DNA of 39,350 nucleotides, taken from a virus. Its lineage: Duplodnaviria > Heunggongvirae > Uroviricota > Caudoviricetes. Below the pieces are notes generated by a model. It did no database searches, was not told where the DNA came from, and saw only the letters and a program-made list of their open reading frames with translations. Shown here piece after piece: positions 1 to 39,350 of this stretch. The position numbers were made by a program, and so were the translations under genes. The stretch lies in the IMG/VR virus record IMGVR_UViG_2698536590_000009, positions 1 to 39,350 of that record. The stretch is one strand, 5' to 3'. Numbering within the stretch: position 1 is the stretch's first letter; each line of letters begins with the position of its first letter.

Positions 1-672
1 TCATTTGCTTTCAACTGAAATTGATATGTCATCATCAAAATCCTGTTCAGGGAAAATATCCGCACCTTCAAATTGCAGAGGAGCTAAAATAATTCGCTCA
101 CTCCACGCGCTTACTCTGGCAAATCCGTCCTGATTCACCATCCCTACCGGATACGACACCTCACAGCGAATTTCTTTATTTGCCGCATCATAATAATACA
201 GAACGATATAAGTTCGGGTGCTATCTATCGGCGTGATCTCAGCTTTGCCTGAATGTAAGGTATCTGCTTGGAACATATCGAATGTACCCGGATTGTTGTG
301 AACAATCGAGCGAGTTGCCTCTCCCTTTGCATTTTTGGTTTTAGGCAATCCATCAGGACGCCCGGTATGTCCGTCACCTGAGGTAATAATCAGATTAACC
401 CCTTTGCTTGAATTAACGACCATTTCCATGCGATTGACTACTTCAGAAGACCAGCCGTTACCCTTACCAATCAGAATACGGCGAAGCGCGGCAACCATCT
501 CACTCCAAAAGCGGAATCCAGCATCCACTTTAGGGTGGAGCTTACTGGATTTGCGTCGCTCGTATAAAGCAGACATTAACGCATCGCGAATATCATTTTC
601 TGTAAAGCCCAGTTTACTAAGTACAAAATCCGAATCAATTCCTGTATGCAGAACACAATGAGGCATATTCAT
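1..672 (-). CDS. Hypothetical protein, accessory gene distal to the tail-fibre module (function unknown)
   Basis: Track ORF 1..690 (GTG start); more likely ATG at 672 preceded by GGGAGAA Shine-Dalgarno; stop TGA at 1-3; no recognisable motif. Confidence 0.45.
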   Translation of the reverse strand: MNMPHCVLHTGIDSDFVLSKLGFTENDIRDALMSALYERRKSSKLHPKVDAGFRFWSEMVAALRRILIGKGNGWSSEVVNRMEMVVNSSKGVNLIITSGDGHTGRPDGLPKTKNAKGEATRSIVHNNPGTFDMFQADTLHSGKAEITPIDSTRTYIVLYYYDAANKEIRCEVSYPVGMVNQDGFARVSAWSERIILAPLQFEGADIFPEQDFDDDISISVESK

Positions 673-694
673 GAAAGTTTCTCCCATCACTTTT

Positions 695-737
695 ACTTCT
701 TGATTTTATCATAAAATTTATGAAAAAATCAAGAAGT
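695..737. promoter_or_regulatory. 13-bp perfect inverted repeat (ACTTCTTGATTTT / AAAATCAAGAAGT, 17-bp spacer) immediately upstream of the 1..672 gene; candidate operator
   Basis: Read directly from sequence; AT-rich, not followed by a U-run on either strand so unlikely to be an intrinsic terminator. Confidence 0.3.
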
Positions 738-908
738 GACACCCTACAAGCGATTGTAGACTTTCTCTTGTTTTCTTACGTTCCTGCTCTCCAATTGCGC
801 AATTGATTTCTTCAACAATGTGAGAGTACACATCATAAACCTCCGACTGCAGCCAGCAACCGGAGCCTCATTCTTCAGATACCAGAACAACTCACTGCGA
901 CCTATTCG

Positions 909-1265
909 TTACTCAACATTAAATGCTCGTATCGCATCTAAATCCTCCAGAGTGTCTAACGCTTCTTTCTTCTCTCGCTGACGGCGATAAATCTCGTCAT
1001 TGCGTTCAACAACAGCCTGCGCCATTGCTGCTGCCAGTTCTTCCGGTTCCGGCATTGACAGCTTCACCTGCTGGTTTTCCGCATCGCCCCATACCATGGT
1101 TTTTCGCGCTGTGTCAGACTTTGATGCCATTACTGCCGGATAAAGACGAGCCATTGAGTCGGGGCCAGCATTCCAGGTGCGACCGTTCCATTCGAACGTG
1201 AACGGCTGCGCTTCCTGTTCTGTGCTCCACACCTCGATTTCCCGCTTTCTGGCATCCTTTCCCAC
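909..1265 (-). CDS. Hypothetical protein (118 codons, GTG start, no obvious SD); possibly the remnant of a longer degraded gene
   Basis: Track ORF; a second minus-strand ORF 1130..1507 in another frame overlaps it, hinting at a frameshifted ancestral gene. Confidence 0.3.
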   Translation of the reverse strand: MGKDARKREIEVWSTEQEAQPFTFEWNGRTWNAGPDSMARLYPAVMASKSDTARKTMVWGDAENQQVKLSMPEPEELAAAMAQAVVERNDEIYRRQREKKEALDTLEDLDAIRAFNVE

Positions 1266-1665
1266 GGCGATAAGTTCTGACGTGACGGTGAATGCAGGGC
1301 TGTCCAGTGGCGCTTTTGTTTTCGTCTCGTCCGTGACGGTTTTGACAGCCTTTGGCGTGGCTGCCAGTTCTTCGCTGTCGTTGTCTGTATCACTACAGAG
1401 TTGCGCCAGACCTTTTTTGTCGTGGAAGCATTGCTTCCCTTCAGATCATCAACTATCCATTGCGCCTCGTCCCTGTGCTGTTTCGCGCTCTGCTGCGCCT
1501 GCACCACAGTTTCCTGTCACCACATCGGCAACTGTGCGCATCACACCTCTGAGGTGTTTACCCGGGATTTCAGAGTTATGTGGCATCCGTACATGGGGAT
1601 GCCTGCGCCATCAATCAGTGCACCTGATATCACTACAGACATAGTTTTTCTCGCGATAAATTAAA

Positions 1666-2211
1666 TCAGGAAGAGGCTTCCAGAGAGACGGGCCATTCAA
1701 TGGCGTTATATGAGGTTTTATCAGTGATGGTGCTGAAATCCATCGCCTGCAGCGATTTCGCGTAAATGCGGTACGCTTTCAGCTTCTCCCTGTCGTCGTC
1801 ACTGATTAATCCCAGCAGCAGGTCTTTTTCCCATTCGCTGGTCATGATGCTGACCCGTTGTAACAGGGCATCGCGCTCATCTTCCGCTTTAAGTTTGTAG
1901 TCGAAGACAAATTTATCGTCGCGGTAAAACCAGTAACCAGGCACGGTAATACGGCGGTTAGCGGTAATATCAGGAACTTCAATAACACTGGCGTTACGGG
2001 GTTCAATGCCTGTCACATCCTTACCGACCCAAACCACGCGCCCGTCTCCGGTGTAAACCATTTTTATGGTGTCACTGGCAAAATTTTTCAGCTCTTCATA
2101 CCAGTTTTTGTCATCTTCCGAAAAAAGCCAGGTGATACCATGTTGTTTTGTCATCTGATATTGTTCTGCGGTTTTCGGATTGCCTGCAGTAATATTTTTT
2201 AAATGCAACAT
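1666..2211 (-). CDS. Tail fibre assembly protein (Tfa-like chaperone)
   Basis: 181 aa directly downstream of tail fibre gene; C-terminal region with conserved-looking ...YR...IEWP tail resembling lambda/Mu Tfa family. Confidence 0.75.
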   Translation of the reverse strand: MLHLKNITAGNPKTAEQYQMTKQHGITWLFSEDDKNWYEELKNFASDTIKMVYTGDGRVVWVGKDVTGIEPRNASVIEVPDITANRRITVPGYWFYRDDKFVFDYKLKAEDERDALLQRVSIMTSEWEKDLLLGLISDDDREKLKAYRIYAKSLQAMDFSTITDKTSYNAIEWPVSLEASS

Positions 2212-2213
2212 TG

Positions 2214-3767
2214 TTAAACACTCGCCACGTTATACCAGGTGCCGTTAATCAGTTTCTGAAGCGGTCGGTAATACACGCCGTTGACGTTATCCGCTGAATT
2301 TTTACCAGTATCCGATATCGATATCCCTGACAATCCGTGTCCCGCAGGAGCGTGATATGTCCAGGAGATTACATTGCTGCCAGGTTTGTAATACATTTCG
2401 GAACCATAGCGCACATCCTGCACGCCGCCATTTCGCTGCTGATAACGGGCATCGAAATTTCCATAGTTTGATGGGGTCATCTGTCCGTTTACAGCGAATG
2501 TGATACTGCCATCGGTATTTCTCTGGCTGTAAAAATGCCAGCCGGAATCATCACCAAGCTCTGCAACTACAGGTCGGGATGAATTACCCCATAAATTAAA
2601 CGTTGCGTTTTTCGTGGAGTTGTTGGCGCTGGATAACGTGAATTTTTTAGCATTTCCGGCCTGAATATTTTTTAACGCTATCGCCACACCATTCTGGAAA
2701 CGAAATACATGCTGTCCATTCGCATAAACATCCAGAATGCCGTCGCCGTTTTGTTTTATACCTGTATCGTTATCCCCGAAAGCAATTGAGTTTCCGCCCA
2801 GCGCGTTCTTAACGCCGATACCCAGTGCACCATTGACCTGAGAACCACCGCCAACAGACACTTTATGCGACATGGATATCTCTCCTGTCCGCAAATTAAT
2901 GGTGAGCGGACGCAGGGGACCAATATCTCCATTCTCGCCCTGACCTTCACTAGTAGGGATAAGGTGCAGGCACTCTTCAGAACGGCGAAAAATAAGGCCA
3001 AAAGCCTCGTTAAAAATCCTCAATGCATTAACACCACGTATTTTCAGCTCCCCGGTCATCAAATCACCAGATTTTTTTACATATCGCAGATCAAAATCTG
3101 AATAGATATTGCCGGGGTTTATCACACTGAAATAGCTTTTCTCGCTATCAAGAAGGCAAATCAAAGGAATACCCTTAATGATATCATTCGCTACCAGCTC
3201 GGACTTGTTCCCCTTATAAAGTGGGAACGTACCAAGAACCTTTCCGCCTAGTGTTAGTTGAAGTGTCGCCGCGTTGGTATTGTTCTGAACGGGGAAAACT
3301 ATAATCGGAGTTCGTAGCGTCCAATCTGTACCTCCATTAACAAAAAACGTCGAGGGAAGTTCCAGCGTCAGTGCGTTTGCAGTGCCACCAGTAACACCCG
3401 CAATATAATGACCGCTCTGAAGCTGCGCTATCTGTACGAAATAGTTTTCCGATCCACGCGTGGCAAAGTTAGCCACAACGTCATTAAGGGACCAACCTTT
3501 CGCGGTTGTTCCTTCCTGCCCACGAATGACTTTCAGCACATCACCGCTTACCGATACCAGGTGACAAATCTCAAATGCAGACTCTTTATTATCGGTAAGC
3601 GTAATTTTTGCATAGACGCGTTGCCCGTTCGATTTATTTTCAAAATCGGCAGAAAGCAATTTTGCAAATTTAGCTCCCGTGCCCGGCATCACCGGAATAT
3701 CAGTCTGAATCGTCGTAATATCACCAGCCAGTGCTGAAACAACGTTATTTCCGAATCCAAGAATCAT
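2214..3767 (-). CDS. Tail fibre protein
   Basis: 517 aa, Gly/Asn/Ser-rich repetitive C-terminal half, located between baseplate genes and tfa; 4-nt overlap with upstream gene. Confidence 0.75.
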   Translation of the reverse strand: MILGFGNNVVSALAGDITTIQTDIPVMPGTGAKFAKLLSADFENKSNGQRVYAKITLTDNKESAFEICHLVSVSGDVLKVIRGQEGTTAKGWSLNDVVANFATRGSENYFVQIAQLQSGHYIAGVTGGTANALTLELPSTFFVNGGTDWTLRTPIIVFPVQNNTNAATLQLTLGGKVLGTFPLYKGNKSELVANDIIKGIPLICLLDSEKSYFSVINPGNIYSDFDLRYVKKSGDLMTGELKIRGVNALRIFNEAFGLIFRRSEECLHLIPTSEGQGENGDIGPLRPLTINLRTGEISMSHKVSVGGGSQVNGALGIGVKNALGGNSIAFGDNDTGIKQNGDGILDVYANGQHVFRFQNGVAIALKNIQAGNAKKFTLSSANNSTKNATFNLWGNSSRPVVAELGDDSGWHFYSQRNTDGSITFAVNGQMTPSNYGNFDARYQQRNGGVQDVRYGSEMYYKPGSNVISWTYHAPAGHGLSGISISDTGKNSADNVNGVYYRPLQKLINGTWYNVASV

Positions 3768-4390
3768 TTTTGAATCACCGTTGTTGCATAGGAATAAATA
3801 AAAGGGAGTTTTACATATTTCTGGTCAATGGCATCTTTCAGAAAATAGCCTATACCATCACCATATTCTGGTATCTGAATAGAAAAAACACTGTCCGATA
3901 CAGTCACGCTCACATCAAAAGTGTGCTGCAACGGCGGGTCTATTCCGTTTTTCCCATGAATGAACCGTGCCACACGGCGCTTTAACCAGTCAATGCAGAA
4001 ATGCGAACCGTCAGCCTTATAAAAATTCCAAGTTAATATTCGCTTGAAATAATCATCCGGAACATACGATGCCTGCCCCGGAACATAATTCCGCATTGCC
4101 GCATAAGGGATTGTATTGTATTCAATGGTATCGTATGCGCCGCGTGCAATAGCCTCCTCGGAAACCTGTAGTAAAGGCCTTTCAACGCCATAAATCCCGA
4201 GAGCAATCCAGTCCAGCAATTGCCCGGTTATTGATTCCGATGTCCAGCATGGCAATGCCAGATTGTTGAGTGAATCGAGGTATTCCTGAGCAATTTCATT
4301 GTATGCATCAAAGAACGCAACAACATTCGGATCATCTCTGTACTGCACAAACGGATAAGCAGGGAGAATTTTTTCAGTCAGATATTGCAT
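3764..4390 (-). CDS. Tail/baseplate protein (Mu gp48 / P2 gpI-like)
   Basis: Position between J-like gene and tail fibre; track ORF extends to 4498 but overlap with J favours ATG at 4390; exact start uncertain (no clear SD). Confidence 0.55.
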   Translation of the reverse strand: MQYLTEKILPAYPFVQYRDDPNVVAFFDAYNEIAQEYLDSLNNLALPCWTSESITGQLLDWIALGIYGVERPLLQVSEEAIARGAYDTIEYNTIPYAAMRNYVPGQASYVPDDYFKRILTWNFYKADGSHFCIDWLKRRVARFIHGKNGIDPPLQHTFDVSVTVSDSVFSIQIPEYGDGIGYFLKDAIDQKYVKLPFIYSYATTVIQK

Positions 4391-5600
4391 ACTTGTTAAC
4401 TTGAACCTGTGATACCACCGTCGAAAAATAGGAATAGGTATCGCCATAAACCAGGCTTGTGTCTTTTGCCGGAGGAACAATATGGCCATTAATGCCAATG
4501 CTCACACTGATTGTTGAGATCAACGTCGCATCAACCAACAATCTGACGGAACTGGTAAAAATATCCTGGATTCGCAGCAGATTTATCGGGTGTCCGACTT
4601 CAATAGAATTGATGTAATCAGCAACGTTTTGCTGCACAGCCATAGCAATACCCGCCGGATCAACATAATCATCAGATACAGTGTTCCAGGTGATTAGCAC
4701 CATGACGTTTTGTGATGACGGGATAACGAACGGTACCTGATAAACATCTGGCGAAACGGTTATTGAAACCGTGCGTTTTTCCACTGCCGCACCAGATGGA
4801 TTGCTAACATCGTTGGTCAGTTTCGAAATATCCGGTACAGATTTGTAAATAGCATAAGCCACATCATACGGATCACCGCCACCAACAACCGCAACCCATT
4901 TCCCCAGCGACGACTGCCGGAAAGAAATCAGGTTTTCTCGCACACCGCTTACTGATTTGAGCATCGCTTTAAAGCAATCCGGTGTTCCCTGCACACCAAA
5001 CATGCCGGACTCCATGACTTCGGCGCGGTAAGATGCCCACGTTTGCGCCTCCTGACCTGGCATCCCTGCGGTAAGGTTCGTGCATTTTACAGGCTGATCT
5101 TTGGGTACCGATGTAATGACCTGCGTTACGGTTCCTTCCGGTACAGCCCATGAGCCTGACGTTGTGGCCACACAGTAGACTGGCTCAGTCTGCCCGCTTT
5201 CCGGCACCACCGTATCGCGGGAAACTGCATACTGGTAGTTGCCGTCACCGACAACAAATCCTTTAGGGATACCAAACCCCGGCAACGCCTCAAACACCAC
5301 GTATACCGCCGTATTTGTACTTAATCCCTTCTGTGCTCCATAAATGTTTCCGAGTTGCATCAGTAACGGAATATTTGCGCCGTATGGGCTTACGGAGTTA
5401 ATAAGGTCCACCCGCGCCTGGTCTATTAATGCCAGCGCCCCGACAGCCGTGCTGGCAAGGTCTGTAATAAGCCCCGCCGGAAGGTTGGCTGTATATCCAG
5501 GTACTTTTTCGGCAACTCTGGTGATAAGATTCGCGAGCAAATCATTGGGTGGCGTAGGCTGCGCCCCCGCACTGGTCATAGTAATTGGTATTTCTGACAT
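4374..5600 (-). CDS. Baseplate J-like protein (Mu gp47 / P2 gpJ family)
   Basis: 408 aa, conserved position downstream of W-like gene; GGAG SD before ATG at 5600. Confidence 0.75.
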   Translation of the reverse strand: MSEIPITMTSAGAQPTPPNDLLANLITRVAEKVPGYTANLPAGLITDLASTAVGALALIDQARVDLINSVSPYGANIPLLMQLGNIYGAQKGLSTNTAVYVVFEALPGFGIPKGFVVGDGNYQYAVSRDTVVPESGQTEPVYCVATTSGSWAVPEGTVTQVITSVPKDQPVKCTNLTAGMPGQEAQTWASYRAEVMESGMFGVQGTPDCFKAMLKSVSGVRENLISFRQSSLGKWVAVVGGGDPYDVAYAIYKSVPDISKLTNDVSNPSGAAVEKRTVSITVSPDVYQVPFVIPSSQNVMVLITWNTVSDDYVDPAGIAMAVQQNVADYINSIEVGHPINLLRIQDIFTSSVRLLVDATLISTISVSIGINGHIVPPAKDTSLVYGDTYSYFSTVVSQVQVNKYAISD

Positions 5601-5612
5601 ATTTACTCCATT

Positions 5613-5638
5613 AAAAAACCCGCTTTCGCGGGTTTTTT
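5613..5638 (-). terminator. Intrinsic terminator-like hairpin (AACCCGC-TTTC-GCGGGTT flanked by A6/T6; bidirectional) between accessory gene and baseplate J
   Basis: Seen in sequence: perfect GC-rich stem with U-run on both strands, 2 nt after stop of 5641..6801. Confidence 0.5.
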
Positions 5639-5640
5639 AC

Positions 5641-6801
5641 TTATTCAACCTCTTCTAAACTGCTCACTCTGGACCCTCGGCGGAAATTATCATCATTTTT
5701 AACATACTCATATGAATCCAGAATCAAACCAGATATGCGAAGTATATCTTCCGGATTAGTTATATGTATCCTTTTACCATCCGTATCAAGTCGAGCTCGT
5801 CTTATTTCATTCAACTGAACTTCACTAAGCGAAATAGGTAATGTTATAAATGAAGATTTTTTATCATAAAATCTTAACAGCCATCTATTAGTTTTACCAT
5901 TCAATAGTACACCAAAATATGACTCAGTATCTTTATATTCTATATTATCTTCTGTTTGTATGATTTGTTTTACCCTTTCAAATAGTTCCAATTCTTTGGC
6001 TGTGGTTATTATGTTGGGGTTTTCTTCATCAACAATGGCGTTATTAACTTGTGTATCCGTTGCATCATTTTCTTTAGTTTGCTCTACCGGTTGTGTAGAT
6101 AGCCCGGAAACCACCATTGCGCTAACAGCGCGCTCAACGGCCTGTTTAACTAATGGAGTCACGAACTCAAGAAATCTCTGATTAAGTTGTCTCTCAATAT
6201 TTGAACGACTAGCAACATATCGAACAAACTCCAGATCAACTTCACGAAGACTAGAACTGATTGTTTTAGTAAATGAATTCAAATAAACACTTTCTTCAGC
6301 CAGTGTCCGTAAAGCCTCTGGTTTGAATTTATCATAACGAAAACGAAATAATTGTGTAATATCGGAGTGAGTTAGAGAATCCATTCTTATTTTTAAAAAC
6401 GGCGTTGAATCCATTATGTTTTTTTGTTTCAAATCCGTAAAAAAACGCCATTCAACACCATTTGTAATGGCTGATATAGTAACTTCCGGTGTTGAATTAA
6501 AATATCTTGATAGCTGTGGGCAGTGATTATCAATTTGTTCTGAAAACGATTTCGCCTCAATGAACATCACAGGAACATCATGACAAAATAAAGCGTAATC
6601 AACCCGTTCATTAGCCTTAACCCCGGGGAAGTCAGCACTATACTCAGCTTTGACTTTTCTTGGATCATACGGAGTAAAACCAAGAATATCTAGTAATGGC
6701 ATAATGAGTGCTTGTTTTGTCGTTTCTTCAGTTGTACAAAACACCCCCATTTTTGCAACATGCTCTGTGTGTATTTTTAACTTATTTGCAAAATTTTCCA
6801 T
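5641..6801 (-). CDS. Restriction-endonuclease-fold protein: N-terminal type I restriction enzyme HsdR-N-like PD-(D/E)xK domain plus uncharacterised C-terminal domain; accessory (moron) gene, candidate anti-phage defence
   Basis: N-terminal motif pattern ...ALIMPLLDILGF...RVDYALF...VMFIEAKS...ITNGVEWRFF matches HsdR_N-type nuclease signature (recollection); AT-rich relative to flanking tail genes; own GGAGGAG SD (start likely ATG 6801, track start 6816), own terminator. Confidence 0.6.
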   Translation of the reverse strand: MENFANKLKIHTEHVAKMGVFCTTEETTKQALIMPLLDILGFTPYDPRKVKAEYSADFPGVKANERVDYALFCHDVPVMFIEAKSFSEQIDNHCPQLSRYFNSTPEVTISAITNGVEWRFFTDLKQKNIMDSTPFLKIRMDSLTHSDITQLFRFRYDKFKPEALRTLAEESVYLNSFTKTISSSLREVDLEFVRYVASRSNIERQLNQRFLEFVTPLVKQAVERAVSAMVVSGLSTQPVEQTKENDATDTQVNNAIVDEENPNIITTAKELELFERVKQIIQTEDNIEYKDTESYFGVLLNGKTNRWLLRFYDKKSSFITLPISLSEVQLNEIRRARLDTDGKRIHITNPEDILRISGLILDSYEYVKNDDNFRRGSRVSSLEEVE

Positions 6802-6829
6802 GCTTGTCTCCTCCATGGTAACAATATGT

Positions 6830-6860
6830 ATTTTGCAAATCCGAAATAATATATGTCAAT
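6830..6860 (-). promoter_or_regulatory. Candidate sigma70 promoter for the accessory nuclease gene (perfect -35 TTGACA at 6860..6855; weak -10 about 17-19 bp downstream)
   Basis: Sequence inspection only; -10 element poor, so low confidence. Confidence 0.25.
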
Positions 6861-6949
6861 ATGCTCCAGCTTAGAAAATTACTCGCCCCCTAAAATATCT
6901 CTCTACAGCACTCCAAACCAAGGTAAAAGTTTTATCATAAAACTGTGAT

Positions 6950-7297
6950 TCATACCGGCACCTGCGTCCGGTAACTGGTCCCATTAAAAAACACAACATC
7001 GATGTTATAGGTGGGGTTATCTGCTCCATCTACCTTTGAAATTGCCAGTGATGCAAAATACCCAGCAAACTGTTGCTGAACCATGTTCACATAGTAGTCT
7101 GGGTAAATCTGCTGCACGATGCACTGCTGTGCAGGAATACCGTAATTCGCGTAAAACGGCGACTCCCCCAATCCCAGCTTTAACGTCTGAATGAGCGTCG
7201 TCAGCCAGCCGTAGGAGAAATCACCGTTGGCGTCAGATTCTACTGCAACCCATTTTTTGTTGCCGTTCGCGTCGGTGACGCGGCCCCATGTTCTCAT
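6950..7297 (-). CDS. Baseplate wedge protein (gpW / T4 gp25-like, Mu GP46 family)
   Basis: 115 aa; LGLGESPFYANYG segment resembles the GE(R/S)P..P.(F/Y)G signature of gp25/W-family proteins; position upstream of J. Confidence 0.65.
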   Translation of the reverse strand: MRTWGRVTDANGNKKWVAVESDANGDFSYGWLTTLIQTLKLGLGESPFYANYGIPAQQCIVQQIYPDYYVNMVQQQFAGYFASLAISKVDGADNPTYNIDVVFFNGTSYRTQVPV

Positions 7298-7425
7298 CGT
7301 GCCCCCATCACTTTAACTAACTCTGTCAGTACTGGTGAAAAGGCAAATGCTAAAGCTACGAGTGCAGCGGTGTAATACATGCGTCGTAAGGTATTGCTTT
7401 TTGCCACTAATTTTAAGGCTTTCAC
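7294..7425 (-). CDS. Possible small hydrophobic peptide (43 aa from GTG 7425 with GGAGGAG SD), stop overlapping the W start (ATGA)
   Basis: Track lists a 67-codon TTG-initiated ORF 7294..7497 without SD; shorter GTG-initiated version has good SD; one predicted TM segment; could be non-coding. Confidence 0.25.
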   Translation of the reverse strand: MKALKLVAKSNTLRRMYYTAALVALAFAFSPVLTELVKVMGAR

Positions 7426-7511
7426 AATCCAGTCTCCTCCGCTAAAATTAATCACGGAAGACCTCCAAACATACGTAATCATCCCTTGCGTATTCAAGGT
7501 GAGAAACAGAA

Positions 7512-7539
7512 CCCCCCGACTGGGCCAACAGTCGGGGGG
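7512..7539 (-). terminator. Strong hairpin (CCCCCCGACTG-GGCCAA-CAGTCGGGGGG) in the 283-bp gap between baseplate V-like and W-like genes; possible internal (attenuating) terminator
   Basis: 11-bp perfect GC-rich stem seen in sequence; trailing U-run on minus strand only moderate. Confidence 0.35.
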
Positions 7540-7579
7540 TTCGTTTTATGGTTAGAATTTAAAGTGAAATGAACCGGTA

Positions 7580-8293
7580 TTAACCAGGATTTGGTTTCTT
7601 CGACGTAATCGTGCTGCTGCCGCTTTGAACACCAGTCACATCGTGGCTGTGGCCGCTGACGCTCACGCCGTTGATAACTGCATCCATCTCGACATTAAGA
7701 GGACCAATCAGCGAAGCGGTTGTATCCTTCATCTGGGCTTTGTCCTGGACGATCGGTCCGTTGAGGTGAATTTTCCCGTTCAGGAAAATATCTTCGGCCT
7801 CGAGGTAAACAGCTTTCGACTTTTGCCTGATTTCTTCCAGAGCCACCATTACCGAGCTACTGCCGTCCTCTGTTTTGAGGATCGCGCCATCCGGACCGTA
7901 CAAAACGATTTTTTGCGGATCTTCGTCGGACCACTCCTTGTTTGCCAGTGGCACGAAAAACAGGGGAGTGAGCGACATCGAGTAAGAAAGCGTTGCCATA
8001 CCGGTTCCCAATCCGGACACACCGCGCAGTGATACATCAGCGGCAATTGTTACTCCTCGATCGCCCGGCTGTATCGGGTAACGGATATACGGGAATGTGG
8101 CGACAGGGATTGTTATCTGCGGGAAGTTGATCCCCTCCGGCAGCATATCAAACTGAACTGTCACTATTTGCCCGCAGATATCGACAACATGGCAGGGCAA
8201 TTCGCGGCCTTTAAGCTCGGCTTGCTGGTTACCAGAACTGGTCATCATCTCCGACAGTGTTCGGAGAAACGGTAATTTTTGAGCGTTTGACAT
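7580..8293 (-). CDS. Baseplate assembly/spike protein (gpV / Mu gp45-like)
   Basis: 237 aa, position between hub-like gene and W; family assignment by position and general resemblance. Confidence 0.5.
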   Translation of the reverse strand: MSNAQKLPFLRTLSEMMTSSGNQQAELKGRELPCHVVDICGQIVTVQFDMLPEGINFPQITIPVATFPYIRYPIQPGDRGVTIAADVSLRGVSGLGTGMATLSYSMSLTPLFFVPLANKEWSDEDPQKIVLYGPDGAILKTEDGSSSVMVALEEIRQKSKAVYLEAEDIFLNGKIHLNGPIVQDKAQMKDTTASLIGPLNVEMDAVINGVSVSGHSHDVTGVQSGSSTITSKKPNPG

Positions 8294-9300
8294 TACACCC
8301 TCGCCCAGTTCTCAGCATATGCCTCAAATACCGTCACCCAGGCATCGCCATCGGCTGTCAGATACGAACCAATGTGTCTGACTGATTTCACAAGAAATTT
8401 CCCGGTGAACGTGGTCGAATTTTTTGCGATAACGCTGGGTACCGTTGTATTAGCCATCACAATCGACGCAGCGCCAGAATATAGCCCCTCCGGCAGTTTA
8501 ACCACATCACCACATCTGATATCGCCTCTCATAGGGCATTTGAAACTGACGGTAAACGGCGCTATCCATGTCGGCTGCCCGACCAGTTCATGGGCATGAA
8601 TTGTTTTTGGCTCACCCCACTTTGCCGATGCGTTATCGTAGATTCGTATTCTGTCGGAAAGAATACTGATGGCGATTCCGCTATACCTTTCATTACGCAT
8701 CATCGCAATAGAGGCGTTTTTTACGACCATAGCCAGCGAACCAATCTCCGTATATTTGCCCGTCCACGGCTCTGGCAAAACCAGGTTGTCGCTGACTGTG
8801 CAATCAATAAGTTTATTGGGATATGCTTTTTGCAAAGCGCGGACTAAAACATCGCCCACCCTTTCCCCTGCTTCCCCCTGCCCCTCAATTGAAAAAGGTT
8901 TACCGTCATCGGTTTTGCGTATGCTTGGATTTATTACCAGGTTTAAAGTCTGGTTCGTGCCGATCCAGTTGGCATAGGCCAGATAAATTTCACCATAGAT
9001 TACCTCCCCCTGTTGATCCTTATTTGCCAGTGGTAACCCCTGAACAAAGCCTGCTTTCATACGTACCAGACAACCCTGCAAACTTACGCTTTGCTTCAGC
9101 ATGTCAATTGGTAATCCATAGATCGTCAGCATCGTACCCGAACAGACTACATCCAGGCCGGTTACTTCAAAGTCAAATTCAACATGCAACCCACATCCTG
9201 GTGTTTCATTGGTATCAAAAGGTCCAATGGGTTTTCCATTGCTATCCACTGGCGGCTTGCCTGTTTTAGGATTAATAATTTCCAGTCGGTAATAACGCAT
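8293..9300 (-). CDS. Baseplate hub protein (late control D / Mu gp44-like)
   Basis: 335 aa, downstream of tape measure and small tail genes; assignment mainly positional. Confidence 0.45.
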   Translation of the reverse strand: MRYYRLEIINPKTGKPPVDSNGKPIGPFDTNETPGCGLHVEFDFEVTGLDVVCSGTMLTIYGLPIDMLKQSVSLQGCLVRMKAGFVQGLPLANKDQQGEVIYGEIYLAYANWIGTNQTLNLVINPSIRKTDDGKPFSIEGQGEAGERVGDVLVRALQKAYPNKLIDCTVSDNLVLPEPWTGKYTEIGSLAMVVKNASIAMMRNERYSGIAISILSDRIRIYDNASAKWGEPKTIHAHELVGQPTWIAPFTVSFKCPMRGDIRCGDVVKLPEGLYSGAASIVMANTTVPSVIAKNSTTFTGKFLVKSVRHIGSYLTADGDAWVTVFEAYAENWARV

Positions 9301-9566
9301 TACGAAACCTCAAACTGATTCGTACTTTTGCGAAAAACAAGTTTCCCCGGTGAGCAAGGCAGCGCCAGATTGATGTCGTAACTGTCAGGTGACGCGATCA
9401 AAGGCATGTATACAATCACGTCGCCTGAACTGTCTTTCAGTTCCAGGTAGTAACGATTTGCATACAGATTAAACGGAACGCGGGCGAATGTTTCATATTC
9501 TCCGATTCTGGCCGTGAACTGAAATGGTCCTCGCCCGTCAGGTTTGAAAGGAATTAACGTTGTCAT
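9300..9566 (-). CDS. Small tail protein
   Basis: 88-aa ORF translationally coupled (overlapping stop/start) within tail operon. Confidence 0.4.
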   Translation of the reverse strand: MTTLIPFKPDGRGPFQFTARIGEYETFARVPFNLYANRYYLELKDSSGDVIVYMPLIASPDSYDINLALPCSPGKLVFRKSTNQFEVS

Positions 9567-10231
9567 AAGCCAAAACCAAACTCCTGCACGACCTGGTTCT
9601 TAATACCTGACCACGATAGCGCCCCGTCTGACGGCATCCCTTTATCAAATTTATCCAGAACGCTCGCCAGCGTTTTTACCGTTTGTTCGACAGACGACAA
9701 TGGTTGCTCAAACTCAATCTGCCAGGTGTGCTGAACCTGCTTGTTCTGCTCAGAGAAACCGGATGTATCGATAAACGACCGCATCAGACAGCGCGTGTAG
9801 ATGAAAGATGGCGTCATTACGGTGTAACAACCGCCATACTGGTTATGCATATCGAGCGCCATTTTCAGCGCCGTGAATGTCATCCCCTTAGTGATGTAGC
9901 CACCGTCCTCCGTTGATGCCGGACGGATCATCTGCATGACTACCCGGTTAGGCTTCTTGACGGTCGCATTCGCTGCCGTTACCTGGTTATAGAAATTCAG
10001 GTTGCAAATATCCTGCTGAACCAACGTTGTCCCCGCCATCGGGGTAAATGCCGCCATCGAGCGTGTACGAATCTCGCCATGCAGCAGACCGTTCACAATG
10101 CTTAGGCCTTCGGTCAAAACAGCAATCGGCATCACCCCGCCGGGAATTTTCGACGCTATGCCATCAACTAAAAGAATGGGCGATACTTCAAACGCCAGTT
10201 TGAAAGCTTGTCCAAAGTAATTAAGTGACAT
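9563..10231 (-). CDS. Tail protein (distal tail / DNA-circulation-like region of Mu-type tails)
   Basis: 222 aa immediately downstream of tape measure gene; positional. Confidence 0.45.
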   Translation of the reverse strand: MSLNYFGQAFKLAFEVSPILLVDGIASKIPGGVMPIAVLTEGLSIVNGLLHGEIRTRSMAAFTPMAGTTLVQQDICNLNFYNQVTAANATVKKPNRVVMQMIRPASTEDGGYITKGMTFTALKMALDMHNQYGGCYTVMTPSFIYTRCLMRSFIDTSGFSEQNKQVQHTWQIEFEQPLSSVEQTVKTLASVLDKFDKGMPSDGALSWSGIKNQVVQEFGFGL

Positions 10232-10234
10232 GGT

Positions 10235-12313
10235 TTACCCCGGTATTTGTTGCATTCCGGCGAGTTGTGCCAGTATGTCGGAACCTGGTTTTTGTTGAAC
10301 GTCGAGCCTGATTACCTGAGAAGTATTATTTGGTGAATATACGTTTCCCCGGTTCATTGCCAGCGCCCGCATCACATCATCGCCACTTACTGCACGAGCG
10401 GCGTCCCCATTTTCATGGTTAATAATGCCCTGAATTAGCTTTCTCATTATCTCAAAATTAGAACCATCGATTTTCTCCTTAACACCTAATCCGGTGTACT
10501 GAGAGAGATAGCTTTTATAGGACGATGTGTTATTTCCATCAGATGAAGGGGCATAAATATCAATAATCTGATCAATCGTATTTTTGCCGCGTTTCAGGTA
10601 TAGCATTACCTGCCGATCTAAGGCAGCAATGCCTTCCAGCATCGTCGGGAAGCTGGCAAAACGGGCATTTGGCCCCGATTCCAGGGTAGCCCCTTTTTGT
10701 CCTGCGAAATTAAGATTTCCGGGATTGTTATTCCTGATCCCTCTGGATAAATATGCAGATCTGTTTACTTGATTTGAAAATCCCTGCAATCCTCCAGGCC
10801 AGACCTTACCCGGATTGTTTTTTTGCCACTCCTGCACTTCGTTAAAATAATCAAAGTTGAAACGCCCCTCCAGCCCTTTCATTTCCTCACTGGTGGTAGG
10901 TGTGTCATTTGTAGGAATAGCCAATCCAGCTACTGTTCCGGCTGTAGCCCCAAGAAGACTTCCACCAACAACACGGGCGGCAACTCCGGTCGTTGTGGCT
11001 GCCACAGCACCAACTCTCGATGGTCCAGCAAGTACTGCGGCCCCAAAAAGCCAGGGATGTTCAACCGCAAAACCAACAAACCCGCTAAGTGCCTTAACAA
11101 CCTTTGCAACATTTTCGGCAAAATTATTCAGGTCGTTATTAAAATCCGGGCCATTTACATACTTACCAAGTTTATCCAGACCTGTTTCAACATCAGTCAA
11201 AATTCTTTTAAAGTTCTCACCGTTAAGGAAATTTAGACCAGCATTCTTTACACCATTAGATATTCTAATTAGCTGTACAGAGTTACCCGACATTACCCCC
11301 TGAAATCCGCTGGTAAGTTGATCCCAGTTATTTTCTAAGTTGCTGGTAAGATTCTGATACTGGCTTGTATGTCCAGAGGTGAGCAACGAGTCATTCTGAG
11401 AAGCTCGCGATAAAAACTCTTTGTTGAGTTCAGGTATTTTGTCCTGATATTTGACTAACTGGTTAGCAATACCAAAATTTACCCATCCAAGGCCACGACC
11501 TCTGAGCATGCTCTGAGTAAGTCCAGTTCCCTCATACTCCTTTGCAAGAGCAGCAACTCTTTCTAACAATACAGGAAGATTTTCTGCTGCCCCTTTTTTA
11601 GGATTTATCCCTAATCCAATTAGCCCGTTGTAGGCAGGATGCTGAGTGTCATTTTGCGCGGCTGCCAGTGTATTGAGCAAATTACCAACACCGGAAAAAT
11701 AAGGCGAATAAGTGCTTTCTGCCGCCTTTAACTCTCCTGGCGTTGCCTGCAATTCATCAGCATTTTTCTGTTTCTCTACAACATTACGAGCCATCATGCC
11801 AAAGCCAAACGGCCCGGCAACACCCATAACCGCAAGTTTTGTCCCCCACGATACGGTGGTTTTAAACAGGTTGTTTAATCTCGAAGTCGTCGTCCGTAGC
11901 GTAGAATTGATCTGCTTGTAAGTTTTCAGCGTCTGTTTGGCGTTTTTCCCCAGCCCGCTGAGGTACTTATCAAACATCGTTTCGCCGCGACCTTTATAGT
12001 TGCTCACCAGCGAATCAGGTGTTTTCCCGCTGCCAACAAAGCGCCATTTTTCATCCCTTAAACGTCCATCAGTGGAAGCAGCCAGAACTGGCGCGGGTGA
12101 AGATGGTTTCCTGGGAGCCTGATTGGCTTCTCCGCCTGTGGTTGTCTGCCAAGAGCCACCTCCCGGACCGGTATTTGAAGGTATTTTAAGCGGCGTACCG
12201 GCAGGGCCAATCATCAGTCCGTTGCGATACTTTTCAAATATCGCCTCAAGCCGCCTGAGGTGTTCTTCATTAACATCCAGCGTCAGAACTGGCATCTGGT
12301 TACCAGCCATCAC
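10235..12313 (-). CDS. Tail tape measure protein
   Basis: 692 aa, Gly/Ala-rich hydrophobic central region, located directly after frameshifted chaperone pair. Confidence 0.65.
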   Translation of the reverse strand: MMAGNQMPVLTLDVNEEHLRRLEAIFEKYRNGLMIGPAGTPLKIPSNTGPGGGSWQTTTGGEANQAPRKPSSPAPVLAASTDGRLRDEKWRFVGSGKTPDSLVSNYKGRGETMFDKYLSGLGKNAKQTLKTYKQINSTLRTTTSRLNNLFKTTVSWGTKLAVMGVAGPFGFGMMARNVVEKQKNADELQATPGELKAAESTYSPYFSGVGNLLNTLAAAQNDTQHPAYNGLIGLGINPKKGAAENLPVLLERVAALAKEYEGTGLTQSMLRGRGLGWVNFGIANQLVKYQDKIPELNKEFLSRASQNDSLLTSGHTSQYQNLTSNLENNWDQLTSGFQGVMSGNSVQLIRISNGVKNAGLNFLNGENFKRILTDVETGLDKLGKYVNGPDFNNDLNNFAENVAKVVKALSGFVGFAVEHPWLFGAAVLAGPSRVGAVAATTTGVAARVVGGSLLGATAGTVAGLAIPTNDTPTTSEEMKGLEGRFNFDYFNEVQEWQKNNPGKVWPGGLQGFSNQVNRSAYLSRGIRNNNPGNLNFAGQKGATLESGPNARFASFPTMLEGIAALDRQVMLYLKRGKNTIDQIIDIYAPSSDGNNTSSYKSYLSQYTGLGVKEKIDGSNFEIMRKLIQGIINHENGDAARAVSGDDVMRALAMNRGNVYSPNNTSQVIRLDVQQKPGSDILAQLAGMQQIPG

Positions 12314-12620
12314 AATACTCCTGCGGGATTTTTGAATTTGAGCAGCTCACGAAACTGAGCTGCTGTTTTTACATTTAGGCCGGAATCTGCACAGATGTCT
12401 CTGAATCCGGCTCCGGCTGAGTAGTCGAGGATGTCGCTGATGACGTGTTCGCCGTCGCGCCAGAACTGGCGGCTGATTTCAATGTCGGCAATGAAGCGAT
12501 CCATTCCGTAAGATTCAATAACGAGCATTGAGTGCTCCATACTCCATTGACCACATCCATAGTCCCCTTCGCCTGCTCCGGTGAATTTATCGACGAGACG
12601 CATGTAAAAAAAATGAGCTC
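12310..12620 (-). CDS. -1 frame extension of the tail assembly chaperone (GT / E+E'-like fusion product made by programmed -1 frameshift)
   Basis: -1 frame is open from the T8 slippery run through ORF 12310..12603 and ends 3 nt before the tape measure start; arrangement conserved in tailed phages (established knowledge). Confidence 0.45.
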
Positions 12621-13004
12621 ACCCGCCACTTCATCCAAATCAATGATTTCACGCTCCAGCGCCATATCGAGAGGGATTGTGTCGTAGCCTTTACCCTCCA
12701 CTGGGTAAACAAGATTTGCCAGGCGAATGACCTCATTAACAAGTGTATTACGGACCCCTTTATCACCTTCCCAGATATTAGAATCACGCGAGATCCGCTC
12801 CAGCATCAAAAAAGCGATACGCGGACCCGCAACGACGCCAAGACCTTCTGAAAAAATGGCAGAAAAAGTTTTACTCAGAATGAAGAAATGCTCTTTAAAC
12901 ACCTCTTTGCTAATCGGCGTGGCATGGATCCAGCCATTATCCTTTTCTGTCCGGACAGGAATAATCAGGTTTAAATTTCGCGCGATTTTCATACCAGATC
13001 CCAC
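12375..13004 (-). CDS. Tail assembly chaperone (zero-frame product, lambda G / P2 E analogue)
   Basis: Located between tube and tape measure genes; contains slippery run T TTT TTT at 12613..12606 in zero frame. Confidence 0.55.
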   Translation of the reverse strand: MGSGMKIARNLNLIIPVRTEKDNGWIHATPISKEVFKEHFFILSKTFSAIFSEGLGVVAGPRIAFLMLERISRDSNIWEGDKGVRNTLVNEVIRLANLVYPVEGKGYDTIPLDMALEREIIDLDEVAGELIFFTCVSSINSPEQAKGTMDVVNGVWSTQCSLLNLTEWIASLPTLKSAASSGATANTSSATSSTTQPEPDSETSVQIPA

Positions 13005-13432
13005 ATTTCAGAGTTGATGTAATACGTACCAGTAATGGTGATGGCCACACCCGGCTCGCCCCCGGCGAAGGTCATATCCTGCACGTTGGTGATCGCCGTG
13101 TTATAGATATCGAAGTCACCGAACACCGTGCTGTCGCTATACACTTTTGCGTCGCCGATCGTGGCATTCTTTTCCCATTGCGTCTTGAATTGTTTTCCCA
13201 GCGCCTGGCTACGCAGCAGATGAACACGCGCCTGTAAAATCATGTATGGCTGCGGCGACTGCACGGCTCCCGTCATAGCGGGTAAAAACTCCGTGATATT
13301 GCCCTGAAAGGACAATTCGACGCCTTCTTTTGCCAGAAAAGAGGCGGACACATTCAGTTCAGAATGGGAGGTAAATTTAACGCTGGCGCGAACCCGGTTA
13401 AGGGTGCCAACGGGGATCATTGGATTAGGCAC
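12989..13432 (-). CDS. Tail tube protein
   Basis: 147 aa immediately downstream of sheath gene. Confidence 0.6.
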   Translation of the reverse strand: MPNPMIPVGTLNRVRASVKFTSHSELNVSASFLAKEGVELSFQGNITEFLPAMTGAVQSPQPYMILQARVHLLRSQALGKQFKTQWEKNATIGDAKVYSDSTVFGDFDIYNTAITNVQDMTFAGGEPGVAITITGTYYINSEMWDLV

Positions 13433-13443
13433 GGTTCAGTCCC

Positions 13444-14781
13444 TCACGAAAGCTGCATTGTCACATTGATGTTAAAAATGATTTCGACAAATCCGCGCAT
13501 CGGCGTATAGGAGGCCGAAAGGCCTGCATAACGCCCGATACCGTAATCATTGGGATTAGTGTTGATATACTGGCGGAAAGGCACTGCATCGACGACAGGC
13601 TGACCGTTGACCAGGCCGTAAGATACGCCCGTATTGAACACCGCCTGTGCGACCTGCTGCAGACGGTCGATCCCGTCCTGGTTGTAGTAAAGCGGGTTAA
13701 TTGGGTTATTGCTACCGTTGATCACCGTGTTGGCGAGCTGCATATCGACATTAATCTGCACCCAGTCCACGGAATACCAGTACGTCATATCGTTACCGTC
13801 ACTGGTAACGCCTTTCACCAGAATCGTGTTGGAAATTCCCCCCTCAGCCCCCGTGTCGACGTAGTTAATATTCTGCTTCGTCATCGTGACCAGAATTGAA
13901 TTTTTGCCCTTGTGGGCGTTTACCGCCTGTAGATAACGAAATGCCATCGGCGGCACCTTGTTGATTTCTGAAGGTGATGCGGAAACATAGTTCCACATTA
14001 CGGCTGCTGCCGCGTTTGTCGCCGGGTACGTATCATCCGCCGTTGCAATAACCGACTTAATACCGGCATAAGGCGAAACGTAATTCGTGTCGTCCGGCGT
14101 TTTCGTCAGCACGAAGAAATACTGCATCGCTTCGTTGGCGGTGTGGAGTTTTGCCAGACTGATAAATTCTGCGTCACCATCCCACCGCTGCGGCACCAGA
14201 TACGCATAAAACCGCAGGAGCGGATCTTCCATATAAGCTTTCAGTGCAGCGATTTCCTTACTGACCCCGCCTTTCTGTACTCCCAGCTCCAGCAGGTAAA
14301 TCCCAACTGAATTTCCCTGGGCAAAAAACGTGTTTACTGCCGTCACCAGATTTTCACTGCCGACAATGGAAAACTGCCCCAGTGTCACTGGCGAACCGGA
14401 AAGCTGAGAATCAGCAATCGTCCAGGTCAGTGTTTTTTCATCCGTGACGGTAGCAGTATATTCGCCATTCCACGCGTCGGGCGAACACCCGGAAACAACA
14501 ATTTTCACCTCAGAACTGTTTTCGCGTCGGATGTTGCTCCCTTCCGGAAGCGTCATCGTAACGGTGACGTTTGCCGCAGATTTTCCTGCGGCAGCCGCCG
14601 ACAACGCAGCAATCGGATTTTTAACCAGATCGTTAATATCCTGATTGCTGGTGAGTAATACAGGCTTCCCCGGCTCATGAGTCGTGGAGCCAAACGAGAG
14701 AACCGCAGACATCTGCTGCAGATTCGAGGGTATGGCCCCGATGGTCTGGGACACATTCACCGTGACGATATTAAACCCCAT
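13444..14781 (-). CDS. Contractile tail sheath protein
   Basis: 445 aa; size, composition and position upstream of tube gene typical of myovirus sheath. Confidence 0.8.
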   Translation of the reverse strand: MGFNIVTVNVSQTIGAIPSNLQQMSAVLSFGSTTHEPGKPVLLTSNQDINDLVKNPIAALSAAAAGKSAANVTVTMTLPEGSNIRRENSSEVKIVVSGCSPDAWNGEYTATVTDEKTLTWTIADSQLSGSPVTLGQFSIVGSENLVTAVNTFFAQGNSVGIYLLELGVQKGGVSKEIAALKAYMEDPLLRFYAYLVPQRWDGDAEFISLAKLHTANEAMQYFFVLTKTPDDTNYVSPYAGIKSVIATADDTYPATNAAAAVMWNYVSASPSEINKVPPMAFRYLQAVNAHKGKNSILVTMTKQNINYVDTGAEGGISNTILVKGVTSDGNDMTYWYSVDWVQINVDMQLANTVINGSNNPINPLYYNQDGIDRLQQVAQAVFNTGVSYGLVNGQPVVDAVPFRQYINTNPNDYGIGRYAGLSASYTPMRGFVEIIFNINVTMQLS

Positions 14782-15725
14782 TATTTAACCTCATATTTAC
14801 AAATGACTTTTTCAATCAACTGCCGGGATATTTCCCGGGCGGTGCTCTGGTAGTAATTCACGTCAAAATCGACAATCTTTTTCTTCGCCAGAGCGTTGAT
14901 TTCAACCTGTCCCGACTTTGCGTCCTGAACCACCGGAATATTGGTTACACCAAACTTTTCCTCCTCCAGCGCCCTGTTCACCACCGAGTCGACAAGATCC
15001 AGCGCCATTTTGTTGCTGAATCCGTAAAGCGTCAGGCGAACCGAATCCTGGACGAGCTGGAATCGCTCACCACCGAAAACAACGGGAGCCATCTGCAAAG
15101 GAATACTGTTGCGAACATCCACCGCGATATACGGAGGGCGAAGGTTCTGCGGTACCAGGTAAGACGGATACACGGTCGCGGCATCTTTCATTTGCAGCCA
15201 GATCGGGATGCTGTTGGATATGATCTGCTCGTCGCTGATATCCTCCTCGCAGTCGATAATCTGGGAACGCATGGTTGGCAAAATCGCCATGCCGCGATAA
15301 TGAAAAATACCCGACTGCTGATAGCGGCTCTCCATTCGAGAAAAAGCGAACTGGACGCCGCCGTACTCACCGAGATAGATCGCATCGGGATTTTCCACAT
15401 TAAAATCATCAACCTGCTGAACAGGCGTGAAAATAATGTTGTTCACATCCTTCGAGACAGACTCGTCCTGAATCGCAATAACCTGACGATGCAGGCTGCC
15501 TTTGATTTTCAGACGAGTTGGTGACTCAATATTCAGACGACACAGTTCATCGCAACTGATGATTTCCGCATTAACCCAATAGACAAAACCATCCAGCGGC
15601 AGAACCTGCCGGACATAGAGCCTGAACGTGATTTCCTGGTCTGACGAGATGGTTTCAACTGCGGATTTAAGAACGGACGAGAGCTGCGAACTGTGCTGTC
15701 CGGCTAATTCTTCAAGACTCGGCAT
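14781..15725 (-). CDS. Virion structural protein of unknown role (neck/tail completion region)
   Basis: 314-aa ORF between head-tail connector genes and sheath. Confidence 0.4.
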   Translation of the reverse strand: MPSLEELAGQHSSQLSSVLKSAVETISSDQEITFRLYVRQVLPLDGFVYWVNAEIISCDELCRLNIESPTRLKIKGSLHRQVIAIQDESVSKDVNNIIFTPVQQVDDFNVENPDAIYLGEYGGVQFAFSRMESRYQQSGIFHYRGMAILPTMRSQIIDCEEDISDEQIISNSIPIWLQMKDAATVYPSYLVPQNLRPPYIAVDVRNSIPLQMAPVVFGGERFQLVQDSVRLTLYGFSNKMALDLVDSVVNRALEEEKFGVTNIPVVQDAKSGQVEINALAKKKIVDFDVNYYQSTAREISRQLIEKVICKYEVK

Positions 15726-16167
15726 TGTTATCTATCCACGCTATAAAGCTGCCCTTAAACAGGCCGCCATCTATGAATGACGGGCGCCGCTCCCCGGTAT
15801 ATTTGTCCTTAAGCCTTGAGTTAACACCCTGTAACGCAGCCTGGGTTGGGACCTGATTTCCGTTGATCGTCATTCCGGCCATTTCTTCGGTTTCAAGAAA
15901 TATATGGAAAATCTTCCCGGTCCCTTCCAGAAAATGCTCGCCAGGTAGCGGAGCCTTATACTTGAAGTGATTGACCAACTGGTACGCCAGTTCAGTACCT
16001 GCCTCCTGGATAATCTCGTCCTTATGCATTTCCCAGAAGTGCGTAAAAATTTCGTATCGCTCCTCGAGGTCACAGGCCACGTCAAACGTGGTTTTTCCCG
16101 GTTCGTCGCCGTAGTCATACGGCTGGTCGATAACCCCAAAACAAAGTTTCATGGCGTGTAACCCCAT
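15712..16167 (-). CDS. Head-tail joining / tail completion protein (putative)
   Basis: Positional; overlapping starts typical of connector gene block. Confidence 0.4.
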   Translation of the reverse strand: MGLHAMKLCFGVIDQPYDYGDEPGKTTFDVACDLEERYEIFTHFWEMHKDEIIQEAGTELAYQLVNHFKYKAPLPGEHFLEGTGKIFHIFLETEEMAGMTINGNQVPTQAALQGVNSRLKDKYTGERRPSFIDGGLFKGSFIAWIDNNAES

Positions 16168-16589
16168 ACCGTGCCCATCTGCATCAGCACCGCAACAACC
16201 TGTCGTCCATACGGATCCTGTAACATCTGCAAATCCAGCAAAGACAGATTACTCAGCGCGTCGCTGATGGTGATCGAACCCGATGTCCCCTGGTCTGCTG
16301 CCGCGCTGACAAGCCCGGTAGCCAGTTTCCCAAGGTTGAGTTTTTTTCTCAGGTCGGCAAACCACGAGCCGGGAGCGAAATTCAGGAGAAATGAGGCGGC
16401 AGCGTTATAAACCGTTCGCACATAGATGATGGGTAAACGCTCCAGCCCCTGATCGTGAGGGATTAGCTCCATCGCAGACTGAAAGCAACATTCCAGTGTC
16501 GGATCATCGTCAGCAATAGCGTGAACCGGTACTTTCATGTCGTCACGAACAAAGCGAATAAACCCCTCCAGTGACGGACGCAGGGTCAT
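16149..16589 (-). CDS. Head-tail connector protein (putative)
   Basis: Positional. Confidence 0.4.
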   Translation of the reverse strand: MTLRPSLEGFIRFVRDDMKVPVHAIADDDPTLECCFQSAMELIPHDQGLERLPIIYVRTVYNAAASFLLNFAPGSWFADLRKKLNLGKLATGLVSAAADQGTSGSITISDALSNLSLLDLQMLQDPYGRQVVAVLMQMGTVWGYTP

Positions 16590-17059
16590 TATTTTTTAAC
16601 CTTAATATTTCGCTTTGTGCTGGGCGGATTTTCCTGTTCGGTGTTAACCGCTTCCCCGGTGATTTCCATTTCAATACCACCTGGTTGAGGTTTTTCGCCA
16701 CTCTGAATCACTGCCTGATCCACTGCGTTATTCAGCGATACGGCGCTGGCTGCGAGAATTTCTTCTGACAGGGATTCCAGATTTTCCGTTTTCTGCTCCG
16801 CGCAATCCTCAATGCGACCAACGCTCACAGGTTTATCGATGGAATAGCAGATACCAGAAAAATTCTTGTCCACCTTGTCACAACGCTGGAATCCGTAAGG
16901 CTCATGCTGTCGGATGATGTGGTCGATAATATCGGACTGATTTTCGATCATATGCTGACGTCCGGACGGAATTGTCACACCGAACGACTGCGTTTTTTCG
17001 GGGAGTTTGTAGTTGAACGTGTGCGGCTGACGTGAGCAGTTAGCGATGTAGAGCTTCAT
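16589..17059 (-). CDS. Head completion / connector protein (putative)
   Basis: Track ORF to 17074 (TTG); ATG at 17059; first gene after major capsid terminator. Confidence 0.4.
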   Translation of the reverse strand: MKLYIANCSRQPHTFNYKLPEKTQSFGVTIPSGRQHMIENQSDIIDHIIRQHEPYGFQRCDKVDKNFSGICYSIDKPVSVGRIEDCAEQKTENLESLSEEILAASAVSLNNAVDQAVIQSGEKPQPGGIEMEITGEAVNTEQENPPSTKRNIKVKK

Positions 17060-17070
17060 AAATTTTTCCC

Positions 17071-17097
17071 ACAAAAAAGGGGAGCATTTAGCTCCCC
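17071..17097 (-). terminator. Rho-independent terminator after major capsid gene (GGGGAGC-TAAAT-GCTCCCC followed by U7)
   Basis: Seen in sequence; typical attenuator placement after highly expressed capsid gene. Confidence 0.5.
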
Positions 17098-17116
17098 GCG
17101 TTATCAGGTTGAACGT

Positions 17117-18145
17117 TTATGCGTATTTGGCAGACAACAGGGTGATCCCCTCAGGGCGGAAGTTCCAGCCCGGCGTCGCGCGCATGGTATACAACGTGGT
17201 CAGGCCACCATCCGGCATAGGGGATGGTATTTCCGTCGGCGCTGCCATATCACAGAACATCACGTTGACGGCCTGCTGGTTAGGAACCAGCGTGGAGAAA
17301 ATATTGGTGTTAATGGTATGACGCGCTTCCGGAACCTCAATCGTCGGGTTCGTAACGATGATCAGGTCATTACCACCAGCGCCTTTACCGATCAGCGTGT
17401 CGTCCTGGCAGAAAATGATGTCGTCGCCTGTCGCCTTATCGGCGACATCTTTAACCATCGTTCCCACCGTTCCGGTACCACCACCAGGACGCTGATAACT
17501 GGTCAGCTCAACAATTCCTGTCCACTCCAGCGCCTTCATGAATCGCTGTGGACTCAGAATAACAGTCGTTAATGGCTGCCCCAGCAGCAACATGCGGGTT
17601 TTCTGGTCAGCAATCAGGCCAAGCATAAATTTAGCCATCTCGCCGGAATCCCAGGTGGTGTACGAATCGTTACCTTTGCTGTCGTTGCCCAGATTCAGCG
17701 TCACTGCATTCGGGGAGTTGGTGATCCCTTCGTTATTCTTCGCTTCAACACCGTACAGCAGCATATTACGCAACATTTGAGCGTGTCCCTGGCGGTTAGC
17801 CAAGCGCAGGCCTTCAATCAGAGAATAGCCCCAGCGATCTGCTGCATCAGTATCGAGATAGCTGTATTGCGAGCGGGAAGAAATTCGATAAGTCATCATC
17901 CCGTCATAGCCACCAGAGATACTGGAAGACGGTAACTGGCCCGGCAGAGACTGGCTGACCTGCGCCTGCGAGGTCATGCGCAGATATTTCTGATAGACCA
18001 TCAAATCACTGGAACTGATTTTTACTGCCGGAGCACCACCAGCCAGGACTTCAAACGCCCCGGAAGCCATGCTCTGTTGCACGATCATTTCCGGCAGCAC
18101 CATTGACGGCGACACAATAGTAGTCGCAGGAGTAAATGCGCTCAT
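17117..18145 (-). CDS. Major capsid protein
   Basis: 342 aa, follows scaffold/protease and head protein genes, followed by strong terminator. Confidence 0.65.
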   Translation of the reverse strand: MSAFTPATTIVSPSMVLPEMIVQQSMASGAFEVLAGGAPAVKISSSDLMVYQKYLRMTSQAQVSQSLPGQLPSSSISGGYDGMMTYRISSRSQYSYLDTDAADRWGYSLIEGLRLANRQGHAQMLRNMLLYGVEAKNNEGITNSPNAVTLNLGNDSKGNDSYTTWDSGEMAKFMLGLIADQKTRMLLLGQPLTTVILSPQRFMKALEWTGIVELTSYQRPGGGTGTVGTMVKDVADKATGDDIIFCQDDTLIGKGAGGNDLIIVTNPTIEVPEARHTINTNIFSTLVPNQQAVNVMFCDMAAPTEIPSPMPDGGLTTLYTMRATPGWNFRPEGITLLSAKYA

Positions 18146-18159
18146 TAATTAATATCCCC

Positions 18160-18777
18160 TTAAATTAAAAACAGGCCGCACGGTTTGCCGATTTCCCAGA
18201 CAACGTTACCGCCATCCTCTTTTTTCACCGTCAGGTTTCCGTCAACTGAAACCATCAGCAGCTTAATATCCACTTTCGGATTAGTGCCGGGTGATCCCGA
18301 ATAAACATCAATCATGTTTTTCGTCAGATCCCACACAAAACCACAGGCAGCAACGGTGTTATTTCCATCAGCCAGCGCAACAACTTCTGCACTGACAGGG
18401 AGAGGAATGCGGGCACCTGAACCGACGCGGTAATAGTGAACAAAGCCACCCGCGAGATATAACGGCACCGGATTATCCGGCGTGGTAATGCCATGAAATG
18501 CCTGATTAAAGACAGTAAAGGCGTTACAGGCGTCATTCGTGGCCTGCTTGATAACCGCCCCGTTAACGCTGTCTTTCGCGGGAGCGATGCACTCGATAAC
18601 ACCGACACCACCCCATACCGGTTCACTGATTTTGCTGTCCAGTCGTCCGGAGCAAAGTTGCAGACGAATTGCCGGATCATCCTGCGCATCCCCCTGCATC
18701 AGCCCACGGGATTCGACGTTAAAAAGGCCACCAAATGCTCCACGGTTTTTAAACGGATGAAAGTTAATATCAGCCAT
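18160..18777 (-). CDS. Head protein (decoration or auxiliary capsid protein, putative)
   Basis: 205-aa ORF between scaffold/protease-like gene and major capsid gene. Confidence 0.4.
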   Translation of the reverse strand: MADINFHPFKNRGAFGGLFNVESRGLMQGDAQDDPAIRLQLCSGRLDSKISEPVWGGVGVIECIAPAKDSVNGAVIKQATNDACNAFTVFNQAFHGITTPDNPVPLYLAGGFVHYYRVGSGARIPLPVSAEVVALADGNNTVAACGFVWDLTKNMIDVYSGSPGTNPKVDIKLLMVSVDGNLTVKKEDGGNVVWEIGKPCGLFLI

Positions 18778-20092
18778 TGTTCAGGCTCCCTTGAGTGTTA
18801 ATTTTTGCCAGACGACGCCCCGGAATTTTGAAGGCACTCAGCCAGACGTTCGGATCGCCCTGATATTCAGTAATGCGACGCCCGGCTTCATCGTTGCGGA
18901 TACGTTTATGCAGTTGCCCCTGCGTACTCATCATTTCTTTTTCGATGGACTGACGGGCGGCACTGAAAATTGCGTCCTCAAGCACAGCCAGAGTTGCAGA
19001 ATCCGCAATCGCGCGAATATTGACGTCCTTATGTGCCGGAGAGTGTTTCTGCATAGCGATAAGCGCACGCTTGCGGTAGTCCAGCGCATTTTCTCCAGAA
19101 AACGGTGCTGGCGCGTTTTTACCGCAGGCACTGAATGCGGAGTCGGCTTTTGCCTGTGCTTCGGCCAGGGCAGAGTCATTGCGTTCTTTTTCTGCCTCCT
19201 CGTCAGCTTTACGCTGTTCTTCCGCTTCGGAATCAGCCTTTGCTTTCTCCTCAGCGTCTTTGGCTGCCGCCTCGTCAGCTTTGGCTTTTTCTTCCGCCTC
19301 CTTTGCCGCAGCTTCATCAGCTTTACGCTGTTCCTCTGCGGCTTCATCGGCTTTGGCCTTTTCTTCGGCCTCTTTTTTCGCCTGCTCTTCGGCATCCGCC
19401 CGCGCTTTGTCCCGCTGTTCCAGTGAGTCCATGCGCGTGACTACTCCATCGATTTTCTGATTAATTCCGCTCATGGCATCGTTCACCACCCCCTGTAACA
19501 GGGCCTGGAGTTCTTCTTTTTCCATCTCAATTTCACCTGTATTTGTCACTTCAACCCCTGCGGGGATCCGGTCTTTATCCCACACGCCCAGCGAGCCGTG
19601 GTCTTTCGTCACCAGGGCGATGTGATCAACAAGGAAAGGAACGCCTTCGATTAAAAAATTGGTGTCACCTTCCTGTACTTCCACATTTCCTGATGTGCTG
19701 TTGAACACCACCGACGGGCTTGTCGAAACATCCCCCTCAGTGATTTCTTCAACAATGCTCTGGAGGTAAACGCGGCACACCGCCCATACCTCATCACCCC
19801 GGATATACGGCAGCATGACGCTACCGACGATCCGCGATTTAAAGTCCTCCTCCGTCAGAACTGCGTCGTCAGGATGGTTTGCGATAACCGGAAGGCCATT
19901 GCATCGCCTTAAAAACTCCTCGTTAAGATAGAGCTTTGGATCACGCCAGACGTGCTCTTTCAGCCCGGCGCGATAGGCAAGCCCGGTTCCGGTTATTCGC
20001 AAATTCACCAGCCACATGTTGGAGAATTTCACCGGAGACGGTACGGTTCCGTCCCTGATGCGTTCTGCCACTTCAAGCTCGGTTAAACTCAC
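18770..20092 (-). CDS. Head scaffolding / prohead protease-like protein with coiled-coil Ala/Glu/Lys repeat region
   Basis: 440 aa; central AEEKAKADEAA-type repeats (charged, helical) typical of scaffolds; position between F-like gene and capsid gene. Confidence 0.5.
   Translation of the reverse strand: MSLTELEVAERIRDGTVPSPVKFSNMWLVNLRITGTGLAYRAGLKEHVWRDPKLYLNEEFLRRCNGLPVIANHPDDAVLTEEDFKSRIVGSVMLPYIRGDEVWAVCRVYLQSIVEEITEGDVSTSPSVVFNSTSGNVEVQEGDTNFLIEGVPFLVDHIALVTKDHGSLGVWDKDRIPAGVEVTNTGEIEMEKEELQALLQGVVNDAMSGINQKIDGVVTRMDSLEQRDKARADAEEQAKKEAEEKAKADEAAEEQRKADEAAAKEAEEKAKADEAAAKDAEEKAKADSEAEEQRKADEEAEKERNDSALAEAQAKADSAFSACGKNAPAPFSGENALDYRKRALIAMQKHSPAHKDVNIRAIADSATLAVLEDAIFSAARQSIEKEMMSTQGQLHKRIRNDEAGRRITEYQGDPNVWLSAFKIPGRRLAKINTQGSLNNG
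19190..19400. repeat. Imperfect in-frame tandem repeats inside scaffold-like gene (units such as TCAGCTTTACGCTGTTC..TC.GC and GGCTTTGGC.TTTTCTTC.GCCTC)
   Basis: Direct repeats visible in nucleotide sequence and as EEKAKADEAA/EEQRKADE repeats in the protein. Confidence 0.6.
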
Positions 20093-20906
20093 GTTTGCCC
20101 TTCTCCGTTAAAAATTCGTCGGGTAGTTTCTGAGGGGCGTAGATCGGCAGTGCATCGCAACTGCAATAAACCTCCTCCCCAGCAGCAGTGATTTCGTCAT
20201 AAAAACCATATACGGGCTTAATCAGCCCCTGCTCCAGCGCCCACGAATTGCGGAGGAGATAAATTTTCTCGTCGCGCTCTTTGTGGTCCTGTCGGTATTT
20301 GTAGCCCGGACGCCGCCAGTTAGAATGCCAGCGCAGAGCAATCGCTCCACTCTGAACAGCCAGCAGATACTTAACGTTGCTTGCCAGCTTATGCCCCTGG
20401 TCAATTGCCACCCGGCGACTGATAAAATCCATATCCTTCACGGACTTATGAAAACCGGACTTCACTTCCCAGCGATCAATTTCGCTCACCCCGTCAGGCG
20501 GAATGGACGTAACCCACCCCTGAAAACGCTGTATGGTTTTCTCGATGGCCTGTTCGCGGTTGAGTTTTATCAGGTTGGCACTGGCGAAAATTCGCCTGTC
20601 GAGTTCCTTGCGAAACTCAGGTTTCAGTTTTTCAACAGTGACTTTTTTAGGGCCGTCAGGAGGCTGCTCCCGTAATGCCCCGCCGTCGATGACAAGACGG
20701 CTGTAGATGGCGGTGAGATGTTTTCTGGCTACGGTATCATCAGGGGTTTCTCGCTGAGCGGCTACACGGAGTTTCCGGCACCATTCGAGCAATGATTTTT
20801 CGCTATCCCACCCGTGATTTACGTAGTAGTTAACGGCATCCGTCAGAACCTCATATAGCGTCCTGATCCGTTTCTTCTTCCTCACCGCCCGGCTGGAAAT
20901 TGCCAT
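20073..20906 (-). CDS. Minor head morphogenesis protein (Mu gpF-like)
   Basis: Position immediately after portal; ATG at 20906 with AGGAG SD (track ORF extends to 21044 inside portal gene). Confidence 0.5.
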   Translation of the reverse strand: MAISSRAVRKKKRIRTLYEVLTDAVNYYVNHGWDSEKSLLEWCRKLRVAAQRETPDDTVARKHLTAIYSRLVIDGGALREQPPDGPKKVTVEKLKPEFRKELDRRIFASANLIKLNREQAIEKTIQRFQGWVTSIPPDGVSEIDRWEVKSGFHKSVKDMDFISRRVAIDQGHKLASNVKYLLAVQSGAIALRWHSNWRRPGYKYRQDHKERDEKIYLLRNSWALEQGLIKPVYGFYDEITAAGEEVYCSCDALPIYAPQKLPDEFLTEKGKREFNRA

Positions 20907-22287
20907 CAGGCGTCTCCTGCTTCGGTGGTTCATAATTCGCCAGCGCGTCCACATCAATGATGAGTGGAGCTTCGCCATAGGTTTGCGTGGCATTAACAAG
21001 GCTTGCCAGCCATTCAGTGACGGCGGCACGGTTTTCAGGATCAACCTGTGGCGACACGGCAGAGAAAAGTGCTATCGCCTGTTGAATCACTTTACTGTCG
21101 CTTTCCCGGCGTTTGTCCGGCGACTCCTCCACCAGCTCCTGCCATGTCGCGGTAAATTCACGTCGCCACTGGTAAAACGTGGTTTTATAGTCATCAGTTA
21201 TGATGTCCGGGTAATCATTTTTCAGCGACTGATAAAATTCCTCGTTCCAGGCGATGTACTGCACCAGGCGTTCGAAATAATCCATCACAGGTTCAATCTG
21301 CTGGCGTACACCATCGATATACTGGCTGATAGCTTTCGAATCCTCAGTTCCTTCACCGAAACCATTCGAGAAAGCCTCCTCCTTGATGAGAATCGCGGGA
21401 ACATCGCTACCTGATGCAATATCGGAAATAATGTTGTCGCGGGCGGCATTTAGCGCGCCATCGATGTTTTGTAAATTCAGCGAGGTAACGTCCTCATCCT
21501 TCCCGATACTAAGCACACCTTTATTTTTTGCCTCTTTAACATTTTCCCTTTTTCGTCCCGTGGCGGCAGCCATGATCCCGTCAAGTTTCGAACCATACTG
21601 CACAACTTTAGCCACCAGTACGCCTGCCTTCTGGCTGACGAGATCATTCGCCTCCATCGTATTGATATAGGATTTCAGGGAATAAAGAACGCGCTGAAAC
21701 ACGCTTCGCCCGGTGAATCCGAACGATGAACTCTGAAACTCCAGATAAATCGGTGTGCCATTGAAAATTTTCAGTGTGCGTGACGGATGCCAGTCTTTTC
21801 CGCCAATCTTCAGCTTTTTATTGGCTTCCTGGAAAAACGGGCTGTTTGGGTTCTGGTCAGTCACCATCGAACCAGAAGCGTTCAACGGGTCCCACGCGTT
21901 GATATACACATCATCTTCTGTCAGTCCGAATGTCGGAAGCGGCTCACGACATGGAACACTGTCGGTGCCCACGCCGATCGCTGCGGCACCGTAGCAACGA
22001 GACAGAAAAAACAGATTTTTAATCTTCTCGTTAACCTTCATACGTTCCCATACCTCCTGGAAACGCCGCACAACCCGCTCGTCAGGGTCTGTCTCCACGT
22101 TGTACTGACGCGGCTTACACATCGCCATAAGTATGGGTTTTTCGACAAGTTTTCCGCCCAGAGGATGGAATTGCCACAGCTGCTTACACAATTCATAGCC
22201 AATGTCGGTTCCCGGCTGAATTTCTTCAGCCTCAAGAATATGCATCAGTGCTGAACCGAGGCCGCCAGTAATCTCGATCTCTGCCAT
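20851..22287 (-). CDS. Portal protein
   Basis: About 478 aa, acidic C-terminus, directly downstream of terminase large subunit; ATG 22287 with AGGA SD. Confidence 0.7.
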   Translation of the reverse strand: MAEIEITGGLGSALMHILEAEEIQPGTDIGYELCKQLWQFHPLGGKLVEKPILMAMCKPRQYNVETDPDERVVRRFQEVWERMKVNEKIKNLFFLSRCYGAAAIGVGTDSVPCREPLPTFGLTEDDVYINAWDPLNASGSMVTDQNPNSPFFQEANKKLKIGGKDWHPSRTLKIFNGTPIYLEFQSSSFGFTGRSVFQRVLYSLKSYINTMEANDLVSQKAGVLVAKVVQYGSKLDGIMAAATGRKRENVKEAKNKGVLSIGKDEDVTSLNLQNIDGALNAARDNIISDIASGSDVPAILIKEEAFSNGFGEGTEDSKAISQYIDGVRQQIEPVMDYFERLVQYIAWNEEFYQSLKNDYPDIITDDYKTTFYQWRREFTATWQELVEESPDKRRESDSKVIQQAIALFSAVSPQVDPENRAAVTEWLASLVNATQTYGEAPLIIDVDALANYEPPKQETPDGNFQPGGEEEETDQDAI

Positions 22288-22305
22288 CAAAAATATCCTG
22301 ATTTT

Positions 22306-23634
22306 TTACAACGCCGCGTAATTACCGTGCGCGATAATCAATCCATAGGTATAACAATCGAAAAGGTCATCAGCACGTTTATGTGCGTCTTTGTCTGCCA
22401 GGTGGAACCCGGCGATTTGTTTAATGAGGTGGTTTGCGGTGGTACGTTTGAATGAAACGGTCTTGTCGTAAGCCTCCCGGGCGATTTTGCACATCCCCTG
22501 ATAGTGGTAGCTGGATGCCATCACCGCCCGTTCGTCTTTACCTTTGCTGGTTAGTGCCGATTTAATCGGCGTCATATCCCAGCCTTCGGTTTCCGCCTTC
22601 TGGTTGAGGATTGCCCCCATCGCGGCGTCTTCCATAAAAATTCCCTGGCAGCCCAAACGCGGACGGCATAATTTCGCGAGGCGCTCGAGGTTTTCATAAA
22701 CGCCGGGGATATATTCAGGAAGCAATGACGCTTTAATTTGCGTCACATCCCAGTCAATAATCGTCAGTTTTGGCTCGTCCGAATACGTTGACTCATAAGC
22801 GAAATACACCACGCCAGTACCATCATTTTCGGTCCCGCCTTTCAGCGCCGTATCCATCACTGCGAAAATCATGTCGCAGTACGGCGGCATCTCAATTGGC
22901 TGACCGTCCACCAGCAGCTTATCGACATCGAGTAACGCGTCTTTGGACCAGTCCACGAACTCGGCAAGATATTCCTGCTGCCAAACGCGCGGATCGGATT
23001 TCTTCTCCGTTTCCTCCAGTTCTTCTTTCGGAATGTACGGATTCGATGAAGTTGGCGCATGGTGCATGACAAATCCCAGGGATTCATCGTGGCATATCGC
23101 GTAGAAAAAATTGCTCTCGTCGATACCGTTTGGTGTGGAAAATACCCACGCACAGCCACGGTAATCAACAAGCGTCGGGCGTATAGCGCGGGGCCAGATT
23201 TCCTCGAGCATTTCCGGCGATTTAGTGAATGCGGCCTCATCAATCAGCACAGCGTGATATTTACGCCCACGCCCGGCCAGTTTGTTATTGTCCGTTACCC
23301 AAAAGTCGATGCGCCCCCCATTACGGAGAATAATGCGCTTTTCATTTTTTGACTGGCTGAGGATCAGCGGTTGCAGAACGGCGCTAATTTCATCCCAGAT
23401 TTCCTGGTACTGTCGGTATTGTGCGGTAAAAATCCCCACCCTACCCGCGATAAGCTGCCCGGTGGTAGGAACGGCAAATTTCCGCGTCGCGAAACTGGTA
23501 GCGATGTTCACCAGCATCACCGTTTTACCCCAGCGACGACCACAGCATACCGCGTGGAAGCGTTCCTCTATTGCCGCCGTCCATGCAGCTATTTGCCCCT
23601 CATGAGGTTTTGGGAGGTAGATTTCAATCGACAT
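22306..23634 (-). CDS. Terminase large subunit
   Basis: Walker A (CCGRRWGKT) and Walker B-like (VLIDEAA) motifs; 442 aa; overlaps small-subunit stop. Confidence 0.85.
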   Translation of the reverse strand: MSIEIYLPKPHEGQIAAWTAAIEERFHAVCCGRRWGKTVMLVNIATSFATRKFAVPTTGQLIAGRVGIFTAQYRQYQEIWDEISAVLQPLILSQSKNEKRIILRNGGRIDFWVTDNNKLAGRGRKYHAVLIDEAAFTKSPEMLEEIWPRAIRPTLVDYRGCAWVFSTPNGIDESNFFYAICHDESLGFVMHHAPTSSNPYIPKEELEETEKKSDPRVWQQEYLAEFVDWSKDALLDVDKLLVDGQPIEMPPYCDMIFAVMDTALKGGTENDGTGVVYFAYESTYSDEPKLTIIDWDVTQIKASLLPEYIPGVYENLERLAKLCRPRLGCQGIFMEDAAMGAILNQKAETEGWDMTPIKSALTSKGKDERAVMASSYHYQGMCKIAREAYDKTVSFKRTTANHLIKQIAGFHLADKDAHKRADDLFDCYTYGLIIAHGNYAAL

Positions 23635-24715
23635 TATCCACTCCCGGCATCGGCAGAGAGTTGTGGATAATTATTTCGTTATTCTCACCACCCACACCTT
23701 TTTTGAGGTTTTCAATCTCAGTGCGCAGCTTTTCGTTGCGAAGCCTCAGTCCTTCAAGCTCCAGATCATTGCGACTGTCAGTTGCACCACCAGCAGAACT
23801 TCCTTTCGTCGCCGTTATCAGCTTGATAAGTTCGCGCCGGGCGGCAGCCTTATCCTCCAGCAGGATCTCAACGCCGAATTTTCCGAGCTTTGCCCCTGCA
23901 TATAATTGCCGCGCATCCCCATCAAGCAGAGCGGTATCAGCCATATAAAGCTGTCCCATTCCCTCACCGCAGCACTTCGGGCAGTCCAGATTGGGTATGG
24001 CGTTATCAACAAAGCCAAGGCCTCCATATTCCGGCTCGGGTTTGCCATCTCTGGAGGCCTGTGCCGCTGCCTTATCGAATTCTGCAATATCACGCCACTG
24101 GTAGAGGTGATTCTCGCCCCAGCAATAACGGCAGTTAACACGGCGAAATTGTGCCAACTGATTGGGGTCGGCCTGGACAATGGCCATCAACTGACTCACC
24201 AGTAAATCCAGGTCTGCGGTATAGCGTTTCTGATACTGATTGCGGAAGTAGCTGATAGCACGATAAACCCTGGCATTTCTAAGCATACGGCTGGCGTTGC
24301 TGTTAGCTGTCGCACCTTGCCCCTCATAACCAGCCAGTCGGTATGCCTCTGTCGGCTTTTTCCCCTGAGCAACAAGCATCGCAAACTTAGCCTGCTGGTC
24401 AGAAATGCCGAATTCATCGGGGCAGAACGAAAATTCCTCCGCGTCGCCCTCATTCAGGCACGCATCGGATACTGGCTTTTTTTTCTGAGATTTTCCGTTC
24501 CGCTTTTGCGCAGTCTGCGCAGATTTTTTCTGCGCACTTTGTTGCGCAGTTTTGCGCATTTCTGTCTGCGCATTTTTCGGAGGTTTTTTGATGTAACGAC
24601 GGGCTGTTGCGTAATTCAGTCCCCTTGCCTCACACCATGCCACCGGGGATACACCGGAGCGGGTGTATTCAGCAATATATTCCTGCTGCAACGCCCCCCA
24701 GTCCGGTCTGCTCAT
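23624..24715 (-). CDS. Terminase small subunit-like DNA-binding protein
   Basis: N-terminal HTH-like segment, basic/Cys-rich region, immediately upstream of and overlapping large terminase. Confidence 0.55.
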   Translation of the reverse strand: MSRPDWGALQQEYIAEYTRSGVSPVAWCEARGLNYATARRYIKKPPKNAQTEMRKTAQQSAQKKSAQTAQKRNGKSQKKKPVSDACLNEGDAEEFSFCPDEFGISDQQAKFAMLVAQGKKPTEAYRLAGYEGQGATANSNASRMLRNARVYRAISYFRNQYQKRYTADLDLLVSQLMAIVQADPNQLAQFRRVNCRYCWGENHLYQWRDIAEFDKAAAQASRDGKPEPEYGGLGFVDNAIPNLDCPKCCGEGMGQLYMADTALLDGDARQLYAGAKLGKFGVEILLEDKAAARRELIKLITATKGSSAGGATDSRNDLELEGLRLRNEKLRTEIENLKKGVGGENNEIIIHNSLPMPGVDNVD

Positions 24716-24718
24716 TAG

Positions 24719-24928
24719 TTAGTCCTGATTTTTATCCACCCTGAGTAGTTCACGCAGGGCAAAGGCATCCCCTTTTCTGGCAAGCTTAAACAATGCCGCC
24801 CGTAGTTCGGCTTCACCTTTCGCTCTGCCCTTACGGATGGATGCGTAAAAATCTGTCATTGCTTCCCGATTTTCTTTCAGTCGGTTCAGATCAACATCCA
24901 GAACGTCAGCGATTTGTTGTGCAGTCAT
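24719..24928 (-). CDS. Small hypothetical protein (start uncertain)
   Basis: Track ORF 24719..24970 overlaps upstream gene; shorter ATG starts possible. Confidence 0.3.
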   Translation of the reverse strand: MTAQQIADVLDVDLNRLKENREAMTDFYASIRKGRAKGEAELRAALFKLARKGDAFALRELLRVDKNQD

Positions 24929-25838
24929 CCGGCACGCTGCCAGAGACTCTACTTTCGAATACGGAATCATTTGTCACCCCCATTGATATGCAGGGTGTCT
25001 TCTTCCTGTATTTTTCGTGAAGGATTTTTACTGCAGCGTTGTTCCAGGTGACCTGATGGTGAATGCGTTTATGGCTGGCACCCATCAGTGAGATTTTTAC
25101 GCACGACGGCGCATACATGACGGAGTAAAAACTTTTAACGTAGGTTCCGGAGTCCAGATACAGCTCGGTCATTCCGCCGCTGTTTTTCTGCGTCTGTTTC
25201 TGCCCTAACTGGACAGCACCGATCGTCATAAACAATTCACCACAGCGACCAAGATTCGTATACGTATTCACATCCTCGTTAATGCGCCCCATGAATGAGA
25301 ACGGTCGATCAACGGAACAGATAAAACTGTTCATTGCCTTGCGTTTCACCCACGAAGCATGGCCGCCATTGTCACCAAGAAAATCTCCGCCCTGCGACAT
25401 AGCGATGGAAAGCGCAGGTATTGATTCGTAGTACGCCAGCATTTCAGAAAGGATCGCATCCAGTTTTCTTATCGGGAAATAGGCCTGGTCATAGTTGCGA
25501 TCCACCCGAAACTGGAACTCGTGATAATCATCATCGAGCTGAATGAAGTATTTACACCCGACCAGTTTTGCCAGGTCGAAACAGGCATTACGGGCGTAAA
25601 AAATTGATCGGCGGTCACCGAAATTATCGGCTTCGTCAAAACGACTGGCGATATCGGCTTTGGAAAACACCAGCACCTGTTCACTAAATTCAGCTATGTA
25701 GTGATGCCGTGTATTATCTTCATCATCAACAACGATAAAAATTTTCCCGGTATAGCCAGCACGACGCAACGTCCGGTAAGTCAGAACTTTGTCCGGTCGC
25801 CCGTGAGTCAGAATAAAGGCGCAAAAATCATCACGCAT
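24906..25838 (-). CDS. Hypothetical protein with DxD-type acidic motifs (IVVDDED, QLDDDY); possible nucleotide-sugar transferase-like or DNA-modification enzyme
   Basis: ATG at 25838 preceded by GGAGGAGGAGG SD (overlaps ParB-like stop by 8 nt); motif reading only, no confirmed family. Confidence 0.4.
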   Translation of the reverse strand: MRDDFCAFILTHGRPDKVLTYRTLRRAGYTGKIFIVVDDEDNTRHHYIAEFSEQVLVFSKADIASRFDEADNFGDRRSIFYARNACFDLAKLVGCKYFIQLDDDYHEFQFRVDRNYDQAYFPIRKLDAILSEMLAYYESIPALSIAMSQGGDFLGDNGGHASWVKRKAMNSFICSVDRPFSFMGRINEDVNTYTNLGRCGELFMTIGAVQLGQKQTQKNSGGMTELYLDSGTYVKSFYSVMYAPSCVKISLMGASHKRIHHQVTWNNAAVKILHEKYRKKTPCISMGVTNDSVFESRVSGSVPDDCTTNR

Positions 25839-26610
25839 ATTCCTCCTCCTCCCCGCCATGCATGATCTCCACCATACGCTGCGTCATCCGGACAAATCCA
25901 TTTTCAATAGCCTGCTGATAATCAATGATCACCAGCGCCGATTCCTCGAAAAAGCACTGAATTTCAGCGGGGGCGTGAGCGTAATAGTCCGCAATTCTGC
26001 TGAAATTAAACACCGTATGACGTTCTGCCGCACACAGGAGGAATTTCTCAATATCAGGATCAAGGGACGCCGAACGTATCCGGCTGATCAACTCCTGAGT
26101 TTTCGTATCGTCGTACAGTTCACTGATATCTGGTTTATCGCCCGACGGCTCATAAACAGGCGTATCAATTTTCGTCGTGTACGGTTCCTCCTCATTTCCT
26201 GTACCGGGCAAAACATCCGTCAACAGTTCATCAATTTCTGTCGGGCTGAATCCTGTCAGGGAGATATCAAAATCAGCATTGATTAGGTCCGACAGCTCCA
26301 TCCGTAACAGATCTTCATCCCAGCCAGCATTCATCGGCAGGCGATTATCTGCCAGGCGGTACGCCTTTTTCTGATCATCCGTCAGACCAGACAGAACAAT
26401 AACCGGAACCGAATCCATTTTGAGCGCCTCAGCCGCCATAACGCGACCGTGACCAGCAATAATTTCGCCCTTTTCATCAATCAGCACTGGATTAGTCCAG
26501 CCGAATTGCTTAATGCTTTCTACCAGTTGTGCCACCTGCTCAGGGCTGTGTGTCCTGGCATTGTGTGCATACGGAGACAGTTCTTGTAACGGGCGATACC
26601 AGTGATGCAA
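25831..26610 (-). CDS. ParB-like nuclease domain protein (ParB/Srx fold)
   Basis: N-terminal LSPYAHNARTHS...NPVLID...IAGHGRV matches ParB N-terminal domain signature; acidic C-terminus. Confidence 0.7.
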   Translation of the reverse strand: MHHWYRPLQELSPYAHNARTHSPEQVAQLVESIKQFGWTNPVLIDEKGEIIAGHGRVMAAEALKMDSVPVIVLSGLTDDQKKAYRLADNRLPMNAGWDEDLLRMELSDLINADFDISLTGFSPTEIDELLTDVLPGTGNEEEPYTTKIDTPVYEPSGDKPDISELYDDTKTQELISRIRSASLDPDIEKFLLCAAERHTVFNFSRIADYYAHAPAEIQCFFEESALVIIDYQQAIENGFVRMTQRMVEIMHGGEEEEYA

Positions 26611-26938
26611 TATCCTGCTGGTGGATGAACGACAGAATCTTCACCGAAATCACCGATACCAGTACCGCGCAAAGCGCGTCGAGAGATGTGCTGTGTAGCC
26701 CCAGTTTTTCGACCAGATAAGACGCCATGACATCCGCCCCCAGCACGCCAACGATAAACGACACCAGAAAATGCGCCGCCACACGCCAGACAGAAATCTG
26801 CTGGGGTATCGTCGCCACAAACAACGCCCCGGCGAATGCACCAAACACAATCCCGAAATCCGTTCCGGTAAACAGTCCAAATACCGTCGCCCCACCGAGC
26901 GCCGCAGCCGTACCGGAACCGGATAAGGGTTCAGACAT
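26540..26938 (-). CDS. Holin-like small membrane protein (3-4 predicted TM segments)
   Basis: ATG 26938 with GGAGG SD; Gly/Ala/Phe-rich hydrophobic segments; position before terminase genes as in lambdoid lysis cassettes, but no endolysin adjacent. Confidence 0.4.
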   Translation of the reverse strand: MSEPLSGSGTAAALGGATVFGLFTGTDFGIVFGAFAGALFVATIPQQISVWRVAAHFLVSFIVGVLGADVMASYLVEKLGLHSTSLDALCAVLVSVISVKILSFIHQQDIASLVSPVTRTVSVCTQCQDTQP

Positions 26939-26953
26939 GCTTTTTCCTCCCAC

Positions 26954-26979
26954 AAATAAAAAAGGGCCGCCAGCGGCCC
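26954..26979 (-). terminator. Rho-independent terminator (GGGCCGC-loop-GCGGCCC + U-run) immediately upstream of holin-like gene
   Basis: Seen in sequence. Confidence 0.45.
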
Positions 26980-27065
26980 GTAAAAACACCCTGTCAAAGG
27001 CACCCGCAGATGCCTTTTGTGTGGTGTTATCTGATGTGATGTGCGCCGGGCGTGGCGCGGATATG

Positions 27066-27127
27066 AAAAAGGCCCGCCGGAGCGAGCCATAAAAAACTGA
27101 ATAAAAAAAAACCGCCAGGTGCGGCGG
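27066..27127 (-). terminator. Repeat R copy A: tandem pair of intrinsic terminator hairpins (CCGCC..GGCGG + U9 and GGCCCGC..GCGAGCC + U5)
   Basis: Seen in sequence; near-identical copy at 27746..27806. Confidence 0.5.
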
Positions 27128-27383
27128 TTAAGGATGTATTTCCGGGCTTGGCTTAGTATATGACCAATCACAGTTTTGTTTTTGTCGATGTTTACAACAT
27201 CAGAATAATGCATTTAAAGTAGTAAAAATATTTGCTAATAATGCATTATTCCGATGGTGTAAAAAATGGCACTGGAACCGCAACGAATATCACTCATTAC
27301 AGAACAGGGGGCGCAAGGAACCATAAAAAACACCCTACATATATTATGTCAGTGCCTAACACAATCTCGCCTTAGTTACTGTT

Positions 27384-27456
<73 letters not shown>

Positions 27457-27625
27457 ATACTGTGCTGGCCCCCGGAATAACACGAATTACCAAGAGAGCC
27501 CGCACTGGTCTTTCCGGTGGCAAACAGCACCCCTGCTAACATAAAAGATAAACACCTTCCAGACGCAAAAATACTAACAACTGTTTTTCAGATATCCAAA
27601 ATATATTTGGTTTTTATTTTTGAAA

Positions 27626-27645
27626 ATATGTATACATATGTATCA
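27626..27645. repeat. Motif M copy 1: ATATGTATACATATGTATCA (internal direct repeat of ATATGTAT), about 170 bp upstream of tRNA-Gly-like gene
   Basis: Second copy ATATGTATAAATATGTATCA at 28441..28460 upstream of tRNA pseudogene. Confidence 0.4.
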
Positions 27646-27745
27646 TAAATATACAAGCCATATCATAACCGAATTAAAAATCTTTAGTTATCTCTTTTGC
27701 CGTCTGATCACCACCCACCGGCAGCTGAGAATTCCGGCACACAAT

Positions 27746-27806
27746 GAAAAAGGCCCGCCAGGGCGAGCCATAAAAACTGAATAAAAAAACCGCCCGGGGC
27801 GGCGGC
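27746..27806 (-). terminator. Repeat R copy B: second tandem pair of terminator hairpins, paralogous to 27066..27127
   Basis: About 60 bp nearly identical to copy A. Confidence 0.5.
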
Positions 27807-28170
27807 TAAAACGATAAAAGGACACAATATTATAATGATTATTGGGTTTGGGGCATCGGGTGCCTCCCGAAGTATTCCACTTTACGTGGATACTGTGGTT
27901 TCCCGCTAAACCGACTCTATAAACCACCCTCGCACTGAGGAACGCCCCAATTCATGTTTTCCGACACAGAGATGGCGCATCACTGGTTACTCCACGCTAA
28001 ATCCTGCTTCCTTTCGTGGGCAATGCGCCATTTCTGTGTCATAAAAAATACAGCACTGAGTCTGTAACCGATCTCCATTACAGAATGAGGGACGATAAAG
28101 GTATTAAAGAGATCTGTTCCTCACGAAAACCGCCAGTGCTGTAAAAACTTGTCCAAAAAACAATGAAGTT

Positions 28171-28239
28171 GCGGAGAACAGGAATCGAACCGGCATTACC
28201 AACCTAAGGCTGATGTAATAACCACTATACGATACCTGC
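28171..28239 (-). pseudogene. Degenerate tRNA-like sequence, paralogue of the tRNA-Gly-like gene (acceptor, anticodon and T stems disrupted)
   Basis: Shares GCRGGYATCGTATARTGGYTATTAC...GGTTCGATTCC with the copy at 27385..27456 but stems do not pair. Confidence 0.45.
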
Positions 28240-28440
28240 ATATAGAGCAGGCCTCCGTAACCACAATAATGACACTGATACTGATAACAGCCCTTCATTA
28301 TGATTAAACGGATGCCAGCAATGACCCGCAAGACAGCGGGTAACACCCCTGTGAACAGAAACTTGCTGCCTTTCGGGTCGAGAGTAATATTACCGATAAT
28401 TTATATGACATCAAAAACTAATTAGTTTTCATATTTAAAC

Positions 28441-28460
28441 ATATGTATAAATATGTATCA
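28441..28460. repeat. Motif M copy 2 (ATATGTATAAATATGTATCA)
   Basis: See copy 1. Confidence 0.4.
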
Positions 28461-28761
28461 GACGCATACAATTTATGTTATTTCATCCAGACTTCTGATT
28501 TCTCACAGGAAATTGCGAAAAAAAAACAACATAAAAATGAACAAATTGGGAGTACGCTAACTCCGTTGTCGCAATAAATCACAGTAAGCTCTTCAGAAAT
28601 AACAGTTCACAAGACTTACATCAACAGTAGTTTTTGTAATGATTAATGTTAACTGTAGCGTTGAAAAGAAAAGTTTTGACGAAATATGGTGAACTAACAG
28701 AGCCTAACGAATAGCCCTATTACGCCGAGCTAATAGCGCTGCCAGCTAAACTTGCATGGAA

Positions 28762-28838
28762 TGGTCCGCCACCGAGGACTCGAACCTCGCACAATCAACT
28801 TAGAAGGTTGATGCTCTATCCCGATGAGCTAGTGGCGG
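28762..28838 (-). tRNA. tRNA-Arg (anticodon UCU), phage-encoded (argN-like position in lambdoid late region)
   Basis: Manual cloverleaf with encoded CCA; anticodon loop CUUCUAA; rare-codon AGA/AGG decoder typical of lambdoid phage tRNA islands. Confidence 0.8.
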
Positions 28839-28840
28839 AA

Positions 28841-28916
28841 TGGTGGCCCTTGCTGGATTTGAACCAGCGACCTGGCGATTATGAGTCGCTCGCTCTCACC
28901 ACTGAGCTAAAGGGCC
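28841..28916 (-). tRNA. tRNA with CAU anticodon, closely resembling E. coli tRNA-Ile2 (ileX-type, lysidine-dependent); ileZ-like phage tRNA
   Basis: Manual cloverleaf with encoded CCA; strong resemblance to remembered ileX sequence; Met identity cannot be excluded from sequence alone. Confidence 0.8.
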
Positions 28917-29056
28917 GATTGAAAAATATTGACTGAATCAGTTTAGCGCTGTAATCCACCCAACACAACCGTTTAAATCTTGTATGTCAGCTACAATCAA
29001 GTAAAAATATCTGAACAACAAGCAGAAAAGTCTATATCCCGGTTACTCATAATGTT

Positions 29057-29770
29057 TTAGCGCACTTTGACTATATTAATTTCAAATTCATCTGTATGTG
29101 CGCTATTAAGTATAACGAAATTCGTACTACCGTGCCTGTACGATTTTGATAAAACCAAGCGATCACCATAGCGAGCAAGAACGTAATACCAAACGCTCTC
29201 ATAGTGAAGTGTCTGATACTCCTTCTTAAACTGAGGTTTGTACCATCCAGCAATAAGCGAAAACAACCAGAAATAGAGCATGAATCCGGCCATAACACAC
29301 TCAATCTTGTGATGCCGAATAAAAGACACTTCAGAAATACATTTAACGTAAATAAACTTCCTGCCCGTTCTGACGAACATGGTAATTATTAATGCCACAA
29401 TAGCGCATAAAACCAATGCATCTGGTACAAAGTGCTGATGAATTACCGAAAACTCCAGAGCCGGAGGAACAAAAAGCAACAATATCGCAAGAAAAAGCCT
29501 GACAGCACTCAAATCCTTCATATTATTTTTTTGTTTGATCCCCAGAAAGAAGACAATACCGATCCCCCATCCAGCCAAGAATATAACGATAACTGTGACA
29601 GCATAAAACAGGCTTCTGGCCACATCATCAACACCGGCCCCGACAACCCACCATGGAAAGCCATAGTAAAAGGAAGTACCCCAGCCATAGAAATAAGCAC
29701 TTCCCCACCCAAGACACCCCATGTAAGCAACAAAAAGTGAAGAATTCCTGAGCAGAGTACTGTCACTCAT
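29057..29770 (-). CDS. Polytopic inner-membrane protein of unknown function (accessory/moron gene between Q terminator and tRNA island)
   Basis: About 237 aa, 4-5 hydrophobic helices then a short soluble C-terminus; strongly AT-rich; ATG 29770 with GAGG SD. Confidence 0.55.
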   Translation of the reverse strand: MSDSTLLRNSSLFVAYMGCLGWGSAYFYGWGTSFYYGFPWWVVGAGVDDVARSLFYAVTVIVIFLAGWGIGIVFFLGIKQKNNMKDLSAVRLFLAILLLFVPPALEFSVIHQHFVPDALVLCAIVALIITMFVRTGRKFIYVKCISEVSFIRHHKIECVMAGFMLYFWLFSLIAGWYKPQFKKEYQTLHYESVWYYVLARYGDRLVLSKSYRHGSTNFVILNSAHTDEFEINIVKVR

Positions 29771-30109
29771 AATCATCCTCTAACAACTTAACAACATTAA
29801 CTCGCTTTACATAACAAAGAAAATTCCATGTAGTCAAGAGGGTTCAGGAAAGGAGAAACTAAAATTGCATAGCCATCATAAAGTTTAACGTACCAACCTG
29901 CTTTTTCAGGTATAAAAAAACCAACCTCAAGGAAAGGCTGGCATAAGAAAAGTAAATAATGATTCCACTAAAACTTCGTCGCAGGAGGAATCCTGTGCCG
30001 CTTAACATACATAAAATTTAGACAACTAACAATCACAATATAAAATATTTAAGATTTCGTTATCAAAATACCAGTCAGTAGAGCGCCAGCTCTCCCGTAG
30101 ATGGTTAAA

Positions 30110-30138
30110 CATAACAACAAAACCCGCTCAATGGCGGG
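30110..30138 (-). terminator. Candidate tR'-type terminator downstream of Q (CCCGC-TCAATG-GCGGG + U-rich tract)
   Basis: Hairpin about 86 nt after Q stop, position analogous to lambda tR'. Confidence 0.45.
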
Positions 30139-30223
30139 TTCTGGTGAAGTTCATGCGATTAATTCGCCACGCGATACAGCTTTGCGAAGCGTATCGGAAT
30201 TGAAGCAGTTTATGCGTAAGAAA
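30139..30223 (-). promoter_or_regulatory. Probable late promoter / Q-utilisation region (PR'-like)
   Basis: Positional inference only (between Q stop and terminator); no confident -35/-10 assignment. Confidence 0.25.
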
Positions 30224-30766
30224 TCAAGCCATTTTTTGAGCAAATGATTCTCGCATGGGAATGTATAGCGCACACTCAGCAACAGCCAACCAATTAGCAA
30301 TTCGCTTTTCGCATGTGCTAAAACAACACTCTGGATACTGTTCGTTTAGTAACCCGGCCATCCTTCTCTTACTCATTCCTCGCCCCTCATACCGTTGTCG
30401 GAGGATGCTAATCAATCCCGGATGTTCTGCCAGCACCTCACTTATAACCCGATCAATACATAACGCCTCTGCATCAGTACAATGCGCCAGCCAGCTCTTT
30501 TGCTTACCATTGATCATCTCTCGCAAAAACGCTTCCAGCTCAGGTTTCTCTATTCCCGCTTTTTTCATTCTGCGCAGGGCTTCATTGATGGCTGTTTTCG
30601 TCAATTTTTTGGATGCCAACAACTGATTGAACATATTTCCTGACCTGCCACCACCAATATATGACCAGCGCCCCCACATACGTAGTTTTCCCTGAATCCA
30701 GACACTTTCCAGCGTAGTGAGACGAAGGTGTTCTCCGCTTTTTCCTGTATTCGTTGGGTAAATCAT
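30224..30766 (-). CDS. Late-gene antitermination protein Q-like
   Basis: 180 aa; position immediately upstream of late promoter/terminator; RMWGRW segment resembles the RWGAW segment of Q family proteins (recollection). Confidence 0.5.
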   Translation of the reverse strand: MIYPTNTGKSGEHLRLTTLESVWIQGKLRMWGRWSYIGGGRSGNMFNQLLASKKLTKTAINEALRRMKKAGIEKPELEAFLREMINGKQKSWLAHCTDAEALCIDRVISEVLAEHPGLISILRQRYEGRGMSKRRMAGLLNEQYPECCFSTCEKRIANWLAVAECALYIPMRESFAQKMA

Positions 30767-31053
30767 AAATATCCCTCCTTTCTCCAGATTTCTTGTGTGC
30801 GAAAAACACCTTCTGCATGCATCAGGCGTAATTCTTCTTTGGTGTAATCACTGGTTTTTACCCGCCCGTCGATTAAATCGTGGCACGATCTACAGGCAAT
30901 CGCTGCCTGCATATCGTGTGGTTTTGCCGCTGTTCCGCACGTCCCCGCCAGTCGGTAATGCGCCAGCACAGAAGTTTCGGGATTGTGATTGCAGTAGCCA
31001 GGAATTCTGACGGTGCACATCTGCCCCCGCGCCGCTTTACGTAAATCCACCAT
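30763..31053 (-). CDS. Cys-rich nin-region protein (YbcO/DUF1364-like, putative nuclease)
   Basis: 96 aa with C..C...C..C..H pattern; location just upstream of Q as in DLP12. Confidence 0.45.
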   Translation of the reverse strand: MVDLRKAARGQMCTVRIPGYCNHNPETSVLAHYRLAGTCGTAAKPHDMQAAIACRSCHDLIDGRVKTSDYTKEELRLMHAEGVFRTQEIWRKEGYL

Positions 31054-31664
31054 TACGCAAACTCCAGTAACTGTGCGACCACATTTTCGACTTCCTCCGG
31101 AGAGGAAAATTTACGGAACAGGATCCAGTTCCACAGCACATTCAGTACAGATTTATAAACCTGCTGAAACTCGGTTTCGTCCATATTCGCAAAAGCGATG
31201 GATTTCGCCCGGCGTCCACGGCTACCGTCCGGATAAAAATGCTCGGTGTAAAATCCGGCCTGAATGGTTATCCATTCGCGAAAAGCGTCAAATGACTTGA
31301 GTAAGGCCGTATCCCGGGTTCTGCGAGTCGCAACGGTGTTAAGGTATTGCTCTGCAGCATCACTAAGGGCTGGCGTATGTTCCCGACCTACTGATTCGCA
31401 CAGGAAATCAACGAAACCGGACACCAGTTCTCGTTCGCGAGGCGTGATCACCCCACCGACCGGAGTCCAGTAATCGAATCCCAGTTGCAGGAGTTTGAAA
31501 AAACGCTTGTGGAATGAGTAGTTACGCACACGCTTAAAGTCTGCGTGTATCCACTCACCTATTTTGATTTGATGCAAAAAATCGCAACTCTCCGGCGTCG
31601 CCGGGAGAAGTAATCCGGAAGAGGTTTGTTTGACCAGTTGTATATGCGCCATTGCTGTCTCCAA
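31053..31664 (-). CDS. nin-region protein (DUF1367-like)
   Basis: 203-aa ORF; positional and general resemblance. Confidence 0.4.
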   Translation of the reverse strand: METAMAHIQLVKQTSSGLLLPATPESCDFLHQIKIGEWIHADFKRVRNYSFHKRFFKLLQLGFDYWTPVGGVITPRERELVSGFVDFLCESVGREHTPALSDAAEQYLNTVATRRTRDTALLKSFDAFREWITIQAGFYTEHFYPDGSRGRRAKSIAFANMDETEFQQVYKSVLNVLWNWILFRKFSSPEEVENVVAQLLEFA

Positions 31665-31711
31665 TGGCGCTGTAGGTTGCCAGTTGTTCAGGCTGGCTTA
31701 CGAATTATAAC

Positions 31712-31885
31712 TCATTCCCGAATCACCTTGAAACCGAGCCTTTCAAGATATTCAATGAATGCCTCGATAGATAAAATTACATGATTATCAGGGATTAACG
31801 TTGCGTAGATAACTTCCCCATTCTCAACGCGCACAGCAAAGAGGCCATTTTCACTAAAAATTTCACGTAATTCTTCAATTTTCAT
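31712..31885 (-). CDS. Small hypothetical protein (57 aa)
   Basis: Below track threshold; manual translation MKIEELREIFSENGLFAVRVENGEVIYATLIPDNHVILSIEAFIEYLERLGFKVIRE; GGAAGG SD 9 nt upstream. Confidence 0.3.
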   Translation of the reverse strand: MKIEELREIFSENGLFAVRVENGEVIYATLIPDNHVILSIEAFIEYLERLGFKVIRE

Positions 31886-32002
31886 CAACAGAATCCTTCC
31901 AGATAAATAGCACCCCCCTGTTCGGGGTCCATCCCTCTTCTCCCTGCGCGCTACTTAAGTATTTTTGATTCTATTCCGGCATCGTCCATAACTTCAAACG
32001 TA

Positions 32003-32036
32003 TTGAAAATAAAAACAAAAACCCGCCGAAGCGGGT
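32003..32036 (-). terminator. Rho-independent terminator downstream of hok (ACCCGC-TTCG-GCGGGT + U-rich tract)
   Basis: Seen in sequence. Confidence 0.5.
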
Positions 32037-32105
32037 TAAGTGCGGGTGCGTTGAAGATGCCTGACACATCATAGGCGGCGAGGGATTTCTCCCTCGCCTG
32101 GTCTC

Positions 32106-32261
32106 TTACTCCTCAGGTTCGTAAGCTGTGAAGACAGCGACCTCCGTCTGGCCGGTTCGGATTCGTACCTCGCAGAGGTCTTTCCTCGTTACCAGTGCCG
32201 TCACTATGACGGTTAAACAGATGACGATCAGGGCGATTAACATCGCCTTTTGCTGCTTCAT
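32106..32261 (-). CDS. hok: Hok/Gef-family type I toxin (HokD/RelF-like, 51 aa)
   Basis: MKQQKAMLIALIVICLTVIVTALVTRKDLCEVRIRTGQTEVAVFTAYEPEE matches remembered HokD sequence; track ORF extends in-frame to 32318. Confidence 0.85.
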   Translation of the reverse strand: MKQQKAMLIALIVICLTVIVTALVTRKDLCEVRIRTGQTEVAVFTAYEPEE

Positions 32262-32551
32262 AGCCTGCTTCTCCTTGCCTTTCGGCACGTAAGAGGCTAA
32301 CCTACATTTGTGAGACATAGATTGGGCCTCAGATTAATGTTAAGCGTCTTGCAGGACGCGTAATGTTAACTGGGGCTTTTCTCTATCTGCCTTTGGTGTT
32401 CATGCCCGAGGCAGATAGCCTCAAGCACCCGCAGCAATTCTACTTAACTCTCCTTTTCCCGCAAACCGTTTTTATCCCCAGCGGCAAATCGAATACACCA
32501 CCAGCGCCACCGCCATCGCAATTCCTACCGTGGTGAATGCCTCAGGCCGGG

Positions 32552-33256
32552 TCATTGATTCACCTCCTGCGGCGGTTCTGGTAGCGGCATCCAGTGAGTT
32601 GAGCTCTCTACTTCGACGCCGTCTTTGTCTACAAAAGCCATCTTATTCCCGCCACGAGTGGGGCAAAAAACCTTATCCCAGGAACCGGGGAATACATTCC
32701 CGAGATCATCGAGAAGAATCACATCGCAATATTCAGCAGGAACTGCATCACTACAGCTTATCCAGCCAGCCGGAGTTCCCGGAGAGCTGGTTGACGTTTC
32801 CGAGATTTCCCGAAAATTGTTGGTTGACGAATTCTTACTTTCCCGAAAGTTTTCGGCCTGAAGCATGGCGACACGGCAGGCGTTCCAGCCATCAGCATAT
32901 GTTTCAGTTACACCGTCGAGATGGCAGGTAAGCAAATCCATTTCATCAGGCACTACCATCGCTGGCGGCGCTGCGTAAAGCGGTGTTATTTCTGCCCGAA
33001 AATCACCTACTTTATGCAGTCGCACCCACCGTTCGATTTCTGCTTTGTCAGAATTCATAAGGGTGAACGTATTACATTCATGGTTAATTTGCGTGAAGGT
33101 TGCCTTCCACGCCACCGGCTCTGCTTCCAGTGATGCCAGTGCAATTTTGAATAACTCGCCCTCTACCTGCGCCATCCCTGAATTTGAGTGGCATTTCGCA
33201 ATCGCTATTTTTAATTTGGCTTCTTCGATTAATTGCTCTTTGGTTAATTCAGTCAT
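32552..33256 (-). CDS. DUF551-like phage protein
   Basis: C-terminal GWIS...HWMPLPEPP resembles DUF551 signature common in lambdoid nin regions. Confidence 0.45.
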   Translation of the reverse strand: MTELTKEQLIEEAKLKIAIAKCHSNSGMAQVEGELFKIALASLEAEPVAWKATFTQINHECNTFTLMNSDKAEIERWVRLHKVGDFRAEITPLYAAPPAMVVPDEMDLLTCHLDGVTETYADGWNACRVAMLQAENFRESKNSSTNNFREISETSTSSPGTPAGWISCSDAVPAEYCDVILLDDLGNVFPGSWDKVFCPTRGGNKMAFVDKDGVEVESSTHWMPLPEPPQEVNQ

Positions 33257-33386
33257 TTTTCATTACCGCCCTTTCAGGCGGCCTCCTGATGTTCTGAGGG
33301 TGCAGAAATCCCTCCGGTTAAGGATTTAATAAAATTCACTTCTGATTTAAATTTTCAGTATTTTGTTGTCAGGTGGTTTATCGCCT

Positions 33387-33698
33387 TTATGCTTCAGTCT
33401 TATTTCTCAGCCATACACAAACAGGACCATCTTCAGTGTCATGAATGGAACCAATGAACCAGCCTTCACCTTCCGGGCGCTCCGGTTTCCAAGAGGCAAT
33501 ATCGGGACCATCTGCGTCCAGATTAAAATCATCTTCATCCATAGTTCTGATGGTCCATTGAAGATTATTTTCCTCCATCCATGCGTTAAACTCTTCCGTT
33601 GAAATATGTTCTCTACCATCACAGAATTTTTCATATTCAGGATGCGTCCAGCAGCCATATTCATCACGTACTACTGGTATTTCTTTAATTTCATTCAT
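33387..33698 (-). CDS. Hypothetical acidic phage protein
   Basis: Track ORF, 103 aa. Confidence 0.35.
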   Translation of the reverse strand: MNEIKEIPVVRDEYGCWTHPEYEKFCDGREHISTEEFNAWMEENNLQWTIRTMDEDDFNLDADGPDIASWKPERPEGEGWFIGSIHDTEDGPVCVWLRNKTEA

Positions 33699-33945
33699 TT
33701 CTGTTCTCCCACGTTTTCAGACTTTCACCACAGAACGGACAAAATGAAACCCGCACTGGTAATTTAGAAAATTCACCGGAACGCAACATCACCAAATCAT
33801 GGTCGCGAGTTAAATTCTCATTCCAGATTTTGTATATCAGCAGACCTTTTCGCGTCGTGTATTCAGCATCATGCTCAAGGGCTTTTGCCAGTACCGCACA
33901 TGGTTCTATCTGATTGCTATTAACCTGACATTTTGATTCGCTCAC
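33691..33945 (-). CDS. Small Cys-containing protein (possible zinc ribbon)
   Basis: 84 aa with C..C and CPFC motifs; overlapping starts/stops with neighbours. Confidence 0.35.
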   Translation of the reverse strand: MSESKCQVNSNQIEPCAVLAKALEHDAEYTTRKGLLIYKIWNENLTRDHDLVMLRSGEFSKLPVRVSFCPFCGESLKTWENRNE

Positions 33946-34379
33946 AGCATCACCTCCTGAAATTCCCCCTGATAAAACGCCAGCACTCGCTGCATAACCT
34001 CACTCTTCCGGCACTCGCGACAGATTATGTTCTGACGCCTGTCGTAGCGGCGTATTTCTCCGTCAGGTAATGACCTGATAAGGTCCGGATCAACCACAGC
34101 CGTTTTCTTCACCTTTGCCCTCGATAGTTTTTTGCGGGCGTTTTGCCAGTCCTTACGAGCCTGTTCAGAGGGAAATAGCCCGTAGCCGGAGTTATATACA
34201 TCGCCACTGGCAACCAGCTCTCTGGCGAGAACGCTCATTAAATATCTTGTCGCACCTGTCTTAGCTTCAAGTTGTCGTAACGTCTCGCGCCCATTCTGGC
34301 GCACGAGTTCAACAACCTGCCCCTTAATTTTTTCCCGCTCTTCTTGTGTAAATACTTTTGCCATAAGCGCCTCCGGCAA
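33942..34379 (-). CDS. Hypothetical phage protein
   Basis: 145-aa ORF, basic, Cys pair near C-terminus. Confidence 0.35.
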   Translation of the reverse strand: MPEALMAKVFTQEEREKIKGQVVELVRQNGRETLRQLEAKTGATRYLMSVLARELVASGDVYNSGYGLFPSEQARKDWQNARKKLSRAKVKKTAVVDPDLIRSLPDGEIRRYDRRQNIICRECRKSEVMQRVLAFYQGEFQEVML

Positions 34380-35141
34380 TCACTTTTCCGATACAACACA
34401 GCGGGAAGAATCAGTAATCTGGCGAACAATATCCCGGTGCTTGTTCAACTCCCGCAGCGCGGCGCAGACACGCTCCCACTTCTGGACATGGCTTTTCGCC
34501 CGACGCAGTTTGCGGTTTGCCAGATGCAGCGATGGCAAAATCAAATCATCCGCCCGCGTTTCGGTAAACGATGGCAACGACTGCACAATGTCCGCTACAG
34601 TATCTGTTTTAATTTCTTCCTGTGTTGCAGCCTCCTGTACTGGTAACGCAACACCTGCGGGCTGAGGAAAAGCCTTACCATCAGTTTCCGCTACCGATGC
34701 TGCTTTCGGCTCTGCTGGTAAATTATCGCCCGGTATGCAGTAACGAAATTTACCGCCCTGATTTACGCGAATCAGACGACCTTTGCTGATTGCCATTGCC
34801 AGCGTTGAAGCCACTTTGCGTGATGTGGTACCAAACAATGTAGCCAGTTCATCCGCCGTTTGTGGTCCGCGTTGTTCAATCGTCGCGGTTAAATCGCACT
34901 CTGAGATTTTCGCTACTGTCGCCGTGCTGGTTTCTTCCGGCTGTTCTTCTGGCGCTGGCTGTTCCTGCTGAACGTTGTTATCAGCCACACGCCAGGTGTA
35001 TGCGCTTTTATCAACGAAGCCAGCCTTTTTCAGTTCCCACAGCTCGTTCAGTACTTCTTCACGACTGATATCAAGTCGCGCAGCCAGCTCTACCGACGTG
35101 GCTTTTCCCATCGCTTTCAGTGCGTCAAAAACAGTCTCCAT
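34380..35141 (-). CDS. Putative DNA-binding protein with repeated winged-helix-like segments
   Basis: 253 aa; two segments resembling wHTH ([17 protein letters not shown]..., [16 protein letters not shown]...). Confidence 0.4.
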
Positions 35142-35161
35142 AAATTTCCTCCCGGTAAAAA

Positions 35162-35908
35162 TTACTTTTCAATACCTGGCTGACCAACATTCGGGCGCCA
35201 GCTCTCCCAGTTAAAATTCACCCAGCGCCCGCCGTTCATGGTCATGCGATCCATAATCCGCTCGCCGAGCAATGTTTTCATGGCCTCATAGTTCAGGTTT
35301 GTCAGCATTCCCACGCTACGCATCGACGCTGTCCGTCGATCAATAATCTGGTGCAGTACCACCTGCTCGTTTTTCGTCTCGCGCTGAATGCCAATTTCAT
35401 CAAGAACCAGCAGATCCACTTCGCACAGTTCCCGCAAAAATTTTTCGCCTGACTGCCCGTCGTCATAGCTGGCGTGCAGGGCGCTCATAACATCAGCCAC
35501 GGTAACCACAATCACTGTCTGACCGTCTTTCAGCAGGCGATTCCCGATAGCTGCCGCTAAGTGATTCTTCCCGGTACCAGGTTTTCCGCTGAACGCAAAA
35601 TTTGTACACCCGGTCATCAGTTCATCGGCGATGGATTTCGCCTGGCTTAACGCGTATCGCTGGCCGTCGTTCTGCACCTGGTAATTCGCAAACGAGCATT
35701 TACGGTGCAACGGCTGGATGCCTGAGCGATTCAGAATTTTTTCCACCCGCAACTGGCGATTCAGGCGGTTGATCTCCTCGCTACGTTTCTGGCCTTCAGC
35801 AAGTTGCCACTCGCGCCACTCCGCAACCGTTCTGAATGGGGCGGTTACATGTGGTGGGGTCAGTCTGCGGATACGCTCCAGAACGCCTCCTGTCGCAATA
35901 TTTTTCAT
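35162..35908 (-). CDS. DnaC-like helicase loader (IstB-type AAA+ ATPase, lambda P functional analogue)
   Basis: Walker [16 protein letters not shown] and Walker B LLVLDEIG. Confidence 0.8.
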
Positions 35909-35914
35909 GGTCTG

Positions 35915-36703
35915 TTACCCCCTGAAGCCTGGCGGGATCGCACTGTCCGGCAACGAGACGGTGTTAACCTGTCGGAGCAACGTCTCAGGCCGAACACCTT
36001 TCGGCGCGAACAGGCCCTGGTATTCATTGGCGATGCTGTGTCGAATCACCTGCTCAGGTGTAAACCCCTGCTGACGGAATTTTTCCAGTTCCCGTATCGC
36101 CCCGTTAGCGCCCTGCTCCGTTCGAATCGGTTTTCGCAATGCCTGTCTGAACCGGACCCACTCATGCCAGAGTGTTTCCGGCAACCAATCGGGCAGCTCA
36201 ATAGCCTCCGGCTCGAATTTTTTAGACGCTCGTTTTTGGCGAGGGGGATTTAGGGGGAGATCAGTATTTAGATCTTCCTCTTCCTCTTCCTCTGGTAGCG
36301 CTTTTTGATCCGTTTGTGTAACGCCGGCAGCGTTACCTTTTCGTTTCAGTTCACGTATTTTTGTAACTCGCTCGTTTGTAACCGCCCGTTTTTTAGAGCT
36401 TTTTCCGTTATGGCGTTCAAAGTTAGGTAGAGAAAGCCCAACGTCATTTTCGACCAGCCATCCAACCTGAATTAACGCATCAGCAAAACCAGCCATAAAA
36501 GTGATGCGATCTATTGCACTTTTTGTAACGCCGCGAGCGTTACAATCTGCATTACCGTCTATCATTTGTTGATCCGCCCATGCCCAGAAGCGAATAACCT
36601 TCCCTAATGCGGCATCTGGATCAATATTCAGAATCTCAGCAAGCCTGAATATTTCCGGCTTATCCGGCGTAATAACCTCGAGCTTTATCCAGTTTGAAGC
36701 CAT
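35915..36703 (-). CDS. Replication initiation protein (O-like / YdaU-like)
   Basis: Position directly upstream of DnaC-like gene; acidic linker EEEEEE. Confidence 0.45.
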   Translation of the reverse strand: MASNWIKLEVITPDKPEIFRLAEILNIDPDAALGKVIRFWAWADQQMIDGNADCNARGVTKSAIDRITFMAGFADALIQVGWLVENDVGLSLPNFERHNGKSSKKRAVTNERVTKIRELKRKGNAAGVTQTDQKALPEEEEEEDLNTDLPLNPPRQKRASKKFEPEAIELPDWLPETLWHEWVRFRQALRKPIRTEQGANGAIRELEKFRQQGFTPEQVIRHSIANEYQGLFAPKGVRPETLLRQVNTVSLPDSAIPPGFRG

Positions 36704-36780
36704 TTGTTTTCACCTTGTAACGCTCGCAGCGTTACATTTAACTGATACCGAACAAAACAATCCGGCACGATTAATTTCAA

Positions 36781-37203
36781 TCAATGCACTACGACAGAAT
36801 CACCGGGCGACCCACCACCGCTGAAATGTGCTTTCCGGTAAACGGCCTGGACTGCATCATCATGCGCATCAATTGCCGTACTCAACGCTTCCTGCGCCGC
36901 CAGTAATGCACGGCGTTCCAGGGTATCGAAGATGCAGAGTCGGTGACGCAGCTCGCGCGGAAGAATTGCCAGAACCGCAGGGATCAGTGTCTGAATTTTT
37001 TCCCTTTGCGCTTTCGTTTCACCTTTTAACCAACGGTGATAGATGTTCTGCTGATTATTCCAGTCCTTGCCTGGTACCAGGGGCAATTCGCCGCCCCCCT
37101 GGCGCAGATATTCTTCAGTAATTGCATTGGCTACCCATGCCTGCCCTTTTTCAGCGGCCAGGGCTAACAGCACTGATTCGATGTGCTCATGCCTGATTTT
37201 CAT
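36781..37203 (-). CDS. ydaT: YdaT-like protein (CII-position regulator/toxin of Rac-type immunity region)
   Basis: 140 aa; sequence closely resembles remembered Rac prophage YdaT. Confidence 0.65.
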   Translation of the reverse strand: MKIRHEHIESVLLALAAEKGQAWVANAITEEYLRQGGGELPLVPGKDWNNQQNIYHRWLKGETKAQREKIQTLIPAVLAILPRELRHRLCIFDTLERRALLAAQEALSTAIDAHDDAVQAVYRKAHFSGGGSPGDSVVVH

Positions 37204-37462
37204 GAATCAACTCCTGTGCATTTTGTGTGTTAGCCTTACATCCAACAGGTAAACCATCGGTCGGATTCGGGTAGATATCAGGCCGGAGTTCATGAGGTGT
37301 AACCTCGAAATTCGTAGCCTCTGCGATACGCAATACCTTTTCAGGGCTTAACTGACTACGTCCAGTAGCAACGAGGCTAATCATTGATTGCGAACAACCA
37401 GCCAGCGCGGCCAAACAAGACTGTCGTACACGATTTTTTTTCAAATATTCATCTAATGTCAT
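37187..37462 (-). CDS. Cro-like HTH regulator (YdaS family)
   Basis: ATG 37462 with GGTGA SD; HTH-like segment; divergent from repressor gene. Confidence 0.55.
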   Translation of the reverse strand: MTLDEYLKKNRVRQSCLAALAGCSQSMISLVATGRSQLSPEKVLRIAEATNFEVTPHELRPDIYPNPTDGLPVGCKANTQNAQELIHENQA

Positions 37463-37566
37463 AAGGGTCACCTTAGTAATGTTCGCCAAAATATTAACTA
37501 TACTAATTTAAATGATCAATACTTATATCAGTTTGAGATTATGAGCTGTGTTCATAAGATGGTGGT
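37463..37566. promoter_or_regulatory. Divergent immunity promoter/operator region: PR-like (minus; -35 TTGATC at 37519..37514, 17 bp, -10 TAATAT at 37496..37491) and repressor promoter (plus; -35 TTGAGA at 37533-37538, -10 TAAGAT at 37555-37560)
   Basis: Motifs read from sequence; the plus promoter would start transcription at or near the repressor ATG (leaderless, as lambda PRM). Confidence 0.4.
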
Positions 37567-38031
37567 ATGAGAAGAAAACGCGAAGAAATCGCATCGCCAG
37601 AAGCTACGCAGCGTCTACGCGGAATCTGGGATGCAAAAAAAAGAGAGCTCAAATTGACTCAGGAGCTTGCTGCCGAGCTAATGGGCTTTGAGACGCAATC
37701 TACGGTTAGCCACTATCTCAACGGAAAGGCTCCACTTAACACTGATGCGGCATTAAAATTCGCAGTATTGCTAAGAGTTAAGCCTGAAGACTTGAGGCCT
37801 GATTTAGCTGATCTGATGAATTACGTCCGTTCCTCTGGAACTTATGACGAAAGTTTCGAAGGCGAAGGGTGGCGGATGGTTAACAAGCAACAAGCTGATT
37901 TACTGGATCTTTTTGATATCCTCCCCGAATCAGAAAAAGCAAAACTAATCGAAAGGCTTAAAGGCCAGAATGAACTCTACAAAGAAGCGTTTGAAAATAT
38001 GCTGGCAGCTCAGAAACGCATAAAGAAATAG
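37567..38031 (+). CDS. Prophage repressor, HTH-XRE type without peptidase domain (DicA/RacR-like)
   Basis: HTH segment LTQELAAELMGFETQSTVSHYLNG; C-terminal LLDLFDILPESEKAKL resembles DicA. Confidence 0.65.
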   Translation: MRRKREEIASPEATQRLRGIWDAKKRELKLTQELAAELMGFETQSTVSHYLNGKAPLNTDAALKFAVLLRVKPEDLRPDLADLMNYVRSSGTYDESFEGEGWRMVNKQQADLLDLFDILPESEKAKLIERLKGQNELYKEAFENMLAAQKRIKK

Positions 38032-38053
38032 CCCCCACTACCTCGTAACTAAA

Positions 38054-38076
38054 CCGCCATCCCTGGCGGTTTTTTT
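38054..38076 (+). terminator. Rho-independent terminator after repressor gene (CCGCCA-TCCC-TGGCGG + T7)
   Basis: Seen in sequence. Confidence 0.6.
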
Positions 38077-38267
38077 GTCCCCTGCGCCCCCATCGCCTTA
38101 CTTTTTTATCAAAAAAAACACTAAAATTTTCATTAGGATAGTACATTTTTATCAACAAAATGCATATTTATGTTGATCATCAATATGAATATAACTAATA
38201 TTATTGCAGAAGCAGCACGGCGCTGTAGGTTTTAGTTCCGCCACCCGGCGTTAAGGGGAGAGATAAG

Positions 38268-38402
38268 ATGGTGCATTACGAAGTAGTTCAGTATTTGATG
38301 GATTGTTGCGGTATCACTTACAACCAGGCTGTGCAGGCTTTACGCAGCAACGACTGGGATCTCTGGCAGGCAGAAGCCTCTATCCGCAACAACAAAATGT
38401 GA
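38268..38402 (+). CDS. Small protein (44 aa), YdfB-like
   Basis: Manual ORF with AAGGGGAG SD; resemblance to Qin ydfB is from memory only. Confidence 0.4.
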   Translation: MVHYEVVQYLMDCCGITYNQAVQALRSNDWDLWQAEASIRNNKM

Positions 38403-38412
38403 GGTGCGAAAA

Positions 38413-38565
38413 ATGCAAAAAATCGACCTCGGCAATAACGAATCCCTGGGGTGCGGCGTGTTCCCCAACCAGGATGGAACGTTCACTGCCATGACTTATA
38501 CCAAAAGCAAGACATTCAAAACTGAAACGGGCGCACGTCGCTGGCTTGCCAGAAATACTTGCTAA
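38413..38565 (+). CDS. Small protein (50 aa), YdfC-like
   Basis: Manual ORF with GAGGTG SD, 10 nt after previous stop. Confidence 0.4.
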   Translation: MQKIDLGNNESLGCGVFPNQDGTFTAMTYTKSKTFKTETGARRWLARNTC

Positions 38566-38749
38566 TCCATTATTTGGATTAATTCAATATTCTCGCTGTA
38601 GGGGTATAGCAGAAACCACCAAAGCCCGGAGGTGGTGAAATAAAACCGGGCACAACACGAAGTCGCATTTCCGATATCCATAAAGAGTCGGTCTTGTCTG
38701 TTAAATTTAAATGGTGGGAGTGCGCCTCCGGTTGTGGATAACAACACTG

Positions 38750-38810
38750 CTGTGTGTAGTCTTGGCGGCATCAGTTTTTTCTTGAAGTTCGACTGATGTC
38801 CGCCCTTTTT
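38750..38810 (+). ncRNA. dicF: DicF-like small RNA candidate ending in intrinsic terminator (GGCGGCAUCAG...CUGAUGUCCGCC + U5)
   Basis: Terminator hairpin and flanking sequence resemble remembered E. coli DicF; location between ydfC-like ORF and DicB-position gene as in Qin. Confidence 0.45.
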
Positions 38811-38985
38811 AAAGTGAATTTTGTGATGCGGTGAATGCGGCTAAGCGCACGCGGCACAGTTAAAAGTCATGTTAGTCCTTATTGGTTTGGGTGGGAAAGC
38901 CGACTGTAATTGTTAACTGGTTGCAGTCACCTGGAGGCACTAGGCACCGCATCAACAAAGTTCATTTGTAAAAATGGAGATAATT

Positions 38986-39207
38986 ATGATTGCACATCAC
39001 TTCGGAACTGATGAAATACCACGTCAGTGTGTGACTCCTGGTGACTATATTCTTCATGAAGGCCGGACATATATTGCCTCGGCAAACAATATTAAAAAGC
39101 GAAAACTTTATATTCGTAACCTGACTACAAAAACATGCATTACTGACTGCATGATTAAAGTCTTCCTCGGTCGTGATGGTTTACCTGTAAAGGCGGAGTC
39201 ATGGTGA
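38986..39207 (+). CDS. Small protein at DicB position (possible cell-division inhibitor analogue)
   Basis: ATG 38986 with GGAGA SD (track start 38974); weak KRK-region resemblance to DicB only. Confidence 0.35.
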
Positions 39208-39350
39208 TGACTAAGAAAATAAAATGTGCTTACCACCTTTGCAATAAAGAAATTGAAGAAAGCAAAAGTATTAAAAGACCACTTCATTTCATGCGTGGAG
39301 TTATCCCAACGACGGAAATGAAAAAATATTGTAGTGAAAGTTGTGCCTAG
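39207..39350 (+). CDS. Small Cys-rich protein (47 aa), start overlapping previous stop (TGATGA)
   Basis: Manual ORF, C..C...C..C pattern; ends with TAG at window edge. Confidence 0.3.
   Translation: MTKKIKCAYHLCNKEIEESKSIKRPLHFMRGVIPTTEMKKYCSESCA

Follow-up and report, generated by a model that had tools for sequence, protein, structure and literature searches.

A probable RosmerTA toxin gene and its candidate operator in the attR-end cargo slot of a Rac-site prophage

The window analysed here, a stretch of 39,350 nucleotides of viral DNA, is a Rac-site prophage with a myovirus-type tail module and with recE, kilR and ydaT at its far end. At its near end lies a minus-strand gene (1..672) that we assign below to the RosmerTA toxins as rmrT. 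It encodes 223 aa when read from ATG 672 and 229 aa when the open reading frame is counted from GTG 690 (1..690), so that the frame of 223-229 aa in the original prediction is real; its stop codon is formed by positions 3-1, and the gene therefore ends at the window edge, as had also been claimed. A third in-frame start, ATG 687 (228 aa), is the one given by RefSeq in strain RM11911. We favour ATG 672, which is probably the true start and gives a protein of 223 aa, because the equivalent Met begins all 17 of the 17 aligned RmrT homologues from other genera, because a Shine-Dalgarno GGAG (681..684, minus strand; read from the sequence) stands 8 nt upstream of it, and because the RefSeq start of rmrT in PapRG-04-4 corresponds to it.

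Five complete E. coli chromosomes match positions 1 to 1700 of the window, four of them at 100% identity and one at 99.9%, which allows the neighbourhood to be followed past position 1, where the original prediction had suggested looking for a partner gene. That partner is rmrA. It was read from the identical DNA of E. coli RM11911 (locus L001; rmrA 10898-12004 and rmrT 12001-12687, both on the minus strand), where the rmrT stop codon (3-1 in window positions) and the rmrA start codon (4-2) overlap in an ATGA (1..4, minus strand). The rmrA product, named ‘helix-turn-helix domain-containing protein’ by RefSeq in RM11911, has 368 aa and two Pfam domains, HTH_3 (residues 17-72, 3.7e-10) and Peptidase_M78/IrrE (residues 161-274, 4.6e-21). 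The two genes share an orientation, a 4-bp overlap, a single upstream promoter and a downstream terminator hairpin, the last being a 15-bp stem followed by U residues 57 nt past the rmrA stop codon. The pairing is kept in 11 other loci.

On its other side, rmrT is preceded by a tail-fibre-related gene (909..1409, minus strand; Pfam DUF4376 at 6e-14, PHROG tail-fibre families and RefSeq), which is the last gene of the structural module before the cargo cassette. The tail-fibre assembly gene lies at 1666-2211. The original prediction put the unknown gene beyond this assembly gene, and while the position is right, the two are not directly adjacent: the DUF4376 gene intervenes, as does what is left of a second tail-fibre gene (102 nt). 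A terminator-like hairpin (841..865, minus strand; -18.9 kcal/mol, z=-3.0) with a weak U-tract separates the DUF4376 gene from the rmrTA promoter and probably insulates the rmrTA cassette from late-operon transcription.

The rmrTA cassette is the last before attR. About 320 bp further on is a short fragment encoding SQNQEISKKEQYNLNK. We take it to be a copy of the 5' end of ttcA, the duplication by which the right end of a Rac-type prophage can be recognised. Rac itself is integrated at ttcA (PMC4632033), and in RM11911 the chromosomal genes past the attR side are uspF, ompN and nifJ. Sibling prophages at the same chromosomal site have common baseplate and tail-fibre genes and diverge after the DUF4376 gene: the slot holds rmrTA in C7, C3 and PapRG-04-4, a YadA-like adhesin gene instead in EC11, and nothing in TUM9757. 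This variability, together with the RosmerTA toxin itself, bears out the expectation that the post-tail-fibre position would carry accessory or defence cargo. The present rmrT occurs in 8 of 5,426 complete E. coli genomes, at an identity of at least 99.5% and always in the same prophage.

Outside E. coli, the pair is found, toxin gene first, in other settings. In Yersinia it lies on AlpA-bearing satellite-like islands beside a SIR2-STAND gene, in Serratia in lambdoid prophages between the replication and antiterminator genes, and in Rouxiella with a Gabija-like gene pair on one side and a type I restriction-modification system on the other. Pairs also occur on plasmids of Sphingomonas, Vibrio, Rhodococcus and Agrobacterium; the RmrT homologue on the Vibrio plasmid is 24% identical and has no bearing on vmi480 of Vibrio mimicus, to which we come below. 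The phage collection contains two records only, both distant and from Acinetobacter.

What kind of protein does this gene encode? The original prediction recognised no family, and this holds for Pfam, PHROGs and NCBIfam, where searches with the 223/229-aa protein gave no match; nor did they reveal homology to a tail-fibre or invertase component, an identity that can be ruled out on that basis. The statement fails for PADLOC, where the protein matches RmrT model PDLC03935 (E=1.3e-59, residues 13-229, full length) and, more weakly, a second RmrT model. RosmerTA, a toxin-antitoxin pair that acts in phage defence, was reported by Millman et al. (2022; bioRxiv 10.1101/2022.05.11.491447), and the sequences of its verified representative, OLC-716, were taken from the supplementary table of that study. 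By BLASTP the window protein is 29% identical to the verified RmrT (239 aa) over 211 residues (E=4e-19), and hhalign aligns the OLC-716 toxin with the RmrT family profile at full length (probability 99.8%, E=1.8e-29). The partner is closer, RmrA being 44% identical to the verified RmrA (E=1e-106) and matching 14 PADLOC RmrA models (best PDLC03949, E=1.6e-142). It keeps the zinc motif HExxH, with HELAH here aligned to HELGH in the verified protein. A profile search of 1.84 billion representative proteins recovered 1,485 RmrT clusters at E<=0.001, or about 1,500 clusters at 50% identity, ranging from Actinomycetota to Proteobacteria; nearly all of the 150 clusters listed, of the 1,485, have lengths of 210-235 aa, and none of 129 family members matches a meaningful Pfam family. 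The number of clusters and their narrow length range indicate that RmrT is a large and uniform toxin family. As far as it can be read from sequence, the locus has every feature of RosmerTA, namely the RmrA domains, an adjacent toxin gene in the same operon and homology to a verified RmrT, and on this homology the unknown post-tail-fibre gene is the RosmerTA toxin gene rmrT.

RmrT is predicted to be soluble, as it has no hydrophobic segment (maximum 19-aa Kyte-Doolittle score 0.76). An AlphaFold2 model built with 18 close homologues reached a pLDDT of 69.6 and was replaced by a run with 129 family sequences (pLDDT 90.1, pTM 0.84). In the resulting model, helices at the N terminus are followed by a sheet of three strands (74-99) and a conserved loop of the form SGD..TG....P.TKN.KG; then come further helices and a long sheet, again three-stranded (153-195). 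Foldseek searches of the PDB and BFVD with this model returned nothing at E<=0.001, and fold comparison gave low scores and high rmsd values. By sequence, the close-homologue profile found no solved structure, and the deep RmrT profile found only BfiI, at a non-significant E=0.16. Four residues are invariant in the 129-sequence alignment (G99, G117, E171 and R193), and R64, W74, T103, G104, P110, K116, N127, R169, S173, P175 and W190 are nearly so; position 100 is D in only 71% of the sequences. PD-(D/E)xK nucleases have an alpha-beta-beta-beta-alpha-beta core with a D...(D/E)xK motif on strands 2 and 3. The canonical motif is absent from the RmrT family alignment (129 sequences), which has no ExK on the central strands. 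It is tentatively possible that RmrT has a degenerate form of the restriction-endonuclease-like fold and acts as an enzyme on nucleic acids; given the missing canonical motif and the poor fold matches, this is a lead and not a finding.

Upstream of rmrT, the original prediction had noted a 13-bp inverted repeat with a 17-bp spacer near the start of the gene. The repeat is exact: positions 695-707 read ACTTCTTGATTTT and positions 725-737 its reverse complement, and it stands some 5-23 nt from the candidate rmrT start codons. It is the outer part of a longer, near-perfect palindrome of 43 bp (695..737), with 21-nt arms that match at 20 of 21 positions around a 1-nt centre at 716, which is flanked by an inner CATAA/TTATG core. 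In windows simulated with a first-order Markov model, a perfect inverted repeat of 13 nt whose spacer is <=30 nt occurs 0.025 times per window on average, and a 43-bp palindrome with <=1 mismatch was found in none of 100. Hence chance does not explain the palindrome.

The palindrome contains the only promoter-like site in positions 1-1700 of the window, a sigma70-type promoter (703..732, minus strand) whose -35 element, TTGATT (732-727), falls in the distal arm and whose TG-extended -10 element, TGaTAAAAT (711-703), runs after an 18-nt spacer into the proximal arm. Transcription is predicted to start near 696, within the proximal arm, leaving a 5' UTR of about 23 nt. The upstream DNA of the Yersinia, Serratia and Rouxiella loci, whose toxins are 52-58% identical, cannot be aligned with the window except for the palindrome. 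In these genera the outer arms are invariant (CACTTCTTGATTT ... AAATCA[A/T]GAAGT) and CAT(A/T)A ... TTATG is retained as the inner core; Kluyvera, Atlantibacter, Pragia, Enterobacter, Enterobacillus, Pantoea and a further Yersinia locus have a like pattern. The promoter elements TTGATT and TG..AAAT are invariant in the homologous loci. For 12 loci, a set that takes in four distant plasmid loci (24-31% toxin identity) and OLC-716, we took the highest-scoring palindrome of 44-47 bp from the 160 nt that precede rmrT and compared it with a shuffle control. It lies 11-27 nt before the start codon in every one of the 12, including the verified OLC-716. Matching pairs numbered 14-20 of 22 against a shuffle mean of about 12, with p<0.005 in 11 of the 12 loci and 0.033 in the Vibrio locus.

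In type II toxin-antitoxin operons autoregulation is usual. Here, identical RmrA recognition helices (GLSSRIVIEYEK) go with identical palindrome arms, and divergent helices go with divergent arms. This covariation, the overlap with the promoter and the conservation make autorepression by RmrA the likely function of the palindrome, in line with the earlier description of the repeat as operator-like. The palindrome is thus the probable operator for the RmrA HTH, at which RmrA would occlude RNA polymerase; we infer the binding itself from these sequence patterns, and the conservation of the arms could in part come from promoter constraint alone. The arm centres are 30 bp apart, which is unusual for a simple HTH dimer, and this spacing together with the separate inner core suggests that more than a simple dimer may be involved.

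How does this locus compare with known systems? The RosmerTA of OLC-716 is likewise a toxin-first bicistronic operon with an RmrA that carries an HTH and a zinc peptidase, and its cloned ‘native promoter’ fragment likewise has a promoter-bearing palindrome, of 46 bp and 18 nt before the ATG. It differs in its toxin, which is only distantly similar (29%, as above) and has 239 rather than 223 aa, in its candidate operator sequence (ATTTTCTTGTTTTT, against CACTTCTTGATTT here), and in its genomic location, which here is the attR end of a Rac-site prophage. The pairs vmi480/vmi470 of Vibrio mimicus (PMC4671572) and E101_02645/02644 of E. coli E101 (bioRxiv 10.1101/2020.05.25.114553) also begin with a toxin that has no known domain; the antitoxin that follows has about 360 aa and combines an HTH with a zinc peptidase. 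Their carrier is a genomic island or a prophage. In both, loss of the antitoxin gene alone is lethal (PMC4671572; bioRxiv 10.1101/2020.05.25.114553), and the E101 module makes clpP essential (Rousset et al., bioRxiv 10.1101/2020.05.25.114553). Vmi480 has 198 aa, it and the E101 toxin are likened to RmrT by description only, and both modules are without a reported defence phenotype. The phage-borne RmrT(D5)/RmrA of Gordonia phage Kita shares the RosmerTA architecture and gives narrow-spectrum defence, but its RmrT is membrane-depolarising (PMC10440598), whereas the RmrT described here is predicted to be a soluble alpha/beta protein.

Related regulatory parts are found outside RosmerTA. ImmR/ImmA of ICEBs1 and CapH/CapP of CBASS, like RmrA, have an XRE-type HTH and an ImmA/IrrE M78 peptidase that work together, with the HTH expected to bind a palindrome overlapping a promoter; RmrA matches the PADLOC capP model at 1.3e-19 and the capH model at 1e-5. 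In those pairs the peptidase cleaves a separate HTH repressor, whereas in RmrA both are fused in one protein, and, unlike in either pair, the gene that RmrA is predicted to control would be that of a toxin that it also neutralises. PD-lambda-2, from an E. coli prophage, is similar to the present locus in that a toxin-like gene precedes the one for an Xre-peptidase fusion, and acts by abortive infection (Vassallo et al. 2022; PMC9519451). It differs in having three components, with a HigB-like first gene and with the peptidase fusion as the toxic part, and RmrA matches its PD-Lambda-2_B model only marginally (E=0.007). The toxicity of that Xre-peptidase means that role assignments are not uniform in the superfamily.

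In light of this evidence, we propose that positions 1-745 are very likely the promoter-proximal half of a RosmerTA anti-phage cassette, carried as attR-end cargo of a Rac-site prophage. Toxicity, neutralisation, defence and DNA binding are ascribed to this allele through its homologues. RosmerTA of OLC-716 with its native promoter protects E. coli, and a deletion of its rmrA is not transformable (bioRxiv 10.1101/2022.05.11.491447). In Tn-seq, rmrA is essential where the system is present (10.64898/2025.12.09.693261), and clpP or clpX is made essential by RosmerTA-type modules (bioRxiv 10.1101/2020.05.25.114553; 10.64898/2025.12.09.693261). The contexts of the homologous pairs are defence or mobile-element hotspots.

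One mechanism consistent with these observations is that rmrT and rmrA would be transcribed from the single sigma70 promoter inside the palindrome, and that an RmrA oligomer would bind the palindrome through its HTH and so repress the operon, while RmrA would also hold RmrT inactive, as has been shown for homologues. Phage infection would then perturb RmrA, probably through its own M78 peptidase, host ClpXP or both, the peptidase-based trigger being proposed by analogy with ImmA/ImmR and CapP/CapH (PMC10440598). Once RmrA is perturbed, RmrT would be freed and the operon derepressed, and the freed toxin may arrest or kill the cell before phage release. A more ambitious proposal is that the family has an undescribed shared design in which a 44-47-bp bipartite palindrome, its opposite arms bearing the -35 and the -10, and higher-order RmrA repression are combined with a toxin of restriction-endonuclease fold that has a non-canonical active site (E171, R193, K116 and R169) and is released via the fused peptidase and ClpXP; taken as a whole, we consider this possible but doubtful.

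Might rmrTA be purely an addiction module, stabilising the prophage by post-segregational killing and having no role in phage defence? The classic toxin-antitoxin layout, 323 bp from the attR-side ttcA fragment, would fit such a role, as would the reported essentiality of the antitoxin at RosmerTA loci (10.64898/2025.12.09.693261) and the confinement of this rmrT to one prophage in so few E. coli genomes. We nevertheless regard it as unlikely, since a homologous pair is phage-protective (bioRxiv 10.1101/2022.05.11.491447) and homologues adjoin other defence systems in islands that are not prophages; addiction and defence are, moreover, not mutually exclusive. It is less probable still that the roles are reversed, with the HTH-peptidase protein toxic and the 223-aa protein its neutraliser. 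PD-lambda-2 does provide a precedent, as its toxic Xre-peptidase fusion is rescued by the upstream gene product (PMC9519451), but in OLC-716 and vmi480/470 the lethal gene is the upstream one and the peptidase gene does not tolerate deletion on its own, and RmrA is much nearer to the OLC-716 antitoxin than to PD-Lambda-2_B, by the identity and E-value given above.

As for the palindrome, a hix/gix site spans 26 bp and is built of two imperfect half-sites, each about 13 bp long, that abut directly; a serine invertase gene lies close by, and there is a tail-fibre segment that can be inverted. The arm sequence TTCTTGA presumably resembles part of a hix half-site, and a pin invertase is frequent after tfa in Rac-type prophages, so a recombination site, whether hix/gix-like or att, deserves consideration, as does an RNA hairpin on late-operon read-through, for which the folding of the palindrome as RNA (-19.6 kcal/mol, z=-4.7) might be cited. 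A Hin/Gin/Pin invertase site can be ruled out: the arms are 17 bp apart, and no invertase gene is found at this end of the window or before attR. More generally, the interval from the tail-fibre genes to attR contains neither an invertase nor a recombinase gene, and the palindrome accompanies rmrTA into plasmids, satellite-like islands and the early regions of lambdoid prophages, so that the original concern that the repeat might belong to an att or recombination site is not borne out. Against both readings, the arms carry the -35 and -10 elements; against the hairpin, no U-tract follows the palindrome, and with a predicted transcription start inside the proximal arm the operon's own mRNA could not form it. 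Together these two readings are left with a very small probability, and the RmrA operator is the reading that we retain.

Existing defence-annotation tools would call this locus RosmerTA, and in that sense it is already known: the family is a catalogued one, and this allele of it occupies a cargo slot typical of prophages. The placing of the operon across the window edge, which bisects it, is one of two modest additions made here. What stood as a ‘hypothetical protein’ at a prophage end becomes half of a catalogued anti-phage toxin-antitoxin system, and the slot that separates the last tail-fibre gene from attR becomes a further example of a cargo swap site. A literature search on the mechanism of RosmerTA and an RmrA operator gave census-type mentions and the papers cited here only. 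The long palindromic promoter found across the clade, which we did not find described in the searchable literature, therefore provides a concrete operator hypothesis for RmrA, and its bipartite form, an inner core enclosed by outer arms that stand about 30 bp apart, would, if true, imply that RmrA represses as a higher-order oligomer.

In Yersinia and Rouxiella, homologous copies of the RosmerTA toxin-antitoxin cassette (rmrTA) are accompanied by other defence genes. At the Yersinia locus, an 838-aa SIR2-STAND protein (L002 8961-11477) adjoins the cassette, and at the Rouxiella locus the cassette has a Gabija-like OLD/UvrD pair on one side and, on the other, a type I restriction-modification system (L008 2145-5746, 8100-12681), the latter accompanied by an FRG-domain gene. 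The surroundings of rmrTA at both loci are typical defence islands.

In the window, rmrTA lies between the tail-fibre-related DUF4376 gene and attR. Among sibling prophages at the same chromosomal site, the corresponding slot holds a YadA-like adhesin gene in E. coli EC11 (L024 2785-4149) and is empty in E. coli TUM9757 (L025). Ahead of the DUF4376 gene, within 1410-1665, a second tail-fibre gene is reduced to a 102-nt N-terminal remnant (1541-1642); strains C7, PapRG-04-4, and TUM9757 have this gene intact, at 1.4-2.0 kb.

Immediately after the large terminase gene, in the expected portal gene position, is a 479-aa ORF (20851-22290, minus strand) that RefSeq names "anti-CBASS protein Acb1 family", a label that may be a naming artefact or reflect a fusion. 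The prophage also bears three tRNA genes, all on the minus strand: Gly(tcc) at 27384-27456, Arg(tct) at 28762-28838, and a CAT-anticodon tRNA at 28841-28916, which is called Met by ARAGORN but Ile by RefSeq (in the prophage of strain RM11911).

Further apparent cargo lies between baseplate genes, where an HSDR_N-domain gene and a 115-aa ORF (6950-7297) share one interval (5641-7297), both on the minus strand. Of the type I restriction enzyme domains, the 391-aa HSDR_N protein has the N-terminal HSDR_N only (Pfam 5.6e-14), and it matches phrog_4225 "endonuclease" at 4.7e-149. Other inverted repeats, perfect over 12-14 nt and separated by short spacers, are present at 7509-7543, 5612-5640, and 27203-27252; the first two are in the intergenic gaps on either side of these cargo genes and are probably terminators. 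In the TUM9757 sibling prophage, the place of the HSDR_N-domain gene and the 115-aa ORF is taken by other small genes and an Ant antirepressor. The tail module seems to contain, at this interval, a second slot in which the cargo varies.

What the first reader, a model, noticed from the sequence alone, without database searches (positions are those of the whole stretch)
5600..6950. Autonomous HsdR-N-like nuclease gene inserted between baseplate genes W and J
A 386-391 aa protein whose N-terminus carries the PD-(D/E)xK pattern of the type I restriction HsdR N-terminal domain (D of RVDYALF, E-x-K of FIEAKS) sits between two conserved, normally adjacent baseplate genes. The segment is visibly AT-rich versus the flanking tail genes. 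It has its own GGAGGAG SD, a perfect TTGACA -35 element upstream and a strong hairpin terminator 2 nt past its stop. That is the signature of a horizontally acquired moron expressed from the lysogen, and single-gene nucleases in such positions are frequently anti-phage or abortive-infection factors. The C-terminal 190 residues match nothing I recognise.
Basis: partly seen in the sequence, partly recalled or inferred. Interest (0 to 1): 0.8.

Follow-up and report, generated by a model that had tools for sequence, protein, structure and literature searches.

The report
Prophage-borne stand-alone HsdR-type nuclease cassette
A self-contained, AT-rich promoter-gene-terminator cassette inserted in the baseplate genes of an E. 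coli Rac-type prophage encodes a small nuclease from a large, untested family that usually sits right behind prophage repressors, which makes it a good but unproven candidate for a new single-protein anti-phage defence.

Summary
Window 5609..6938 is a 1330-bp cassette with GC 0.355, the lowest of any 1330-bp stretch in the window. It carries a promoter, one gene (5641..6801, minus strand, 386 aa) and a strong terminator hairpin. It lies between baseplate J and a 115-aa baseplate-module gene.

The family is large: 3375 50%-identity clusters, PHROG 4225. Its usual place is directly downstream of, and co-oriented with, prophage repressors in Gram-negative and Gram-positive phages, the λ rexAB slot. 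Close relatives of this prophage always carry other cargo (Ant-type) at the baseplate site. In distant relatives the two baseplate genes overlap.

Best reading: a lysogen-expressed single-protein defence or exclusion nuclease (confidence 0.6). It is absent from PADLOC, and I found no functional paper. Interest is moderate.

The parts
5609..6938 (.). Inserted cargo cassette (moron), 1330 bp, GC 0.355
   Evidence: Homology to Rac-SA53 and vB_Apl-pPE4 (about 95%) stops at 5608 and resumes at 6939. It is the lowest-GC 1330-bp stretch of the window.
6830..6859 (-). Sigma-70-type promoter: TTGACA (6859..6854), 18 nt, CAAAAT (6835..6830)
   Evidence: Matches 10 of 12 consensus positions. The -35 and -10 are conserved in position in the L107 and L016 cassettes while the spacer has diverged. 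Activity was not tested.
6808..6814 (-). Shine-Dalgarno GGAGGAG, 6 nt upstream of the ATG at 6801
   Evidence: Read from the sequence. The Met it serves (M6 of the long ORF) is invariant in 61 homologues.
5641..6801 (-). Nuclease gene, 386 aa (the long ORF from the ATG at 6816 gives 391 aa). Residue numbers in this report count from 6816.
   Evidence: RefSeq WP_000426902.1. PHROG 4225 at 4.7e-149 over the full length.
6382..6735 (-). HsdR-type PD-(D/E)xK nuclease domain (aa 28-145). Catalytic residues: D73 (6598..6600), E87 (6556..6558), K89 (6550..6552), Q101 (6514..6516), Y105 (6502..6504).
   Evidence: Pfam HSDR_N and HSDR_N_2. The motifs are conserved. Foldseek top hits are HsdR fragment 3h1t, DrdV, BpuSI and EcoR124I HsdR.
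6097..6381 (-). Helical middle region (aa 146-240)
   Evidence: AF2 model with pLDDT mostly 78-94 and helices at 150-157, 166-191, 195-204 and 213-240. No Pfam match.
6022..6096 (-). Acidic, disordered, poorly conserved linker (aa 241-265)
   Evidence: pLDDT below 50 for aa 241-257. Mean pairwise identity 0.09-0.16 and median net charge -5 to -7.
5692..6021 (-). C-terminal alpha/beta domain with a double-wing (MotA-CTD/YjbR/YdhG-like) fold (aa 266-375). Conserved residues: T271, T272, E275, K295, D296, Y300, W312, R315, D357.
5612..5639 (-). Intrinsic terminator hairpin (12-bp stem, GAAA loop, A-run before and T-run after)
   Evidence: -17.4 kcal/mol, z -4.76, and 0 of 200 shuffles fold as well. 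It lies inside the cassette. The pattern scanner missed it because the stem absorbs the T-run.
4374..5600 (-). Flanking baseplate J gene (backbone)
   Evidence: PF04865 at 8.3e-8, phrog_6.
6950..7297 (-). Flanking 115-aa baseplate-module gene in the 'W' position (backbone)
   Evidence: phrog_7986 at 1.6e-64, no Pfam match. It overlaps V-like and J genes in distant relatives.

Best explanation
The cassette is a mobile, self-transcribed 'moron' that encodes a single-protein nuclease made in the lysogen. The nuclease probably protects the lysogen, and so the prophage, against superinfecting phages or other invading DNA.

Shown:
- An intact HsdR/RecB-type PD-(D/E)xK active site (D73, E87-x-K89, Q101xxxY105).
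- No motor, methyltransferase or partner gene.
- A modular build: a conserved nuclease, then a faster-evolving helical region, an acidic flexible linker and a double-wing C-terminal domain.
- Its own promoter and terminator.
- A family-wide preference for the slot immediately downstream of, and co-oriented with, prophage repressors. This is the position of rexAB in λ.

Inferred:
- The C-terminal domain supplies specificity. It would recognise a feature of foreign DNA (a modification or a structure) or a phage-made trigger.
- It thereby directs or unleashes the N-terminal nuclease to cut DNA.
- Self DNA is spared because it lacks the feature or trigger, not because it is methylated by a partner.
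- In this prophage the gene is also read through during late transcription, because a Q antiterminator is present.
For: - Nuclease identity and intactness.
- No other catalytic domain: Pfam on the whole protein and on the C-terminal 199 aa, and the AF2 model.
- Self-contained cassette.
- Mobility of one and the same gene:
  - the baseplate slot here;
  - the Q-to-lysis slot in Salmonella (87% identical protein) and in E. coli SW070917 (78% DNA identity);
  - 22 bp after a cI-like repressor in Citrobacter Rac-like prophages;
  - after the c repressor in Salmonella Mu-like prophages;
  - after the repressor in Klebsiella phage KpF5;
  - repressor-x-gene-integrase in pneumophage IPP25;
  - after HTH repressors in Bacillus and Clostridium prophages;
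  - beside HicAB in Porphyromonas phages.
- Repressor association in numbers: among 60 distinct upstream neighbours on viral contigs, 26 carry Peptidase_S24, 7 Peptidase_M78 and 21 HTH_3. 76 of 79 are co-oriented, mostly within 160 bp.
- Domain divergence: the nuclease domain is more conserved (mean pairwise identity 0.47) than the C-domain (0.26), as expected for a conserved effector plus a diversifying recognition module.
- The gene is kept intact at >=99% identity in 25 E. coli genomes.
- The baseplate site is a cargo hotspot with alternative cargo in relatives.
Against: - No experiment: no member of the family was found in PADLOC-DB 2.0.0 or in the searchable literature.
- Chromosomal copies sampled in Gilliamella, a Firmicute, Edwardsiella and an enterobacterial islet sit among housekeeping genes, not in recognisable defence islands.
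- The C-domain is not basic (median net charge 0 to -2), which weakens the DNA-reader idea. Its best structural neighbour (YdhG-like) is not a proven DNA binder.
- Promoter activity in the lysogen is unmeasured.
Confidence: 0.6

Rival explanations
1. Phage-own DNA function. The nuclease would serve the prophage's own life cycle, for example processing or recombination of phage DNA, host-DNA degradation after induction, or help with excision or replication, rather than defence.
For: In Rac-like prophages the gene lies between the repressor and the kil/recE/recT early-left genes, so a link with recombination functions is conceivable. In the window it is co-oriented with the late operon and would be read through by Q-modified polymerase (Q found). 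PHROG files it under 'DNA, RNA and nucleotide metabolism'.
Against: It is dispensable. Close relatives of this prophage lack it and carry Ant cargo instead. It moves as a lone gene between unrelated phage types and into chromosomal islets with no phage around. It has its own promoter and terminator. Its typical position is co-transcribed with the repressor, that is expressed when lytic functions are off.
Confidence: 0.15
2. Free-standing homing endonuclease. This would be a selfish nuclease with a catalytic domain, flexible linker and DNA-binding domain, like I-TevI. It would cut the empty baseplate junction in related phages and spread by recombinational repair.
For: It is inserted between conserved structural genes with its own promoter and terminator and is AT-rich. 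The two-module architecture has a disordered linker. The baseplate genes overlap directly in distant relatives.
Against: No empty target site exists among 88 E. coli genomes with this module; all carry unrelated cargo of at least 1 kb. Homologues at 66-87% identity sit at quite different sites, and most family members sit behind repressors, which is not the pattern of site-specific homing. The C-domain is not basic.
Confidence: 0.07
3. Inert remnant. The gene would be a truncated leftover of a type I or type IIG restriction gene with no present function.
For: RefSeq's name and the fact that only the N-terminal domain of HsdR is recognisable by sequence.
Against: It belongs to a family of 3375 50%-identity clusters with a constant length of 345-400 aa and a constant three-part architecture. 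Catalytic and C-domain residues are invariant across phyla. Both domains model with confidence. The gene is kept intact at >=99% identity in 25 genomes.
Confidence: 0.03

Closest known systems
Nuclease domain of type I restriction HsdR subunits (EcoR124I, EcoKI; Pfam HSDR_N/HSDR_N_2) and of type IIG/IIL enzymes (BpuSI, DrdV/MmeI class)
   Same: The same PD-(D/E)xK domain family, with D...ExK and the RecB-type QxxxY motif. These are the best structural neighbours.
   Different: No SF2 motor, no methyltransferase and no HsdM/HsdS partners. Here the domain is coupled to a helical region and a double-wing domain in a protein of 386 aa.
λ rexAB, BstA and other lysogen-expressed exclusion genes encoded next to the prophage repressor (from my own knowledge of λ and BTP1)
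   Same: The same genomic logic. Family members lie immediately downstream of, and co-oriented with, cI-type repressors, so they would be made in the lysogen.
   Different: No sequence or fold relationship, and a nuclease effector rather than an ion channel or KilA-N protein. In this window the gene is not in that slot but in a baseplate hotspot with its own promoter.
Type IV (modification-dependent) restriction enzymes such as Mrr and MspJI, and single-protein nuclease defences such as Shedu (SduA)
   Same: A stand-alone PD-(D/E)xK nuclease fused to a separate recognition or sensor domain, with no cognate methyltransferase.
   Different: The recognition domain is not an SRA, winged-helix or PUA/EVE reader but a double-wing fold. 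The domain order is the reverse of Shedu. There are no PADLOC hits to Shedu, Mrr or other models. Dependence on modification is untested.
Phage T4 MotA C-terminal 'double-wing' DNA-binding domain, and the YjbR/DUF419 and YdhG/DUF1801 folds
   Different: 7-14% identity and no Pfam match. The domain here is not basic, and ligand or DNA binding is unknown.
Morons of lambdoid phages (Hendrix and Juhala concept; from my own knowledge)
   Same: A promoter-gene-terminator unit of deviant base composition, inserted between genes that are adjacent in other phages.
   Different: In close relatives the site is never empty. It is a swap-in, swap-out cargo hotspot.
DefenseFinder 'FS_HsdR_like' (PICI-borne system of Fillol-Salom et al. 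2022; recalled from memory only)
   Same: By its name, a single HsdR-like protein carried on a mobile element with anti-phage activity.
   Different: Unknown. The paper is not held and no model was available, so I could not compare the sequences. If it is the same family, the novelty claim falls.

Membership tests
Type I restriction enzyme R subunit (HsdR) | N-terminal PD-(D/E)xK nuclease domain (HSDR_N) | tested here: met
   PF04313 at 5.6e-14 and PF13588 at 2.4e-9. D73, E87-x-K89 and QxxxY are conserved.
Type I restriction enzyme R subunit (HsdR) | SF2 ATP-dependent translocase (two RecA-like domains) and a C-terminal assembly domain; protein of about 800-1100 aa | tested here: not met
   The protein has 386 aa and no helicase Pfam hit. 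The NCBIfam HsdR equivalog scores 18.9 bits against a cut-off of 729. The model shows helices plus a small alpha/beta domain.
Type I restriction enzyme R subunit (HsdR) | Encoded with hsdM and hsdS | tested here: not met
   The neighbours are baseplate genes. No consistent methyltransferase or specificity partner appears in 12 other contexts.
Type IIG/IIL restriction-modification enzymes | HSDR_N-like nuclease fused to a gamma-class methyltransferase and a target-recognition domain | tested here: not met
   No methyltransferase domain. PADLOC REase_MTase_IIG matches only the nuclease part of a homologue.
Type IV modification-dependent restriction enzymes | Nuclease without a cognate methyltransferase | tested here: met
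   Single-gene cassette.
Type IV modification-dependent restriction enzymes | Cleavage requires modified DNA; a recognised modified-base reader domain | not testable with these tools
   The C-domain has a double-wing fold, which is not a known reader class. Biochemistry is needed.
Known anti-phage systems in PADLOC-DB 2.0.0 | HMM match to a system component | tested here: not met
   0 hits at E<=1 for the window protein. Homologues hit only generic nuclease or methyltransferase models weakly.
PHROG 4225 ('endonuclease') | Full-length HMM match | tested here: met
   4.7e-149, aa 6-375 against profile positions 1-357 of 357.
Moron (autonomous transcription unit in a phage operon) | Own promoter and terminator, and deviant composition | tested here: met
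   Promoter function itself was not assayed.
Moron (autonomous transcription unit in a phage operon) | Flanking genes adjacent in related phages | tested here: inconclusive
   Adjacent and overlapping in distant relatives. Never adjacent in 88 close E. coli relatives, which carry other cargo.
Free-standing homing endonuclease | Presence/absence polymorphism with an intact empty target site in close relatives; homologues at the same site | tested here: not met
   0 of 88 genomes has an empty site. Homologues occupy many unrelated sites.
DefenseFinder FS_HsdR_like | Sequence match to the validated PICI protein | not testable with these tools
   The paper is not held, the term is absent from the library and no model was available.

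The most novel reading that the evidence does not exclude
This protein would represent a widespread, so far unrecognised single-protein immune family, present in thousands of clusters across Proteobacteria, Firmicutes and Bacteroidota. It would be one of the commonest occupants of the 'rex slot' behind prophage repressors. It would work by a new coupling: a MotA-like double-wing domain recognises modified or otherwise phage-specific DNA (or a phage trigger) and licenses an HsdR-type nuclease, with an acidic linker acting as an autoinhibitory DNA mimic.
Probability: 0.3. Interest if true: 0.7.

Novelty: new variant of a known kind. Interest (0 to 1): 0.5.

Why it matters
If the prediction holds, a gene that databases mislabel as "type I restriction endonuclease" would become a defined defence family. 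It occurs in prophages of E. coli, Salmonella, Klebsiella, Citrobacter, Bacillus, Clostridium, Streptococcus and Porphyromonas.

The family has a clear positional signature, directly behind the prophage repressor. That signature could be used to mine other lysogen-expressed immunity genes.

It would also give a first function to a double-wing domain outside T4 MotA, and explain part of the phage resistance conferred by Rac-type prophages in cattle- and human-associated E. coli.

The baseplate W-like/J junction is shown to be a cargo hotspot that is always filled, which is useful for prophage annotation.

Tried and rejected
- **Type I R subunit (the RefSeq name):** rejected. There is no motor and no hsdM/S.
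- **Known defence system:** PADLOC was negative for the window protein and for three homologues.
- **Sequence search of solved structures:** only chance hits, both with the single sequence and with a 61-sequence profile.
- **Pfam on the C-terminal 199 aa and on the 115-aa 'W' protein at E<=10:** nothing meaningful.
- **Literature:** ten searches found no functional study. Terms tried were PF04313, HSDR_N, 'HsdR N-terminal domain', 'Lp2 protein 6', the RefSeq accession, COG4748 and FS_HsdR_like. One search was wasted on an ambiguous term. A C. jejuni comparative study only notes such a gene in a phage-resistant strain and leaves its role unclear. Whether COG4748 is this family rests on my memory only.
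- **Papers not held:** Fillol-Salom 2022 and Brenes & Laub 2025.
- **AFDB50 fold search:** unavailable.
- **Homing-endonuclease reading:** tested with an artificial empty-site query and rejected.
- **Terminator scanner:** it missed the hairpin because the stem absorbs the T-run. Folding confirmed the hairpin.
- **Conserved partner genes (antitoxin or methylase):** none was consistent across contexts. A Dam-like gene lies beside the Salmonella Mu-like copies only, and an RHH gene lies upstream in Paraclostridium only.
Full report
**What is there**

The window is a Rac-site prophage of E. coli. It is 100% identical to strain RM11911 and lies next to ompN and uspF. It is related to phage Rac-SA53.

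On the minus strand an ORF runs 5641..6816. The second ATG, at 6801, is the likely start, giving 386 aa:
- GGAGGAG lies 6 nt upstream of it.
- That Met is invariant in 61 homologues.
- RefSeq annotates 386 aa.

Homology to Rac-SA53 and to Actinobacillus phage vB_Apl-pPE4 (about 95%) stops at 5608 and resumes at 6939. The foreign segment is therefore 5609..6938, 1330 bp.
- Its GC is 0.355, against 0.49 in both flanks. It is the lowest of all 1330-bp stretches of the window, 3.5 sd below the mean.
- Inside it lies a TTGACA-18-CAAAAT promoter at 6859..6830.
- Also inside it, 2 nt after the stop codon, is a 12-bp hairpin with a T-run (-17.4 kcal/mol, z -4.8).
- The -35 and -10 hexamers keep their positions in two other cassettes whose proteins are 78-87% identical, while the spacer has diverged. 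This is a small phylogenetic footprint in favour of a real promoter.

**The protein**

The N-terminal domain:
- Pfam gives HSDR_N (5.6e-14) and HSDR_N_2 (2.4e-9) for aa 30-133 and nothing else.
- PHROG 4225 'endonuclease' matches over the full length (4.7e-149).
- In 31 diverse homologues (27-51% identical), D73, K89 and Y105 are invariant and E87 and Q101 nearly so. This is the D...ExK plus QxxxY signature of RecB/HsdR-type nucleases.
- An AlphaFold model built on a 61-sequence alignment has mean pLDDT 86.
- Its best PDB neighbours are an HsdR fragment (3h1t), DrdV, BpuSI and EcoR124I HsdR.

- a helical region (aa 146-240);
- an acidic, unconserved, disordered linker (aa 241-265);
- a compact alpha/beta domain (aa 266-375).

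**What it is not**

- It has no helicase motor, no methyltransferase and no hsdM/S neighbours. The database name 'type I restriction endonuclease' is wrong.
- It matches no PADLOC model.

**The site**

- The downstream gene is baseplate J (PF04865).
- The upstream 115-aa gene has no family assignment beyond phrog_7986. It is 'W' only by position.
- In distant relatives (Klebsiella Chronis, Yersinia vB_YenM_29.18) the V-like, 115-aa and J genes overlap by 4 bp. Adjacency is therefore the ancestral state.
- Among E. coli complete genomes, 88-91 carry this module. 25 carry the nuclease cassette at >=99% identity. The others listed carry Ant-type cargo on the opposite strand.
- An artificial 'empty site' query found no genome with the two genes adjacent.

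The junction is a cargo hotspot that is always filled.

**The family and where it lives**

The family is large:
- 3375 clusters at 50% identity reach E<=1e-3. Most of the best 150 are 345-400 aa long.
- At least 573 IMG/VR contigs encode a relative.

The same lone gene turns up in many places:
- 22 bp downstream of a cI-type repressor (HTH_3 + Peptidase_S24) in Citrobacter Rac-like prophages;
- behind the c repressor of Salmonella Mu-like prophages;
- behind the repressor of Klebsiella phage KpF5;
- in the order repressor-x-gene-integrase in pneumophage IPP25;
- behind HTH repressors in Bacillus and Clostridium prophages;
- beside HicAB in Porphyromonas phages;
- in the Q-to-lysis moron slot of Salmonella and E. 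coli lambdoid prophages;
- as a solitary islet among housekeeping genes.

On 80 viral loci the upstream neighbour is co-oriented in 76 of 79 cases, mostly within 160 bp. Of 60 distinct upstream proteins, 26 carry Peptidase_S24, 7 carry the ImmA-type Peptidase_M78 and 21 carry HTH_3. The canonical home of the family is thus the slot that holds rexAB in λ, transcribed with the repressor in the lysogen.

The nuclease domain is the most conserved part (mean pairwise identity 0.47 against 0.26 for the C-domain). That is the usual pattern of a conserved effector joined to a diversifying recognition module.

**Interpretation**

The best-supported reading (0.6) is a lysogen-expressed, single-protein defence or exclusion nuclease.
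- The nuclease chemistry and the genomic logic are shown.
- The role of the C-domain is inferred. It could read foreign DNA or sense a phage trigger.
- Whether the system acts by direct restriction or by abortive infection is not resolved.

Rival readings:
- A function in the phage's own DNA metabolism (0.15). Against it: the gene is dispensable, mobile and associated with repressors.
- A free-standing homing endonuclease (0.07). Against it: there are no empty sites and the insertion sites are many.
- An inert remnant (0.03). Against it: conservation across phyla.

**Novelty**

The kind, a prophage moron encoding a stand-alone nuclease, is familiar. The architecture (HsdR-type nuclease + helical region + double-wing domain) and its positional signature are not in the defence catalogue available here. 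No functional paper was found in ten searches.

One caveat from memory: DefenseFinder lists a PICI-borne 'FS_HsdR_like' system. I could not obtain the paper or a model, so identity with that system is not excluded.

I rate this a new variant of a known kind, of moderate interest, directly testable by a plaque assay with catalytic mutants.

Noticed in passing
window 28400-30200 (ORF 29057..29776, minus strand): A second AT-rich stretch (GC 0.38-0.41) lies immediately downstream of the Q antiterminator gene (30224..30766). It holds a 239-aa ORF with no Pfam match. This is the classic Q-to-lysis moron slot, and in other prophages it holds the closest homologues of the nuclease studied here.
   Followed up: partly
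window 37567..38031 (+) and 38032-39350: An HTH_3 repressor-like gene. The slot downstream of it is the canonical home of this nuclease family in other prophages, but here it holds only small ORFs.
   Followed up: partly
window 7312..7483: A second small variable segment lies between the 115-aa gene and the V-like baseplate gene (bppV). It is not homologous to the corresponding stretch of Rac-SA53 or pPE4, and distant relatives have no spacer there at all. A 67-aa ORF (7294..7497) lies in it.
   Followed up: no
L001 4208-6054 and L002 4208-5241 (Rac-SA53 and vB_Apl-pPE4, the same junction): The alternative cargo at the same hotspot, on the opposite strand, is two proteins of 182 and 154 aa with no Pfam or PADLOC match plus an AntA/AntB antirepressor. 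Several length variants exist among E. coli genomes.
   Followed up: partly
window about 20853-22289 (L004 35554-36990): RefSeq labels a 478-aa gene lying between the terminase and a DUF2213 gene, in the portal position, as 'anti-CBASS protein Acb1 family protein'. This is possibly a naming artefact.
   Followed up: no
window 1-1409 (L004 14702-16110) and just beyond the window's left end: At the prophage end next to the tail-fibre genes, RefSeq annotates a hypothetical protein, a DUF4376 protein and, outside the window, a 368-aa HTH-domain protein. This may be further cargo at the prophage-chromosome border.
   Followed up: no
protein P0163 (509 aa): One family representative carries an N-terminal TerD domain fused to the nuclease. 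This could be a real fusion or a gene-calling artefact.
   Followed up: no
L111/L112 (Paraclostridium sordellii): Here the family member follows an integrase and a 61-aa ribbon-helix-helix gene, and is followed by HNH and reverse-transcriptase genes. This is an integrative element rather than an obvious prophage.
   Followed up: no

What the first reader, a model, noticed from the sequence alone, without database searches (positions are those of the whole stretch)
12310..13004. Programmed -1 frameshift site (T TTT TTT) in the tail assembly chaperone gene
The zero-frame chaperone ORF contains an 8-T run, in frame as ATT TTT TTT. The -1 frame is open from this point through ORF 12310..12603, which ends 3 nt before the tape measure start. 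This reproduces the conserved G/GT (E/E') arrangement of tailed phages. Unusually, the zero-frame product continues about 74 residues past the slip site as a Ser/Thr-rich low-complexity tail.
Basis: partly seen in the sequence, partly recalled or inferred. Interest (0 to 1): 0.45.

Follow-up and report, generated by a model that had tools for sequence, protein, structure and literature searches.

The report
Frameshift site in prophage tail chaperone
An E. coli prophage gene between the tail-tube and tape-measure genes has a conserved run of eight T's where ribosomes most likely slip back one base to make a second, longer protein; this is the well-known phage trick, except that the site sits unusually far from the gene's end, so both protein endings share about 230 bases.

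Summary
On the minus strand an 8-T run (12613-12606) reads ATT TTT TTT in the zero frame of a 205-aa ORF (12992-12375). The -1 frame opens 8 nt upstream and runs to a TGA (12312-12310) that overlaps the start codon of the tape-measure-like gene. T8 is not a sequencing error. It is present in 91 of 92 related loci first analysed (one has C TTT TTT) and in 7 of 7 genomes later found through the -1-frame domain alone. The two Phe codons are present in 123 of 124 family representatives. The ATG after the run is not conserved in distant relatives, so the -1 ORF is not an independent gene. A lambda G/GT-type or P2 E/E+E'-type -1 frameshift is the best explanation (about 0.8). No record examined annotates it. 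The family matches no known chaperone family by sequence or fold. The "low-complexity tail" reading is only partly right: the first ~40 extension residues are conserved and confidently modelled as folded, and only the last ~35 are Ser/Thr-rich and disordered. The shift therefore appears to swap one C-terminal module for another across a 59-76-codon dual-coding overlap. This is an ordinary mechanism with an unusual geometry. There is no experimental evidence.

The parts
12606..12613 (-). T8 run. The slippery heptamer T TTT TTT is 12612-12606, in zero-frame phase ATT TTT TTT (I127 F128 F129).
   Evidence: Read directly. T8 is found in 91 of 92 related loci, and one has C TTT TTT. It is also found in 7 of 7 genomes retrieved through the -1 domain alone. 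FF is present in 123 of 124 family representatives.
12375..12992 (-). Zero-frame ORF, the short isoform (TAC-N analogue), 205 aa. Residues 1-129 are the shared N-domain. Residues 130-~170 are a conserved, predicted-folded extension. Residues ~172-205 are a Ser/Thr-rich disordered tail.
   Evidence: It matches phrog_11810 over its full length and is annotated as a hypothetical protein in every record examined. The AlphaFold2 model has mean pLDDT 82.7 and is confident to about residue 170. Conserved extension residues are shown.
12310..12606 (-). -1-frame segment read after the slip: TAC (Tyr) at 12606-12604 through the stop TGA at 12312-12310, 98 codons. It has a variable ~30-residue linker and then a conserved core, E.YG…F..DI[DE]R.R.FWRDGEH.IS..LDY.AG.GF. 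The predicted long isoform is 227 aa.
   Evidence: It matches phrog_14324 over its full length. Conservation is shown. The ATG at 12603 is not conserved in distant loci.
12378..12605 (-). Dual-coding overlap of 76 zero-frame codons. The zero and -1 frames are both open in every lineage, while the third frame carries 3-9 stops.
12619..12621 (-). TGA that closes the -1 frame 8 nt upstream of the T-run, so the -1 frame is reachable only at the run.
12618..12623 (-). GGTGAG, a Shine-Dalgarno-like element 5 nt upstream of the heptamer. It also encodes Gly-Glu. Whether it has any stimulatory role is unknown.
   Evidence: GGNGAR is present in nearly all DNA loci, but Gly-Glu is not conserved across the wider family.
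10235..12310 (-). Downstream tape-measure-like gene, 691 aa from ATG 12310, with a C-terminal lytic transglycosylase domain. Its ATG overlaps the -1-frame stop (TGATG).
   Evidence: It matches phrog_7694 over its full length and phrog_2276 (tape measure) over residues 496-641. The PGAP start is given.
12989..13432 (-). Upstream tube-like gene. Its stop overlaps the chaperone ATG (ATGA, 12992-12989).
   Evidence: It matches phrog_6566. It lies directly after the sheath gene 13444-14781 (phrog_205, E = 1.3e-54).

Best explanation
The gene at 12992-12375 is the tail assembly chaperone analogue of a contractile-tailed E. coli prophage of the Rac-SA53 type.

Most ribosomes read straight through the U8 run and make a 205-aa short isoform. 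A minority slip back one nucleotide while tRNA-Phe occupies the P and A sites on U UUU UUU. They then read UAC (Tyr) and continue in the -1 frame to the stop that overlaps the tape-measure start, giving a 227-aa long isoform (…GELIFF-YMRLVDK…).

By analogy with lambda gpG/gpGT, the shared N-domain would bind the tape-measure protein and the -1-encoded domain would recruit the tube protein. This functional step is inferred, not shown.

Unlike the textbook cases, the slip occurs at 63% of the short ORF. The two isoforms therefore carry alternative conserved C-terminal modules encoded in the same ~230 nt.
For: - Geometry: the heptamer is in the correct phase. The -1 frame opens 8 nt upstream and closes on the next gene's ATG.
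- Synteny: the order is sheath, tube, this gene, then the tape-measure-like gene. The same order appears in distant metagenomic relatives.
- Conservation of the site: T8+AC is kept in 91 of 92 loci down to ~48% N-domain identity and in 7 of 7 Enterobacterales genomes found through the -1 domain alone. FF is present in 123 of 124 representatives. The next residue is T, I or M (codon A[CT]N) in 115 of 124, which makes the first -1 codon TAY and never a stop.
- No conserved start: the ATG after the run is replaced by TTG, CTG, ATC or GTC in distant clades.
- Natural joins: 9-T alleles (L065, L094, L095) and distant single-ORF proteins fuse the two halves at FF|Y.
- The -1 domain is strongly conserved.
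- Precedent: P2 shifts -1 at TTTTTTG with no downstream RNA structure (PMC3091744). Pakpunaviruses use GTTTTT (PMC12846349). Lambda G/GT is reviewed in PMC5009743.
Against: - There is no experimental evidence for the fusion protein.
- U_UUU_UUU is reported to be much less shift-prone than A_AAA_AAG in E. coli (PMC5009743).
- No stimulatory RNA structure is predicted downstream, z = +0.5 to +0.6.
- The distant single-ORF fusions are metagenomic singletons. For the two looked up, both from one ENA assembly, no DNA is available, so they could be 9-T miscalls.
Confidence: 0.8

Rival explanations
1. The frame change is made by RNA polymerase rather than the ribosome. Slippage on the 8-base homopolymer adds one U to a fraction of transcripts, and normal translation of the U9 mRNA then gives the same 227-aa fusion.
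For: The site is a pure homopolymer. Bacterial RNA polymerase slips efficiently at runs of 9 A or T (PMC5009743). U_UUU_UUU is a comparatively weak ribosomal shift site in E. coli. A U9 mRNA gives exactly the FF-Y junction seen in 9-T DNA alleles.
Against: The run is 8, one below the benchmark of 9. Its length follows from the heptamer plus a preceding Val or Ile codon ([AG]TT), so nothing selects for extra length. No lineage has extended it beyond 8 as its consensus. One lineage (L084) keeps only C TTT TTT, too short for polymerase slippage, yet retains the whole architecture. Related myovirus chaperone sites (P2 TTTTTTG, GTTTTT) are too short for it.
Confidence: 0.1
2. There are two separate genes and no recoding. 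The 97-aa ORF 12603-12310 is translated independently from its own ATG, possibly helped by the U-rich leader.
For: An ATG follows the T-run directly in the window and in all Enterobacterales copies. Some gene callers predict a stand-alone 97-aa protein (P0127; phrog_14324).
Against: In distant clades the ATG is replaced by CTG, ATC, GTC or TTG while T8 and the Tyr codon stay. The only SD-like element ends 14 nt before the ATG, which is too far. Independent initiation does not explain the near-invariant FF codons, the restriction of the next codon to A[CT]N, or the joins at FF|Y.
Confidence: 0.04
3. The T8 run is a homopolymer sequencing or assembly error, or a pseudogenising mutation. The true gene would be a single 227-aa ORF with 9 T.
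For: A few assemblies carry 9 T (L065, L094, L095) or 7 T (P0122). NCTC-style and Logan assemblies show scattered indels in this gene (P0002-P0004).
Against: T8 is identical in complete genomes from many laboratories and platforms and in 91 of 92 loci. Zero-frame 205-aa proteins are seen on thousands of contigs (for example P0013 on 1000 or more, P0030 on 676), against 6 contigs for the 9-T protein. Both reading frames stay open in every lineage.
Confidence: 0.01
4. The frameshift is real, but the zero-frame continuation beyond FF has no function of its own. It stays open and looks conserved only as a by-product of selection on the -1 frame.
For: Given the -1 protein, synonymous recoding leaves the zero frame open in 11-50% of trials. 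The third frame also keeps 21-29% identity through DNA conservation. Part of the zero-frame motif (SL.TST) lies over the most conserved -1-frame stretch (DIDR.R.FW). The last ~35 residues are low-complexity and variable.
Against: Extension length is tightly distributed: median 59 aa, with 105 of 124 representatives in the 50-79 range and no genuine short forms. W152 is at least 90% conserved and L168 is invariant where the -1 frame is a variable linker. A C-terminal S[VI]P[ST] motif lies over a variable -1-frame stretch. AlphaFold2 models residues 130-170 with pLDDT 82-87. -1-frame third positions vary less inside the overlap (39% and 34%) than in the -1-only tail (70% and 48%) in two clades.
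Confidence: 0.35

Closest known systems
Phage lambda gpG/gpGT tail assembly chaperone (-1 frameshift at G GGA AAG; Levin 1993 and Xu 2004, 2013, 2014 as reviewed in PMC5009743)
   Same: The gene sits between the major tail or tube gene and the tape-measure gene. Two products share an N-terminus. The -1 ORF has no start of its own. No strong RNA stimulator is needed.
   Different: The heptamer differs. There is no sequence or fold similarity. Lambda is a siphovirus. The lambda slip lies a few codons from the end of G, whereas here 76 zero-frame codons follow it and appear to encode a folded segment.
Phage P2 gpE/gpE+E' (-1 frameshift at TTTTTTG; Christie 2002, cited in PMC3091744)
   Same: It is a contractile-tailed temperate enterobacterial phage. 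The slippery run is poly-T. No downstream RNA structure is present. The -1 ORF reaches the tape-measure gene.
   Different: P2 E is 91 aa and E+E' is 142 aa, against 205 and 227 aa here. There is no detectable homology. The long dual-coding overlap is absent from the P2 description.
TAC-N/TAC-NC of Pakpunavirus and Andersonviridae myoviruses with a conserved GTTTTT motif (PMC12846349)
   Same: In both cases a frameshift that the databases leave unannotated is inferred from an uninterrupted -1 frame and an invariant poly-T motif across diverged genomes.
   Different: There the motif lies near the 3' end of TAC-N and the -1 ORF extends into 'intergenic' sequence. Here most of the -1 ORF overlaps zero-frame coding sequence.
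Transcriptional slippage sites (Thermus thermophilus dnaX T9; Shigella mxiE; PMC5009743)
   Same: A homopolymeric A or T run gives access to another frame.
   Different: The run here is 8 (6 in one lineage) rather than 9 or more, and it is in exact X XXY YYZ phase.

Membership tests
Frameshifted tail assembly chaperone (lambda G/GT, P2 E/E+E' type) | The gene lies between the tail tube or major tail gene and the tape-measure gene | tested here: met
   The order is sheath (phrog_205), tube-like gene, this gene, then a 691-aa gene with a tape-measure and transglycosylase hit. The same order appears in distant relatives.
Frameshifted tail assembly chaperone (lambda G/GT, P2 E/E+E' type) | An X XXY YYZ slippery heptamer in zero-frame phase | tested here: met
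   T TTT TTT at 12612-12606, in phase.
Frameshifted tail assembly chaperone (lambda G/GT, P2 E/E+E' type) | The -1 ORF has no conserved start or ribosome-binding site of its own and opens just upstream of the slip site | tested here: met
   The -1 frame is closed by a stop 8-38 nt upstream in all lineages. The ATG is not conserved in distant clades. No SD element lies at a usable spacing.
Frameshifted tail assembly chaperone (lambda G/GT, P2 E/E+E' type) | The slip site and both ORFs are conserved across diverged relatives | tested here: met
   91 of 92 loci plus 7 of 7 genomes carry T8. FF is present in 123 of 124 representatives.
Frameshifted tail assembly chaperone (lambda G/GT, P2 E/E+E' type) | [quoted passage not shown] | tested here: not met
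   76 of 205 zero-frame codons (37%) follow the slip. The family median is 59.
Frameshifted tail assembly chaperone (lambda G/GT, P2 E/E+E' type) | Sequence membership in a described chaperone family (Pfam Phage_TAC families, NCBIfam) | tested here: not met
   No Pfam hit at E <= 0.01 and no NCBIfam hit. The PHROG families 11810 and 14324 are labelled 'unknown function'.
Frameshifted tail assembly chaperone (lambda G/GT, P2 E/E+E' type) | Fold similarity to solved tail assembly chaperones | tested here: not met
Frameshifted tail assembly chaperone (lambda G/GT, P2 E/E+E' type) | Short and long isoforms are made at a fixed ratio, both are needed for tail assembly, and neither is in the virion | not testable with these tools
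   This needs proteomics and genetics.
Programmed transcriptional slippage site | A homopolymeric A or T run of about 9 or more | tested here: not met
   The run is 8, and 6 in L084. The benchmark of 9 comes from PMC5009743.
Dual-coding (overlapping) gene region | Both frames are under purifying selection over the overlap | tested here: inconclusive
   Single-frame codon-phase models are rejected in two clades (p about 1e-10 and 2e-6). -1-frame third positions are depressed inside the overlap. The zero-frame extension is conserved and confidently modelled. However, the phase counts ignore phylogeny, and the recoding null gives P = 0.11-0.50 for zero-frame openness.

The most novel reading that the evidence does not exclude
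The frameshift does not simply append a domain to a complete short chaperone. It swaps one functional C-terminal module for another. The first is a folded helix-strand-helix segment, followed by a Ser/Thr-rich tail that ends in a conserved S[VI]P[ST] motif. The second is the conserved FWRDG-type domain. Both are encoded in the same 180-230 nt across a family that extends from Enterobacterales prophages to distant metagenomic phages. That would make this a long, conserved dual-coding region inside a tail chaperone gene, and would give the short isoform a role of its own beyond binding the tape measure.
Probability: 0.5. Interest if true: 0.45.

Novelty: new variant of a known kind. Interest (0 to 1): 0.35.

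Why it matters
- Annotation. This gene is labelled a hypothetical protein, and the -1 ORF is missed in every record examined, including RefSeq, Rac-SA53 and pPE4. The prophage occurs in 93 of 5,426 complete E. coli genomes. One rule (T8 + AY after …VFF) would fix the annotation for the whole family, including PHROGs 11810 and 14324.
- Biology. The family shows that the G/GT logic can be carried by a protein with no detectable similarity to known chaperones. It also shows that the slip site can sit mid-gene, with two alternative C-termini. This gives a tractable system for asking what the short isoform's own C-terminus does, and a naturally occurring 9-T fusion-only allele to compare against.

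Tried and rejected
- Downstream RNA stimulator: folds of 67 and 107 nt are no more stable than shuffled sequence, z = +0.5 and +0.6.
- Pfam, NCBIfam and PDB sequence searches gave nothing.
- DNA for the distant single-ORF fusions P0131 and P0214 could not be retrieved. Both come from ENA assembly ERZ1426849, so the 'Rosetta-stone' argument rests on protein sequences only.
- Pairwise identity as a test of dual coding was uninformative, because the third frame keeps 21-29% identity.
- Frame openness alone is only moderately unlikely.
- The AlphaFold2 model of the fusion was poor in the -1 part, pLDDT 36-61 with an 8-sequence alignment. No fold inference was made for that domain.
- The first genome-contig scan, with alignment A1, failed for lack of a conserved stretch. 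It was repeated successfully with the -1 domain.
- The short representatives (131-151 aa) are 7-T variants or truncations, most likely at contig ends or from sequence errors, not a 'classical' short form.
- The primary P2 paper (PMC135442) is not held.
Full report
**What is in the sequence**

All genes in this part of the window are on the minus strand.
- The run TTTTTTTT occupies 12613-12606.
- In the frame of the ORF that starts at ATG 12992 it reads CTC ATT TTT TTT ACA TGC (…G-E-L-I-F-F-T-C…). The last seven T's therefore form an X XXY YYZ heptamer in the correct phase.
- The -1 frame reads TGA GCT CAT TTT TTT TAC ATG CGT. It is closed 8 nt upstream of the run and then open for 98 codons, to the TGA at 12312-12310.
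- That stop shares its A with the ATG of the next gene (TGATG). RefSeq places the start of that gene at window 12310.
- The zero frame continues 76 codons past FF, to a stop at 12377-12375.

The only slips are "ends 3 nt before the tape measure start" and the use of the GTG at 13004 as the start.

An 8-T run alone is not remarkable here: 9 in the window against 6.3 expected.

**Context**

PHROG scans identify the following:
- a tail sheath (13444-14781, phrog_205, E = 1.3e-54);
- a small tube-position gene (12989-13432);
- the two ORFs in question (phrog_11810 and phrog_14324, both "unknown function", both matched over their full length);
- a 691-aa gene with tape-measure and lytic-transglycosylase hits;
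- baseplate hub, baseplate wedge and tail-fibre genes downstream;
- portal, terminase and capsid genes upstream.

This is the morphogenesis module of a contractile-tailed prophage.

The region is 90-93% identical to Escherichia phage Rac-SA53 and to a phage deposited as Actinobacillus phage vB_Apl-pPE4. It occurs in 93 of 5,426 complete E. coli genomes. In every record I opened, the 618-nt zero-frame ORF is a "hypothetical protein". The -1 ORF and the frameshift are not annotated.

**Not a sequencing error**

- T8 is identical in 13 of 13 annotated records, including copies where the preceding codon is GTT instead of ATT.
- It is present in 91 of 92 loci once 80 IMG/VR contigs are added. The exception, L084, has ATC TTT TTT.
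- The 205-aa zero-frame protein is seen on thousands of contigs. The 9-T fusion protein P0001 is seen on 6.
- Rare 9-T (L065, L094, L095) and 7-T (P0122) variants exist. Whether they are real alleles or miscalls cannot be decided here.

**Conservation in distant relatives**

An exhaustive HMMER search with the fusion-length protein found 626 representatives at E <= 1e-3.
- Most are 186-205 aa, and their similarity to the fusion query stops at residue ~130, exactly at the slip site.
- Of 124 representatives with an identifiable motif, 123 have FF.
- The next residue is T, I or M in 115 of them. These are the amino acids whose codons are A[CT]N, which makes the first -1 codon TAY (Tyr) and never TAA or TAG.

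In DNA from loci at ~48-55% N-domain identity:
- T8+AC is retained;
- the -1 frame encodes the same conserved domain;
- the ATG after the run is replaced by TTG, CTG, ATC or GTC.

That argues against independent initiation.

I also searched bacterial genomes with the -1 domain alone. This returned seven Enterobacterales species (Yersinia, Pseudescherichia, Winslowiella, Erwinia, Pantoea, Arsenophonus, Serratia). All seven have:
- …VFF in the zero frame immediately before the run, one frame over from the -1 domain;
- T8+AC at the junction;
- a 59-76-codon zero-frame extension;
- a -1 stop at the next gene's ATG. Six share 1 nt with it (TAATG or TGATG). In Arsenophonus the ATG lies a few nt upstream of the stop.

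In Yersinia (L096) the zero frame is open for only 14 codons upstream of the run, so its N-domain appears interrupted.

Several distant proteins (32-40% identity) carry both halves in one ORF, joined at FF|Y. They are metagenomic singletons. For the two looked up, both from one ENA assembly, no DNA is available, so I treat them as supportive only.

**Mechanism**

The best explanation is tandem -1 slippage of tRNA-Phe on U UUU UUU.

There is no predicted downstream structure. The same is true of P2, whose E/E+E' shift at TTTTTTG is the closest precedent (PMC3091744). Other myoviruses use GTTTTT (PMC12846349).

An SD-like GGTGAG lies 5 nt upstream and recurs as GGNGAR in nearly all loci. It also encodes Gly-Glu, which is not conserved across the wider family, so I draw no conclusion from it.

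Transcriptional slippage is the main mechanistic rival. The evidence against it:
- the benchmark for efficient slippage is 9 A or T (PMC5009743), and the run here is 8;
- the length of 8 is explained by the heptamer plus a Val or Ile codon;
- one lineage has only 6 T.

I cannot exclude a contribution.

That the N-domain binds the tape measure and the -1 domain recruits the tube protein is inferred from lambda (PMC5009743). It is not shown here.

**Membership**

Position, heptamer, start-less -1 ORF and conservation all meet the definition of a frameshifted tail assembly chaperone.

Sequence and fold membership do not:
- no Pfam, NCBIfam or PDB sequence hits;
- only weak Foldseek hits in BFVD, a few of them annotated as chaperones.

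So it works like G/GT, but it is not demonstrably a member of any described chaperone family.

**The unusual part**

[quoted passage not shown] Here 37% of the short ORF lies beyond it.

Evidence that the continuation is more than read-through:
- Length is tightly distributed: median 59 aa, with 105 of 124 representatives in the 50-79 range.
- Some positions are conserved where the -1 frame is a variable linker: W152 at 90% or more and L168 invariant in alignment A1, plus the motif LW..QT..LN.TE[FYW]..SL.
- A C-terminal S[VI]P[ST] motif lies over a variable -1-frame stretch.
- AlphaFold2 models residues 130-170 as helix, strand, helix with pLDDT 82-87. Residues 172-205 are disordered.

In two independent clades the distribution of variable sites over codon phases rejects both single-frame models. 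-1-frame third positions also vary less inside the overlap than in the -1-only tail.

Caveats:
- The phase counts ignore phylogeny.
- Synonymous recoding of the -1 protein leaves the zero frame open in 11-50% of trials.
- Part of the zero-frame motif sits over the most conserved -1 stretch.

I therefore rate dual function as about even odds rather than established.

**Verdict**

This is a previously unannotated instance of the conserved tail-chaperone frameshift, in a family with no detectable similarity to known chaperones. Its slip site is mid-gene and the overlap is probably dual-coding. The mechanism is ordinary and the geometry is mildly surprising. Interest is 0.35.

Noticed in passing
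L003 (PP818812.1) versus window 12200-13500: A phage deposited as Actinobacillus pleuropneumoniae phage vB_Apl-pPE4 is 92.7% identical in DNA to this E. coli prophage region, with identical gene order. The host assignment looks doubtful. It may be contamination or an induced E. coli prophage.
   Followed up: no
window 5641-6816 (-): A 391-aa gene matching phrog_4225 'endonuclease' (E = 4.7e-149) sits inside the baseplate and tail module, between a small structural-position ORF and the baseplate wedge gene. It may be a mobile or moron insertion.
   Followed up: no
window 12989-12992 and 12308-12312 (-): There is a chain of overlapping stop and start codons: tube stop with chaperone start (ATGA), and -1-frame stop with tape-measure start (TGATG). 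The zero-frame stop lies 62 nt upstream of the tape-measure start. Only frameshifted ribosomes terminate at the tape-measure start, which could couple its translation to the shift.
   Followed up: partly
L002 348-789 (RM11911), equivalent to window 15712-16153 (-): PGAP flags the neighbouring 146-aa gene as 'frameshifted' in E. coli RM11911. That copy has a 1-nt indel relative to Rac-SA53 and pPE4. The window's copy is intact.
   Followed up: yes
window 27103-27111, 28518-28526, 37635-37642, 38111-38118 (-); 24477-24484, 37434-37441 (+): There are other runs of 8-9 T outside the morphogenesis block. I did not check whether any lies in a coding frame.
   Followed up: no
P0131 and P0214 (ENA assembly ERZ1426849): Two different distant relatives from the same metagenome assembly are both called as single in-frame fusions joined at FF|Y. 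This suggests either a systematic homopolymer miscall in that assembly or genuine fused lineages. No DNA was available.
   Followed up: partly
L096 (Yersinia similis Y228): The zero frame upstream of the T-run is open for only 14 codons, so the N-domain appears interrupted in this genome. The prophage copy may be decaying.
   Followed up: no
window 7580-8293 (-): A 237-aa ORF between the baseplate hub gene and downstream tail genes has no PHROG match at E <= 1e-5.
   Followed up: no

Follow-up and report, generated by a model that had tools for sequence, protein, structure and literature searches.

The window, i.e., the whole stretch of 39,350 nt that was analysed (IMG/VR record IMGVR_UViG_2698536590_000009), comes from a lambda-like (lambdoid), phiP27-like prophage of Escherichia coli. 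The closest named phages are phiP27 (Stx2e) and SerU-LTIIb, and strain VG48B2 is 100% identical over a 1.5-kb stretch around the terminator stack that is the subject of this analysis. This sister copy in VG48B2 also carries several pseudogenes.

The phage genes around the stack are all encoded by the minus strand. In its 5' to 3' direction, nin-region genes (DUF1367, YbcO) are followed by a gene for a 180-aa DUF1133 protein (30766-30224), by a 3.3-kb AT-rich interval containing three tRNA genes, and by a Phage_holin_8 gene (ATG at 26938). Beyond the holin gene come ParB/Srx, a TAGT glycosyltransferase and the terminase subunits, after which head, sheath and tail genes extend to position 1; this co-oriented morphogenesis operon downstream of the holin covers 27 kb. 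The GC content of the interval between the DUF1133 gene, referred to below as Q, and the holin gene is 29-44%, compared with 46-55% in the flanking genes. A preliminary description of this DNA had called the gene at the end of the interval holin-like, and the call was borne out by its Pfam match and by a Shine-Dalgarno sequence in front of the start codon (Table 1).

Table 1. Positions of the features discussed, in 5' to 3' order of the minus strand
Feature	Positions	Strand	Details
Q-type antiterminator gene (DUF1133, Q21-like)	30224-30766	-	180 aa; 3.3 kb upstream of holin
Conserved post-Q block, candidate PR'/pause/Q-binding region	30150-30227	-	~75 nt, nearly invariant in 81 loci (28 distinct)
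tR' candidate	30108-30143 (terminator 30143-30118)	-	CAGAACCCGC/CATTGA/GCGGGTTTTG + UUGUUAUGUU; dG -16.7
Terminator	29913-29942	-	GCCAGCCTT/TCCTT/GAGGTTGGT + U7; dG -12.9, z -4.4
tRNA(CAT) + tRNA-Arg(TCT) pair	28762-28916	-	first: tRNA-Met per ARAGORN, tRNA-Ile per PGAP
Degenerate tRNA of older tandem cassette A	28170-28239	-	Rfam tRNA 31.8 bits; no ARAGORN call
Paralogous T1-T2 copy	27742-27809	-	T1' 27807-27788, T2' 27769-27752; 83-89% identity
tRNA-Gly(TCC), cassette cargo	27384-27456	-
T1, intrinsic terminator by structure	27129-27101	-	AACCGCCG/CACC/TGGCGGTT + U7-A-UU; stem 27129-27110; dG -11.6 kcal/mol, z -3.6
T2, intrinsic terminator by structure	27088-27061	-	GGCUCGC/UCCG/GCGGGCC + U5; stem 27088-27071; dG -14.6 kcal/mol, z -4.3
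H, two-tier hairpin	27028-26982	-	outer CACC/GGTG, inner AAAGGCATC/GGTGCCTTT, then U5
T3, intrinsic terminator by structure	26979-26954	-	GGGCCG/CUGG/CGGCCC + U6-A-U3; stem 26979-26964; dG -12.6 kcal/mol
Holin gene (Phage_holin_8)	26540-26951	-	Shine-Dalgarno GGGAGG 26951-26946, 7 nt before ATG 26938; Pfam E = 9e-21
Deletion junction	26595-26598	-	TATC microhomology
Terminator inside late operon	17071-17097 (hairpin 17097-17079)	-	canonical; after major head gene (17117-18145)

The Q gene and the region behind it

The Q gene is intact and belongs to the Q family of antiterminators. Its product matches DUF1133 (PF06576, E = 1e-104) and, with 28.4 bits against a cut-off of 26, Phage_antitermQ (PF06530). 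A profile of 28 homologues searched against the PDB found the phage 21 Q structures (6JNX, 6P18; E = 7.5e-5), collinear over both termini. When an AlphaFold (AF2) model of moderate confidence (pLDDT 65) was compared with the PDB using Foldseek, the nine best matches were Q21 chains (TM 0.58-0.67) and the next had E = 3; identity between the DUF1133 Q and Q21 in the structural alignments is 15-18%. Homologues are named antiterminator, Antitermination protein Q or Late gene regulator in some databases, and DUF1133 is listed as Q by HHpred in one genomics paper (PMC8136144).

The conserved block behind the gene begins with TTGATT (30227-30222), 17 nt and TTCAAT (30204-30199). This pair of hexamers overlaps the Q stop codon and is a candidate for PR', although the assignment is weak: the putative -10 element has no A at position 2, where one is conserved, and the list of the consensus scan does not contain the site. 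Five nucleotides after the candidate -10 stands a second -10-like element (TAYGCT among the phages; TACGCT, 30193-30188, in the window), followed by the invariant segment GCTTCGCAAAGCTGTATCGCG, a candidate pause and Q-binding region; the shared post-Q segment reads TTGATTTCTTACGCATAAACTGCTTCAATT..TAYGCTTCGCAAAGCTGTATCGCG.GGCGAA. Another promoter-like site, at 30066-30037, was rejected as PR' since the conserved region directly follows the Q stop codon instead; the block containing it is rare (5/5426 genomes) and absent from other DUF1133-Q phages. The terminator at 29913-29942 lies ~95 nt after this rejected site and upstream of a 239-aa ORF.

At the tR' position, a hairpin with a T-run was seen by eye in all 28 distinct post-Q variants (81 loci) and in 21 of them by the strict scan defined below, with stems that differ between subgroups in at least three sequences (CAGAACCCGCC.., AAAAACCGC.., AGACCCCGC..). 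Block and terminator fall within ~110 nt of the Q stop codon, and homology from phage to phage stops just after tR'. The assignment of this layout to the classical Q/PR'/SDPE/tR' cassette is thereby supported at the level of sequence. In phage 21 the cassette runs in the order Q gene, PR', sigma-dependent pause element, terminator and late genes, and Q-loaded polymerase ignores terminators across tens of kilobases (bioRxiv 10.1101/651190).

Hairpins ahead of the holin gene

Three GC-rich minus-strand hairpins with U-runs had been described just before the holin gene, and all three are in place (T1, T2 and T3). Their stems of 7-8 bp (T1), 7 bp (T2) and 6 bp (T3) each contain at least five GC pairs, as is expected of intrinsic terminators, and the U-run of T3 ends at 26954, 3 nt upstream of the Shine-Dalgarno sequence of the holin gene. 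Judged by their predicted structure, the three are confirmed as canonical intrinsic (Rho-independent) terminators. The description of a stack of three therefore stands as to its members but not as to its number, since a further hairpin, H, is a probable fourth terminator of the stack. It consists of an inner stem of 9 bp and an outer stem of 4-6 bp separated by an internal loop, by which it departs from a canonical intrinsic terminator, and has a dG of -19 kcal/mol when folded alone; its run of U5 in the window copy is U6-U7 in relatives. The MFE fold of the 211-nt leader keeps all four hairpins (z = -4.78). The U-runs of T2 and H are only 5 nt each in the window copy, which counts against termination there. 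On the plus strand there is no T-run at T1, T2 or T3, which rules these out as bidirectional terminators; only H has one.

The terminator prediction that had been proposed as a check came out in favour of the hairpins. A strict scan, which required a perfect stem of 6 bp or more that includes four or more GC pairs, a loop of 3-8 nt and six or more T among 8 nt, found 10 sites on the minus strand compared with 0.68 ± 0.69 in 40 dinucleotide-preserving shuffles, i.e., ~15-fold enrichment. Five of the sites lie within 27807-26964 (850 nt), while the shuffles never had more than one per 900 nt, and a looser scan of 20000-39350 gave 42 sites where 21 were expected. A chance origin of the terminator cluster is excluded. 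The preliminary description had also placed terminators inside the morphogenesis operon. This holds for the hairpin at 17097-17079, which is canonical, but less well for the other two: the palindrome of 14 bp at 7542-7509 has a T tail that is weak on both strands, and the 7-8-bp hairpin at 5634-5617 has no more than TTTT on either strand. These two flank an inserted endonuclease island within the tail genes.

To compare relatives, we used 80 IMG/VR loci with a gene for the same holin, with 56 distinct 200-nt upstream regions. Alignment-wide covariation of T1 and T2 is blurred by non-homologous upstream sequences, and loci were compared one by one instead. Of the 56 distinct relatives, 53 keep T3 at a distance of 22-26 nt upstream of the ATG; its stem is invariant or changes from GC to GU, and its loop varies (CTGG, ACAG-type, CTGA). 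At the T1 position (~-172 nt) three unrelated hairpins with a T-run occur, namely AACCGCC...GGCGGTT, GCCCGCCTTATGTGTGGGC and GCCCGTCTCCTGACGGGC, and at the T2 position (~-133 nt) we found GGCTCGC...GCGGGCC, AGGGTTCGTACCAGCGGACCTT, GGGCTGCGCACTTGCGCGGCCT and GGCTCGC...GCGAGCT. Pairing in H is retained in 91% of cells across the 56 relatives, compared with 42-52% in controls with a slid 3' partner; some changes are compensatory (CG to UA), and in several phages a 6-nt insertion is re-paired in another register. Co-oriented strict terminators occur in the last 200 nt of most of the 70 distinct 1.5-kb upstream regions (at least one in 61, at least two in 26, three in 9), counts which are conservative as the scan misses 5-bp variants of T3; an opposite-strand terminator is absent from 46 of these 70 regions. 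These comparisons show, at the level of predicted hairpins, that the terminators are conserved in position and structure while their sequence turns over. That non-homologous hairpins stand at the same positions, and that stems are kept while loops vary, argues for selection on terminator structure.

The ~95-nt block formed by H and T3 is more conserved than its surroundings. It is also found upstream of essD-type holins in other E. coli prophages, and DLP12 of K-12 has only a degenerate version of this block, plus a different terminator. Parts of the block were found in 1275/5426 E. coli genomes, in many different contexts.

Cargo of the interval and loss of lysis genes

T1 and T2 together (27131-27062) make up a 66-nt double-terminator module that is present twice in the window, and the stem differences between the two copies preserve pairing. 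The copies bound a 686-nt tRNA-Gly cassette with an AT-rich upstream region. An older cassette, A, lies upstream and has the same AT-rich motif, and the repeats D1, D4 and D6 recur with a period of ~680-815 nt. Relative L088 matches the window with 99.2% identity over 2.5 kb, from the Q stop codon to 27744, then jumps to 27131, and so lacks exactly one 686-nt tRNA-Gly unit. The tRNA-Gly cassette is likewise absent in relative L008, where T1 of the upstream copy is joined to T2 of the downstream copy; such a hybrid is what recombination between the T1-T2 repeats would be expected to produce.

Other prophages fill the slot differently. An O157:H7 prophage has a T2-like terminator between tRNA-Arg and the TerB/DUF3927 cargo downstream of it, and in phiP27 stx2e occupies the slot and only H-T3 is left before the holin. 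Relative L166 has no cargo, and its leader runs from Q through the conserved block and tR' to T2 after 5 nt, then H, T3 and the holin gene. Because this cargo-free leader retains T2-H-T3, these elements are part of the basic leader. The entry point of cargo is thus between tR' and T2, with cassettes that carry or duplicate T1-T2. Rather than having been built for the holin, the T1-T2 module forms the 3' end of a mobile tRNA cassette that was duplicated. H-T3 stands in front of at least two types of holin gene, irrespective of whether stx2e, TerB/DUF3927 or tRNAs lie upstream.

Cargo genes of this kind are morons, a concept that reportedly goes back to Juhala et al. 2000. The tRNA-Gly cassette shows presence/absence polymorphism (L088, L008) and has its own terminator, as T1-T2 follows tRNA-Gly here and in many relatives. 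A consensus scan found no sigma-70-like site of at least 9/12 on the minus strand at 27742-27456, upstream of tRNA-Gly; the only candidate seen by eye, TTGGAT-17-TAGTAT, reaches 7/12. In Stx phages, for which tR' and morons have been described, the moron site lies 3' of PR', and the Q-holin interval fits this site (PMC4104026, PMC8065619).

The lysis cassette has suffered a deletion. In comparison with L088 and VG48B2, 1319 nt (1.3 kb) have been lost, comprising the 3' end of the holin gene, a second holin, an M15 endolysin and an 84-aa ORF. Holin residues 116-132 are foreign owing to this deletion, and all 80 relatives match residues 1-115 only. A tblastn search found no copy of the deleted lysis genes elsewhere in the window, and the junction occurs in 0/5426 complete E. 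coli genomes. From its gene content the prophage is probably lysis-defective. A longer holin ORF that starts at GTG 26989 and runs through T3 was rejected, as the indels in the T-run and A-run of relatives are not multiples of three.

Antitermination and other readings of the stack

We consider it likely, with a probability of roughly 0.75, that the hairpins are Rho-independent terminators in the late-operon leader of a lambdoid prophage and are read through via Q-type antitermination. The preliminary description had suggested Q-type antitermination, and in silico the locus fits it, with a Q-family gene upstream, a conserved post-Q block and a position-conserved terminator. Its further claim, that late transcription has to cross terminators, agrees with T3 standing 3 nt from the Shine-Dalgarno sequence and with the terminator at 17097-17079 inside the co-oriented head-tail operon. 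The consensus scan found no minus-strand sigma-70-like site at 27245-26938; as there is no room for a promoter between T3 and the start of the holin gene, holin transcripts must cross at least T3.

It had also been proposed that the terminators insulate the lysis and structural genes from tRNA or cargo promoters, of which the promoter-like site found at 27272-27245 by the consensus scan is a possible example. We regard this as a reasonable inference. Given the deletion, the argument holds for the phage lineage and not for the window copy; the lysis cassette is truncated there, which makes the protection of lysis timing moot, and selection for tight lysis control cannot now act on this copy.

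The proposed mechanism would work as follows. In the lysogen, polymerases coming from PR', from tRNA or cargo promoters or from spurious starts would be stopped by successive terminators, and leak-through would fall at each one if each acts independently, so that the lethal holin and the 27-kb morphogenesis operon would be silent. Upon induction, the Q21-like protein would load onto polymerase paused just downstream of PR'. In the RNA-exit channel of the Q-modified polymerase no terminator hairpins would form, and it would read through tR', the cargo terminators, T1, T2, H, T3 and internal terminators such as 17097-17079. The stack may have grown with each cargo cassette that inserted at the moron hot spot, either bringing terminators of its own or duplicating them, and Q would render these accumulated terminators harmless to the phage.

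A nearly even chance, though slightly below it, is given to the reading that independently transcribed morons simply end in these hairpins, which would have no role of their own in late-gene control. It overlaps and is largely compatible with the Q reading, and it explains the origin of T1-T2. This pair is duplicated with its cassette, most often lies ~330 nt behind tRNA-Gly in relatives, and could be accounted for in full as the 3' terminus of a tRNA cassette; the absence of the 686-nt unit from L088 and L008, the T2-like terminator after tRNA-Arg in the O157 prophage and the low GC content of the interval all agree. What it leaves out is the rest of the leader: T2-H-T3 directly follows tR' in the cargo-free L166, and H-T3 accompanies two holin types regardless of upstream content. 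A further point against it is that the consensus scan lists no sigma-70-like promoter reaching 9/12 on the minus strand ahead of tRNA-Gly, and late transcripts must cross the hairpins whatever their origin. The idea that recombination is the main business of the modules, which would be linkers for lambdoid cargo swaps with termination incidental, draws on the same comparisons, i.e., the insertion bounded exactly by the 66-nt repeat relative to L088, the hybrid repeat of L008, the end of phage homology right after tR' and the scatter of block pieces over varied contexts in the 1275/5426 genomes. However, pure linkers would conserve sequence, whereas here sequence turns over and structure stays, and the orientation bias of the T-runs is unexplained by recombination, so we find this improbable. 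Chance hairpins or functionless relics in a decaying prophage deserve hardly any credence: the lysis cassette of the window copy is deleted and VG48B2 has several pseudogenes, but the ~15-fold enrichment over shuffles and the retention of the elements across dozens of distinct phages, many on 40-50 kb contigs, contradict it.

It is also conceivable, but quite unlikely, that H-T3 (and T2) are terminators and Hfq-binding 3' ends of sRNAs that derive from the late leader or the cargo region and are comparable with StxS, EcOnc27, AgvB/AsxR or Pas of pathogenic E. coli prophages. The moron site downstream of PR' is known as a hot spot of sRNAs (PMC4104026), Pas sRNA genes adjoin holin-lysozyme operons (bioRxiv 10.64898/2026.05.13.724894), the ~95-nt H-T3 block is conserved above its surroundings, and the CA-rich GATAACACCACACAAAA before H has the 8-mer GATAACAC in common with the AgvB 5' domain (PMC4104026 supplement). 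Yet the ~42-nt 3' domain of AgvB/AsxR (..TTGCCCGAACCCAYTCGGGC..) has 0 matches in the window with up to 3 mismatches allowed, and AgvB and AsxR are antisense to PR', whereas the elements of the window are sense to the late operon. PasA and PasD (PMC8550237 supplement) gave no match, an exclusion of Pas that is partial as these are fragments only. Rfam searches at gathering and permissive thresholds returned tRNAs and the sok antitoxin only, with no family at threshold for these elements; sub-threshold matches (STnc100, anti-hemB, miRNA precursors) were discarded as driven by generic hairpins, STnc100 reaching 19 bits against a cut-off of 47 on account of the terminators. The consensus scan found no promoter for such an RNA.

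A more speculative proposal, which we think rather unlikely, combines two of these ideas: the terminator modules would be dual-purpose parts of a 'moron dock', both recombination joints and Hfq-binding 3' ends of sRNAs. The 66-nt module and the ~95-nt H-T3 block would then, as portable joints for homologous recombination, let cargo (tRNAs, toxins, TerB and others) insert, duplicate and vanish, sense RNAs with their 3' ends at H or T3 might be stable sRNAs that bind Hfq, and the CA-rich GAUAACACCACACAAAA before H would resemble the GcvB-sponging 5' domain of AgvB.

Returning to Q antitermination, the locus resembles the Q cassette of lambda, 21, 82 and 933W in that the early-right operon ends with a Q-family gene, followed by tRNA/cargo genes, the holin and a long co-oriented operon with internal terminators. 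It differs in its Q, which is of the DUF1133 type and only distantly related to Q21, and in its terminators, as lambda has a single tR' while the Q-holin interval here has eight co-oriented ones, of which four fall in the last 175 nt. Tandem ('double') intrinsic terminators are also known at the ends of highly expressed bacterial operons. Like these, T1-T2 consists of two strong elements of hairpin and U-run ~40 nt apart downstream of an RNA gene, but the pair here lies inside a longer phage operon that needs lytic read-through. Intra-operon terminators are found in phage L (PMC8022706). With the moron site of Stx and other E. coli prophages (PMC4104026; phiP27 stx2e, SerU-LTIIb) the locus shares the slot from Q/tRNAs to the holin, its AT-richness, cargo that is polymorphic between near-identical phages and cargo with its own terminators. 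Unlike that site, it carries a tRNA-Gly cassette and a 239-aa membrane ORF and no toxin, and it lacks the AgvB/AsxR pair of anti-sRNAs that O157 prophages typically have.

This finding is correct but ordinary; it fits the textbook scheme and leaves the accepted view of Q antitermination as it was. What it offers is a clean, conserved example in which a lethal lysis gene and a 27-kb operon would be kept silent behind several terminators while the slot still accepts cargo. The terminators, if measured, would be a natural, compact set of insulators that Q can override. In relatives the same slot holds Shiga and LT-II toxin genes, and gain and loss of cargo there are illustrated by the repeated modules and their recombinant forms (L008, L088).

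Sequences around the holin-proximal hairpin and the tRNA cassettes

A CA-rich tract, AGATAACACCACACAAAAGG, lies immediately 5′ of the two-tier hairpin H, the probable fourth terminator. The 8-mer GATAACAC within this tract also occurs in AgvB, a prophage anti-sRNA, where it is part of the 5′ domain that binds GcvB; the match may be coincidental. In the DLP12 prophage of E. coli K-12 only a degenerate remnant of the block running from H to terminator T3 is found upstream of essD (L167, 5230-5401), and a different terminator, AAACCCGCCGTCGAGCGGGTTT, is located ~140 nt 5′ of that gene.

Both tRNA cassettes carry the AT-rich motif ..ATATGTATA.ATATGTATCA.. and the tRNA of the upstream cassette is degenerate, i.e., it scored 31.8 bits with Rfam and was not called by ARAGORN. 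Between tRNA-Gly and T1, the first terminator of the stack just before the holin gene, there is an inverted repeat that gave sub-threshold matches to miRNA-precursor models and may act as an operator or fold into a long hairpin.

Coordinates of the features, numbered along the window
Feature	Position	Strand	Description
CA-rich tract	27013-27032	minus	
tRNA cassette, upstream	28170-28471		tandem, period ~680-815 nt
tRNA cassette, downstream	27384-27656		tandem, period ~680-815 nt
Inverted repeat	27191-27214 / 27240-27263		24 nt, AT-rich, 92% complementary, 25-nt spacer
Promoter-like site	30066-30037	minus	TTGATA-18-TATATT
Strong terminator	29942-29920	minus	~95 nt after the promoter-like site
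ParB/Srx N-terminal domain protein, then TET-associated glycosyltransferase	24906-26610	minus	
Tail-gene island	5617-7542		within tail genes
ORF without assigned function	6950-7297		in the tail-gene island
Endonuclease	5641-6816		phrog_4225; in the tail-gene island
sok antitoxin RNA	32256-32430	minus	nin region; Rfam 117.7 bits

Cargo and other modules

Downstream of the antiterminator gene Q, the block 29057-30066 contains the promoter-like site and strong terminator, followed on the minus strand by a 239-aa ORF with no Pfam match and PHROG matches to families of unknown function only. This block is rare, being present in 5 of the 5426 complete E. coli genomes and having no match in the phage collection, and could represent a small RNA gene together with a moron (cargo cassette). 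In the nin region, i.e., the genes upstream of Q, the sok match marks a hok/sok-type toxin-antitoxin system; hokD is annotated at the corresponding place in the sister genome (strain VG48B2).

On one side of the island within the tail genes is a perfect palindrome of 14 bp (7542-7509), and on the other a hairpin that looks bidirectional (5634-5617). The ParB/Srx and glycosyltransferase (Pfam TAGT, E = 1e-33) pair, which has the lysis region on one side and the small terminase on the other, may constitute a DNA-modification module.

Deletion in the lysis region

The holin ORF (26540-26938) is affected by a 1.3-kb deletion at a TATC microhomology (26595-26598), which leaves the holin gene fused, at codon 115, to the 5′ end of the ynaK-like ParB/Srx gene. 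This junction was found in none of the 5426 complete E. coli genomes. Lost with the deletion are a second holin, the M15 endolysin and an 84-aa ORF, none of which has a further copy within the window, and the prophage is probably lysis-defective.

Follow-up and report, generated by a model that had tools for sequence, protein, structure and literature searches.

Downstream of the repressor gene in a tailed-phage genome lies a series of small open reading frames, which raised the question of which prophage operon they belong to and whether the RNA and protein encoded there correspond to those of the Qin dicB operon. The window analysed was the complete 39,350 nt of the IMG/VR record IMGVR_UViG_2698536590_000009 (Caudoviricetes), and the segment in question occupies positions 38045-39350. 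A preliminary description had read this segment as Qin dicB-operon-like, with a DicF-like sRNA candidate and a protein other than DicB in the DicB position.

Identity of the segment

Three E. coli chromosomes matched bases 37500-39347 at 100% identity and are annotated in this region with an HTH repressor, a hypothetical protein, a DUF1391 protein, kilR, YdaE and recE. Gene order and spacing matched the K-12 Rac map of ydaG-ydaF-(sieB)-kilS-kilR-ydaE. Judged from these alignments, the segment comes from a Rac-type prophage of E. coli and forms its early-left operon, each part of which was already known. The Qin-type assignment was wrong. The effector gene encodes KilR with 70 of 73 residues identical to the K-12 protein (96%, three residues differing). 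The architectural parallel with the dicB operon was borne out, including a DUF1391 gene, a DicF-family RNA with a terminator and a conserved leader of approximately 175 nt that precedes dicB in Qin. The result is an annotation-level correction, the region being the Rac kil operon, which roughly one in three complete E. coli genomes carries.

Very probably the segment opens the early-left (pL-type) operon of an E. coli prophage of the lambdoid Rac family, with the sRNA KilS acting both in cis and in trans and with KilR and YdaE as protein products. In such an operon the repressor gene and its terminator would be followed by a repressor-controlled promoter region and then by ydaG, ydaF, KilS, the structured leader, kilR and ydaE, and racC-recE would continue the operon past the end of the window. 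The features were as follows.

37567..38031, + strand: prophage repressor (HTH_3; Pfam HTH_3, 36.1 bits)
38051..38077, + strand: intrinsic terminator behind the repressor gene (9-bp stem, 4-nt loop and T-run in a terminator scan)
38164..38207, + strand: candidate OL/pL operator-promoter region
38268..38402, + strand: ydaG homologue, 44 aa (annotated CDS in a near-identical genome; phrog_14709, 124.5 bits)
38413..38565, + strand: ydaF homologue, DUF1391, 50 aa (Pfam DUF1391, PF07151, 98.7 bits against a cut-off of 27.3)
38714..38810, + strand: KilS sRNA primary transcript, 97 nt, homologue of K-12 kilS (b4833; base-for-base alignment with the K-12 kilS feature)
38746..38810, + strand: predicted RNase E-processed KilS, about 65 nt, with seed, GGCGG...CCGCC terminator hairpin and U5 (Rfam DicF match at 38751-38805)
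38748..38763, + strand: KilS seed UGCUGUGUGUAGUCUU, identical to RprA nt 62-77 (Rfam RprA alignment, exact 16-mer; K-12 rprA sequence)
38811..38985, + strand: structured leader ahead of kilR (conservation extends to the Qin dicF-dicB spacer and the kil/dicB leaders of phages)
38986..39207, + strand: kilR, 73 aa, cell-division inhibitor directed at FtsZ (161.6 bits to NCBIfam NF008465 'FtsZ inhibitor protein', cut-off 92)
39207..39350, + strand: ydaE family gene, first 47 codons (NCBIfam NF041288 YdaE_coli, 62.7 bits, cut-off 35)

Repressor, promoter region and small genes

The repressor ORF and the terminator-like hairpin behind it (38051-38072, followed by a T-run) were present as previously noted. 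An assignment of the repressor as RacR was rejected as it had no similarity to RacR. Its C-terminal 50 aa resembled DicA (BLASTP, 30% identity over 50 aa, E 7e-7), and the NCBIfam DicA model covered residues 105-153 only, at 35.4 bits and under its cut-off of 101. Downstream of the terminator, where we infer the operator-promoter region, a 44-nt sequence (38164-38207) formed an inverted repeat of 70% complementarity with 37485-37528, which lies between the divergent cro-like and repressor genes. A putative promoter can be read within it (TTGATC at 38173, a 17-nt spacer and TAATAT at 38196) that fits 8 of 12 consensus positions and falls under the scanner threshold; the sigma-70 promoter scan called none at the proposed pL or in front of KilS.

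The two tightly spaced small ORFs reported earlier were found 10 nt apart. The ydaG product was 93% identical to K-12 YdaG and gave a weak UBA_4 match of 23.7 bits. The ydaF product was 90% identical to K-12 YdaF, matched phrog_751 at 117.4 bits and is labelled a DUF1391 family protein in RefSeq, with an alternative GTG start at 38404 that would give 53 aa. This gene is a paralogue of Qin ydfA. A 69-aa ORF on the opposite strand (38562-38771) runs across KilS and was judged spurious, having no PHROG family and overlapping the conserved RNA.

The last gene of the window was described as a Cys-rich 47-aa ORF overlapping the one before it. The overlap is real, as the ydaE start at 39207 is shared with the kilR stop codon (TGATG) and YdaE would be translationally coupled to kilR, while the true end does not lie at 39350. 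In the near-identical genome ydaE encodes 56 aa, of which 47 codons are present before the window end cuts the gene, and the last three bases of the window (TAG) match no related genome. The window YdaE is Cys-rich like that of K-12, which is zinc-binding, and matched the RPAP2_Rtr1 zinc finger at 29.5 bits, under the threshold of 33.

The effector protein is KilR

The 74-77 aa ORF of the preliminary description corresponds to kilR. An in-frame ATG at 38974 would extend it to 77 aa, and a GGAG Shine-Dalgarno sequence at 38976-38979 favours the 73-aa start, which is also that of the RefSeq annotation as kilR. The NF008465 match spanned residues 1-73 of 73 and the phrog_294 Kil protein family matched at 123.9 bits. 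K-12 KilR acts on FtsZ, and its gene is controlled by NusG-dependent termination (PMC10798246). By analogy with the K-12 protein, KilR of this prophage would block FtsZ-ring function and division would halt.

That the 73-aa protein is a diverged DicB, recruiting MinC to ZipA/FtsZ, was suggested by its position in the operon behind the same leader and by its small size and basic character. DicB (62 aa), however, gave no BLASTP alignment with the protein even at E <= 100, identity to KilR was 96% with a full-length match to the FtsZ-inhibitor model, and kilR and dicB occur in phages as alternative cassettes behind the leader. A diverged DicB is therefore barely credible. The earlier proposal of a different effector or a division inhibitor in the DicB slot was right in kind, but the protein is neither new nor divergent.

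KilS and its DicF-type terminator

The DicF-like sRNA candidate is indeed a DicF-family RNA, but one already named and northern-verified as KilS in K-12. The window copy was 92.9% identical to the K-12 allele over 97 nt (the K-12 RNA being 98 nt), and approximately 120 nt on the promoter side were almost identical to K-12. Its 3' end (38810) and the kilR ATG (38986) are about 175 nt apart, as in K-12. The full-length RNA had a predicted fold of -36.8 kcal/mol (z = -3.6), in which the seed was largely paired with the 5' domain. The terminator hairpin folded at -19.5 kcal/mol (z = -3.7 versus shuffles), and its inner stem carried many different compensatory changes across homologues. Among complete E. 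coli genomes, 1851 of 5426 carried KilS-type copies, while none of 40 non-K-12 genomes sampled had a RefSeq feature under the KilS match. No other Rfam family matched KilS.

Expression data for KilS come from K-12, where a northern-verified transcript of about 100 nt is absent in an hfq mutant and is supported by RIL-seq, with a transcription start site of its own at 1418502 and an RNase E site at 1418471 (PMC8175672). In the same study yncL was the one reproducible RIL-seq partner, and KilS had only one to three partners with low read counts and scores of 0.03-0.15 (PMC8175672). The RNase E site corresponds to KilS nt 32. The presumed site reads AAC/ACUG in the window and GAC/AUUG in K-12 (the slash marks the cut), and since U at +2 is the key determinant of RprA cleavage by RNase E (PMC5222698), processing may be poorer in the window allele, which has C at this position.

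Two roles are proposed for KilS. In cis, its DicF-type intrinsic terminator together with the leader would gate transcription into the toxic kilR, and only read-through would then yield KilR. This has been shown for K-12, in which kilR is switched on once NusG-dependent termination is lost. In trans, KilS would act, by analogy with K-12, as an sRNA that depends on Hfq and is transcribed from a start site of its own. A cut by RNase E just 5' of the seed would yield the RNA of about 65 nt, and its single-stranded 5' seed (UGCUGUGUGUAGUC), the same as in mature RprA, would find its partners among host mRNAs (the yncL 5' UTR, for example) and not in ftsZ.

A DicF-like element of about 60 nt ending in a terminator had been described, and the Rfam DicF model (RF00039) matched 38751-38805 over its full length (1-52) at 42.8 bits (E = 1.2e-7 in a 1.35-kb search). 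The covariance check proposed for this element thus returned a significant E-value at a score under the curated gathering score of 48. The match emerged in the E-value search only, and KilS goes unlisted by a default Rfam scan of the whole window because it falls below that score. For comparison, K-12 KilS scored 39.1 and the true K-12 DicF 76.7. The GGCGG...CCGCC Rho-independent terminator and U-run of DicF, followed by the conserved AAAGUGAAUUUUGUGAUG leader, were all kept at KilS. The loop and 3' stem with which DicF pairs to the ftsZ ribosome binding site (ACUCCGUGACUGCUCUGCC) were replaced by UUUUUUCUUGAAGUUCGACUGAUGUCC, and the 5' seed of DicF (UUUCUGGUGAC), which pairs with xylR and pykA, by UGCUGUGUGUAGUC.

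A functional DicF orthologue at this locus would pair with ftsZ as an antisense RNA and block its translation; RNA and protein would then both hit FtsZ as in Qin dicBF. The significant full-length match is consistent with this, as is the shared position ahead of the same leader and a division inhibitor, and canonical DicF precedes kil in some phages such as phage Evi. The score nevertheless lies below the gathering threshold, and the part of the RNA that was replaced is the one that matters, the DicF 3' region being the regulator of ftsZ (PMC5069750). Cofold binding to the ftsZ ribosome binding site was -4.5 kcal/mol for KilS versus -16.1 for DicF, and Bar et al. (PMC8175672) do not name ftsZ among the KilS partners of K-12 that they discuss. 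A scan of ftsQ-ftsA-ftsZ with the KilS/RprA seed gave no better pairing than shuffled sequence, and such targets were dropped as unsupported (best sites -19.6 to -21.4 kcal/mol against a shuffled-sequence mean of -18.4, sd 1.7). A functional DicF orthologue is thus very unlikely. In these comparisons full-length RNAduplex produced long meaningless duplexes no better than shuffles and was replaced by cofold partition functions and seed-only duplexes; shuffled-sRNA controls are a poor null for cofold as shuffling destroys the sRNA's own structure. The ftsQ-ftsA-ftsZ region had been scanned as ftsA is listed as an RprA partner.

A seed shared with RprA

RprA is a core-genome, Hfq-dependent sRNA belonging to the Rcs regulon, while KilS is prophage-borne. 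In both RNAs UGCUGUGUGUAGUCUU lies directly 5' of the terminator hairpin (RprA, RF00034), and AUUGCUGUGUGUAGUC, with which RNase E-matured RprA begins (its first 16 nt), also occurs in the K-12 KilS allele. The remainder of RprA is unrelated to KilS, which lacks the rpoS-pairing region, and the RprA covariance model gave a match confined to the seed (23.6 bits, E 6.6, gathering score 70). The 16-mer was unique in the window, where 0.01 matches are expected even with two mismatches. A genome-wide scan with the seed as bait is circular for seed conservation, so a leader-anchored scan was added, and the seed was conserved in KilS-type copies found without it as bait.

RprA is matured by RNase E and Hfq at GA/AUU, just ahead of the shared sequence (PMC5222698), which is a position equivalent to the K-12 KilS site; cleavage of KilS there would expose the seed as in matured RprA. 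The two RNAs also share yncL, which RIL-seq and TRIC-seq commonly recover as a target of RprA (bioRxiv 10.1101/2025.09.11.675593). Predicted duplexes of the seed with the -40 to -16 region of yncL had energies of -15 to -19 kcal/mol, only a modest gain over shuffled seeds, as 9-49 of 500 shuffles reached this energy.

It is possible, though we hold it tentatively and at somewhat under even chance, that KilS, phage-borne and built on the scaffold of DicF, mimics the sRNA RprA of the host and that the DicF family is a modular phage sRNA platform. If this is the case, a Rac-type prophage could reach some members of the RprA regulon (yncL and perhaps others) independently of Rcs signalling, or alternatively KilS could compete with RprA for Hfq and targets. 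A functional seed identity would make a clear case of a core-genome sRNA whose targeting sequence a prophage has copied, would suggest that DicF-type RNAs diversify by seed swapping and would aid target prediction for unannotated prophage sRNAs in pathogenic E. coli. A literature search, covering work other than Faubladier and Bouche 1994 on dicF-like prophage sequences, returned no report of the KilS-RprA seed identity or of a KilS-DicF relationship.

KilS could instead have no function in trans and be an intrinsic terminator or attenuator insulating the toxic kilR against transcription from upstream, with the small RNA as a processing by-product, the RprA match due to chance or hitch-hiking and the KilS-yncL chimeras representing misattributed RprA-yncL reads over the shared 16-18 nt. 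Termination control of kilR is known, KilS has few partners with low RIL-seq scores, duplex energies were just modestly better than those of shuffles, and the shared 16-mer permits cross-mapping and cross-hybridisation, one KilS northern probe (probe 2) covering the seed. Probe 1, however, sits in the hairpin outside the shared stretch, and KilS in K-12 accumulates in an Hfq-dependent manner from an independent start site. The seed persisted where the hairpin interior, the sequence upstream and even the genes downstream had changed, which is unexpected of a pure terminator, the RNase E site is placed relative to the seed as in RprA, and a chance match of this kind is expected about 0.01 times per window. 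We therefore consider a purely cis-acting KilS unlikely and retain a KilS with roles in cis and in trans.

The kilR leader and exchange of modules

The leader between KilS and kilR comprised a core domain (38827-38951) closed by UGCGGUG/CACCGCA and an outer helix in which 38813-38822 pairs with 38957-38966. RNAalifold predicted 47 pairs, of which 11 had compensatory changes. The Rfam family STnc100 (RF02076) matched the window leader at 33.9 bits, under its gathering score of 47, and related leaders at 28-43 bits, all likewise below it.

In a comparison of phages, sRNA seed, hairpin, leader and effector gene (dicB or kilR) behaved as independent modules in recombination. Seeds of at least three types were distinguished, namely DicF, KilS/RprA-like and CCAUGUUGAUUACCUUUU, and hybrids exist in which a UGUGUAGUCUUU seed is joined to the DicF anti-ftsZ loop.

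Comparison with known systems

STnc100 as described in the literature is a prophage-associated sRNA, related to PasD, that adjoins Q and the late genes (bioRxiv 10.64898/2026.05.13.724894), whereas the element in the window is a 5' leader. The kilR/dicB leader nevertheless aligns along the whole 206-position model, with the closing helix and the CCUGG-AGGCA-CCAGG hairpin in common.

The proposed comparison with Qin dicF-dicB confirmed that the leader is conserved with the spacer between these genes. The Qin dicBF operon (dicA, ydfA-ydfB-ydfC, dicF, dicB) shares with the window a co-directional repressor, a DUF1391 gene and an sRNA ending in GGCGG...CCGCC, followed by a leader of approximately 175 nt from terminator to start codon and then a division-inhibitor gene. 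The small ORFs ydfA-ydfB-ydfC of Qin differ in set and order from ydaG-ydaF, and the Qin effector DicB is unrelated to KilR.

In K-12 Rac an opposite-strand sieB cassette lies between ydaF and kilS, while the window has no sieB and just 27 nt there. The K-12 KilS seed ends in UCCU and that of the window in UCUU. The repressor of K-12 Rac is RacR, whereas that of the window is unrelated to it with a DicA-like C-terminus, so that the immunity type differs. The order, orientation and spacing of kilS (b4833) and kilR (b1352) are those of K-12 Rac, with a nearly identical leader.

Gene order and prophage type of the segment

All of the features listed in the preliminary description of positions 38045-39350, including the ORFs, the terminators and the DicF-like element, were found in the segment. 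Its likeness there to the Qin dicB operon gave way to a Rac-type assignment, based on the RefSeq annotation, the protein matches to KilR, YdaE and DUF1391, and an alignment with kilS, a small RNA (sRNA) gene of the E. coli K-12 Rac prophage. The RefSeq order for the stretch is HTH protein, hypothetical protein, DUF1391 protein, kilR, YdaE-family protein and then recE.

Features of the segment (window positions)
37567-38031, HTH repressor gene
38051-38072, terminator-like hairpin after the repressor gene
38268-38402, small ORF 1, ydaG homologue
38413-38565, small ORF 2, DUF1391 (98.7 bits)
38986-39207, 73-aa ORF, kilR (77 aa if the upstream in-frame ATG is used)
39207 (ATG), Cys-rich ORF overlapping the kilR stop codon, YdaE family (62.7 bits, cut-off 35)

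The two small ORFs were spaced by 10 nt, and a gap of 420 nt lay between the second of these and the 73-aa ORF. The view that a non-DicB protein occupies the DicB position was borne out, as no DicB similarity of the 73-aa protein was detectable by sequence comparison. With NCBIfam NF008465 ("FtsZ inhibitor protein", cut-off 92) the protein scored 161.6 bits, and it was identical to K-12 KilR at 70 of 73 residues; the earlier suggestion of a divergent division inhibitor or a different effector was right in kind, the protein being the known KilR. The YdaE ORF was truncated at the window end; its full length in the genome copy is 56 aa. Window positions 39348-39350 read TAG where related genomes all read GAA, which extends the ydaE ORF by 9 codons, so that the apparent stop codon is foreign to the natural gene.

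Positions 37500-39347 were 100% identical to three E. coli chromosomes, a single match over at least 80% of the 37500-39350 query was present in 67 genomes, and window 1230-39347 was 99.98% identical to the prophage of strain RM11911, one 1.3-kb indel excepted. The upstream divergent genes were YdaS-like and YdaT-like. The repressor was unrelated to RacR and DicA-like in its C-terminal 50 residues, which indicates that the segment belongs to a Rac-type prophage of a different immunity specificity. In K-12 Rac and several phages the superinfection-exclusion gene sieB, on the opposite strand, separates ydaF from KilS; it was missing here, where only 27 nt (window 38566-38592) extend from the ydaF stop to the point at which homology to the K-12 sieB-kilS spacer begins.

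Other elements of the window included a full-length sok antisense RNA at 32256-32430 (-), scoring 117.7 bits with Rfam RF01794. It belongs to a hok/sok-type toxin-antitoxin locus, and hokD is annotated at the matching place in RM11911. Four tRNA-like genes were found with Rfam on the (-) strand upstream of the lysis genes (27385-27456, 28170-28239, 28765-28838 and 28844-28916); three are annotated in RM11911 by RefSeq (Ile, Arg, Gly), and that at 28170-28239 scored just 31.8 bits and may be degenerate. The indel, at window ~26595, was an absence of ~1.3 kb relative to the RM11911 prophage (L155 12811-14131), including that strain's holin and endolysin genes. For the RM11911 prophage RefSeq also lists two likely accessory (moron) genes, one for an Acb1-family anti-CBASS protein within the head genes and one for a type I restriction endonuclease flanked by baseplate genes; the corresponding window positions would be ~20853-22289 and ~5641-6801, respectively.

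The sRNA upstream of kilR

A DicF-like sRNA had been proposed in this gap, with the Rfam DicF model as its check. A Rfam scan at curated thresholds reported nothing in the gap; searched by E-value, 38000-39350 matched DicF (RF00039) over the full model at 38751-38805 with 42.8 bits (E 1.2e-7), just below the gathering score of 48. The hairpin of this element was predicted at -19.5 kcal/mol (z = -3.7). The K-12 Rac annotation includes the ncRNA kilS (b4833, 98 nt) with its 3' end 175 nt upstream of kilR, and base-for-base alignment placed KilS at window 38714-38810. The proposed RNA element and its DicF-model match were thus confirmed, with KilS rather than a functional DicF as its identity.

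KilS was predicted from Hfq RIL-seq and confirmed by northern blot (Bar et al. 2021, PMC8175672), a study in which DicF and RprA, a core-genome Hfq-dependent sRNA, are both unmentioned. K-12 KilS was seen in wild type, was missing in an hfq mutant and builds up in stationary phase; its TSS was mapped to the 5' end of the RNA, RNase E has a site 31 nt further downstream, and the reproducible partner is yncL (PMC8175672). K-12 KilS scored 39.1 bits with the DicF model compared to 76.7 for true DicF. KilS is therefore a sub-threshold relative of DicF, and it had no match in any other Rfam family. KilS-type sequence was present in 1851 of 5426 complete E. coli genomes; no annotated feature lay under the match in 40 sampled genomes, the sole annotation seen being that of K-12.

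KilS and DicF have in common a GGCGG...CCGCC terminator hairpin, a U-run and then ~175 nt up to the effector (dicB or kilR) start codon, while the DicF 5' seed and the loop and 3'-stem sequence pairing with the ftsZ ribosome-binding site (RBS) occur only in DicF. Repression of ftsZ by DicF depends on its 3' region (Balasubramanian et al. 2016, PMC5069750). Partition-function cofolding gave ftsZ RBS binding of -16.1 kcal/mol for DicF versus -4.5 for KilS, and no site in ftsQAZ rose above background when scanned with the KilS seed. The functional DicF reading was rejected on the missing DicF seed and anti-ftsZ sequence, the weak predicted RBS binding and the empty scan.

A seed shared with RprA

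The KilS seed UGCUGUGUGUAGUCUU (38748-38763), single-stranded and directly 5' of the hairpin, was an exact 16-mer of RprA, positioned identically relative to the terminator in both RNAs. It was the one match in the window, where 0.01 were expected even allowing two mismatches, and the K-12 allele has AUUGCUGUGUGUAGUC in common with RprA. The "internal seed sequence" of pre-RprA is where RNase E, together with Hfq, cuts this RNA (GA|AUU), leaving a mature RNA of ~50 nt whose 5' end starts exactly with the seed (Chao et al. 2017, PMC5222698). K-12 KilS has its RNase E site at the equivalent place (nt 32, GAC|AUUG), so both mature RNAs would begin with identical 16 nt. Among RprA targets common to RIL-seq and TRIC-seq is yncL (bioRxiv 10.1101/2025.09.11.675593), and its 5' UTR from -40 to -16 was complementary to the KilS seed (-15 to -19 kcal/mol, predicted). 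Folding predictions for full-length KilS pair the seed with the 5' domain, suggesting that RNase E processing may activate it. The window allele carries a C at +2 of the presumed RNase E site, a position critical for RprA cleavage, and may therefore be processed less efficiently. It is conceivable, at somewhat under even chance in our estimation, that KilS is a phage-borne RprA mimic on a DicF scaffold and that the DicF family, more broadly, is a phage sRNA platform with independently exchanged parts.

Proposed operon and leader

In the favoured model, the segment is the prophage's early-left operon. A 44-nt inverted repeat connects 38164-38207 with the interval that separates the divergent cro-like gene from the repressor gene and would fit an OL/OR expectation; a weak sigma-70 candidate (TTGATC, 17 nt, TAATAT) lies within 38164-38207. 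Transcripts would cross ydaG and ydaF and then reach the KilS terminator, with kilR, ydaE and recE reached by read-through only. This agrees with the silencing of K-12 kilR by NusG-dependent termination, the product interfering with FtsZ once expressed (PMC10798246). In this model KilS is also transcribed from its own start site in lysogens, and it would act through Hfq with the RprA-type seed.

Between the sRNA terminator and the effector start codon lies a leader, at 38811-38985 in the window, for which an alignment of nine leaders from kilR, dicB and P1/P7 tciA/terB genes gave a multi-branch consensus of 47 pairs, 11 with compensatory changes.

Consensus leader elements (window positions)
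First nucleotides past the terminator with nucleotides immediately 5' of the kilR Shine-Dalgarno, outer helix
38827-38833 with 38945-38951, closing helix UGCGGUG/CACCGCA
38930-38944, hairpin CCUGG-AGGCA-CUAGG

With Rfam STnc100 the window leader scored 33.9 bits and the other leaders 28-43, all below the threshold of 47. The 72-nt form of Qin DicF is produced by an RNase III cut that could plausibly fall within the long outer helix. The leader was also observed upstream of tciA/terB in phages P1 (L007 1501-1620), P7 (L008 1501-1616), D6 and Klebsiella phages, and without any DicF-type RNA in about 30 IMG/VR contigs among the matches listed. The leader thus resembles a mobile RNA module that acts in cis. 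In the P1 GenBank record a 'dicF-like region' is annotated downstream of the C1-controlled ban promoter (L007 212-313, ban operon), which the Rfam DicF model did not detect at E <= 0.05.

Exchange of operon parts

One genome per species was scanned for the seed, which occurred together with GGCGG in Citrobacter, Scandinavium, Superficieibacter, Mixta, Erwinia, Pseudocitrobacter, Enterobacter and Izhakiella. The 14 distinct hairpins all had CCGCC closure and a U-run, with inner stems that differed but compensated; as the seed was the bait, this shows hairpin covariation and not seed conservation. A scan with the downstream leader as sole bait, unbiased for the seed, matched at least 120 viral contigs, 83 among the matches listed having an sRNA module directly upstream.

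Seed types in the leader-baited scan (loci among the matches listed)
DicF seed, about 56
KilS seed, 12
KilS seed, 3' half variant, 6
Third seed type CCAUGUUGAUUACCUUUU, 4 (L038, L104, L113, L144)
Hybrid of UGUGUAGUCUUU seed and DicF anti-ftsZ loop, 2

sRNA and effector combinations (loci among the matches listed)
DicF + DicB, 48
KilS + KilR, 7
DicF + KilR, 2
KilS + DicB, 1

The hybrids, in IMG/VR contigs L040 and L066, had the 3' half of the KilS/RprA seed (AUGUGUAGUCUUU), the DicF anti-ftsZ loop (ACUCCGUGACUGCUCUGCC) and a GGUGG/CCACC stem. Among named phages, Evi carries canonical DicF with Kil and mEp460 DicF with DicB. Seed, hairpin, leader and effector are thus swapped as modules. Outside Escherichia, five loci (L015, L017, L023, L025, L034) had a KilS/RprA-type seed on a longer ~70-nt hairpin with a conserved GGAG...GAAGAUAAUGUUCU motif resembling SD and AUG. 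As in Citrobacter phage phiNP, the genes that follow are a 123-aa ORF and a DUF2303 gene of 275 aa instead of kilR.

Comparison with known systems

A KilS-DicF-RprA relationship and modular seed swapping were not found in the searchable literature, and the remaining interest lies with these. The finding as stated is already known: the window allele occurs unchanged in several sequenced strains, the K-12 Rac annotation already includes the sRNA and all of the genes, and the window combination, KilS with KilR, is the same as that of K-12 Rac.
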